Origin: Rhodothermales bacterium
GTDB lineage: Bacteria > Bacteroidota > Rhodothermia > Rhodothermales > VXPQ01
Assembly (NCBI GenBank): GCA_040904565.1
Contig: JBBDTI010000016.1
Location: 132,428 to 176,861, forward strand
Direction: 5' to 3'
DNA: 44,434 nt
A program made the translations under genes and the position numbers. Positions 1-44,434 of the stretch are shown here, piece by piece. How positions within the stretch are numbered: the stretch's first letter is position 1; each line of letters opens with the position of its first letter. The notes under the pieces are model-generated. The model was given only the letters and a program-made list of their open reading frames with translations, did no database searches and was not told where the DNA came from.

Positions 1-185
1 TCGTCACCGGTGGATTCGTCGACGAGCACGATGGCCTCCTCCGGACACTCCACGACGCATTCCTCGAAGTCGCAGCACGTGTCGTCGATCACGTACTTCG
101 GCTCACCTTCCGATATGGCACCGATCGGACACACGTCGAGGCACAATCCGCACGCCGTACATGCGTCCGTAATTTGGTAGGCCAT
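1..185 (-). CDS. Small dicluster-type ferredoxin, 3' end cut by the window edge (absent from the ORF track)
   Basis: Manual translation from ATG at 185: MAYQITDACTACGLCLDVCPIGAISEGEPKYVIDDTCCDFEECVVECPEEAIVLVDESTGD. Canonical CxxCxxCxxxCP plus a second variant motif; GAGGAG RBS at 191-196. Confidence 0.9.
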   Translation of the reverse strand, partial: MAYQITDACTACGLCLDVCPIGAISEGEPKYVIDDTCCDFEECVVECPEEAIVLVDESTGD

Positions 186-276
186 ATGCTCTCCTCGAAC
201 TTCCCGTGTGACGAACGAACGTTGCGTTGGGCGCGCGGATCGCGATCGATCCGTACCAGACACCGGCCCGAAGCGG

Positions 277-1566
277 CTAGGCCAGCCATTCCGGAGCGGC
301 CGGCTCGGCCTCATCGAACGAGGGGAGCCGTTTAAAGGCGCTCGGCCGCTCCATGCCGGCGAGGGCCTCCTGCATAATTTTCTGCGTGATGACGCTGACC
401 TGGTGGCGGTCGGCGTAGGATTCAAGTCCCTTGCGCACCTTCTGTCGGATAAACCGGATCGGGATGCGCTCCAGGCGCGCCTTCGCGTCAGCGGTCCAGG
501 TCACGTCCGACAGTTCCAGCGGTTCGCCCGTGGGCTGGTACGTACAGGCCGGATCCTCCTGCAGATAATCCCCGAAGGATGCCTGGGCACGGCACCGGCA
601 GCCGCCGCAAAGCTCGTTGAACTCGCAGGCCCCGCACCGCCCCTTGAGCCGCGATCGATCGCGCAGGCTGCGTAGCACGGTCGAGGAGGTCCACACCTCC
701 TCGAAAGACTGCTCCCGTACGTTACCGGCGACGACGGTCATATACGGACACGGCGTCACATCGCCGCTAGGCGTGATCCGGCAGTAGTGCGTACCGGCCA
801 TGCAGCCGCCGCTTTCCAGGCCGCCCCGTCCCATCTCGTAGGCGATCTGTTTAAACTGCGGCGCGCACTTCGACCGAACGAGCATGGGGCGGAAATCGTC
901 CTGCCGCGCGGCCAGCTCACGCAGCAGCGCGTCGGTATCCTCGGCGGACAGATCGTTCATCTGCTGCCCGCGGCCGGTCTGGACCAAGAAATACACGTTG
1001 AACGACCAGGCCCCCTTCTCCCGGGCGAAGGCCATCAGCTGGGGAAGCTCATCGCGATTCATATCCATCACCGTCGTCTGCACGAGCACCTCCAGACCGT
1101 GCCTTCGGCAGGTATCCAGGGCACGTACGGAATGCTGCCACGCATTGGGGCCGCCGCGAAATCGGTTGTGCTTCTCCGGATCGATGGAGTCGAGGCTGAT
1201 GCCGACGCCCTTGACCCCGCATTCCACCATCTTCTCCGCCACGCGATCGGTGACGAGCACGCCGTTGGTCCCCATGACCACCCAGATGCCCGACTCGGAG
1301 GCGGTACGGGCGATCTCGTAGATATCCCTTCGCAGGAGCGGCTCACCTCCGGTCAAAATGAGCATCTCCGTGCCCAGCGCCCGCATCTCGTCGATCAGCG
1401 AGAGGCATTCGTCGGTCGTGAGCTCGTTCTCTTCCGCCGTACCCCCCTCCATGTAGCAGTGCGGGCACTTCAGATTGCACTTCCTCGTGAGATTCCACGA
1501 AACGAGGGATGGACGGTAGGTGCGATCGGTCGCATCGGCCTGTACGAATGGCTTCTCGGTACTCAT
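277..1566 (-). CDS. Radical SAM/SPASM protein of the AhbD/NirJ heme-biosynthesis type with a C-terminal PCP_red-like domain
   Basis: SWNLTRKCNLKCPHCY (CxxxCxxC), LTGGEPLLR, KCAPQF, SPASM cysteines GCMAG..VTPCPY..CGACEFNELCGGCRCRA..C; tail WTADAKARLERIPIRFIRQKVRKGLESYA resembles the BchB/ChlB C-terminal domain. Confidence 0.8.
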   Translation of the reverse strand: MSTEKPFVQADATDRTYRPSLVSWNLTRKCNLKCPHCYMEGGTAEENELTTDECLSLIDEMRALGTEMLILTGGEPLLRRDIYEIARTASESGIWVVMGTNGVLVTDRVAEKMVECGVKGVGISLDSIDPEKHNRFRGGPNAWQHSVRALDTCRRHGLEVLVQTTVMDMNRDELPQLMAFAREKGAWSFNVYFLVQTGRGQQMNDLSAEDTDALLRELAARQDDFRPMLVRSKCAPQFKQIAYEMGRGGLESGGCMAGTHYCRITPSGDVTPCPYMTVVAGNVREQSFEEVWTSSTVLRSLRDRSRLKGRCGACEFNELCGGCRCRAQASFGDYLQEDPACTYQPTGEPLELSDVTWTADAKARLERIPIRFIRQKVRKGLESYADRHQVSVITQKIMQEALAGMERPSAFKRLPSFDEAEPAAPEWLA

Positions 1567-1572
1567 AGTCTA

Positions 1573-3084
1573 TCAGGCCGATTCCGGCCGTGTATGCTTC
1601 CACCTTACGATGCCGACCACGCTGAGCAGGACGAGCAGCGTCAGGCCGACCGCACGAAGCATGGGCATCGCCACGGAGGGCTGCTCGACCGGCTCTACGT
1701 AGACGTGGTACCACGACGTGATACCTCGCCGGTTGCCACGCTCTTCATTGAATCCGTCCCATATTGAAAACGCGACGGGTACGAAGGCCCCTTCCGTAAA
1801 AGACTCGGAACGAGGCATCCTGAACATCGCCATCCATTCACCCGCCTCGTAATCGGCGTAGAAGTCCGGCTCCGCATCCGTCGCCGTCAAATCGTCGCTC
1901 CCGCGCCCGACGAACACGATGGCGCTGTCGGTTGCCAGATCCGCGAACCACAGGTCGACGGGATTGCGGGCGTCCCCAAACAGGAAGTACGGTGTCTGGC
2001 CGGCGTCGGCCGAGGGAAACTGGACGGCGACAGCATCCGAATACGGACTCGCCACCGTGTCGCGCACGACCTGCTCGATCCCCGACACGTCCATATCCGG
2101 ACGGTTGCTGCCGTTCGTCTCCGCCGCCATGTCGTGCCAGGACAGGGCCACGGCGAACTCGTCGCCGGTGTAGAAGGCCTTGACCTCGACGGCGTCGACG
2201 CCCGGCATGAACGACCGACCCGGCTCGATCACCTGTCCGACTACCGGGAAGACGCCCCCTCGCTCCTCACCGAAAAGCTCGCGGACCTGCGTCACGTCGA
2301 TGGGTCCGTCGACGGCCCGCGCCGTGATCATGGTCGAGTAGTCGGGCTCGTCTTCCGAAAGCGAATACACGTAGTCGACGAGGGCCCACCGATCTTCGAT
2401 GGGATCGATGGTAAACGACGGCATCGGCGTGCCGTCGAGCCCCGTCGTAAACGTCCGGTAGATGTCCTGTCTGGAAGTTCCTCCGATATACGTCCATCGC
2501 TTCGTCATGTCGGCCGGGCGCAGATGGTTGTCCCACTGATCCTGCAGCGTCGTCGCGGACGGACCGTCACCGCGGCCCTGCTGCCCGTGACAGTCGGCGC
2601 ACCCATTCTCCTCGTAGACGATGCGGCCGCGCTCGATCGTTTCCTCGTTCATGCCGGGCGGACTCGGAATCTCCACCAGGTCCGGCATCCCGTACGGGCC
2701 GGCGAAGTCGTCGTTGAACGTCTTGATGAAGTAAACGAGGTTCCGGATCTGGTTCTCGTTTAGCTGCGGCCACGCAGGCATGCCCGTATAGGGCATCCCC
2801 TCCCGGATCACGCGGATCATGTCGTCGTCGGTCGGCAGCTGGCCGCTTGGCGTCGTGCGGACCTTGTAGATACCGGCCGTAAAGTCACGCGGCATCGGCC
2901 GCATGAACGGTGCCGCCTCGCCGTCGCCCTGGCCCGTATCACCGTGGCACTGTGCACACTTATCCAAATACAGTGCACGCCCGGCTTCGCGCTGCTGCTC
3001 GGTGCCCAGGTCCGGTTCCGCCTGACCGGCGGCCGTCAGTGGGAACAGCGCCGTAAAGAGTATGACAGCTAGTGCTCGCATCAT
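1573..3084 (-). CDS. Exported diheme cytochrome c fused to an ethylbenzene dehydrogenase gamma (EbdC/NxrC, DOMON-like) domain, with C-terminal membrane anchor
   Basis: Signal peptide MMRALAVILFTALFPLTAAG; CAQCH and CADCH; DAVAVQFP, VDLWF, GEW, PVAFSIWDG..ERG motifs; terminal TM helix. Start moved to 3084 (ATGA overlap with the upstream stop). Confidence 0.8.
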   Translation of the reverse strand: MMRALAVILFTALFPLTAAGQAEPDLGTEQQREAGRALYLDKCAQCHGDTGQGDGEAAPFMRPMPRDFTAGIYKVRTTPSGQLPTDDDMIRVIREGMPYTGMPAWPQLNENQIRNLVYFIKTFNDDFAGPYGMPDLVEIPSPPGMNEETIERGRIVYEENGCADCHGQQGRGDGPSATTLQDQWDNHLRPADMTKRWTYIGGTSRQDIYRTFTTGLDGTPMPSFTIDPIEDRWALVDYVYSLSEDEPDYSTMITARAVDGPIDVTQVRELFGEERGGVFPVVGQVIEPGRSFMPGVDAVEVKAFYTGDEFAVALSWHDMAAETNGSNRPDMDVSGIEQVVRDTVASPYSDAVAVQFPSADAGQTPYFLFGDARNPVDLWFADLATDSAIVFVGRGSDDLTATDAEPDFYADYEAGEWMAMFRMPRSESFTEGAFVPVAFSIWDGFNEERGNRRGITSWYHVYVEPVEQPSVAMPMLRAVGLTLLVLLSVVGIVRWKHTRPESA

Positions 3085-3896
3085 TCTACGTGCTCCCTCG
3101 CCCGGGGCCGCTGCCCGGTATAATCGTACAGAAACAGCGTTACGTCCCATATCTCCTCTTCGGTCAGGAAGTCTTCCCAGGCGGGCATGGCGGACTTCCA
3201 CGGCGTCGACTCGGACGGCAGTCCGGGAGCGCCCTTCGCGATGCGCCAGAAGATGTACGTCTCCTGGAGCATGGCGATCGTCGTCGACGACCGGAAGTTG
3301 GCTGGGATCGGATTGAAACCATGCGCGAAGAGACCGTCGCCGCCCATGTCGTCCCCATGGCAGAACACGCAGTTCTCGAAGTACACCCGCCGGCCGTTGG
3401 CCACGTGTCGGGCGAACTGCTCCGGGTCCTCCGTCTCGAGCGATCGGTACGGATTCTCATCCGCCACCAGATCGATCGTTTCACCCTTGAAGTCGATCGA
3501 CGTCGGCGGAGGCGGATGGATGGTCCGACTGCTAACAGGCGGCACCGGCGCAGCCGTCATGTCGAGATATACGCGAAGCGCAACCAGTCCGGGAAGCAGC
3601 AGCAGCACCACAATCAAGGGCACCGTGTAGCGCTTCTCCGTCAGAAAGCGAACGACGCGCTCCCGCACGAACCTGAAATGATCCGAATCGGCCGACATGT
3701 ACGCGAGCAGAGCCAGCGTCAGGATGGCCATGAACATATTGAGGATCGACGACGGCAGCGGCGGGTCGATGCCCCATCGGAAAACGACGTAGGCCCCCGC
3801 CCAGAGGGAGACTATCCAGGCAAGGATGTTCATCCGCGGAACGAACCGCAGCGCAACCAGAACCGCAACGACGGCAAGCAGGACGATGACGTTCAT
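3081..3896 (-). CDS. Membrane-bound monoheme cytochrome c
   Basis: About four hydrophobic N-terminal segments, CVFCH, distal ligand motif SAMPAW; ATGA overlaps with both neighbours. Confidence 0.85.
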   Translation of the reverse strand: MNVIVLLAVVAVLVALRFVPRMNILAWIVSLWAGAYVVFRWGIDPPLPSSILNMFMAILTLALLAYMSADSDHFRFVRERVVRFLTEKRYTVPLIVVLLLLPGLVALRVYLDMTAAPVPPVSSRTIHPPPPTSIDFKGETIDLVADENPYRSLETEDPEQFARHVANGRRVYFENCVFCHGDDMGGDGLFAHGFNPIPANFRSSTTIAMLQETYIFWRIAKGAPGLPSESTPWKSAMPAWEDFLTEEEIWDVTLFLYDYTGQRPRAREHVE

Positions 3897-4714
3897 GATC
3901 CCTCTCCAGTCTGCTGAGCGAGGAACTCGACCAGTGTTCTGAGCTGCGACGTGGATACGTTGTCGTAGAAGCCCGTCGCGTTGAGCTGAGCCGCCATGAG
4001 TCCCTGCTGGAAACCTTCAGCGACCGTGGCGTCGGGCTCCAGTATCGCCTCATAAATCGCATCGCGAGAGAGCCGGCTGCCCACGTCATACAGGCTCGGA
4101 CCTATCATCGGAGTCGGCTCCGTCAGGCTGTGGCACGTGCCGCAGGCGTACGCGTCGTAGAGCTCCTGCCCGCTCATATCCTGGGCAGCGGCAGGCGCGG
4201 CCGGTGCGGCCTCCGAGCCGCCGCCACCCGAATTCTCCTCACTCTGCCACGGCAGCTCGGTGCCCAGCGTAACGGTCGGTTCACCGCCCAGGCTCTGCAG
4301 GTACGCGATGACGGCCAGGATCTGCCGGTCCGACAGGCTGATGGGTGGCTGGGCCGCCGGAGGCATGCCGGGAAGGAAACCTTCCACCACGAATTCATTG
4401 GGCTCGTACAGAGACTGGCCGAGGTATTCCACGTCCGACATCCCCTCCACGCGCTGGCCCGCCGCGGCCCCGATGCCGGCGAGGTCCGGGAATCGTCCGC
4501 CCGTTTCACCGGACATCGTGTGGCAGCTCAGGCACGTGCCCTGTCCGGATACGATCTCCGCACCGACCTCGACGAGTTCCTCCGTCGTCATGTCCTCGCC
4601 GATCTCCGTATCGTCGGGCGGATAGGTTACCGTCTGCGGTACCATCTGACCGACGTAGCTATAAAAGAGCACGACGAGAATGGTGAAGGCGAATATTTTT
4701 ACGGCGTTCATCAT
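3893..4714 (-). CDS. Membrane-anchored diheme cytochrome c
   Basis: N-terminal TM MMNAVKIFAFTILVVLFYSYVG; CLSCH and CGTCH; start moved to 4714 (ATGA overlap, GGAGG upstream). Confidence 0.85.
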   Translation of the reverse strand: MMNAVKIFAFTILVVLFYSYVGQMVPQTVTYPPDDTEIGEDMTTEELVEVGAEIVSGQGTCLSCHTMSGETGGRFPDLAGIGAAAGQRVEGMSDVEYLGQSLYEPNEFVVEGFLPGMPPAAQPPISLSDRQILAVIAYLQSLGGEPTVTLGTELPWQSEENSGGGGSEAAPAAPAAAQDMSGQELYDAYACGTCHSLTEPTPMIGPSLYDVGSRLSRDAIYEAILEPDATVAEGFQQGLMAAQLNATGFYDNVSTSQLRTLVEFLAQQTGEGS

Positions 4715-6468
4715 CCCCCCACCTCCATCTCCTTCCTCCCGGAGAGGCTCGTGATCCAGAACACGATCGCGATGAACGTAAAGAAGATCAGCACGGTCAC
4801 GGATACGACGTTCGCGGCATAACCGAGCGACGGGATGAAGGCGTCGGGAGACGTATCCGCCATCACGCCGTAGACGTGCCAGTGCTGGCGGATGCCCGAT
4901 CGAACGTATCCCATCAGCCCCATCGTCCACGCAAACGTGATGGCGATGAAAAAGAGCGTGTACTGCGCCCGCTTGGGGATCTTACCCCAGGCGATAGGCC
5001 CGAGCACTTTCGCATCCTTGAACATGAAAATGTCGATGATCGTGATGGAGATCATCGCAAAAAGGACGGAGCCGACCTGCGGGATGGAGAGACCGATACG
5101 TACGGAAGCCTCCACGAAATAGCCGTAGACGCCGAGGAAAACCACGATGCCTACGACGATCGCCAGAATACCGAACTGCACCAGCTTGCCCGTACGCGCC
5201 CACGACACCGTTGCTTCCTTGTTCGCGCGCCGGTAGAAGAGAAAGCTCAGATAGGTGGTCAGAATGAGAATGTTTACGGCCGTGTTCTTGGCCGACATCA
5301 CCCCGAGCACGCTGAGGACGGGGTGGTGCGACCCGCCCATGGCCCGTGCTTCCTCCACCGTGGCCACGAGGGAATGCGGCGTCGCCCATACGATAAAGCA
5401 GACCGTGACGGAGGCGAGCAGGTACTTGATGAACTTTCGATATCGCTCCGCCCCGTGAATGCGCTCCATGCTGAGCCACAGGTAGTAGTTGGCCGCCAGA
5501 AAGAGGTTGCCGATCAGCACGGCCTGGATGATGAAGAGCCACGAAAACGTGCCGCCCATGAGCGCGATGCCGAGGCTCTGAGAGAAGGCGTAAATCTCGC
5601 GGCCGAGCCAGTATCCGGCGAAAGGTAGCGGCAGGAGCGCCGCGATGGCGATGAAGTTGCCGATGTAGCCCATCCAGTCGTAATGCGCCCGCTCCTCGTC
5701 GGTCCTGGCGCCGAGGAACTTGTAGGCGCCGTACGCTCCGGCGATCGATCCGCCAAAGCAGATGTTGGCGATCAGGCGGTGGATGTTGATCGGCATCCAC
5801 GTAAAGTTGTTGATCGCGTCCCAGGTCGAGACGAGGGCACCCGTCTCGTCGATGCCGGAAGGGGAGTTCATGAACGTCAGCCAGGCATCCGCGATGAAGA
5901 GGATGACGATGCCGACGAGGTTGAGGCCGAGGCCGACGAGGAGGTGGACGCCCTTGGGCATTTTGCCCCATCCGTAGTAATACGAATAGAGGAACACGGC
6001 CTCGAGGAAGAAGACGCTCACGTACAGCACGAACGTCCAGTCGAAGATCGAGACCAGATACTCCATCAGCCTCGGATAGAGGATGAAGAGCAGAAAGGTC
6101 AGCATCGCACCCAGCGTCGCCGTAAAGGAGAACGACACCGACAGGAGCTTCGTGAAGTCGTAGGCCAGCTGGTCGTATCGATCGTCACCGGATCGGTAGC
6201 CGATGAACTCGATCGTGAGCGCGAACATGGGCACCGCGAGCACGAACGCGGCAAACATGAGGTGAAGCTGGGCGACCACCCAGACGGCAACCCGACTGCC
6301 TACGACCGGAAAGGCTCGGTATTCGACATCGCCTCCCGGCATTTGCGGAACGGCGGCAAGAACTTCAGGCGCTCCGGCGATAAGGAACGCCGCGCCGATA
6401 ACAATCAAGCATGAAGGCACCACGTATGGCGCCTTCCGTTCGGGTAGATTCATAGGCGTACTGCCCAT
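4711..6468 (-). CDS. Cytochrome bd oxidase subunit I-like membrane protein (non-canonical, OR-N/Nitrospira-like type)
   Basis: Polytopic; QLHLMF (E. coli CydA H19-like), FFLEA (E107-like), INIHRL (H186-like), GYVRSGIRQHW (GRQPW-like). Alternative start at 6453. Confidence 0.8.
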   Translation of the reverse strand: MGSTPMNLPERKAPYVVPSCLIVIGAAFLIAGAPEVLAAVPQMPGGDVEYRAFPVVGSRVAVWVVAQLHLMFAAFVLAVPMFALTIEFIGYRSGDDRYDQLAYDFTKLLSVSFSFTATLGAMLTFLLFILYPRLMEYLVSIFDWTFVLYVSVFFLEAVFLYSYYYGWGKMPKGVHLLVGLGLNLVGIVILFIADAWLTFMNSPSGIDETGALVSTWDAINNFTWMPINIHRLIANICFGGSIAGAYGAYKFLGARTDEERAHYDWMGYIGNFIAIAALLPLPFAGYWLGREIYAFSQSLGIALMGGTFSWLFIIQAVLIGNLFLAANYYLWLSMERIHGAERYRKFIKYLLASVTVCFIVWATPHSLVATVEEARAMGGSHHPVLSVLGVMSAKNTAVNILILTTYLSFLFYRRANKEATVSWARTGKLVQFGILAIVVGIVVFLGVYGYFVEASVRIGLSIPQVGSVLFAMISITIIDIFMFKDAKVLGPIAWGKIPKRAQYTLFFIAITFAWTMGLMGYVRSGIRQHWHVYGVMADTSPDAFIPSLGYAANVVSVTVLIFFTFIAIVFWITSLSGRKEMEVGG

Positions 6469-6603
6469 ATTGCGGGTGATGAACGCACGGTCCGTCGGTA
6501 CGAAACCCCCTACCCTTCAGCTCTCGGTCTACAATCAGTCCGCCTTTCGGAGGTCTACGGCGCACTGTGAACTTCCCTAAGAGCCTCGGCAAAATTCTCG
6601 TAA

Positions 6604-6632
6604 AGAATACAGAAAGAGGTGCGAGAGTGCAA
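6604..6632 (-). promoter_or_regulatory. Putative sigma70-type promoter for the bd-like module
   Basis: Minus strand TTGCAC-N17-TATTCT in the spacer upstream of the cydA-like gene. Confidence 0.55.
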
Positions 6633-6664
6633 AGGGCTTGTTGGAATCTCCGAAGACGCCTCCT

Positions 6665-9064
6665 CTACGTCCCTCGCGCGGCGGCGCTTATCACCGCTAC
6701 CACGCCGTACGCCCCGGCCGCAATGAGCATCACGGCGACGAATCCGATCTGGACGGCGAGAAGCGCTGCCAGCACGGAGCTCACTACTGAAAGGCATCCG
6801 TTGATGGCCCACGCCCAGGGCACGTGGCTGCGGCGGCGCTGTGTCAAGAAACGAAGGCCGAACGGAAACGGCATGCCCATCAAGAAGGCGGGAGCCCCGA
6901 CGATCATCAAGGCCAGGAGAGCCTTCCACAAGAGTGGTTGGGAGATGGTCGCGCGCAACACCGGCATGAGAAAGAGGGCATAGAGCGCGATTAGAAGCGC
7001 GACGGCACCGGCCACCGTGGCCATGGACATCGGATTCACGTGGAGGCGCTGGGAGATGCTGCTTCCAACGCCCGAGAAAATCAGGATGGCGGCCAGCACG
7101 GCCGCAACGGCATAGATCGGGTGACCCAGATACAGCACGAAGCGCTGGATGAGCACCATCTCCAAAAAAAGATATCCGATTCCGAGGCCTGAGAAATACA
7201 GAAGCGTCCAGACCCGACCGCCTCTCGCCCATCCATGCCGAAATAGCGGGAGAATGATGAGCAGGATCGCCGCGAAGAAAATCTGAACGAACGCTGCTGC
7301 CGTGATCAGCGTACCGAGCTCGAGGAAGGGAAAGGACTCCGGACCAACCTCGTCAAACAGTCGGGGGACTGTTTTCCATTTCAAGAACTGGGAGAAATAC
7401 GGGTCGTTGTCCGTCGCCGGCTGGATGTCGAAATCGTATCGTTCGATAAAACCTCGATCTCCGGCGACGATCCGGTCGATGTACGCAAAAAAGTTCGTAT
7501 CCTGCAGAACGTTGTAGCGCATTCGCTCCTCGGGTCGAAGCCCGGGAAGGAGGAGCGGGTCGAAGGACAGTTCCCGGGCGGCCTCACGGATGCCGGTCAG
7601 CGCCTCGTCGCCCAGTGGGGCGCGCGTGGCGACGAAGGTGACCGTACCCCAGCTTCGCCAGGCCGCAAGGTGATTTTCCGGCGCTTCCACGCCGGCGTCG
7701 CGAAGCATGCGGACGAGCGTCGCCAGCAACTTCATCGGGTTTCTATAGGGATAGTCCATCCACGACGTGACGCTGATCATGCCGTCGGCCGCGAGACGGC
7801 GCCACATCTCGCCGAATGCTTCAACGGTCAGGCCGTACTCTTCTCGCAGAGCGAAAAGTCCCAGCGTCCCCCCGAAAGCGCCGACGATCGGCTGCGTGAT
7901 GAGCGCGAATGAATCCCGGGTCGCCGCGAGATACGTGCGCGGCTCTTCGGCGCGGACCGTGACGGCCGGGTGATGCAGCAGTGAGTCCGTGTCCGGGGCA
8001 AGCTCGCGGCGCAGCAGCGAAAGGACGCTTTCGTGCGGCTCGACCGCCGTCACGGCCTCCGCACCGTGCGTTACTGCCTGTGCGACGTTGCTTCCCGTTC
8101 GAGCGTGCAGATCCAGCACCATGCGAGGGCGGCCCACGACGTAAGGGAGGACGGAGGTGGAATAATCCAGCAGGTGCACCGAATCGGCGGCGGCCGTGAC
8201 CGGACCGTACCAGTTGCCATTGTTGAAGACGGCCTTCTCGACCGGAATGTCCCCGCGGTAGGAGAGACTCAGCCCCGGCGCATGGCGCAAGGCGGGTGCC
8301 GACACGACCTGAACGAGTCCGTATGGACTGCTTCGCTCCAGCACGATCTCGGCATCCGGCAGGTCGAGCGTCTTGCTCAGATCCTTAAACTGCGACTGCT
8401 GCAGCTCGAACGGACGAAGGAAAAACCATACGCAGATCAGAAGGGCGGTGACCCCGGCCGTGCCGAGGCGGCGACGATATCGCCTTGGGATCACGAGAAC
8501 CCCGCCTGCGACCGCGATGAGACCGACGGCCGGCGGCAGGAGCACCGGCTTCATCACCCACATAAGCGCGAGCGCGAAGAGCGCACCTACGCCCGAACCC
8601 AGCAGGTTCGCGAAGTAATACGTGCCCGCTTCCCTCGAGTATCGGACCAGAATCAAGCCGATCGCGAGAGCACCCAGGAAGAACGGGATGAAGAAGAGGA
8701 GATAGGTAAGGATCAGCGATCCGAACTGACCCGGGTCTACGAACAGCAGGTAGGAATCGAAGCGTGCTACGGCGTGCTCGGAGGCCGCCAGCCATGCCGC
8801 CAGCGGCATGGCGGCGCCGCAGCCGATCATTGCCAGCGGCACAACCATGTGAAAGCGGCGCAGAAACCACCCGCGCGCGAGGGAGAGTACGGTCCCGGCA
8901 GCGCCGAAGCCGAGGAGCGCGACGGAGATCACCATGTAGGCGAAATGATACCACTGCACGACCGATAGCAGCTGCATCAGTACAAGCTGAAACCCGATCA
9001 GACCGGTCGACACGAGAGCGAGTGCCGTGGTTAGCCGGTTCATGAGCAGGTCCGAATGAGGCAT
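6665..9064 (-). CDS. Polytopic membrane protein with a central spermidine synthase-like SAM-binding fold
   Basis: HFAYMVISVALLGFGAAGT N-terminus, TM block, soluble domain (AVTAVEP, EEPRTYL, LTVEAF), PATDNDPYF, second TM block ending VPWAWAINGCLSV. Start uncertain (9070/9064/9043). Confidence 0.75.
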   Translation of the reverse strand: MPHSDLLMNRLTTALALVSTGLIGFQLVLMQLLSVVQWYHFAYMVISVALLGFGAAGTVLSLARGWFLRRFHMVVPLAMIGCGAAMPLAAWLAASEHAVARFDSYLLFVDPGQFGSLILTYLLFFIPFFLGALAIGLILVRYSREAGTYYFANLLGSGVGALFALALMWVMKPVLLPPAVGLIAVAGGVLVIPRRYRRRLGTAGVTALLICVWFFLRPFELQQSQFKDLSKTLDLPDAEIVLERSSPYGLVQVVSAPALRHAPGLSLSYRGDIPVEKAVFNNGNWYGPVTAAADSVHLLDYSTSVLPYVVGRPRMVLDLHARTGSNVAQAVTHGAEAVTAVEPHESVLSLLRRELAPDTDSLLHHPAVTVRAEEPRTYLAATRDSFALITQPIVGAFGGTLGLFALREEYGLTVEAFGEMWRRLAADGMISVTSWMDYPYRNPMKLLATLVRMLRDAGVEAPENHLAAWRSWGTVTFVATRAPLGDEALTGIREAARELSFDPLLLPGLRPEERMRYNVLQDTNFFAYIDRIVAGDRGFIERYDFDIQPATDNDPYFSQFLKWKTVPRLFDEVGPESFPFLELGTLITAAAFVQIFFAAILLIILPLFRHGWARGGRVWTLLYFSGLGIGYLFLEMVLIQRFVLYLGHPIYAVAAVLAAILIFSGVGSSISQRLHVNPMSMATVAGAVALLIALYALFLMPVLRATISQPLLWKALLALMIVGAPAFLMGMPFPFGLRFLTQRRRSHVPWAWAINGCLSVVSSVLAALLAVQIGFVAVMLIAAGAYGVVAVISAAARGT

Positions 9065-9099
9065 ATACAACCGTTCGCGAAACGGGTAGCGAATATCGC

Positions 9100-9936
9100 C
9101 TACTCGTCACGAGTGAAGGGCACGAAGCGGACCGGCACGAGACTGCGCGTCGAAAGGTCGTCCGCCCGTTTTTCGACGAGCATCAGCGTTTGCGTACGAA
9201 ACGGCGATCCGACTGGAATGATCATGCGCCCGCCGTCCTTGAGCTGATCGATGAGGGGTGGAGGGATGTGTTCGGCGGCCGCCGTAACGACGATGGCGTC
9301 GAAGGGTGCGTGTTCTTCCCAACCAAAATAGCCGTCCGCCTGCTTGACGTGTACGTCGCCGTAACCGAGCTGCCGCAGACGATCCCGGGCCGTCCGCGCA
9401 AGCTCGGGAATGATCTCCACGGTAAAGACCGCCTCGACGATCTCCGCGAGGATAGCGGCCTGATAGCCCGATCCGGTGCCGACCTCGAGTACGCGGTCGG
9501 ACGAATCGGGCTCGACGAGCGCCGTCATGTACGCCACAATGTACGGCTGGGAGATCGTCTGGCCGTGCCCGATAGGCAGGGGACGGTTCTCGTACGCCTG
9601 TTCGACGTATCCCTCCGGTACGAATTGGTGACGCGGCACGCTTCGCATCGACTCGAGCACGCGCGGATCCTCGATGCCGCGAGCGGCGATGTGCCGTCGT
9701 ACCAGTTCGAGGCGTTCTTCGCGGAAGTCGGCCGTGTCGGCCATCGCTCGCGCAACCTCACCGGCGGACCGTTCCGCTTGGCGGTGGGCGTCGCCCGCCA
9801 CCCCAGTCCCCTCAGCCGTGCGGAGCTCGGAGCCCGCGCCGTCGGAATCGCTGTTGCGCAGATCCGACGTACACGCCGCCGAAAGCATAACCGCCACGCT
9901 CAAGAGCAGCTTCGTGATGTGTAACACATTTCGCAT
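9100..9936 (-). CDS. pcm: Protein-L-isoaspartate O-methyltransferase with an N-terminal lipoprotein-like signal
   Basis: VPRHQFV, PLPIGHGQTISQPYIVA, VLEVGTGSGYQAA, APFDAIVVTAA, VRFVP; start placed at ATG 9936 (MRNVLHITKLLLSVAVMLSAAC). Confidence 0.92.
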   Translation of the reverse strand: MRNVLHITKLLLSVAVMLSAACTSDLRNSDSDGAGSELRTAEGTGVAGDAHRQAERSAGEVARAMADTADFREERLELVRRHIAARGIEDPRVLESMRSVPRHQFVPEGYVEQAYENRPLPIGHGQTISQPYIVAYMTALVEPDSSDRVLEVGTGSGYQAAILAEIVEAVFTVEIIPELARTARDRLRQLGYGDVHVKQADGYFGWEEHAPFDAIVVTAAAEHIPPPLIDQLKDGGRMIIPVGSPFRTQTLMLVEKRADDLSTRSLVPVRFVPFTRDE

Positions 9937-10087
9937 GCGAAGAACGGGGAGATAAGCTAGGGTATCCTGATCATGTCCCGGTCCGGCCGGCCCCGGAAGG
10001 CCGCCGATCGTCGTGCATCCGAGCGCTCGAAGCAATGCAGCCTTGCGCTCGATGGGAACCCGTGGCGAGCGACGTGCTCGCTGAGGA

Positions 10088-10399
10088 TCAGTTTCGGCGC
10101 TGCTTGACGTCTTCCAGCCAGTCGGAGGGAACGCCGTTCGACAAGCCGTTGGCGAACTGATAGTGCGTAGCCCGCGACCGGCGACGACGGCGCTGGTCTT
10201 CCTTGATCTCGCGGACGCCGATAGGCACGGGCATCTCGGGAGCGGACGGCTCCCAGCGTGAGACGATCGACAGCTGACGATCCAACGGAAGCGGCTTCTC
10301 GGGAAAGTAGAGCCGGTAGACCGTCGCCGCGACCCATGTCAGCATACAGAACAGGATGGGCGCGGCCACGATGAACAAGATGAAGGTCGTGATCTGCAC
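10088..10399 (-). CDS. Small single-pass membrane protein of unknown function
   Basis: GTG start with purine-rich GAAGGGAAG upstream, N-terminal hydrophobic helix, fills the gap between ctaF and pcm. Confidence 0.6.
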   Translation of the reverse strand: MQITTFILFIVAAPILFCMLTWVAATVYRLYFPEKPLPLDRQLSIVSRWEPSAPEMPVPIGVREIKEDQRRRRRSRATHYQFANGLSNGVPSDWLEDVKQRRN

Positions 10400-10549
10400 G
10401 GGCTTCCCTTCAGACGATCTCCGGCGACGATTCGGACACCGCTGCGCCGATCCGGCTGCCCACGCCGCTTCGTCGCGTCGAGTGTTAGGTTATAAATCTA
10501 CACGACGATACGCCGGTTCCGGTATCGACGAAAAACCCGCACCTGAAAA

Positions 10550-10975
10550 CTACTCTTCTCCTCCCTCGATGGACGGATCGGACGCCGTCCCTTCGGTGCT
10601 CTCCGGCACGCCGGCCGCCCGATCGCGAAGCATGGACTCGCGGCGCTCGATGTCGGAAATGGTCTCCGAACCGACGTTGCCAAGATCTCCCCTGAAGGCC
10701 GTGTCGAAGAGCGTAAACGTCAGGAAGATGGCGACGAACGTAACCCCCAGCGCGAAGACGAGCGCGTTGACCTTGTTGTCGTACTTGAGCGCCATGAAAA
10801 AGAGCACGACGAGCCCCGCTTTCGTAGAAGCGATAGCGAGTGCCAGCGGGACGTCCAAGCCTCCCAGGTCCAGCTGCGCCGTCAGGGCCGTAACGATCGT
10901 CAGAACCACAAGCACCGCGAAGACCTTGATCAGCGTCTTCTTCGGAGTTACGTGATGGCCGTGTTGTGCTTTCAT
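10550..10975 (-). CDS. ctaF: caa3 cytochrome c oxidase subunit IV
   Basis: LVVLTIVT, LAIASTKAGLVVLFFMALKY, three TM helices, position after subunit III. Confidence 0.85.
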   Translation of the reverse strand: MKAQHGHHVTPKKTLIKVFAVLVVLTIVTALTAQLDLGGLDVPLALAIASTKAGLVVLFFMALKYDNKVNALVFALGVTFVAIFLTFTLFDTAFRGDLGNVGSETISDIERRESMLRDRAAGVPESTEGTASDPSIEGGEE

Positions 10976-11027
10976 TGCTTAACGATTGCGAGTTGAAGGC
11001 AGCGGAATCGTGAACTACGAGCGCAGC

Positions 11028-11708
11028 CTATATGAGATAGAGCAGCGGAAAAAGGAAAATCCAGATGATGTCGACCAGGTGCCAGTACAGTCCGGTAAGC
11101 TCCACCGGCGTGTAATACTCGCTGCCGAAATGGCCCTTATGAGCACGCCACGCGAGCCAGCTTAAGACGCCCATTCCGATCAGCACGTGGACGCCGTGAA
11201 TCCCCGTCATCACGAAGTAGATGCTGAAGAAGATCGGCACGTACGGCTGGCTCATCTCGGCGTACGAAAACGCAGCGCCCGGAAAGATGCCGAGGTGGAA
11301 TTTGTGCGTGTACTCGAAGTACTTCACCACCATGAATACGCCGGCCAGCAGCACCGTGATGACGAGGTAGCGAACCAGTGTCCGGCGCTTATCCGTCTGC
11401 GCGGCGTGAATGGCCAGTGCGACGGTCAACGAGGATCCAAGCAGCACCAGCGTATTGAGTCCACCGAGCCATGGATTGAGCTCGGTCGCACCGATGGTGA
11501 AGACCTCCGGATACCACACGCGATATACGGTGTACGCCACGAACATCCCACTGAAAAGCAGAATCTCCGTGATCAGAAAGAGCCACATCCCCAGCTTCGC
11601 CGCGTCGAACTGCTGCTCGGACGACACGAAGTAGTGCTTCAGGTGCGGCGGATGATGCTGCGATGCGGACGCATCGTGCGTCGTTGCCGTCGCTGTCGGG
11701 TTGGCCAT
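11028..11708 (-). CDS. ctaE: Cytochrome c oxidase subunit III
   Basis: LGMWLFLITEILLF, NTLVLLGSS, TGIHGVHV, YWHLVDIIW. Confidence 0.95.
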   Translation of the reverse strand: MANPTATATTHDASASQHHPPHLKHYFVSSEQQFDAAKLGMWLFLITEILLFSGMFVAYTVYRVWYPEVFTIGATELNPWLGGLNTLVLLGSSLTVALAIHAAQTDKRRTLVRYLVITVLLAGVFMVVKYFEYTHKFHLGIFPGAAFSYAEMSQPYVPIFFSIYFVMTGIHGVHVLIGMGVLSWLAWRAHKGHFGSEYYTPVELTGLYWHLVDIIWIFLFPLLYLI

Positions 11709-11760
11709 AATCTCTATCGTTCGATATTACGTCTGAACGCGCCCATCAAAAGGGATCGCC

Positions 11761-13488
11761 TTAGTGTGACCGAGCCTCCTCGGAGGGTGCCGTGTCGCCG
11801 ACGGGGCTGCCGTTCCCGACACCGTCGCCGAATACTTCGCCGGCCAGATAGTAGTCGTACGGGCCGTGGGTGACCAGCGGAGTGCGGTGGAAGTTGTGCG
11901 GGGACGGTCGCCGCCCCGTGTGCGTCCACTCGAGCGTCGCCGCGTGCCACGGGTTCGCGCTCGCTTTCTCGCCCCTGAACATGGACACGAGCATATACCC
12001 GAGGACCAGGAACAGGCCCATGCCCAGGACCCAGGATCCCACCGTCGACAGCTGATGAAGAAACGTGTACTCGTCGATGTAATCGTAATACCGGCGGGGC
12101 ATGCCACGCGTGCCGAGCACGAGCTGCGAGAAGAACGTCAGGTTGAAGCCGACGAAAATGAGTCCGGCCGCGATCTGAGCCAGGCGCTCGTTGTACATCC
12201 GGCCCGTGATCTTCGGCCACCAGTAATGCAGGCCGCCCAGCAGGGCGATCACCGTACCACCCATCATGACGTAGTGGAAGTGCCCGACCACGTAGTACGT
12301 GTCGTGCAGGTGGATGTCGACGGCCAGCACGCCCACCATGATGCCGGTAACGCCGCCGATCGTAAAGAGCACGAGAAACGACAGCGCGTAGAGCATGGGG
12401 GTCTTGAATGACACCGACCCCTTGTACATCGTTGCGATCCAGTTGAAGATCTTGATGCCGGACGGAATACCGATCAGGTAGGTGATGAGCGAGAAGATGA
12501 TCGATGAGATGGCGGACTGGCCCGAGACGAACATGTGGTGGCCCCAAACGAGGAACCCGAGCATGGCGATCGCAACGGAAGACAGCGCGATGGCCGTGTA
12601 CCCGAAGATGCGCTGCCGCGAAAACGTGCCGATAAGCTCGGAGATGATCCCGAATCCCGGCAGGATCATGATATAGACGGCCGGATGCGAGTAGAACCAG
12701 AAGAAGTGCTGAAAGAGGATCGGATCGCCGCCCAGCGCCGGATCGAAGATACCGATGCCCATCAGCCGTTCCAGGAAGAGGAGCAGCACGGTGATGCCGA
12801 GCACCGGCGTCGCGAGCACCTGCACGATGCTCGTGGCGTAGATGCTCCAGACGAACAGGGGCAGGCGGTTCCAGGTCAATCCGGGCGCCCGCATCTTGTG
12901 GATGGTGACGATAAAGTTCAGCCCCGTAAAGATCGACGCGAACCCGGCGATGAACACGGCCATCGTGAGAAACAGCACCGCGGGTCCCGTGCGGGCCGAA
13001 TACGGCGTATAGAACGTCCACCCCGTGTCGACGCTTCCGACGACCATCGCGACGACGATCAGGATGACGCCGATCAGATAGAAGTAATAGCTCGTCAGGT
13101 TCAACCTGGGAAACGCCACGTCTTTCGCCCCGAGCTGAATGGGCAGCAAGAAGTTGCCCAGAAACCCGGGAATGGCGGGGATGATAAATCCGAACACCAT
13201 GATGATCCCGTGCAGCGAGAACATCTGGTTATAGGTGTCGGCCGTCATGATCGTCTCGCCGGGCATAAAGAGTTCGGCGCGCACGAGCAGCGCGAACACC
13301 CCGGCCACTAGAAAGGCGAGCGCGGTGGTGATCCCGTACATGATGCCGATCCGCTTGTGATCGACGGACAGGAGCCACGACTTGATACTCGTATCGTGCG
13401 TGATGTAATCGCCGTGATCACCGTGATCACTGTGCCCTTCGTCTCCTGCAGGCGCGGCTTTCGGCTTCTGGTGCTTTGCTTCCGCCAT
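11761..13488 (-). CDS. ctaD: Cytochrome c oxidase subunit I, type A2 heme-copper oxidase
   Basis: [23 protein letters not shown] (A2 YS motif), [24 protein letters not shown]. Confidence 0.97.
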
Positions 13489-13545
13489 GACCCTATCTAT
13501 CTATATCGTTGTGGACTTCCGGCGCCGCAGCGCCGCCGTCGTTCG

Positions 13546-14478
13546 TCACTGAAGCTGCTCGATATACGCGATCAGCCCGGACAGCTCCCGCTCGCTCAGA
13601 TTCCCGTACGCCGCCGGCATGACGTTCTGATACCCCTCTACGATGGTTGCCCCCGGCTCGAGAATCGACTCGCGCAGAAAGTCTTCATCGACCTCTACCG
13701 TCGAGCCGTCCGCCAGCGTCTCCGTCTCTCCATACAGGCCCTGCAGCGTCGGTCCGATACCGGCCGTCCCGTCGATGCTGTGACAGGCCGCGCAACCCCG
13801 CTGCTCGTAGAGCTGCTGTCCCAGTTCCGGCAGCGGCATGTCTTCATCGGTCCCGGCCGATGCCAGCCACTCCTCAAAATCACCCTGTGAATGCGTCACG
13901 AGACTCGAGAGCATCTCCGAATGTCCCTGTCCGCAGTACTCCGTGCAGAAGACGTGAAACGTGTCCGTTCGCGTCGCCTCGAACCAGACGGAGGAGTACC
14001 GGTCCGGGAGAACGTCCTGCTTTACCCGAAACTCCGGCACGAAAAAGCTGTGGAGGACGTCCACGCTGCTCATGTTCAGGCGAACCGGGCGATCGACGGG
14101 GACGTGGAGCTCGCCGACCGTAACCGTTCCGTTCGGATATTCAAACTCCCAGCTCCACATGGAACCGCGCACCTGGATTTCGTAGGCGTCGGGCGGGGAC
14201 ACGCTCTGGTCGATGAATAGTTTGAATCCCCAGTTGAAGATGATCAGCACGAGAATCGTAGGCAGAATAATCCACGAGATCTCGACGATCGTGTTCGGCT
14301 CCACGGGTTGGGGCACGTGTACCTCGTCCTGCCGCCGGTACCGTACGGCGAGATAGATCGTGGCCGCCACGACGCCGACGAACAGAATGATGCTCGCCCA
14401 GGTCACGAAGTAAAACAGGCTGTCGATCTCCGGCGACATCGTCGACGCGCTTTCCGGCAGCCAGAATGTATCGTTCAT
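13546..14478 (-). CDS. ctaC: Cytochrome c oxidase subunit II with C-terminal cytochrome c (caa3 type)
   Basis: DVLHSF, CuA motif CTEYCGQGHSEM, heme motif CAACH with distal NVMP. Confidence 0.96.
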   Translation of the reverse strand: MNDTFWLPESASTMSPEIDSLFYFVTWASIILFVGVVAATIYLAVRYRRQDEVHVPQPVEPNTIVEISWIILPTILVLIIFNWGFKLFIDQSVSPPDAYEIQVRGSMWSWEFEYPNGTVTVGELHVPVDRPVRLNMSSVDVLHSFFVPEFRVKQDVLPDRYSSVWFEATRTDTFHVFCTEYCGQGHSEMLSSLVTHSQGDFEEWLASAGTDEDMPLPELGQQLYEQRGCAACHSIDGTAGIGPTLQGLYGETETLADGSTVEVDEDFLRESILEPGATIVEGYQNVMPAAYGNLSERELSGLIAYIEQLQ

Positions 14479-14535
14479 ATCTCTTGGTCCCAGACTCTAT
14501 CTAAATACCGTGTATCGGGAACTACCAGGGCACGC

Positions 14536-14546
14536 GGGGGGGGGGG
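14536..14546 (+). repeat. G11 homopolymer in the sco-ctaC spacer
   Basis: Eleven consecutive G read directly from the sequence. Confidence 0.9.
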
Positions 14547-14551
14547 CTTCG

Positions 14552-15403
14552 TCACGCCGCGGCCTCTTGCCACGACCGGTGCGACTCGCGACGCCAGTAC
14601 ATAAAGAGGATGGACCCGAGCAGCAACACCGTCAACCCACCCCCCAGCTTCATGAGATTCCGGGCGTGGAGTACGTAGGAGTTAGCGTTCGGGTCGAACT
14701 GAAAACAGTAGAGCAGCGCCTGGTCGAACGCCGTGCCAACCTTACCTTCGGAGGCCTCCACGAGCGCCGTCTTCACGTCGGATGGCTTGTACTTGATGCC
14801 GTGCAGGTATCGCGACACCTTTCCGTCTCCACTTAAAAAAATGAGTGTGGATGGATGGGCGTATTCCTGTTCCTCTTCCACCCATCTGTACTCGAAGCCA
14901 ACCGCATCGGTCACGGCTGCTATGGCGGAGTCAGGCCCCGTCAGAAAATGCGAGCCGGCGGCCGCCTCGGGTCGACCCATCATATCCAGATACATTCGCT
15001 TTGCGTCTGCAGCCTCGGCCGGGGTCTCGCGCGGATTGAAACTCAGCGTGATCACGTCGAACTGGTCGCCGGGCGTCCATTCCATCCGGCCGAGCGTCTC
15101 GGTCAGCCCCTGCAGCACGAGGCTGCACAGCATCGGACAGTTATGGTAGACCAGCGCCAGAATCACGGGACGCTCGCCGTCGAAAAACGATCCGAGCGCG
15201 GCGGCTTCGCCGTCCTCATTCTCGAATACGGGGTCCAGCGGGACCATCTCGCCGAGACGTTCGTCGATGCCGGTACCTTCCAGCTGGCGGGGCATCTGGC
15301 CGGTTCGCTGCGCCGCGGCGCACGTAGCACCCGCGATCAACAGCACGATGATCGCCGCCGAAAGCCGATACGAGAGCCGATATATCCGGGCTGTACGTCT
15401 CAT
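14552..15403 (-). CDS. sco: SCO1/SenC family copper chaperone
   Basis: Signal peptide, YHNCPMLC (CxxxC), YAHPS histidine, C-terminal TM; sits between the act and cta genes. Confidence 0.9.
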   Translation of the reverse strand: MRRTARIYRLSYRLSAAIIVLLIAGATCAAAQRTGQMPRQLEGTGIDERLGEMVPLDPVFENEDGEAAALGSFFDGERPVILALVYHNCPMLCSLVLQGLTETLGRMEWTPGDQFDVITLSFNPRETPAEAADAKRMYLDMMGRPEAAAGSHFLTGPDSAIAAVTDAVGFEYRWVEEEQEYAHPSTLIFLSGDGKVSRYLHGIKYKPSDVKTALVEASEGKVGTAFDQALLYCFQFDPNANSYVLHARNLMKLGGGLTVLLLGSILFMYWRRESHRSWQEAAA

Positions 15404-16188
15404 GGATCGCCCGCGCCGAGATCCAGTTCCGAAGAAGTTAGGGCATCCTGCCGCTGTTCGTCCGCCATCAGTTCCATCGCACGGTCGATCGGGATCCGAT
15501 ATCGTTCCGCTTCCCCCTCGACGGCGCCGTACTGCGTCAGTCGCTCGACGGCGTGAAGGCGGCTCTCCCGCAGCTCAGGATATCCGCTTCGCCCCGTAGC
15601 CTCGACACGGGCCGCCTCCGCCGTGATGTCCATGTACTGAAACAGCACGAAGATGGCGACTGCGAGCACCACGGCCGTAGCGACGACGACGCCCAGAATC
15701 TGGCCGGCCTCCACCCCTTCGTGCTCGACGCCGAGCTCCACCTCCTCTTCGATCCACTTCCGCGCGTGGGTCATCTCGGCGGCTACTTCGGCCGCCGCAC
15801 CGTGCATCATGCGCCCGAGTGGTCCGATCTCCTCGTCCTGGTCGGGCTGGGAGACGCCGGAGGCCGCTTTTTCGTCGGATGCACTCACAAAACTTTCGAT
15901 GTTGTCCGCACCATGAACCGTGCCGTCCGCATCTTCGACCAGTACGCGCCAGTAATACGTCTCTTCGTCCGCGGGCAGCTCGTTCCGCAGCGTGAATTCC
16001 GTGCGCTGGAGCGGCTTGGAGGTGTACAGCACGTCTTCGAACTCTGTCGTCCGGGCAATCTCGATGCGATAGGCAGACGCCTGCTTCAAGGGTTTCCAGA
16101 TAAACGTTACCCGACTGGCCGGCACGACGGACTGCTCGCGCGGCGCGACCAATACGGGAACCATGGATGCCTCTTCTTGATGGGCCAT
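15400..16188 (-). CDS. actG: ActG-like single-pass subunit with an extra N-terminal FN3/Ig-like domain
   Basis: Position between actF and sco; EHEGVEAGQI + TM + YGAVE..YRIPIDRAM typical of ActG; N-terminal W..Y..YYWRV beta-sandwich pattern. Confidence 0.65.
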   Translation of the reverse strand: MAHQEEASMVPVLVAPREQSVVPASRVTFIWKPLKQASAYRIEIARTTEFEDVLYTSKPLQRTEFTLRNELPADEETYYWRVLVEDADGTVHGADNIESFVSASDEKAASGVSQPDQDEEIGPLGRMMHGAAAEVAAEMTHARKWIEEEVELGVEHEGVEAGQILGVVVATAVVLAVAIFVLFQYMDITAEAARVEATGRSGYPELRESRLHAVERLTQYGAVEGEAERYRIPIDRAMELMADEQRQDALTSSELDLGAGDP

Positions 16189-16298
16189 ACTTCGAGTACC
16201 TTAGACGGGATTGATGTGCGAACGCGACAGGGAATCGCGCGGATCGTCATCCGCGGTGAAACTAGAATGAAAACCGATTTTCGGCGGCCAAGCCACGC

Positions 16299-17543
16299 TC
16301 ACGTGTTCTCGAAGCGGAGCGAGTCCTCCAGGTAGGGGGAACGGTGAGGCACGAGATGGTGGCGCGTCAGGCGGTACATGAACGCAGCCACAAAAAGTCC
16401 GAAGAGACCCAGCCAGCTGGCCACGTCCAGCATGTGGATTGCCGCCGCATCCGGATGCAGGACGGGCATGGCGAGCCAGTGCAGGTCGAACCACTGCATC
16501 ACGAGCAGCCAGACGCAGAATAAGCCAAGCAGCGGCTTCGAGCGCTTCACGCCCCGCGGAAGCAGGACGATGAACGGTATGATGAAATGACAGATCAAAA
16601 GGATGGCACTGTGCACCTCCCAGCCGTGCTCGAGCCTGTGTCGAAACCACAACGTCTCCTCGGGAATGTTGCCGTACCAGATCAGCATGTACTGGCTGAA
16701 CGCGATATAGGCCCAGAAGACGACGAATCCGAAGGTCATCTTGCCGAGATCCTGATAATGTTCTTTCGTCACGACGCGGCGCAGGCTCCCGCGCCCCTGC
16801 AGCGTCATCGACACCAGGGCGAGGAAGGCGTGGATCGACATGAAGGCGCCGGCGAAGATGTAGACCCCGAAGATGGTCGAAAACCAGTGGGGATCGAGCG
16901 ACATGAGCAGGTCGTAGCTGGCGAAGGCCGTCGTCACGGCCGTTAATGCCAGACCCCACGCACTCACCTTCCGCTGGCGGGCCGGGATGGACGGATCGCC
17001 CGTGGCATCCTCCTCCAGCGAGAGCCGGTACAGCTTGTAGCCTACCAGGCTCCACGCCAGAAAGTAGATGGCGAGGCGGGCGAGGAAAAATGGAACGTTC
17101 AGATAGGCCGTCTTGCCGGCCAGGATGGGGTCATTCGCCACCACATCCGCATGCGTCCAGTGATACAGATCGTGCATGCCGAACAAAATCGGGATGCCCA
17201 GCACGGCGAGCAGCGGGAAGCTCCACAGAAGCGCCTCGGCCATGCGCCGTACGACGACGCTCCACCGTGCCTTCGTCAGATGCTGGATCAGCACGAAGAA
17301 CAGTGCACCCAGCGCGATCGTCAGGCAGAACGCCCACCCCACGAGGTACGAGAAGTAAAACTGGTGCGGGTCCGTCGCCCAGCCGACGAGGCTTACGACG
17401 ATGCCGATGGCACCGACGAGTAATGGGATACCCCATATACGCCAGTCGCCGCGGAAGCTGTAGTCGTCACCCGCATCACCTACCGTGGGCTCGAACGGAT
17501 CCAGCAGGCTTCGTGCTATGCTGCTCTTCTTCAAAGTCGCCAT
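16299..17543 (-). CDS. actF: Alternative complex III subunit ActF
   Basis: About ten TM helices; HLTKARW, MSLDPHWFSTIFG, YIAFSQYMLIWYGNIPEET. Confidence 0.92.
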   Translation of the reverse strand: MATLKKSSIARSLLDPFEPTVGDAGDDYSFRGDWRIWGIPLLVGAIGIVVSLVGWATDPHQFYFSYLVGWAFCLTIALGALFFVLIQHLTKARWSVVVRRMAEALLWSFPLLAVLGIPILFGMHDLYHWTHADVVANDPILAGKTAYLNVPFFLARLAIYFLAWSLVGYKLYRLSLEEDATGDPSIPARQRKVSAWGLALTAVTTAFASYDLLMSLDPHWFSTIFGVYIFAGAFMSIHAFLALVSMTLQGRGSLRRVVTKEHYQDLGKMTFGFVVFWAYIAFSQYMLIWYGNIPEETLWFRHRLEHGWEVHSAILLICHFIIPFIVLLPRGVKRSKPLLGLFCVWLLVMQWFDLHWLAMPVLHPDAAAIHMLDVASWLGLFGLFVAAFMYRLTRHHLVPHRSPYLEDSLRFENT

Positions 17544-17610
17544 CTATCTAGTCGTTATCTCCTGCCGCCTGTCCCGTGGAATCCGTCATACGGTTCGTCT
17601 TCGCTGTGTG

Positions 17611-18243
17611 CTATTCCCGCCCGGACGATCCCGCACCCTGCTGAATCTCAGCACGTATGCCGGCCGGCACGTCATCGGGCGTCGCATACTGGCTGCGCTG
17701 CAGCGCGCGGACGTATGCGACGATGGCCCATCGATCCGCCGTCGGGACCTGCTTTCCGTACGCAGGCATCGTTCGCACGCCGTTGGCAATGACGTCGTAG
17801 ACGTAGCCGTCCTCGACCTCGCGGAGCCGCTCACCATGGAACGTTGGAACCGGAGTGAGCCCGTAACCTCCCGTAGCGACGATCCCCTGCCCGTCGCCCG
17901 CCGACCCGTGGCACGGCGTACAGAAAATCTCGTAGCGCTCCTGCCCCCGCTCCAGCAAGGCCATCGTCGTCGGCACGGGGAGGTCTTCGACGTAGCCCCC
18001 GTCCGTGCCGCGGCCCTCGTAGAACCCGACATCCTCGCGCAGCATACCGCGTGCGACGGTCCCTGCCACCGGCATCCGCATAGAGCGATTGTCGGCGAAG
18101 AACGGATTGGATTCCTGCGGATCGAAGCGCTCCTGAAAATCCATATTCCGGTTCAGGTGGATGGGCTCCCGATCGCTGAGCGTGCCCCGGCAGGAGGCCA
18201 GCACGAAGGCCGCGAAAAGTATGAGCGTGGTTGCTTTATTCAT
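17611..18243 (-). CDS. actE: Alternative complex III monoheme cytochrome c lipoprotein ActE
   Basis: Lipoprotein signal MNKATTLILFAAFVLASC, CTPCH, MPAYG, DRWAIVAYVRALQ; start moved to 18243 (ATGA overlap with actD). Confidence 0.92.
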   Translation of the reverse strand: MNKATTLILFAAFVLASCRGTLSDREPIHLNRNMDFQERFDPQESNPFFADNRSMRMPVAGTVARGMLREDVGFYEGRGTDGGYVEDLPVPTTMALLERGQERYEIFCTPCHGSAGDGQGIVATGGYGLTPVPTFHGERLREVEDGYVYDVIANGVRTMPAYGKQVPTADRWAIVAYVRALQRSQYATPDDVPAGIRAEIQQGAGSSGRE

Positions 18244-18824
18244 TCCGTTTCCGTGAGCAATTCGATATTGTATCCGCCGAGATCTTTCAACAGCTTCTCC
18301 GTCGCGTCGCGGCCGAAACGCCTGTCGCTGGCCGCAATGTGCAGGAAGAAGGCGTCGTCCGTCGCACGGGCAAAATTCTTGGAGTAAAACAGCGGGTTGT
18401 GCGGACGGGGCAACCCGTTGAGCGCCAGCATGCCCACTACGGCACCGAAGGCGGCAAAGAGCACGGTCAGCTCGAACATGATCGGGATCGAGGGCTCGAT
18501 GGCGAAAAACGGCTTGCCGCTGATGTTGATGGGGTAGTCTGCCGCGCTGGTCCACCACTGAAGCCAGTAGGCCAGCGCCAGCCCCGTGATGCCGCCGCCG
18601 AGTGTAAAAAATCCGACCTTCGAGTTTCCGAGCCCCATCGCGCGATCCATCCCGTGAATGGGAAATGGGCTGTGCGTATCGAAATGCGTGTATCCCGCCT
18701 CGCGGACGCCTTCCGCGGCGTGCAGCAGCGCACCCGGATCGGAGAACTCCGCCAGCAAGCCGTACGCCGGCTCGCTCTCGTAGATACCCATCGAGGCCTT
18801 TATTTCCGTAAGAAGTTTCTTCAT
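18240..18824 (-). CDS. actD: Alternative complex III subunit ActD (DUF3341)
   Basis: GLLAEF, HSPFPIHG, YPINISGKP, PIMFELTVL, FFLHI. Confidence 0.92.
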   Translation of the reverse strand: MKKLLTEIKASMGIYESEPAYGLLAEFSDPGALLHAAEGVREAGYTHFDTHSPFPIHGMDRAMGLGNSKVGFFTLGGGITGLALAYWLQWWTSAADYPINISGKPFFAIEPSIPIMFELTVLFAAFGAVVGMLALNGLPRPHNPLFYSKNFARATDDAFFLHIAASDRRFGRDATEKLLKDLGGYNIELLTETE

Positions 18825-18859
18825 AGACAGGTTGGATCTCAGGTTGTCCAGCGGTCCGA

Positions 18860-20296
<1,437 letters not shown>

Positions 20297-20313
20297 GTTA
20301 ATTCAGTTTTGGG

Positions 20314-20329
20314 GTTGGCAGTTGGCAGT
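20314..20329 (+). repeat. Short heptamer tandem repeat (GTTGGCA)2GT in the actB-actC spacer
   Basis: Read directly from the sequence. Confidence 0.7.
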
Positions 20330-20347
20330 GAACGAATGGCGGATGAC

Positions 20348-23300
20348 TTAGCCCTCCTGGCCGGCTTCCGGCGCCAGCGCCGCATTCGGATTCGTGACTC
20401 GTGCGAGGTACGACGTGCGTGGCTTTACCAACAGCTCCGCCAGCATCTCGTACCTGCGTGGATTGCGCTTGGCCTGCATAACCTTGCTGGTGGGATCGTT
20501 GAGGTCGCCGAACGTGATGGCCTGCGCCGGACACGACTGCTGGCACGCCGTCTTTACCTCGCCGTCTTCCAGTGCACGATCCTCCACGTTGGCCGTCCGC
20601 TGGGCGCCGCGCACCCGCTGGATGCAGTAGGAGCATTTCTCCATCACGCCGCGGAAACGCACCGTGACGTTCGGATTCTGCGCCATCTGGACCGTATTCG
20701 GAAGGGTCTTGGACCAGTTGAAGAAATTGTAGCGGCGGACCTTGTACGGGCAGTTGTTGGAGCAGTAGCGCGTCCCGATGCACCGATTATAGATCATCTG
20801 GTTCGTGCCATCCGGGGAATGAACGGTCGCCGCGACCGGACAAACCTGTTCGCACGGGGCATTCTCGCAGTGCATACAGGGTATCGGCTGGACGACCATT
20901 TCGGGCTCGTCCGTCCCGCCATCTCCCGAGACGAAGTACCGGTCGATGCGCAGCCAGTGCATCTCGCGACCGCGACCGACCTCGTCCTTCCCGACCATCT
21001 GGATGTTATTCTCGCTGTTGCAGGCCACGATGCACGCATTGCAGCCGGTGCACGAGTTCAGGTCGATGACCATCCCCCACTGGTTCTGATGATACCGATT
21101 GTCCTGGAAGGCCGGCTCGCCGGTCGGATGCCGGTCCTCCCACAGCGTGGGATACTCCTCCCATGGCTCTCCGCCTTGAACGAGCGGCACGGCCTCGCCG
21201 GCGAACTCCGGGCTTTCCCTGAACTCACCGAGCGTGGCCTTCCGCACGAGCGGGCGGCCCTCCATCGATCCGTGCTCCTGCGTCGTCGAAATGGTGTACG
21301 TCTCGCCCGTCCGCTCGACGGAAGCACCCGAAAGCACCGGGTTCATGTCCGCCCCGCGCAGCAGGGCGACGTTGGTACCGACCCCGTTGGCCAGCGGACC
21401 GTCCGCATAAATATCCGTGTAATGATCGAGATCGAAGAAGCGGGCTTCCCGGGGTGGACGCGTCGTTTCGATCCGGCGCCCGTAACCGAGTGTCAGGTGA
21501 ATAGAGTCGTCTGCGAGACCGGGCTGCACCCAGGCCGGCAGCCGGATGCTTCGTCCTTCGGCGGCGATCTCAACGATATCGACGTCGTACTGGCCCTTAT
21601 TGTATCGGGGCTCGACGCCCAGGCGCTCTGCCGTAGCCGGACTCATAAGCGCCACGTTGTCCCACACGATCTTCGTCGTGGGGTCCGGGAGCTCCATCAT
21701 CCAGGCATTGTTCGCGAAGGACCCATCCAGCACCGTGGGATCGAGATGAAACACAACTTCCATCTCACCCCCCGCTGCCGTCGCTCCGGATAGATCGAGG
21801 GTCGAAACACCGTCGATCGAAACCGTCGCATACCCGCTGTCGGGGAGGAATCCGTCGTGCAGGACGCGGCGCCACTGCGCCTCGAAATCACCGGAGAGAT
21901 ACTGGGACCAGCGATCGCGAACGAGGTCGTAACCCGTCGTGGCGCTGCCCGTGGCCAGAACGTTGACGACCTCGACGGCCGACTTCGCGTCCGCATAGAG
22001 CGGCGCGATGAGCGGCTGGATGACGGAAAGCGTACCGTCGTACGCACGGCCGTCGCCCCACGCTTCGAGATAGTGGGCCCGCGGGATGTGCCAGCGGGCC
22101 GAACGGCCCGTTTCGTCGAGGTGGCTTCCCAGGTGAATCGTCTGTCCGACACCGGCCATGGCCTCGGCGAATTCGAGCTCAGGCGGCGCATCGTATACCG
22201 GGTTGACGCCGACCACAAGCAGCACGTCGACCGCACCGTCACGCATGTCGGATACGACTTCGGCGAGATCGCTGGACTGCGGGCCGGCGGCTTCCTGTTC
22301 GGTATCTAGATAGGTAACCGTCGTGCCGACCGCTCCCAGCGCGGCGTTGATGCCGGCGGCGAGCGCGTGCACTTCCGGAGGCTGCGTGTCCCCGGCAGCC
22401 ACGACGCCTCGCGTTCCCGCGGATTGCAGGTCGGCGACGAGCGCCTCGAAGAACGGATCGCCGTCGTAGTCTCCCTGCGCGGAGCCGCCGACACCGAGTC
22501 GGGCCGCCAGCGCATCGGCAAAGGCCGGAATCTCTCCGGCACGAAGCCGTCGTCGGTGATCGGCCATGCCGCCGGTAAGCGAAAAGGTGCTCTCCACGGC
22601 GTACAGACGGCTCATCTCGTCCTCGGCCGTCTCAAGGCGGCGGCCGCTGGCAAACTCGGCCGTATTGTGCACGTGATTGACGTCGGTGGGACCTAGAAAG
22701 TCGGCGTCCAGGCTGACGATTACATCCGCCTCAGAGAACCGGTAAACCGGGCGAGCGGGCCGACCGGTCACCATCTGGAGCCCCAGGCGACCAGGGTCAT
22801 CCCCTTCGGCCGCGTAGGTCACCCAGCGTAGATTCGAGAACCGCTCCCCGAGCTGCGAGCGAACAGACTGCAGCGTGGGCGAGGAGCTCGGCTCGGCCAG
22901 CACGACCACACGGGCATCATCGGACACCTGCCGCGCCGCGGCTACGAAGTCGCTCCAGGTAGACTCGGCCCCTTCATAAAGGACGTTGCCCGACCGGTCC
23001 GGGTCATACATGTTGAGGACCGACGCCTGCTCGAAGACGCCCGTCGCACCGTGCGATAGAGGATGCTGCGGGTTTCCCTCTATTTTCGTTGGGCGACCTT
23101 CGTGACTTTCCACCAGGACGCCGCGGACGATCCCGCGAAACGGCATCGCCGTGGCGTAATAGAGCGGCTCTCCCGGTACGATCTCTTCCGGCTGCCGCGT
23201 ATACGGAAGCGTCGTCTCGACCGGACGCCGGCAGGCGGTAAGTCCGGCCATGGCCATCGACGCGCCCATGATCTGAAGGAACTGGCGCCGGGACGTTCCG

Positions 23301-23455
23301 CTCGGAGCTTCGTTGGCCCCGGGCATGAATTCCTGGGACTGCGCCTCCCGGAGCTCCGGATCACCCTGCAAATCGGCAACGCTCCGCCAGAACCGCTCGC
23401 GCGGTTCCTCCGAATCCGTGCATCCGTTATCTACGACGGGAAGTTCGATCATCAT
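20348..23455 (-). CDS. actB: Alternative complex III subunit ActB (Tat-exported molybdopterin oxidoreductase-like domain fused to an Fe-S domain)
   Basis: SRRQFLQ Tat motif followed by GLTAC, EGRPTKIEGNP, Fe-S motifs CTGCNACIVAC, CMHCENAPCEQVCP, CIGTRYCSNNCP, CSYC..CQQSCP; start at 23455 or 23452. Confidence 0.95.
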   Translation of the reverse strand: MMIELPVVDNGCTDSEEPRERFWRSVADLQGDPELREAQSQEFMPGANEAPSGTSRRQFLQIMGASMAMAGLTACRRPVETTLPYTRQPEEIVPGEPLYYATAMPFRGIVRGVLVESHEGRPTKIEGNPQHPLSHGATGVFEQASVLNMYDPDRSGNVLYEGAESTWSDFVAAARQVSDDARVVVLAEPSSSPTLQSVRSQLGERFSNLRWVTYAAEGDDPGRLGLQMVTGRPARPVYRFSEADVIVSLDADFLGPTDVNHVHNTAEFASGRRLETAEDEMSRLYAVESTFSLTGGMADHRRRLRAGEIPAFADALAARLGVGGSAQGDYDGDPFFEALVADLQSAGTRGVVAAGDTQPPEVHALAAGINAALGAVGTTVTYLDTEQEAAGPQSSDLAEVVSDMRDGAVDVLLVVGVNPVYDAPPELEFAEAMAGVGQTIHLGSHLDETGRSARWHIPRAHYLEAWGDGRAYDGTLSVIQPLIAPLYADAKSAVEVVNVLATGSATTGYDLVRDRWSQYLSGDFEAQWRRVLHDGFLPDSGYATVSIDGVSTLDLSGATAAGGEMEVVFHLDPTVLDGSFANNAWMMELPDPTTKIVWDNVALMSPATAERLGVEPRYNKGQYDVDIVEIAAEGRSIRLPAWVQPGLADDSIHLTLGYGRRIETTRPPREARFFDLDHYTDIYADGPLANGVGTNVALLRGADMNPVLSGASVERTGETYTISTTQEHGSMEGRPLVRKATLGEFRESPEFAGEAVPLVQGGEPWEEYPTLWEDRHPTGEPAFQDNRYHQNQWGMVIDLNSCTGCNACIVACNSENNIQMVGKDEVGRGREMHWLRIDRYFVSGDGGTDEPEMVVQPIPCMHCENAPCEQVCPVAATVHSPDGTNQMIYNRCIGTRYCSNNCPYKVRRYNFFNWSKTLPNTVQMAQNPNVTVRFRGVMEKCSYCIQRVRGAQRTANVEDRALEDGEVKTACQQSCPAQAITFGDLNDPTSKVMQAKRNPRRYEMLAELLVKPRTSYLARVTNPNAALAPEAGQEG

Positions 23456-23519
23456 TTTCAGTCGCTCGTTGCAAGATGCTGGTCGCCGGCACTGCAAGTG
23501 CTCGTACCGCGCAGCCAGT

Positions 23520-23540
23520 CTATCTAACTATCTAACTATC
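23520..23540 (+). repeat. Octamer tandem repeat (CTATCTAA)2CTATC in the actA-actB spacer
   Basis: Read directly from the sequence. Confidence 0.75.
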
Positions 23541-23605
23541 CATAAAACCCATTCGCCGCACGCCCCGCCACTGCGGGCAGCCGACACCCGTTCGTCGTGC
23601 GAACC

Positions 23606-24253
23606 TCAATAATGGCAGGCCGAGCAGTTTGTCGGAGGCAAAATCCCCTCCCGCTCGATGCGCTGCAGGTTTTGGTCGACGAAGTTCGTGGGATGCTCGT
23701 AACCCATCGTCGCGACCTCGTCGTCCGGCCGCAGATACAGCTCCGGCTGCCGATGACACTCGAGACACCAGCCCATCGACAAGGGCTCTACCTGCGAAAC
23801 GACGTCCATCTGGTCGATGCGGCCGTGACAGGTCTCACAGCCGACGCCGCTCGTAACGTGCACGGCGTGACTGAAATGCACGTAGTCCGGCAGGAAACTC
23901 ACCTTCACCCACTCGACGGGATCACCCGTAGCAAAGCTCTCTCGCACGGGCAGAAGATTCAGCGACTCGGTCTGAATCTGCGCGTGGCAGTTCATGCAGG
24001 TCTCCGTCGGCGGTACGTTCGCCGTCGCCGTCATCGCCACATTCGTATGGCAATACTGACAGTCTATGCCGAGCTCCCCGACGTGCAATCGATGACTGTA
24101 TGGAACCGGCTGCTCGGGCGCATATCCGACGTCGGTATATTCCGGCGAGAAGTAATACCAGACGAGAAAAATGACAACCACGCCCCCAAGAAGTGCCCCC
24201 ACCAGAGAGAGGAGGGGCAGGAGGTTCGCCTTCTTCGGAAAAATTTGAGGCAT
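23606..24253 (-). CDS. actA: Alternative complex III pentaheme cytochrome c ActA
   Basis: N-terminal TM, PEQPVPYSHRLH, five CxxCH motifs (CQYCH, CMNCH, CETCH, CLECH, CSACH). Confidence 0.96.
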   Translation of the reverse strand: MPQIFPKKANLLPLLSLVGALLGGVVVIFLVWYYFSPEYTDVGYAPEQPVPYSHRLHVGELGIDCQYCHTNVAMTATANVPPTETCMNCHAQIQTESLNLLPVRESFATGDPVEWVKVSFLPDYVHFSHAVHVTSGVGCETCHGRIDQMDVVSQVEPLSMGWCLECHRQPELYLRPDDEVATMGYEHPTNFVDQNLQRIEREGILPPTNCSACHY

Positions 24254-24340
24254 TCAGACGCGCACTTTGTCCGTGATACGGGATTCTCCCCAACGCAGCA
24301 AAGCTAATGCTTTGAGGAAACCGGCGGGGAGCCCACCGTT

Positions 24341-24444
24341 GAATTTAGGGTAAAATGACTCCGCCGTACTGCGGAACGCCAAAGATTTGCTCTATGGGTG
24401 AACGTATCGGTGTCCGCACGGCTAAGCATCGGTCCCCTAAATTC
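24341..24444. repeat. 10-bp perfect inverted repeat upstream of actA
   Basis: GAATTTAGGG (24341-24350) and CCCTAAATTC (24435-24444). Confidence 0.7.
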
Positions 24445-24785
24445 GCCGATGAGGATGGTCAAAATCAAACCCATCGTTCCGCTTCTTCCGTTTCTACCGA
24501 AACTTCGTCAAGTTCATTCGTCAAATTAACCGGTTTTCAGACCGTCTTCCCGAATATCCTATGCAGCGCAATAACTCCGTCGCCGCATCCCGGTGGCGGT
24601 GAACGCAACGCCGGGGGCGATCGGTCGACCGTACCGAATGCGCAGACATGCCTACGTGACCCGGTGCACGTTCGACCCGATGAACGACGAATCATGAACT
24701 CCGTCGAAGCGTTCTTTGGACGATCTCCTGACAAACCACCGTATCCAGGCCGGGTGCACCGGCCCTCCAGACGCACTTCCTGACC

Positions 24786-26876
24786 ATGGGCACACCGACT
24801 CTACAGCCGCACACTCCCGCTGCCGCACGTAGCGACGTGGTGGACCTGTCCGTCGTCATCGTCAATTATAACGTCCGGGAATTCCTGGAACAGGCGCTTC
24901 GATCCGTCCAGCGTGCCGGCGCCGGCATCAATATGGAGGTCTTCGTCGTCGACAACAACTCCGTCGACGGAAGTCCGGCCATGGTACGAGAGCAGTTCCC
25001 GGACGTACAGCTGATCGCCAACGCACGCAACGTCGGGTTCGGCACCGCCAACAACCAGGCCCTCCGCCAGGCTCGCGGCCGATACGCACTCGTTCTCAAT
25101 CCCGATACGATCGTTCAGGAAGACACGTTCGAGAAGCTGATCCGCTTCATGGACGACCAACCGGACGCCGGCGCGGTAGGGTGTACGATCTTGCATCCCG
25201 ACGGATCGTTCGCCCTGGAGAGCCGGCGCGCCTTTCCGACCCCCAGCGTCGCGTTTTACCGGCTGATCGGGCTCGCCTCGGCGTTTCCCGGCAGCCCGGT
25301 CTTCGGCCGCTATAATATGATGTACCTGCCTCGGGACGAGGTCGCCGAGGTCGACGCGCTGAGCGGATCCTGTATGCTCGTCAGGCGTCGCGCCCTCTTC
25401 GGGGAGGACGGTGCGGGGCTCTTCGACGAGGACTTCTTCATGTATGGAGAGGATCTCGACTTGTGTTATCGAATCCAGCAGGCGGGATGGAAGATCTACT
25501 ATACCCCCGAGACGCAGATCATCCACTATAAGGGGGAGAGCACGAAAAAAGGCGACCTGACGTACGTCCGCCTTTTCTACGGCGCGATGCTCCGTTTTAC
25601 GGAGAAGCACTTCGAAGGGCGCTATTCGGGCCTCTTCGCGCTCGCGCTCCGCCTGGCCATCATGGGGCGAGCGGCACTCTCGGTTCTCGGTAAGACTACG
25701 CGGTCTTTGGCCTGGCCGGCGCTGGACTTCGTGACGGTCTACGTTGCGGCCGTCGCTACCGCGATGATGCATGCCTACGCAGTGGACGCCGGCGTGGCGC
25801 CACTGTATTTCGGAACGGTCGCTCCGGCATACGCGCTGGGATCCGTGGGCGGCATCGTCGCCGCGGGAGGTTACGGGCACCGCCGCCGCATCCGTCCGGT
25901 TTGGACAGGGGTCTTCGTCGGATTCCTCGTGGTCGCGAGTGCCTCGTTTTTTATCAAGGACATCGCCTTTTCCCGGGCCGTCATCCTCCTTACTTATCCG
26001 CTTGCCGCAGTGATGGCTACGGCGAGCCGCTTGGTTATGTACCGCAGAAACCGGCAGGCGACAAACCCGCGGCGCGCCGTGCTGGTCGGGGCGCGCGACG
26101 AGGCGCTTCGCCTCCAGCGCATGCTGGCCCGCCATCCGCAGCCGCCCATGAGCCTCGAAGGGTACGTCTGGACGGAGACGGAAGGATCGGAGGCTGCAGA
26201 GACGGAGACCGCCGGGACGCGGGCCAACGGAGAAGACGAAGGGTCTCGACCGCCGCGCATCGGCCACCTGGACCAGCTGCGGGACCTGATCCGGCTTCGG
26301 GACGTCGATGAGGTTATATTTGCTTCTGCCACGCTGTCGAATCAGGATATCTTTCGCCACATTCAGCAGCTCGGGGACGTGGCGGCGCACGTGCGCATCC
26401 TGGCAGCGGATCGCGATCACGTGATCGGCAAGGCGTCGGTTGACGACCTTTCGATGGTCGATCTGGTCGAAGCTCACGATGCCCTGGCACATACGCGACC
26501 GAGGGCGGCCCGGCGGCTCTTCGAGATCTGCCTGTCGCTCGTCGGTCTTCTGATACATCCGTTTGCCTCTCTCGTCGCCCGGTTCTCGGGGCCGGACTCG
26601 CTCGCGGCGCGGCTCAGCCGGAAAACGCGCAAGCTGCCCGCAGTGCTGACGGGGCAGTTGCGTCTCGTCGGCTATGCCGGCGACGCCGGCTACACGCCGC
26701 CGCCGGAATGGAACCTGAAACCCGCGGTGTTTCCCGTCGTCGACGCACTTGATTTCCAGGAGGACGATCGAGACGTCATCTCGACGGCCTACTGGTTTTA
26801 TGTAAGAAATGAGTCCGCTTCCTTAGATTGGGACGTCATCATGCGCTCTCTGCGCCAGGCGCGCGAGCGCGCCTAG
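24786..26876 (+). CDS. GT2 family glycosyltransferase fused to a degenerate phosphoglycosyltransferase-like C-terminal half
   Basis: SVVIVNYN, VVDNNS, NVGFGTANN, LNPD, FDEDFFMYGEDLD; then TM helices, RRAVLVG Rossmann-like region and a sugar-transferase-like tail. Confidence 0.88.
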   Translation: MGTPTLQPHTPAAARSDVVDLSVVIVNYNVREFLEQALRSVQRAGAGINMEVFVVDNNSVDGSPAMVREQFPDVQLIANARNVGFGTANNQALRQARGRYALVLNPDTIVQEDTFEKLIRFMDDQPDAGAVGCTILHPDGSFALESRRAFPTPSVAFYRLIGLASAFPGSPVFGRYNMMYLPRDEVAEVDALSGSCMLVRRRALFGEDGAGLFDEDFFMYGEDLDLCYRIQQAGWKIYYTPETQIIHYKGESTKKGDLTYVRLFYGAMLRFTEKHFEGRYSGLFALALRLAIMGRAALSVLGKTTRSLAWPALDFVTVYVAAVATAMMHAYAVDAGVAPLYFGTVAPAYALGSVGGIVAAGGYGHRRRIRPVWTGVFVGFLVVASASFFIKDIAFSRAVILLTYPLAAVMATASRLVMYRRNRQATNPRRAVLVGARDEALRLQRMLARHPQPPMSLEGYVWTETEGSEAAETETAGTRANGEDEGSRPPRIGHLDQLRDLIRLRDVDEVIFASATLSNQDIFRHIQQLGDVAAHVRILAADRDHVIGKASVDDLSMVDLVEAHDALAHTRPRAARRLFEICLSLVGLLIHPFASLVARFSGPDSLAARLSRKTRKLPAVLTGQLRLVGYAGDAGYTPPPEWNLKPAVFPVVDALDFQEDDRDVISTAYWFYVRNESASLDWDVIMRSLRQARERA

Positions 26877-26936
26877 GTGCATCGACCTGGGCGCATCACG
26901 GGCTTACCCTGACCCACTTACCGAGCAATCGCGTGC

Positions 26937-26947
26937 ATATATATATA
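26937..26947 (+). repeat. (AT)5A dinucleotide run upstream of accA
   Basis: ATATATATATA read directly, in a GC-rich context. Confidence 0.7.
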
Positions 26948-27080
26948 GCCTGGCCCGAACGCCGCTGCCGCGCATCACGTACGCCGTTGATGACGGCTTC
27001 AAGCGGATCTTACGCGCGGTGAAACCGTGTGCAACCGAGAAGCCGCCTCGCCAATTGCCCACCACTACCTGTGACGATGT

Positions 27081-28094
27081 ATGGCACGCTCTCCACAGTA
27101 TCAGCTTGATTTCGAGCGGCCCCTGCTGGACCTCGAGCGGAAGCTCGATGAGATGCGGGCCTTCGATGCGGCCGATCCCGAAATCGACCTGTCGGAGGAG
27201 ATCGCGGCGCTGGAAGAACGCGTTTCGGAACTTCGAACGTCCATCTATCGCAATCTCACGCGGTGGCAGCGCGTCCAGATCGCCCGCCATCCACACCGTC
27301 CGTATACGCTGGATTACATCGAACTTCTGACGGAGGACTTTCTCGAGCAGCACGGGGATCGCCAGTATGGTGATGATCCCGCCATCGTGGGAGGCTTCGG
27401 TCGTTTTCAGGGCAGCCGGTTCGGTGGTCGCGACCGGTCCGTGCTGATTGTAGGACATCAGAAGGGGCGTGATACGAAGAGTAGAAAATACCGCCGTTTC
27501 GGAATGCCGAATCCGGAGGGGTACCGGAAAGCCCTTCGGCTGATGCGGCTCGCGGCCAAGTTTGGAAAACCGGTGATCACCCTTCTCGACACCCCCGGGG
27601 CGTATCCAGGTCTCGAGGCGGAAGAGCGCGGCCAGGCCGAGGCGATCGCAAGAAATCTGCTCGAGATGTCCCGCCTCCCCGTACCCATCATCGTCGTGGT
27701 CATCGGCGAGGGTGCGTCGGGTGGTGCGCTGGGTATCGGCGTCGGCGACCGCATCCTCATGCTCGAAAACTCGTGGTATTCCGTCATTTCCCCGGAGAGC
27801 TGCTCTCAGATCCTGTGGCGATCGTGGGATTACAAAGAGGACGCCGCTCAGTCGCTCAAGCTCACGGCCACGGACCTGATCGAATACGGGGTCATCGACA
27901 CCATCGTACGTGAACCGGACGGGGGTGCCCATAGGGATCCGCACGCGACGGCAGCGTCCGTCGGCACCGCCATCGCCCAGGCCCTATCGGAGGTGGACGG
28001 CTTGAATGCCGCCGAGCTCGTCAACGCGCGTATTGAAAAGTTCGAGCAGATGGGCGCCTACCGGGTTATGGAATCAGCGGCAACCTCACCTTGA
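27081..28094 (+). CDS. accA: Acetyl-CoA carboxylase carboxyltransferase alpha subunit
   Basis: [47 protein letters not shown]. Confidence 0.97.
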
Positions 28095-28531
28095 TCGAAT
28101 TCATCTACACCCATCGGGTACGGTACCGAGAAGTCGATCCGATGGGCGTCGTCTACCACGCCCACTACGTGGACTACTTCGAGCACGCGCGAACGGAAAT
28201 GCTGCGGGAGCAGGGCCTCGCCTACAAGGAGCTGGAAGAGGCCGGCATTATGATGCCGGTCGTGGACCTGGCCGTCCAGTACAGGCGCCCTGCCTACTAC
28301 GACGATCTGCTGGCGATCCACGTGTTCGTGAACGAGCGCCCGTCGAGCCGCATCAAGATCGATTACGCCGTCCGGCGCAGCGGTGAGGAGGACGTCCTCG
28401 TCACGGGGCACGTAACCCTCTGCTTCGTCGACCGCGAGCGACGTCGACCCGTCGCCGCCCCGGATCGGGTCACCGCGCTGTTTGCCGATGCCTTCCCGGC
28501 ACCCGACCGGAAGACGCCGCCATCCGACTAA
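28091..28531 (+). CDS. YbgC/FadM family acyl-CoA thioesterase
   Basis: [27 protein letters not shown]; TTG start overlapping the accA stop. Confidence 0.9.
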
Positions 28532-29448
28532 TGGACGTTCCCTACTACATCACGGACGAGGTGCTCGAGCGTCTCATCGAGACGGCACTGAAAGAGGATG
28601 TCGGCGAGGGCGACGTAACCACGGAGGCGACCGTCCCGGAAGACACGCAGGCAGAGGCCCGTTTTCTCGCGAAGGCAGATGGCATCCTGGCCGGACAGGC
28701 CGTCGCGGACCGCGTCTTCGAGAGGGTCGACCCCCGAATCTCCGTAGCCTGGAGCCGCACGGACGGACAGTCGATCTTTTCGGGAACGGTGTTCGGTACG
28801 GCCGAAGGGCCGGCACGAAGCCTGCTGACGGCCGAGAGGCTGGTCTTGAACCTCATGCAGCGGATGAGCGGCATCGCGACGAAGACGCGCCGCTTCGTCA
28901 ACGCCGTCCGCGATCATCCCGCCCGCATCCTCGATACCCGGAAGACGGCCCCCGGGCTCCGGGTGATCGACAAATGGGCGGTGCGCCTGGGAGGCGGTGA
29001 AAATCATCGCCTGGGTCTTCACGACATGATGCTCGTCAAGGATAACCACATCGCCGCCGCCGGAGGAATCGAGGCTGCGCTGGCGGCTGCCGATCGCTAC
29101 CGGCACAGGATGGGACGGGTGGATATCGAGGTGGAAACTCGAACGCTCGATGAGATTCGCGCCGTGCTCGACTCGGGTGTGGCCGACCGGATCCTGCTCG
29201 ACAATATGGTCGGCCTGATGGCGGACGGACGGGCGGACGTGTCCAGGCTCCAGGAGGCCGTCGACCTCGTCGCCGGACGCGTCCCGACGGAAGCGTCGGG
29301 CAACGTGACGCTGGCATCCGTACGAGCGATCGCCGGAACGGGCGTGTCGTTCATCTCCAGCGGCGCGCTCACCCATTCCGTCGAAGCCCTCGACATTTCC
29401 CTCCAGATGGAGCTTACGACGCGCGGATCCACTATCCGTCCGGCATGA
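28531..29448 (+). CDS. nadC: Quinolinate phosphoribosyltransferase
   Basis: EDVGEGDVTT, DTRKTAPG, NHRLGL, KDNH, ILLDN, EASGN, GALTHS. Confidence 0.97.
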   Translation: MDVPYYITDEVLERLIETALKEDVGEGDVTTEATVPEDTQAEARFLAKADGILAGQAVADRVFERVDPRISVAWSRTDGQSIFSGTVFGTAEGPARSLLTAERLVLNLMQRMSGIATKTRRFVNAVRDHPARILDTRKTAPGLRVIDKWAVRLGGGENHRLGLHDMMLVKDNHIAAAGGIEAALAAADRYRHRMGRVDIEVETRTLDEIRAVLDSGVADRILLDNMVGLMADGRADVSRLQEAVDLVAGRVPTEASGNVTLASVRAIAGTGVSFISSGALTHSVEALDISLQMELTTRGSTIRPA

Positions 29449-30356
29449 TGGCATCAGATACCCTCTACGGCGGCATCGAGGCGGGCGGGACGAAGTTCGT
29501 CTGCGCGATCAGCGACGACGCTTTCCAGCCGCGGGAACGGGTCACCTTTCCGACGACCACACCCGTAGAAACCATCGATCGAGCCATCTCCTTCTTTCGT
29601 ACCGGCGTGCCCGACGGCCGCCTCTCCGCCGTCGGCATCGGGTCGTTCGGCCCCGTCGACCCCGATCCGGCGTCCGCTACCTACGGGTATATCACGACCA
29701 CCCCGAAAAAGGGCTGGCAGCATACGGAGTTCGCCGGACGGCTTCAGCGAGCGCTCGGGCTGCCCGTCGGATTCGACACCGACACGAACGCCGCCGCGCT
29801 CGGCGAACACGTCCGCGGAGCCGGTGCCGGACTCGCCACGTTCCTGTACCTCACCGTCGGTACGGGCGTCGGCGGCGGTGCACTCGTCGGCGGGCGGCGT
29901 CTGCACGGCCTTTTGCATCCGGAAATGGGTCACGTAGCGCTGCCCCGCGCCGACGGCGACCCCTTCGAGGGAGCCTGCCCGTTTCACGGTGACTGCCTGG
30001 AGGGCATGATCTCCGGACCGGCCCTGGAGGCACGTACGGGAAGATCGCCGAAAGAACTACCGCCCGACCACGAGGTGTGGACGTATACCGTACACTACCT
30101 GGCCGCCGCCCTCGTAAATTTCATCTGCGTGCTCTCGCCGCAGCGAATCATTCTCGGCGGCGGCGTGATGCACCAGAGGCACCTGTTCCCCCGTGTCCGA
30201 TCGCGCGTACAGGACCTGCTGAACGGGTACCTTCAGAACGACAGCATCTTGAGAAATATCGACGCGTACATCGTGCCTCCGGGGCTAGGTGACGACGCCG
30301 GCGTCGTCGGCGCGCTCGCCCTGGCTCGAGAGGCTGCCGGCGAGAGAGCGGCATAA
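29445..30356 (+). CDS. ROK family sugar kinase (fructokinase-like)
   Basis: GGIEAGGTKF, GIGSFGP, TDTNAAALGE, HPEMGH, CPFHGDCLEG. Confidence 0.92.
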   Translation: MMASDTLYGGIEAGGTKFVCAISDDAFQPRERVTFPTTTPVETIDRAISFFRTGVPDGRLSAVGIGSFGPVDPDPASATYGYITTTPKKGWQHTEFAGRLQRALGLPVGFDTDTNAAALGEHVRGAGAGLATFLYLTVGTGVGGGALVGGRRLHGLLHPEMGHVALPRADGDPFEGACPFHGDCLEGMISGPALEARTGRSPKELPPDHEVWTYTVHYLAAALVNFICVLSPQRIILGGGVMHQRHLFPRVRSRVQDLLNGYLQNDSILRNIDAYIVPPGLGDDAGVVGALALAREAAGERAA

Positions 30357-30506
30357 CGCCAGAAACATTCGGCCCGCCACGGTATTTGACAAGCGACTCC
30401 GTCCGAGCGCAGCTCGGTGCCGTTCCATCGGACCGTTCCATCAGACCGGGTGCGAATGCCCTAACGCTACGGCATTGCCTACCGTTAACAATCGCCCTAT
30501 CCGGCT

Positions 30507-31916
30507 ATGTTACAGGAACAGAGCCGCCTCTTCCAGCGGCTCCTTTTTGCCGCCGACGTCCTCCTGATCGTTTTAGGGTGGACGCTCGCCTGGTTCGTTC
30601 GATTCGAGGTCCTCGACTGGGCGGGGATCCTGCCTCCACCCGAGTGGCTCCCCCTCTCCCGCTACATGAGCTTTCTGCCGTGGGTGTTGATCGTATCGGC
30701 ATCCGTCTTCTGGTTCTCCGGACTCTACGACCCGGATCGTTTTCAGCGCCTCTCCAGGCTCGTTTTCAGCGTCGCGAAGGCCGTAGCCATAGGGTTGATC
30801 GTGACAGCCGCCTCACTGTCGTTCTACCGAGCGCTCTATTTCTCGCGCCTCCACATGATCCTCTTCGGCGTCTTCACGCCGTCGCTGATGATCCTGGTGC
30901 GCGTCATCCTGTATGCGGTCATACGCCGGGCTCGTAATCAGGGTGCCTATCTCCGACGCGTGCTCATCCTCGGTAAGGGAAGAGCCGGCCGAAAGCTGGC
31001 CGAATCGTTCCGGCAGTATCCGTGGATGGGATTCGACGTGGTCGGGTTTCTCGACGATGAGAAACGCGACCAGCCGGACGTGCTGGGCGGCATCGACGAG
31101 GCGCCGGCCGTCGTCGATCGATTCGAGGCATCGGATCGTCCAATCGACTACGTGTACGTAGCGCTGCCCGTATCCGCCCTGCAGCGTATTGAGTCCATCA
31201 TAGACGAGCTCTCCACACGGCTCACGCACGTGTGTCTGGTGCCGGACATCTTCCATTTCGACATGGTCAACAGCCGCATATCTGACGTGGACGGGCTGCC
31301 GGTCATCCACCTGATCGACGAGGCTCCGCTGGAATTCAACCGGTTTGCGAAACGCATGATCGACGTCGTCTTCTCCTTCGCCCTCCTGGTCGCGCTGTCC
31401 CCGGTATTCCTGACGATCACCCTCGCCGTAAAGCTGTCCTCCAGAGGTCCCGTATTCTACAAACAACAGCGCATGGGACTGAACGGCCAGACGTTTGAAA
31501 TGCTCAAGTTTCGCTCCATGCCCGTCGACGCGGAATCCGATACCGGGCCCATCTGGGCCCGTCCGGATGAGGAACGTGCGACGCGTGTCGGCCGATTCTT
31601 GCGACGCACGTCGCTAGATGAACTGCCGCAGTTTATCAACGTCTTGAAGGGTGACATGTCCGTCGTCGGACCCCGCCCCGAACGACCGGTCTTCATCGAA
31701 CAATTCCGCGACCGGATCCCCCGCTACATGCTGCGCCACAAAGTGAAGGCGGGCATCACGGGGTGGGCGCAGGTCAACGGCTGGCGCGGCAACACGTCCA
31801 TCGAGAAACGCATCGAATACGATCTCTATTACATCCAGCACTGGTCGCTTCGGCTCGACCTCAAGATCATGCTCATGACGCTCTGGTCGGGCTTCGTTCA
31901 CAGAAACGCCTATTAG
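30507..31916 (+). CDS. wcaJ: Undecaprenyl-phosphate glucose phosphotransferase (WcaJ/WbaP type)
   Basis: Four N-terminal TM, KRMIDV, KFRSM, SLDELPQ, MSVVGPRP, KAGITGWAQ, DLYYI. Confidence 0.92.
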   Translation: MLQEQSRLFQRLLFAADVLLIVLGWTLAWFVRFEVLDWAGILPPPEWLPLSRYMSFLPWVLIVSASVFWFSGLYDPDRFQRLSRLVFSVAKAVAIGLIVTAASLSFYRALYFSRLHMILFGVFTPSLMILVRVILYAVIRRARNQGAYLRRVLILGKGRAGRKLAESFRQYPWMGFDVVGFLDDEKRDQPDVLGGIDEAPAVVDRFEASDRPIDYVYVALPVSALQRIESIIDELSTRLTHVCLVPDIFHFDMVNSRISDVDGLPVIHLIDEAPLEFNRFAKRMIDVVFSFALLVALSPVFLTITLAVKLSSRGPVFYKQQRMGLNGQTFEMLKFRSMPVDAESDTGPIWARPDEERATRVGRFLRRTSLDELPQFINVLKGDMSVVGPRPERPVFIEQFRDRIPRYMLRHKVKAGITGWAQVNGWRGNTSIEKRIEYDLYYIQHWSLRLDLKIMLMTLWSGFVHRNAY

Positions 31917-31995
31917 GCGCCTTCTCCACTCACTCCTTCGCGCCAACGTCGCATCCATCCCGGGGCCGCGTGCGTAACAGCGAGCCTATATACAG

Positions 31996-34035
31996 ATGAT
32001 TCAGCTTACCAACATATCGCTCAGCTTCGGGGGCCACCGTCTCTTCGATGGCCTTTCCTGGAGCATTCCGCCCGGGGAACGCATCGGACTGATCGGCAAG
32101 AACGGCGCGGGCAAGTCCACCTTGCTCCGCCTCATCGACGGGGCCGAGCGGCCCAACGAGGGCCGGGTGAGCGTCGGTGCCCGGACGTCGGTAGGCTATC
32201 TCAAGCAGGACGTTCAGGCCCTGAACTCGGAGTCGTCCGTGCTCGACGAAACGCTGACCGCGTTCGAGGACCTGCGCGCGCTGGAGGAGGAAGAAGAACG
32301 TCTTACGTCCGAGCTCGGCGCCTATGAGGACCACACCGATCCCGCCTACGAAAAACTGCTGCACGCCCTCGACCGCGTCCACACGGCCATGGCCTCCGAA
32401 GAGGCGCATCTCACGCGGCCCCGTGCGGAGGCCGTGCTTACCGGACTCGGATTCGACCCGGACGAATTCGACCGGGCCATCAGCACGTTTTCAGGAGGGT
32501 GGCGCATGCGGGTGATGCTCGCTAAGCTGCTCCTGCAGCACCCGGACTACCTGCTGCTCGACGAGCCCACGAACCATCTCGACATCGAGAGCATCGATTG
32601 GCTGGAAGGGTATCTGAAGAACTACGACGGCACGGTCGTTATCGTCTCTCACGACCGATATTTTCTGGATCGGATGATCACGTCGATCGCCGAGCTCTCG
32701 CATGGGCGCATCGAAGAATACGCGGGAAACTACAGCTTTTATCTCGAAGAGCGCGAGAAGCGGCGCGAACTGCAGCAGTCAGCGTACGAGAACCAGCAGC
32801 GCGAAATCGAACAGATCGAACGGTTCATCGAGCGGTTCCGCTACAAGGCGTCGAAGGCCAAGCAGGTGCAGAGCCGGATCAAGATGCTGGAAAAGATGGA
32901 CCGCGTACCGCCGCCTGAATCCGATGACGCGGCCGTAAAAATCCGATTTCCCGAGCCCAGGCGCTCGGGGCGTGTCGTGCTCGAGCTCACGGCGTTTTCG
33001 AAGACCTACGTGACCAAGGAAGGCACGGTGGAGGTCTTCGACGAGGCCGGACCCCTTACGGTCGAGCGCGGAGACAAGATCGCGCTGATTGGAAAGAATG
33101 GAGCCGGCAAGTCGACCCTGGCCCGTATCCTGAACGGATCGGAACCGTTCGACGGTGAACGGACGCTGGGGCACAACGTCGAATATGCCTTTTTTGCCCA
33201 GCACCAGGCCGACGTCCTCAAACCCGGCGACACCATCCTGGAATCTCTCCGCCGAGCCGCCCCGGGTAAGTCCGACGGCGAAATCCGCTCGATTCTGGGC
33301 GCCTTCCTCTTTACGGGCGACGATGTCTTCAAGCCCATCTCGGTCCTTTCCGGCGGAGAAAAGAGCCGCGTCGCCCTGGCGCGCACCCTCCTTCATCCGG
33401 CCAACTTTCTCATTCTCGACGAGCCGACGAATCACCTCGATGCGCAGTCGATCACCGTCCTGGTCGAGGCGCTGAGGCAGTACGCCGGCACGTTCGTCGT
33501 CGTCAGCCACGACCGCCACTTCCTCGACCAGGTCGCCAATCGCGTATGGTACGTCGGCAGTCAGGGCGTCCGCACGTTCATGGGCAACTATTCGGAATTC
33601 CGCTGGCACGCGGAGCACGGTACCACCGTCACCGTAGAAGAGAATCCATCTGACGAATCCGAGGATCGCAGCCGTCGCACGTCCAGTCGGGCCGGCTCGT
33701 CGGGCGGACCGAAATCGAAGGATCAGAAACGGCGAGAGGCCGAGGAGAGAAACCGGCTGCATCGTGCCCTCAAGAAGGGGGGCGACGTCGATCCGTCGGA
33801 GATGACGCCGCATCAGCTGCAAACCTACTACGAACAGGTGGAGGAGGATGTCGTCACGGCGGAGAAGAACGTCGACCGCATCCAGAAGCAGATGGCCGAC
33901 CCGGAGGTCTATTGGGATTCGGGGCGCGTACAGAAATTGAACGCGGAGTTCGAGAGCACGAAGAACAGACTCCGAGACTTGTATGAAAAATGGGAAGAGC
34001 TGGCGGAACGCGTGGCCGAAGGCGCCGAAAAGTAA
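31996..34035 (+). CDS. ABC-F family ATPase
   Basis: Two ABC domains (GKNGAGKST twice, FSGGW/LSGGE, LDEPTNHLD twice), no TM, C-terminal coiled-coil extension. Confidence 0.95.
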   Translation: MIQLTNISLSFGGHRLFDGLSWSIPPGERIGLIGKNGAGKSTLLRLIDGAERPNEGRVSVGARTSVGYLKQDVQALNSESSVLDETLTAFEDLRALEEEEERLTSELGAYEDHTDPAYEKLLHALDRVHTAMASEEAHLTRPRAEAVLTGLGFDPDEFDRAISTFSGGWRMRVMLAKLLLQHPDYLLLDEPTNHLDIESIDWLEGYLKNYDGTVVIVSHDRYFLDRMITSIAELSHGRIEEYAGNYSFYLEEREKRRELQQSAYENQQREIEQIERFIERFRYKASKAKQVQSRIKMLEKMDRVPPPESDDAAVKIRFPEPRRSGRVVLELTAFSKTYVTKEGTVEVFDEAGPLTVERGDKIALIGKNGAGKSTLARILNGSEPFDGERTLGHNVEYAFFAQHQADVLKPGDTILESLRRAAPGKSDGEIRSILGAFLFTGDDVFKPISVLSGGEKSRVALARTLLHPANFLILDEPTNHLDAQSITVLVEALRQYAGTFVVVSHDRHFLDQVANRVWYVGSQGVRTFMGNYSEFRWHAEHGTTVTVEENPSDESEDRSRRTSSRAGSSGGPKSKDQKRREAEERNRLHRALKKGGDVDPSEMTPHQLQTYYEQVEEDVVTAEKNVDRIQKQMADPEVYWDSGRVQKLNAEFESTKNRLRDLYEKWEELAERVAEGAEK

Positions 34036-34051
34036 CCGGCCCTTTCATCCG

Positions 34052-35251
34052 GTGCGTCCCCGGCACGGCGGCGTGTTCGCAGCATTCGCCGTGGCGGCGT
34101 GCCTGCTCCTACCCAGTGCCTTGGCCCAGATAACGCCTCTTCCCCGGGCAGATTCGACGGCGGGTGATTTTTTCGGAGCTGCCGTCGCGATTCATGGTGA
34201 CCGCGTCCTCGTCGGCGCGACGGGAGTCGACGGATGCGGCTCCAACTCCGGGACGGCCTACGTCTACCGAAAAGTCGGCGACGAGACGTGGGACCTCGAG
34301 GCCGCCCTGCAGGCCGAAGACTGCGAAGCAGAAGCATTTTTCGGCCGGTCCGTCGACCTCGGCCCAACATACGCGGTCGTGGCCGCCTCCCGTGAATTCT
34401 TCAGTCACGAAACGCCCAACGCCGTCTACGTCTTCGAGCGGTCGGACTCGACGAATGCATGGAGCCAGGTCGCCAAGCTTACCGGTGGAGCAGCGCGACA
34501 AGACGGCAACTTCGCCACGTCCGTCTCGCTCGACGGGGAGCGCCTGCTGGTCACGACCTCGGGCGACCCGTCGAGCCGCCGCGTCGACGGCGTCGCCTAC
34601 CTCTTCGAACGGGATCCGGCAACTCGACAGTGGGTTCGGCGAGATCGTCTCGAAGGCAGCGGAACGCTGGATCGCGGCGTCTTCGGCACGTCGGGTGCCA
34701 TGGATGGGGGCGTCGTGGCCGTAACGGCTTCGACCTATTTCCGTAACGAGCCGGGTTCCGTCTTTATCTTCGAGACGGACTCTTCGGAAACGTGGTCGGA
34801 ATCGCGATTCGGATCGATCGACGATTTCTTCATCACCGTCGACGTGGATGAGGAGCGCGTCCTGGTCGGAGAGAGTAAGGCGCGACGCGACGACTCCGGA
34901 GCCGCCACCCTGTTTCGGAAGGATTCGCTGGGAGCCTGGCACGTCGGCCAGGAGCTTCGTCCCGAAAAACCCTACGCAGCGGGCGCCTTCGGCTCGGGCG
35001 TCGCGCTGGACGGTGACTACGCGCTCGTAGTCGGATTCGACGAGCAGCTGGGACTCGATATCAACATCGACCGCGTCGTCTTCGTATTCAAATACGACGC
35101 TTCGACGCGACGCTGGCGTCAGCATCACGTGCTGGACGTCGGCGAGGTCGCCTTCGGGGCCGACGTCGACGTTCACGGAAGGTATGCCGTCGTCGGCAGT
35201 GCCTCGGAACAGGCACCGGGCGTCGCATACGTCATCCGACTGCCTGAGTAA
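34052..35251 (+). CDS. Exported FG-GAP repeat beta-propeller protein
   Basis: Signal peptide ending ALA-Q; repeated FGxxV..G..VGA..GxAYVF units; GTG start at 34052 or 34073. Confidence 0.8.
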   Translation: MRPRHGGVFAAFAVAACLLLPSALAQITPLPRADSTAGDFFGAAVAIHGDRVLVGATGVDGCGSNSGTAYVYRKVGDETWDLEAALQAEDCEAEAFFGRSVDLGPTYAVVAASREFFSHETPNAVYVFERSDSTNAWSQVAKLTGGAARQDGNFATSVSLDGERLLVTTSGDPSSRRVDGVAYLFERDPATRQWVRRDRLEGSGTLDRGVFGTSGAMDGGVVAVTASTYFRNEPGSVFIFETDSSETWSESRFGSIDDFFITVDVDEERVLVGESKARRDDSGAATLFRKDSLGAWHVGQELRPEKPYAAGAFGSGVALDGDYALVVGFDEQLGLDINIDRVVFVFKYDASTRRWRQHHVLDVGEVAFGADVDVHGRYAVVGSASEQAPGVAYVIRLPE

Positions 35252-35350
35252 GGAGTGGTGGACCCGTCGAATCCGCCGCTGCCCCGGAAACTGTTTCAGC
35301 AGAAGGGAGTGCCGCCCCGAATACGACCGAAGTGTCCGCGACCGGACGAA

Positions 35351-35716
35351 CTACTCGGCCTTGCCGGGCGGATTCGTGCTGAAACTTTCCACGGCGTCTT
35401 CGACCGATTCGTAGTCATCGAAGACCGGTCCGAGCAGCCGCGTCATTACGAACAACCCCTGTATGCGTTTCTCCATGTTCGCCAGGCGCACGTCTCCGCC
35501 GGCTTTCCGCATCGTCGTGAGGCTGCTGATGAGCGCACCGATACCAGACGAATCCATGAAGTCCGTCTGCCCGAGATCGATGACCACGTTGGTCTTGCCG
35601 GCCTGCTTGAGGTCATCCATTTTCTCCTTGAGCTCGGGCCCATCCACGCTCCCTAAAAACTTCCCCTTGATCTGGATGACGGAGGCCTGATACTTGTCTT
35701 GAACGCTAATGCTCAT
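35351..35716 (-). CDS. STAS domain anti-sigma factor antagonist
   Basis: VVIDLGQTDFMDSSGIGAL with the phosphorylatable serine; 121 aa. Confidence 0.92.
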   Translation of the reverse strand: MSISVQDKYQASVIQIKGKFLGSVDGPELKEKMDDLKQAGKTNVVIDLGQTDFMDSSGIGALISSLTTMRKAGGDVRLANMEKRIQGLFVMTRLLGPVFDDYESVEDAVESFSTNPPGKAE

Positions 35717-36018
35717 GTCGAATCGATATTTCGTGTAACCATTCTACCGGAATTTGCGCCACCCCGGTCGAGTCTGCTTCCGAAGGTAGTGCAGAATAAA
35801 CAAAACGCGAGACATTACCTTATACGAGCCGTGAAGTACACGCTTCGAGGGAGCATTCGGCCACCGGAACGGGCGGGCGGGACGCCGGTCCTCGACGTCG
35901 GAGAGCAACGATCATCCTTAGGACGCACCAACGAGATCGCGTATACTCCGTAACTTACGTCATCCAGGTACTATCATCATACTCTTGTGATTCGCCTGTG
36001 TTACTCCTCCTTCGACGT

Positions 36019-37098
36019 ATGACTATGATCCGAACGTATGCCTCTCCATTGACGGTGATGGCGCTGGCCGCGGCACTGTGTCTGCCCGCACTGTGCGTAC
36101 CCGCCCACGGGCAGGAGCAGGTTCGGCTGCGTGCCTCCTATCAGGGTGGCTTCCTCCCGGACGGAACGAGCGTCGTGGTACTTGCACGCGATGCGCGCGT
36201 CGAGCAGGGCGGTCGCATTCAGCCCGAATTCATCCCGCGCGAGTCCTATCCCCGTCGAGAAGAGCTCGTGCATCGTCGCGACGTGCTGGAAGACGGCGGT
36301 TTCTCGAGCCGGCGCTACGAGCGATCCGACCGAGCCGATCGGGTCTATTTCCTTTATGCGCTGGGGCCGGACAGTACCCTCTACTGGAGTTACAGCGCCG
36401 AGCGTGATGCGCTTAAGTTCGATGTCGTAAGCACGGGGGTGATGTCCGTAGCCCCCATTCGCACGAGCGAGGTCCGGGACGACATTCTGGACGCGTTCTT
36501 CGGGCAGCGGGTGGTCGTACGGATGCCGGGAGATGGATCGGAAGTCGATCAGGCGGAGCGGGGCGGCGCAATGCCGGAGGTCGATGCCGGTACGACGAGC
36601 CCGGCCGCGCAGGGTGCGGACGGGTACACGGAACCACAGCTCGAAGGTGCGGCGGAAACCGGGACGGCAGGCGACACGGGTCGTCCGGATGCAGGAGTCG
36701 GCGACGAATCGGGAACGGAACATGCGGCGGCGCAGCTCATGGACCCGGGCGAGCGTGCGGCGGCGCAGCGCAACACGGGCGAGCGCGCCGCGCAGGGCGT
36801 CGGCACGTCCGCCGACCCGCCCGTCGGTGGCGGCATCCCGCTCGTCCCTTTCGCCGTACTCGCGCTCGGAGCTGCGGCGGTCGGCGCCGCGTATTTCGCC
36901 CGGAAGTACTACCGGGAAGCCCGACGCCTGCGCCTGCAGCTGATCACGGTGAAGGAGCACGCACCAGCGGTCGACGATGCCGAGGCGCGTCGCGAGCTTG
37001 AAGCGCTGCGGCACGCACACGCGTCGCTCCAACGCGAGCACGCCGTGATCGAACAACAGCTGGCTGAGCTGTCGGGCACAGCCTCCGTCCGCGAATAG
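36019..37098 (+). CDS. Hypothetical single-pass membrane protein (signal peptide, exported domain, low-complexity linker, TM, cytoplasmic coiled coil)
   Basis: Signal ending AHG-Q; Gly/Ala/Glu-rich linker; TM PLVPFAVLALGAAAVGAAYF; heptad-like tail. Start uncertain. Confidence 0.65.
   Translation: MTMIRTYASPLTVMALAAALCLPALCVPAHGQEQVRLRASYQGGFLPDGTSVVVLARDARVEQGGRIQPEFIPRESYPRREELVHRRDVLEDGGFSSRRYERSDRADRVYFLYALGPDSTLYWSYSAERDALKFDVVSTGVMSVAPIRTSEVRDDILDAFFGQRVVVRMPGDGSEVDQAERGGAMPEVDAGTTSPAAQGADGYTEPQLEGAAETGTAGDTGRPDAGVGDESGTEHAAAQLMDPGERAAAQRNTGERAAQGVGTSADPPVGGGIPLVPFAVLALGAAAVGAAYFARKYYREARRLRLQLITVKEHAPAVDDAEARRELEALRHAHASLQREHAVIEQQLAELSGTASVRE
36721..36795 (+). repeat. Degenerate 30-33 bp in-frame tandem repeat
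   Basis: TGCGGCGGCGCAGC at 36723 and 36756; CGGGCGAGCG at 36746 and 36776; encodes (H/R)AAAQ..GE units. Confidence 0.65.
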
Positions 37099-37182
37099 AT
37101 CCCGACGGATCGTTTCGGAACATGCCGTCGTCGTCTTTGTCAGCAAACACGCCTCGGCATCCTCCTCCCAATCGCAGTCCAC

Positions 37183-39237
<2,055 letters not shown>

Positions 39238-39424
39238 GTTTCCCGAGCCCTGCGCTCGAGCCCGCGCCGCCAACCAATGGCAGAGCCACCGAAACGTCCG
39301 ACAAACCTCGCATCTCGGCACGGACCGCCGCTCCCTGGCCGTCACAGCGTGACGGGAACTGGTCGGGGGAAGGAACGTTTCTCGCCTGCTATACCGCTGC
39401 CGACTTGAAGAGTCTTTAAGACCG

Positions 39425-39667
39425 ATGAAAAAAGATATCCACCCCGAATACAAGACCATTAAAGTGCGTCTCGCCGACGGCACCGAGTTCGAGACGCGTT
39501 CCACGATGGATACGGAAACGTACGTCTCTGAAGTGGACTCGACAAACCATCCGTTCTATACGGGCAAACGGCAGTACGTGGACACGGCCGGGCGCGTCGA
39601 GAAGTTCAGGCGCCGTTACGGTATCAACAAGGACGACGAAGAGGGCGGCGAAGAAAAAGAAGGCTGA
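39425..39667 (+). CDS. rpmE: 50S ribosomal protein L31, zinc-free (C-) form
   Basis: MKKDIHPEY, HPFYTG, DTAGRVEKF; no cysteines. Confidence 0.96.
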   Translation: MKKDIHPEYKTIKVRLADGTEFETRSTMDTETYVSEVDSTNHPFYTGKRQYVDTAGRVEKFRRRYGINKDDEEGGEEKEG

Positions 39668-39694
39668 TTCATCGGCTCCGCTTCGTGACCTTTC

Positions 39695-39724
39695 GGCGAC
39701 CTGCACCCGCAGGTCGCCTTTTTT
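39695..39724 (+). terminator. Rho-independent terminator after rpmE
   Basis: GGCGACCTGC-ACCC-GCAGGTCGCC perfect 10-bp stem followed by T6. Confidence 0.9.
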
Positions 39725-39846
39725 GTCTGGCCGGGGCATCACTCGTGGCGGCCGGCTCGGAGCGACGTGGTCACCTGTCTCGCCCCGTTCCACGCGGTTT
39801 CGGCCGGTTCCCCCAACGCCGACACCAGACCTCTCTTTGGACGCCT

Positions 39847-39876
39847 TTGCACGGTTGCCCGCGAGCGCTGCATTCT
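39847..39876 (+). promoter_or_regulatory. Putative sigma70-type promoter for pdp
   Basis: TTGCAC-N18-CATTCT between the rpmE terminator and the ATG at 39904; resembles the element at 6604-6632. Confidence 0.45.
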
Positions 39877-39903
39877 ATCTTCCGAAAGCACGATCTTCTG
39901 CCC

Positions 39904-41244
<1,341 letters not shown>

Positions 41245-41344
41245 AGTTCGATGCGCCGCGTGCATCTTCCTCAACGCGCGCCCGTTACACGAGAAGGAAT
41301 CTTTATATTGGCGAAGATCCTCCTACACATACCACCCGTACATT

Positions 41345-42121
41345 ATGTCTGTTTGGTCTCGATTCACCAGATTCATCAAGTCGATCTTCGGGGGAGCCAT
41401 CTCCTCCATGGAAGATCCGCGGCTCATCCTGGAGCAGAACATCCGTGAGCTGAATGACCAGGTGCCCAAGATGAACGAGAACATTGCCACGGTGAAGGCG
41501 AATGTCATCTTGCTCCAGAAGGAGCTAAAGCGGAGCGAGGAAGAAGCGAAGAACCTCACGGTGCGGGTCAAATCGGCCATCCAGGCCGATCGCGAGGACA
41601 TCGCCCAGCAGTATGCCCTGAATCTCGAAAAAGCCCGGGAATCCCTCGAACGAACGCGCGAACAGCTCAAGTACGCCTCCGCCGCCTACGACAAGGCGAT
41701 CCAGGTAAAGAAGACCTTCATGCGGGAAAAGGACCGCAAGATCGTGGAGGCCAAGAATGCGCTGCGCGAGCACGAACGGGCGAAGTGGCAGGCAAAGATC
41801 GCCGATACGCTCGAGCAGTTCGAGGTATCCGGCATCGATCAGACGCACGACGAGATGATCACGCGCATCCAGGAGCAAACCGCGCGCAACGAAGCGCGGA
41901 TGGAAATTGCACTGGATTCGGTGGATAGCGAGGCGCTGCAGATCGAGGAAGACGCCGAAAAACTGCGTGCCGCAGAGCTGGTAAGGCAATTCAAACTGGA
42001 AATGGGGATGGCTGACACCCCGGAAAAAAAGGAGTCCGGTGAAGAGATCGAGCTGCCCGAACAGACGGCCGAAGAGTCCTCGAAAACGATCGGTAAGCAG
42101 CGAACACGATCCGACGGCTGA
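41345..42121 (+). CDS. pspA: PspA/IM30 (ESCRT-III-like) family protein
   Basis: Amphipathic MSVWSRFTRFIKSIFG, EDPRLILEQ, AIQADREDIA, long coiled coil; start moved to ATG 41345. Confidence 0.9.
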   Translation: MSVWSRFTRFIKSIFGGAISSMEDPRLILEQNIRELNDQVPKMNENIATVKANVILLQKELKRSEEEAKNLTVRVKSAIQADREDIAQQYALNLEKARESLERTREQLKYASAAYDKAIQVKKTFMREKDRKIVEAKNALREHERAKWQAKIADTLEQFEVSGIDQTHDEMITRIQEQTARNEARMEIALDSVDSEALQIEEDAEKLRAAELVRQFKLEMGMADTPEKKESGEEIELPEQTAEESSKTIGKQRTRSDG

Positions 42122-42140
42122 AGATAGCGCATCCGATACG

Positions 42141-42431
42141 ATGACCCCGGAGGAATATCAGCAGTATAAGAACGCCGAGAAGGCGCACCTGAGAAAACTC
42201 AGGGAGCTCAAGAAGGCCGTTCGTAGACTGGAACGACGGAAAGACGTTCGGGCTTCGCTGGAGGACGTGAGTCGGTCTGCCGATGAGGCGCTGGAGACGC
42301 ACCAGGAGATGGTGAACCGCCTGGCGCAGGAGACGGCGCGGCTGGAAGCCCGACTGGAAATCGCACTGGATTCGGCTTCGGGGAGCGAGGATCCGAAGGC
42401 CGACGACCGGCCGGAGTACGACGCCACCTAA
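42141..42431 (+). CDS. Small coiled-coil protein homologous to the C-terminal half of the upstream PspA
   Basis: THQEMVNRLAQETARLEARLEIALDS versus PspA THDEMITRIQEQTARNEARMEIALDS; ATG at 42141, stop 1 nt before the next gene. Confidence 0.75.
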   Translation: MTPEEYQQYKNAEKAHLRKLRELKKAVRRLERRKDVRASLEDVSRSADEALETHQEMVNRLAQETARLEARLEIALDSASGSEDPKADDRPEYDAT

Positions 42432-42432
42432 C

Positions 42433-43305
42433 GTGCAGCCGTACATGAACGATTTAAACATCAACTATACGAAAGAGGCCTTCCTGAATCCGATTAATCT
42501 CGGATTCCTGATCGTGGCCATGCTTACGGCCTTCTTCCTCAGCGGGTCGGAGCCGTGGTTTAATCTGATGCTGATCATGGCGGCCGCGCTCGAGTTGATG
42601 TATCTCGGAGTGGTGCCCCGCAACGATCGGTTCCGGCGCGCGGTGCGCTCCCGACGCGCCGCGGAGCACGCCAAACCTCCTTCCCAGAAGGAAATCTTCC
42701 AGCTTCTCACGAAAACGAGCCAGCGCCGGTACGCGCGGCTGCGTAAGCTGGAAAAGGACATCTCGACCAACTATCGGAAGTTGAGCTACGCCTCGCAGGG
42801 CCTGCTCGACAGCCATCTCGGTAAGATCGACGGTTTGCTCGATTCGTACCTGAACCTGCTCTACCAGAAGGAGCGCTACGAGTACACGAACCAGAGCAGC
42901 GCCGAGAGTGAAGTTATTCAGGCTATCTCAGCGCTCCGTGAGGATATGGCCGACGACTCCGACAAGGTACGTTCCATCAAGGAGCGTCGACTGCGCATCC
43001 TGGAGCAGCGCCTGCAGCGCTTCAAGAAAAGCAGTGAGAACCTCGAGATTATCGAGGCCCAGCTCGAGACGATCGAGGATGTCGTAAAGTACATCCACGA
43101 ACAGTCACTCACGCTGAGAAATCCGGAGGAGATCACGTTTCAGCTCGATACGCTGCTCTCCGAAGTCGAAGAAACGGAGGCCGCCATCCAGGAGATCGAG
43201 GAAGCCTTTGCCCCGGCAACGGATCTCCTCAGCGAGATCGATACGTTCGGGTCCGCGGACGACCAGCGTTCATCGACACCCGATCGCTCGCGAACGGGAC
43301 AATAA
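42433..43305 (+). CDS. Membrane protein with two N-terminal TM helices and a long cytoplasmic coiled coil, pspA-associated
   Basis: Hydrophobic NLGFLIVAMLTAFFL and LMLIMAAALELMYLGVV, then heptad-rich sequence; GTG 42433 or ATG 42445. Confidence 0.8.
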   Translation: MQPYMNDLNINYTKEAFLNPINLGFLIVAMLTAFFLSGSEPWFNLMLIMAAALELMYLGVVPRNDRFRRAVRSRRAAEHAKPPSQKEIFQLLTKTSQRRYARLRKLEKDISTNYRKLSYASQGLLDSHLGKIDGLLDSYLNLLYQKERYEYTNQSSAESEVIQAISALREDMADDSDKVRSIKERRLRILEQRLQRFKKSSENLEIIEAQLETIEDVVKYIHEQSLTLRNPEEITFQLDTLLSEVEETEAAIQEIEEAFAPATDLLSEIDTFGSADDQRSSTPDRSRTGQ

Positions 43306-43340
43306 GGAAGGAGACCGTGCGCGACGACGCCGTCTGAGTC

Positions 43341-44434
43341 ATGGAGTTCGCGATCATTTTTTTGATGCTCGTTCTGAGCGCGTTTTTCTCCGGATCGGAG
43401 ATCGCGTTCGTCGTAGCCAACCGGCTCCGCGTAGAGGTACTGGCCCGTCGGGAAGGTGTCGTGGGACCGATCGTCCGCGACTTTCTCCAGAATCCTGCGA
43501 CGTTTCTCACGACGACGCTCGTAGGCAACAACATCGCGCTCGTCGTCTATTCGACGCTGATGGCCGTCTACCTCGATCCGCCGCTCGAAGGCGCATTCCT
43601 TGCGGCCGGACTGGCCGATTCGGGCCTGGAGCTGGCCGTACTCGGGACGCAGACGATCATTGCGAGCCTCGTGGTCCTCTTCTTTGGTGAGATCCTGCCC
43701 AAGTCACTGATGCGGGAGGTGGCCAACCAGGCCGTCTTCGTGTTAGCCGTTCCGCTGCGCGTATCGTACTACGTGCTTCTCCCCATGGTAAAGCTGGCGG
43801 CCGGAGCATCGTCGCTGCTCGTCCGCCTCTTCCGAGCGGAAGCCGACGCATTCGCGCAATTCATGCGTCGTGACTTCGAGGTGATCATTCAGGAAAGCAA
43901 GGCGAGCGGAGAACTCGAACTGAATGAGGACGAAAGCGAGCTGCTCGCCAACGTCTTTGCGATGAATACCATCCGCGTGAAAGAATCGATGGTTCCGCGA
44001 ACCGATATCGTAGCCGTGGAGAAAAGCATTCCGCTGGAGGATCTCCTCGGCCGCTTCATCGACACCGGACACTCCAAGCTGCCGGTCTATGCGGACAATA
44101 TCGACAACATCGTGGGGGTCGTGTTTGCGTACGATCTCTTCGATCAGCCGTCCACGATCGACGAGATCATCCGCCCGGCGAAATTCGTCCCCGAGTCCAA
44201 GCGCTCGAAAGATCTTCTGCGCGAGTTTCTGACCACGAATACATCGGTCGCCATCGTCATCGACGAATACGGGGGTACGGCCGGCATCGTCACGCGGGAG
44301 GATCTACTCGAGGAACTGTTCGGCGACATTCAGGATGAGTTCGACACCGACACGGAGATCCTGCGCCGCACCGGCCAGAACAGTTACATCGCCAGCGGCA
44401 GGGTCGACGCGGACGAGCTGCGTGACCGATTCGA
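43341..44434 (+). CDS. CNNM/DUF21-CBS (hemolysin family, CorC/HlyC-like) membrane protein, cut by the window edge (absent from the ORF track)
   Basis: Manual translation MEFAIIFLMLVLSAFFSGSEIAF..LVGNN..FGEILPK..MVPR..GHSKLPV..IDEYGGTAGIVTREDLLEELFGDIQDEFD. Confidence 0.92.
   Translation, partial: MEFAIIFLMLVLSAFFSGSEIAFVVANRLRVEVLARREGVVGPIVRDFLQNPATFLTTTLVGNNIALVVYSTLMAVYLDPPLEGAFLAAGLADSGLELAVLGTQTIIASLVVLFFGEILPKSLMREVANQAVFVLAVPLRVSYYVLLPMVKLAAGASSLLVRLFRAEADAFAQFMRRDFEVIIQESKASGELELNEDESELLANVFAMNTIRVKESMVPRTDIVAVEKSIPLEDLLGRFIDTGHSKLPVYADNIDNIVGVVFAYDLFDQPSTIDEIIRPAKFVPESKRSKDLLREFLTTNTSVAIVIDEYGGTAGIVTREDLLEELFGDIQDEFDTDTEILRRTGQNSYIASGRVDADELRDRF

What the first reader, a model, noticed from the sequence alone, without database searches (positions are those of the whole stretch)
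1..6632. Self-contained cydB-less bd-like oxidoreductase module with three dedicated cytochromes c, a radical SAM enzyme and a ferredoxin
Seen: a promoter-like element, then cydA-like, diheme cyt c, monoheme cyt c and diheme cyt c-EbdC domain genes joined by three consecutive ATGA overlaps (4711-4714, 3893-3896, 3081-3084), followed closely by radical SAM and ferredoxin genes; no cydB. Known: bd-like proteins of the OR-N type with cytochrome c and NxrC-like partners occur in Nitrospira, Nitrospina and anammox nxr regions, with unresolved function. Inference: a stoichiometric membrane complex exchanging electrons with cytochrome c rather than quinol, here in a probable heterotroph with no nxrAB in view. 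It could be an undescribed terminal reductase (O2 or NO) or electron-transfer hub.
Basis: partly seen in the sequence, partly recalled or inferred. Interest (0 to 1): 0.85.

Follow-up and report, generated by a model that had tools for sequence, protein, structure and literature searches.

The report
Cytochrome-c-fed bd-like oxidase operon
A sediment Rhodothermales bacterium carries a widespread but never-characterised respiratory enzyme: a relative of cytochrome bd oxidase that has swapped its quinol site for three cytochrome c partners, and comes with a conserved set of helper genes that may tailor its haem.

Summary
The genes, the three ATGA overlaps and the lack of cydB (none found in a 94.9%-complete genome) were all confirmed. 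The promoter-like element was not.

The core is a 14-helix CydA-like protein without a Q-loop, followed by a dihaem c, a 3-TM monohaem c and a dihaem c fused to an EbdC/NxrC-like domain. Gene order and homology match the kustd1712-1709 block of anammox and nitrite-oxidiser nxr clusters, that is, the OR-N bd-like family of Murali et al. 2021. It is a new member of a known but biochemically uncharacterised kind.

It is not rare and not self-contained:
- At least 574 genome loci across many phyla carry it, and the four-gene order was kept in every locus with room.
- The operon runs past the window start into unk134, Usp-PCP_red-rubredoxin, Mrp and ZnR-PCP_red genes.
- It sits between ACIII-caa3 genes and a second haem-copper oxidase.
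- narGHJI lies on another contig.

New here:
- The accessory set (AhbD/NirJ-like radical SAM enzyme plus PCP_red proteins) is conserved with the module.
- Natural CydA-like/dihaem-c fusions exist.
- A complex model docks the monohaem cytochrome onto the helices that replace the Q-loop.

Most likely function: cytochrome c:O2 (less likely NO) reductase. Interest is moderate.

The parts
4711..6468 (-). CydA-like membrane subunit (P0001, 585 aa): about 13-14 TM helices, N-terminal half homologous to cytochrome bd subunit I, Q-loop replaced by extra helices, no CxxCH
   Evidence: Pfam PF01654 on residues 58-294 only. PDB phmmer hits are CydA chains over the N-terminal half only. Foldseek top 10 are all CydA. 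Alignment to canonical CydA. Tree.
3893..4714 (-). Membrane-anchored dihaem cytochrome c (P0002, 273 aa), homologue of Kustd1711 of the anammox nxr cluster
   Evidence: Pfam Cytochrom_C x2. CxxCH at 61 and 191, N-terminal TM helix. PDB 7ZS0 E 1.1e-29 over residues 4-239. ATGA overlap with the gene before it.
3081..3896 (-). Three-TM monohaem cytochrome c (P0003, 271 aa), predicted to dock on the CydA-like subunit
   Evidence: Pfam Cytochrome_CBB3. 3 hydrophobic segments and CxxCH at 176. Complex model score 0.74 against best control 0.00. ATGA overlap.
1573..3084 (-). Signal peptide + dihaem cytochrome c (Kustc0457-like) + EbdC/NxrC-like beta-sandwich (putative haem b domain) + C-terminal TM anchor (P0004, 503 aa)
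   Evidence: Pfam Cytochrom_C x2 and EB_dh. TIGR03477, below its cut-off. PDB 6H5L_B E 1.9e-51. AF2 pLDDT 79.8. Foldseek 6H5L_B, 2IVF_C, 7B04_C. ATGA overlap.
277..1566 (-). Radical SAM/SPASM enzyme of the AhbC/AhbD/NirJ (tetrapyrrole side-chain) clade with a C-terminal PCP_red domain (P0005, 429 aa)
   Evidence: Pfam Radical_SAM, SPASM, PCP_red. Best NCBIfam hits NirJ2 355.6 bits and AhbD 306 bits, both below the 500-bit cut-offs. CxxxCxxC at residues 30-37. Single copy in the genome.
1..185 (-). First 61 codons of a 2x[4Fe-4S]-type ferredoxin. The gene continues across a 100-N scaffold gap just before the window start.
   Evidence: Pfam Fer4 families and NCBIfam FdxA_fam, 57.7 bits against a cut-off of 65. 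Gap flanks overlap by 20 nt.
6469..6664 (-). 196-nt intergenic region upstream of the CydA-like gene. Likely holds the operon's promoter, but none was verified.
   Evidence: Sequence. Sigma-70 scan found 0 sites.
10550..14478 (-). Context, not part of the module: haem-copper cytochrome c oxidase genes CoxB, CoxA, COX3, COX4
   Evidence: NCBIfam CtaD_CoxA 687 bits, CoxB 181.7 bits. Pfam COX3, COX4_pro.
16299..24253 (-). Context, not part of the module: alternative complex III-like genes (multihaem ActA-like, 1049-aa molybdopterin-like/FeS ActB-like, NrfD-like ActC-like and others)
   Evidence: NCBIfam QrcA/QrcB/QrcC/DsrP-type hits. The naming as ACIII rests on my knowledge of Rhodothermus ACIII.

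Best explanation
This is an operon for a cytochrome-c-dependent, CydB-less 'bd-like' haem-protein complex of the OR-N family (14-helix N1/N2 type).

Proposed architecture:
- The CydA-like subunit keeps the four-helix haem pocket of cytochrome bd. H69 corresponds to His19, E156 to Glu107, H175 to His126 and H230 to His186, the haem b558 ligand.
- The quinol-binding Q-loop is gone and is replaced by extra transmembrane helices and a periplasmic loop.
- The 3-TM monohaem cytochrome c docks on that replacement.
- A membrane-anchored Kustd1711-like dihaem cytochrome c is the second partner.
- A third subunit combines a dihaem cytochrome c, an EbdC/NxrC-like domain and a TM anchor. Together these extend a periplasmic haem wire.

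Proposed electron flow: high-potential periplasmic donors (ACIII, encoded just upstream, and soluble or anchored cytochromes c) pass electrons along this wire to haem b558, then to the His-ligated high-spin haem. There a small oxidant is reduced, most likely O2 at low tension and less likely NO.

Proposed role of the cytoplasmic genes that follow: cofactor maturation for this complex. These are an AhbD/NirJ-like radical SAM enzyme with a PCP_red domain, a ferredoxin, a 134-aa protein, Usp-PCP_red x3-rubredoxin, an Mrp Fe-S carrier and ZnR-PCP_red.

Status of each step:
- Shown: the homologies, the synteny and the loss of the Q-loop and CydB.
- Supported by models only: the docking.
- Inferred: the direction of electron flow, the substrate and the role of the accessory genes.
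For: Domains and haem motifs.

Not a canonical CydA:
- Pfam covers only profile positions 2-239 of 418 at 87.6-89.6 bits. Canonical CydA in the same phylum covers about 1-418 at 445-573 bits.
- A quick ML tree splits 10 canonical CydA from the 41 family rows with SH-aLRT 100.
- In the alignment the Q-loop region is occupied by extra helices. His19, Glu107, His126, His186 and the W...RQxW motif are kept.
- No cydB and no second cydA-like gene were found in the genome.

Partners:
- P0002 matches Kustd1711, E 1.1e-29. That protein has two haems of about +350 mV and lies in the nxr cluster (PMC11791136; passages read).
- The P0004 model matches Kustc0457 (E 6.6e-19, TMt 0.79), EbdC (E 6e-13, TMt 0.76) and Kuenenia NxrC (E 9.7e-11).

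Complex formation:
- The gene order is kept in 78 of 78, 74 of 74 and 71 of 71 loci with room.
- P0009 (889 aa) is a CydA-like protein fused to a P0002-like protein, 34% identity over 281 aa, E 7e-45. P0010 and P0019 also end in a cytochrome c domain.
- A c2-c1 fusion occurs in L057.
- Complex prediction for P0001 + P0003 scored 0.74, best of 3 controls 0.00. That mark was reached by 58 of 80 solved complexes and 2 of 110 mismatched pairs, and the counts hold only roughly because my own alignments were used. The runs agree in at least 73% of contacts and the partner's pLDDT is at least 78. The interface on P0001 is residues 297-386, the Q-loop replacement.

Respiratory context:
- ACIII-like and CoxBA-COX3-COX4 genes lie upstream on the same strand.
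- A second COX1 lies downstream at C16:123724-125151.
- 46 of 80 related loci have Cox or Act homologues within the flank fetched upstream of the CydA-like gene, up to 8 kb.

Accessory set:
- Within 8 kb downstream: Usp-PCP_red in 56 of 63 loci, the radical SAM gene in 39 of 63, Mrp in 28 of 63. These are undercounts because the loci end at +8 kb.
- The whole set is in the same order in G036.
- All 5 PCP_red domains of the genome are in this cluster.
- In one 151-genome phylum sample, the Usp-PCP_red protein was found in exactly the 2 genomes that have the 14-helix bd-like gene.

Literature:
- OR-N enzymes are proposed to be cytochrome c-oxidising O2 reductases (Murali et al., bioRxiv 10.1101/2021.01.16.426971, and PMC10839748; passages read).
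- Some cultured aerobic Nitrospirales have no other oxygen reductase (PMC12342949; passages read).
Against: No biochemical data exist for any OR-N enzyme. The papers read say so.

Active-site doubts:
- In my alignment two residues important in E. coli bd are not kept. Glu99 is Tyr149, with a one-residue deletion, and the haem b595 ligand Glu445 aligns with Leu518.
- The Met393 position aligns with Val465, so the sixth ligand of b558 is unassigned.
- A three-haem O2-reducing site is therefore not demonstrated. The enzyme may bind only two haems.

Physiology:
- The homologous block occurs in strictly anaerobic anammox bacteria, where O2 reduction is unlikely (PMC3578206, PMC6423088).
- Radical SAM enzymes and 4Fe-4S ferredoxins are O2-sensitive. 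That fits an anoxic or microoxic role at least as well as an aerobic one.

Model quality:
- The AF2 model of P0001 is only moderate (pLDDT 62.7), and Foldseek TM-scores to CydA are 0.33-0.40.
- The complex score is the model's own confidence, not a measurement.
- Fusion proteins come from metagenomic gene calls and could include frameshift artefacts.

Subfamily: assignment to OR-N1 or N2 could not be made with the authors' HMMs, because the supplements are closed.
Confidence: 0.55

Rival explanations
1. Electron-transfer hub between the cytochrome c pool and the quinone pool. The CydA-like subunit would have evolved a new quinone site. The complex would then work like an alternative complex III, forwards or in reverse, and would not be a terminal reductase.
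For: Lucker et al. 2013 proposed this for the bd-like protein of nxr clusters (PMC3578206; passage read). In Acidobacteriota loci, ActA-, ActB- and ActE-like genes lie directly upstream of the CydA-like gene with no ActC-like quinol subunit between them, as if CydA-like took ActC's place. The module occurs in anaerobic anammox bacteria.
Against: All known quinol-binding features of CydA (the Q-loop) are missing (PMC3578206). This genome already has a complete ACIII just upstream. The conserved His19-type high-spin haem pocket and the Glu107 equivalent point to ligand chemistry rather than simple transfer.
Confidence: 0.2
2. Nitric oxide reductase, or an NO-detoxifying oxidase, fed by cytochrome c.
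For: The genome has respiratory narGHJI, so N-oxide stress is plausible. The partner cytochromes are homologues of anammox proteins that work with N-oxide enzymes: Kustd1711 in the nxr cluster, and Kustc0457 as the partner of the 'reducing HAO-like protein' in the PDB title of 6H5L. Canonical bd oxidases are implicated in NO tolerance (PMC10839748; passage read).
Against: No cd1 nitrite reductase (PF02239) was found in the genome. Other denitrification genes were not searched. The neighbours are oxygen-respiration genes. There is no precedent for NO reduction by a bd-type site.
Confidence: 0.12
3. Membrane anchor and electron outlet of a periplasmic type II DMSO-reductase-family enzyme (NXR- or Nar-like), as in nitrite oxidisers. 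The catalytic subunits would be encoded elsewhere.
For: The EB_dh/NxrC-like domain normally partners such enzymes. The homologous block lies in nxr clusters.
Against: The only EB_dh domain in the genome is P0004. The molybdoenzymes found are a canonical NarGHJI with its own NarI, a NasC-like enzyme, and two further Molybdopterin-family places on C60 and C66 that were not identified. None of the 80 related loci was selected for nxr linkage, yet 46 show Cox or Act neighbours. nxrAB itself was not searched for in those loci.
Confidence: 0.05

Closest known systems
kustd1712-kustd1709 block of the Kuenenia stuttgartiensis nxr gene cluster, with its counterparts in Nitrospira and Nitrospina
   Same: Same four gene types in the same order: cydA-like, dihaem c, monohaem c, dihaem c (table in PMC6423088). 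P0002 is a sequence homologue of Kustd1711. Lucker et al. describe the bd-like protein there as having 14 helices, no Q-loop and conserved haem b ligands. A usp gene (kustd1706) also lies in that cluster.
   Different: Here there is no nxrAB, no cupredoxins and no TorD-like chaperone nearby. The neighbours are ACIII and haem-copper oxidases. Whether kustd1709 carries the EB_dh domain is not known to me from a call.
OR-N family of the cytochrome bd superfamily (Murali, Gennis, Hemp 2021), 14-helix subfamilies OR-N1/OR-N2
   Same: No quinol site, no haem c motif in CydA, about 14 helices, an operon with alternative electron donors, the His19 equivalent kept, and a one-residue deletion between the two proton-channel glutamate positions with a nearby conserved Tyr. 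[quoted passage not shown]
   Different: In Nitrospirales and Nitrospinota an N1+N2 CydAA' pair is assumed. Here there is only one cydA-like gene in the genome. The subfamily could not be assigned with the authors' HMMs. The accessory radical SAM and PCP_red genes are not mentioned in the main text: 0 hits for 'radical' and 'ferredoxin'. The supplements could not be seen.
Canonical cytochrome bd quinol oxidase CydAB(X)
   Same: Homologous N-terminal haem-binding helices. Nearest fold in the PDB.
   Different: No Q-loop and no CydB. The Glu99 and Glu445 equivalents are not kept. About five extra helices. Electron entry through c-type cytochromes.
AhbD / AhbC / NirJ radical SAM enzymes of haem and haem d1 biosynthesis
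   Same: P0005 has the CxxxCxxC motif and a SPASM domain, and its best family hits are NirJ2 and AhbD (E 3e-106 and 3.8e-91).
   Different: Scores are below every equivalog cut-off. It has an extra C-terminal PCP_red domain. The genome has HemF, and neither ChdC nor a cd1 nitrite reductase was found. It is therefore unlikely to be the housekeeping haem b synthase or a haem d1 enzyme.

Membership tests
Cytochrome bd subunit I (canonical quinol-oxidising CydA, qOR) | Full-length match to PF01654, including the Q-loop and C-terminal helices | tested here: not met
   Only profile positions 2-239 of 418 match, at 87.6 bits. Canonical CydA of the same phylum matches about 1-418 at 445-573 bits. The Q-loop region is replaced by extra helices.
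Cytochrome bd subunit I (canonical quinol-oxidising CydA, qOR) | CydB partner encoded in the genome | tested here: not met
   PF02322 had no match in the 94.9%-complete genome. The control rang in 9 of 14 named genomes.
Cytochrome bd subunit I (canonical quinol-oxidising CydA, qOR) | Haem ligands His19, His186, Met393 and Glu445 (E. coli numbering, recalled) | tested here: inconclusive
   H69 and H230 align with His19 and His186. The Met393 position aligns with V465 and the Glu445 position with L518. The alignment in the C-terminal half is uncertain.
OR-N family (Murali et al. 2021) | CydA homologue lacking the quinol-binding site and lacking haem c motifs | tested here: met
   No Q-loop. 0 CxxCH motifs in P0001.
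OR-N family (Murali et al. 2021) | 14 transmembrane helices (OR-N1/N2) | tested here: met
   The AF2 model shows about 14 long helices. Crude hydropathy gives about 12-14 segments. No dedicated TM predictor was available.
OR-N family (Murali et al. 2021) | Placement in the OR-N clade by the authors' tree or HMM classifier | not testable with these tools
   The HMMs and alignments are in supplements, which are closed. No named Nitrospira or Kuenenia CydA-like sequence could be fetched. My tree shows only separation from canonical CydA.
nxr-cluster bd-like/cytochrome c block (kustd1709-1712 type) | Gene order cydA-like, dihaem c (Kustd1711-like), monohaem c, dihaem c | tested here: met
   Kuenenia table.
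nxr-cluster bd-like/cytochrome c block (kustd1709-1712 type) | Linkage to nxrAB | tested here: not met
   No molybdopterin gene lies in the window or in the 19 kb before it. The Molybdopterin-family matches of the genome are on C92, C60 and C66.
EB_dh / type II DMSO reductase gamma subunit (EbdC, NxrC) | Beta-sandwich fold of EbdC/NxrC | tested here: met
   Foldseek 2IVF_C E 6e-13, TMt 0.76. 7B04_C E 9.7e-11. Pfam EB_dh 37.6 bits against a cut-off of 33.3.
EB_dh / type II DMSO reductase gamma subunit (EbdC, NxrC) | Haem b axial ligands (Met/Lys in EbdC, recalled) and partnership with alpha and beta subunits | not tested
   Ligand positions were not mapped. TIGR03477 scores 58.5 bits against a cut-off of 169.85. 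No alpha/beta partner lies in the locus.
AhbD/NirJ-type tetrapyrrole radical SAM enzymes | Score above the equivalog cut-off of an AhbD, AhbC or NirJ model | tested here: not met
   NirJ2 355.6 against 500. AhbD 306 against 500. NirJ 218.4 against 515. It is a related but distinct subfamily.
AhbD/NirJ-type tetrapyrrole radical SAM enzymes | CxxxCxxC radical SAM motif and SPASM auxiliary-cluster domain | tested here: met
   C30-x3-C34-x2-C37 in the translation. Pfam Radical_SAM 115 bits and SPASM 44.6 bits.

The most novel reading that the evidence does not exclude
The conserved cytoplasmic gene set that travels with this bd-like module across phyla is an oxygen-independent pathway. It would tailor or deliver a special haem for the active site of OR-N enzymes, for example a chlorin or another side-chain-modified haem. 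The set comprises an AhbD/NirJ-like radical SAM enzyme with a PCP_red domain, a ferredoxin, Usp-PCP_red x3-rubredoxin, a dedicated Mrp Fe-S carrier and ZnR-PCP_red. This would be a new branch of haem biosynthesis. It would also explain how these enzymes are equipped in microoxic and anoxic organisms.
Probability: 0.25. Interest if true: 0.85.

Novelty: new member of a known kind. Interest (0 to 1): 0.55.

Why it matters
OR-N bd-like enzymes are thought to be the main terminal oxidases of nitrite oxidisers such as Nitrospira and Nitrospina. They also sit in the nxr clusters of anammox bacteria. None has been purified or assayed, largely because those organisms are hard to grow and to manipulate genetically.

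This analysis shows three things:
- The same four-subunit module, with high sequence conservation (63-87% identity for the CydA-like subunit across several phyla), is common outside the nitrifiers. There it lies beside ordinary aerobic respiratory genes.
- It occurs in at least one named cultured species: NCBI names a 78%-identical protein from Rhodocaloribacter litoris.
- That opens a direct route to testing what the enzyme reduces and how it is wired.

The tight linkage to an AhbD/NirJ-like radical SAM enzyme and PCP_red proteins is a concrete lead on the enzyme's cofactor. I found it in no paper.

Tried and rejected
Canonical CydA with a distant cydB: rejected.

Housekeeping AhbD or haem d1 NirJ as the role of the radical SAM enzyme: judged unlikely. 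HemF is present, neither ChdC nor cd1 NirS was found, and the gene is single copy and module-linked.

The 801-aa membrane protein upstream (6665-9070) as part of the module: rejected. It has no family hit, and among the 80 loci a homologue appears only in L003.

Long ORFs that seemed to fuse cydA-like and c2 in L023 and L040: these are out-of-frame artefacts of my ORF extension in high-GC DNA and were not counted as fusions.

Expression: the look-up of sequencing runs listed 6 DNA runs (5 sediment, 1 soil; 3 studies) and no RNA holder.

The first AF2 model of P0001 used a shallow alignment (23 rows, 65-83% identical) and reached only pLDDT 62.7. I did not refold it with the deeper alignment A2, because the second job went to P0004.

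Literature searches that found nothing linking bd-like oxidases to radical SAM, NirJ, AhbD or PCP_red:
- terms PCP_red, PF08369, radical SAM, haem. 0 occurrences of the first two in the 15 papers listed, of 516 holding at least 2 terms.
- of 59 papers, the 20 listed include none that holds both a bd-like term and a radical SAM term.
- One search found no paper on this module in Acidobacteria or Rhodothermus.
- Only the held library was searched. Supplements of Murali et al. 2021, which describe operon contexts, could not be seen and may already show some of these neighbours.

(Atlas) and 103 are leads on co-occurrence, not tests. Kin are not independent.

Full report
**What is there.** All genes lie on the minus strand, and six are packed closely.
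- CydA-like protein P0001: 585 aa, 4711-6468.
- Dihaem cytochrome c P0002: 273 aa, 3893-4714.
- Monohaem cytochrome c P0003: 271 aa, 3081-3896, with three hydrophobic segments.
- P0004: 503 aa, 1573-3084. It has a signal-like N-terminus, two CxxCH motifs, an EB_dh domain and a C-terminal hydrophobic helix.
- Radical SAM/SPASM enzyme P0005: 429 aa, 277-1566, with a C-terminal PCP_red domain.
- A ferredoxin that starts at 185.

P0004 and P0005 are 6 nt apart.

**The window edge cuts the module.**
- The window is G000:C16:132428-176861. It begins right after a 100-N scaffold gap whose two flanks repeat the same 20 nt. The ferredoxin gene is therefore continuous, about 82 aa.
- On the same strand it is followed by five more genes:
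  - a 134-aa protein with no family;
  - a 637-aa protein with two Usp domains, three PCP_red domains and a rubredoxin-like knuckle (P0008);
  - an Mrp/NUBPL-type P-loop ATPase;
  - a 182-aa zinc-ribbon + PCP_red protein that overlaps Mrp by ATGA;
  - a small CopD-like membrane protein.
- All five PCP_red domains of the genome are in this cluster.

**Surroundings.**
- Upstream in the window, same strand, going away from the operon:
  - an 801-aa membrane protein with no family;
  - a PCMT methyltransferase;
  - COX4, COX3, CoxA, CoxB;
  - an alternative-complex-III-like set.
- Downstream on the contig there is a second COX1 gene.
- The module therefore sits inside a respiratory gene island.
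- The genome has no cydB and no second cydA-like gene (completeness 94.9%).
- It does have a canonical narGHJI with a cytochrome c gene on another contig, plus a NasC-like gene.
- P0004 holds the only EB_dh domain in the genome.

**What the CydA-like protein is.**
- Pfam, PDB sequence search and Foldseek all name cytochrome bd subunit I as the nearest relative, but only for the N-terminal half.
- I aligned it with ten canonical CydA proteins from the same phylum. H69, E156, H175 and H230 fall on E. coli His19, Glu107, His126 and His186 (E. coli numbers recalled). The late W...RQxW motif is kept.
- The Glu99 position is Tyr149 with a one-residue deletion. The Glu445 position is Leu518, next to a six-residue insertion.
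- The Q-loop region is replaced by extra hydrophobic helices.
- A quick ML tree puts the ten canonical proteins on one side of a long branch (SH-aLRT 100) and all 41 family rows on the other.
- The AF2 model (pLDDT 62.7) shows about 14 long helices.
- This is the description that Lucker et al. 2013 gave for the 'bd-like oxidase' of nxr clusters, and that Murali et al. 2021 gave for OR-N1/N2 (passages read).
- The subfamily could not be assigned, because the authors' HMMs are in closed supplements.

**The partners.**
- P0002 is a homologue of Kustd1711 (PDB 7ZS0, E 1.1e-29, including the N-terminal helix). Kustd1711 is a dihaem cytochrome of the anammox nxr cluster with haem potentials near +350 mV (PMC11791136; passages read).
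- The P0004 model (pLDDT 79.8) has two parts:
  - The N-terminal part matches the dihaem protein Kustc0457 (6H5L_B; sequence E 1.9e-51; Foldseek E 6.6e-19).
  - The C-terminal beta-sandwich matches EbdC (2IVF_C, E 6e-13) and Kuenenia NxrC (7B04_C, E 9.7e-11).
- The transcript table of Hu et al. 2019 lists kustd1712 (cydA-like), kustd1711 (dihaem), kustd1710 (monohaem) and kustd1709 (dihaem) in a row, and a uspA-like kustd1706 in the same cluster (PMC6423088). That is the same order as here.

**How common it is.**
The best 80 loci are 63-87% identical. They come from MAGs labelled Rhodothermales, Calditrichia, Fibrobacterota, Acidobacteriota (Thermoanaerobaculia, Vicinamibacteria, Holophagales), Myxococcota, Opitutales and others.
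- The protein search scored 7530 clusters with E <= 0.001 among 8000 candidates. One is a protein that NCBI names from Rhodocaloribacter litoris, 78% identical.
- Among 1.84 billion 50%-identity representatives, 1442 match at E <= 0.001 and 224 at E <= 1e-30.
- In a sample of 151 genomes of the window's own phylum, the 14-helix type was seen in 2 (G000 and G036, a same-order genome). Canonical CydA was seen in most of the 69 genomes with a hit. Within the phylum the module is therefore patchy.

**Synteny.**
- Among the 80 loci, the second, third and fourth genes follow on the same strand in 78 of 78, 74 of 74 and 71 of 71 loci with enough downstream sequence.
- Within 8 kb downstream (63 loci with room): Usp-PCP_red in 56, the radical SAM gene in 39, unk134 in 29, Mrp in 28, ZnR-PCP_red in 28, ferredoxin in 26. 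The loci stop at +8 kb, so the later genes are undercounted.
- Two gene orders occur. One is the Rhodothermales order seen in this window. The other, in Acidobacteriota, runs core, Usp-PCP_red, Mrp, ZnR-PCP_red, radical SAM gene.
- G036 has the whole set in the window's order, followed by CoxA/COX3.
- In the same 151-genome sample, P0008 matched (E <= 1e-10) only G000 and G036.
- The Atlas lists Usp+PCP_red architectures mostly from Nitrospinota, Nitrospirota, Acidobacteriota and Pseudomonadota (a lead only).
- Upstream, 46 of 80 loci have Cox or Act homologues within the fetched flank (up to 8 kb). In Acidobacteriota loci, ActA-, ActB- and ActE-like genes directly precede the CydA-like gene with no ActC-like gene between them.

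**Evidence for a physical complex.**
- The representative P0009 (889 aa) is a CydA-like protein continued by a full P0002-like protein (34% identity over 281 aa, E 7e-45). P0010 and P0019 also end in a cytochrome c domain.
- L057 encodes a c2-c1 fusion.
- Complex prediction on P0001 + P0003, with my own alignments A1 and A3, gave a score of 0.74 with the best of three controls at 0.00.
  - That mark was reached by 58 of 80 solved complexes and 2 of 110 mismatched pairs, and these counts hold only roughly for my alignments.
  - The runs agree in at least 73% of contacts, and the partner's pLDDT is at least 78.
  - I know of no solved complex of this kind.
- The confident contacts join P0001 residues 297-386, exactly the helices and loop that replace the Q-loop. 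On P0003 they involve the second TM helix (43-74), the linker (118-132) and the cytochrome domain (185-230).
- This fits a simple idea: the cytochrome takes the place of quinol next to haem b558. It is a model result, not a measurement.

**The accessory genes.**
- P0005 has the CxxxCxxC motif and a SPASM domain. Its best family hits are NirJ2 (355.6 bits) and AhbD (306 bits), both below the 500-bit cut-offs. It is a distinct member of the clade whose known members cut or convert side chains of iron tetrapyrroles.
- The genome has HemF, and neither ChdC nor cd1 nitrite reductase was found. A housekeeping haem b role or a haem d1 role is therefore unlikely.
- The cluster's Mrp is a second copy, 35% identical to a paralogue on C27.
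- From this I infer, but have not shown, that the set matures a cofactor for the complex.
- I found no paper linking bd-like oxidases with such genes. The supplements of Murali et al. were not visible.

**Function.**
- For O2 reduction:
  - the retained high-spin haem pocket;
  - the neighbourhood of ACIII and haem-copper oxidases;
  - literature statements that OR-N enzymes are the presumed terminal oxidases of nitrite oxidisers, some of which have no other oxidase.
- Against O2 reduction, or at least leaving it open:
  - the missing Glu99 and Glu445 equivalents;
  - the occurrence of the block in anammox bacteria;
  - the O2-sensitive nature of the accessory enzymes;
  - the complete lack of biochemistry.
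- My odds: cytochrome c:O2 reductase about 0.55, cytochrome c/quinone hub about 0.2, NO reductase about 0.12, partner of a periplasmic molybdoenzyme about 0.05.

**Verdict.**
- It is a real, conserved operon and a new member of a known but uncharacterised enzyme family. It is neither rare nor self-contained.
- Its value is twofold. It shows the module outside the nitrifiers, in a lineage with a named cultured carrier. It also shows the linkage to a haem-type radical SAM system. Together these make an open question testable.

Noticed in passing
G000:C16:132328-132427, just before window position 1: A 100-N scaffold gap whose two flanks repeat the same 20 nt. It looks like an unmerged contig overlap inside the ferredoxin gene. 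C16 has eight such 100-N gaps.
   Followed up: yes
window 6665-9070 (-): An 801-aa protein with hydrophobic segments at both ends and no Pfam or NCBIfam hit. It lies between the PCMT gene and the bd-like operon. Among the 80 related loci a homologue was seen only in L003.
   Followed up: partly
L045, L050, L057, L071, L076, L082, about 3400-7800 in each: In Acidobacteriota loci a second ActA-like, ActB-like and ActE-like gene set sits directly upstream of the CydA-like gene with no ActC-like quinol subunit. In L071 and L082 an ActC/ActDE/ActF-like set lies just before it. This could be a hybrid ACIII/bd-like complex.
   Followed up: partly
L027, L028, L045, L050, L051, L060, L081 (c2 gene); L057:9864-11360: The Kustd1711-like cytochrome is shortened to about 160-210 aa in Fibrobacterota and Acidobacteriota loci; tblastn there covers only residues 1-~155 of P0002, which hold the first of its two CxxCH motifs. 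In L057 it is fused in frame to the 3-TM monohaem cytochrome.
   Followed up: partly
P0009 (889 aa), P0010 (784 aa), P0019 (807 aa): Natural fusions of the CydA-like protein with a C-terminal cytochrome c. Several other long representatives (P0012, P0016, P0020-P0022, P0027, P0036) have insertions of unknown nature, one with a PA14 domain.
   Followed up: partly
G118, G130, G094: Three genomes of the phylum sample have 478-480-aa ORFs that match only PF01654 positions 4-192. They may be another, shorter Q-loop-less CydA type.
   Followed up: no
G000:C92 (L083:1733-9546): A respiratory narGHJI cluster preceded by a 337-aa CxxCH protein. An ORF next to it carries an Rrf2-type regulator domain.
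   Followed up: partly
window 9100-10035 (-): A protein-L-isoaspartate O-methyltransferase with an N-terminal extension of about 100 residues, wedged between the caa3 genes and the bd-like operon. It is also present in L003.
   Followed up: no
G036 region (L096/L097), between 21300 and 23043 of the joined stretch: In the same-order genome a 1.7-kb stretch separates the fourth core gene from the radical SAM gene. In the window they are 6 nt apart. Its content was not examined.
   Followed up: no
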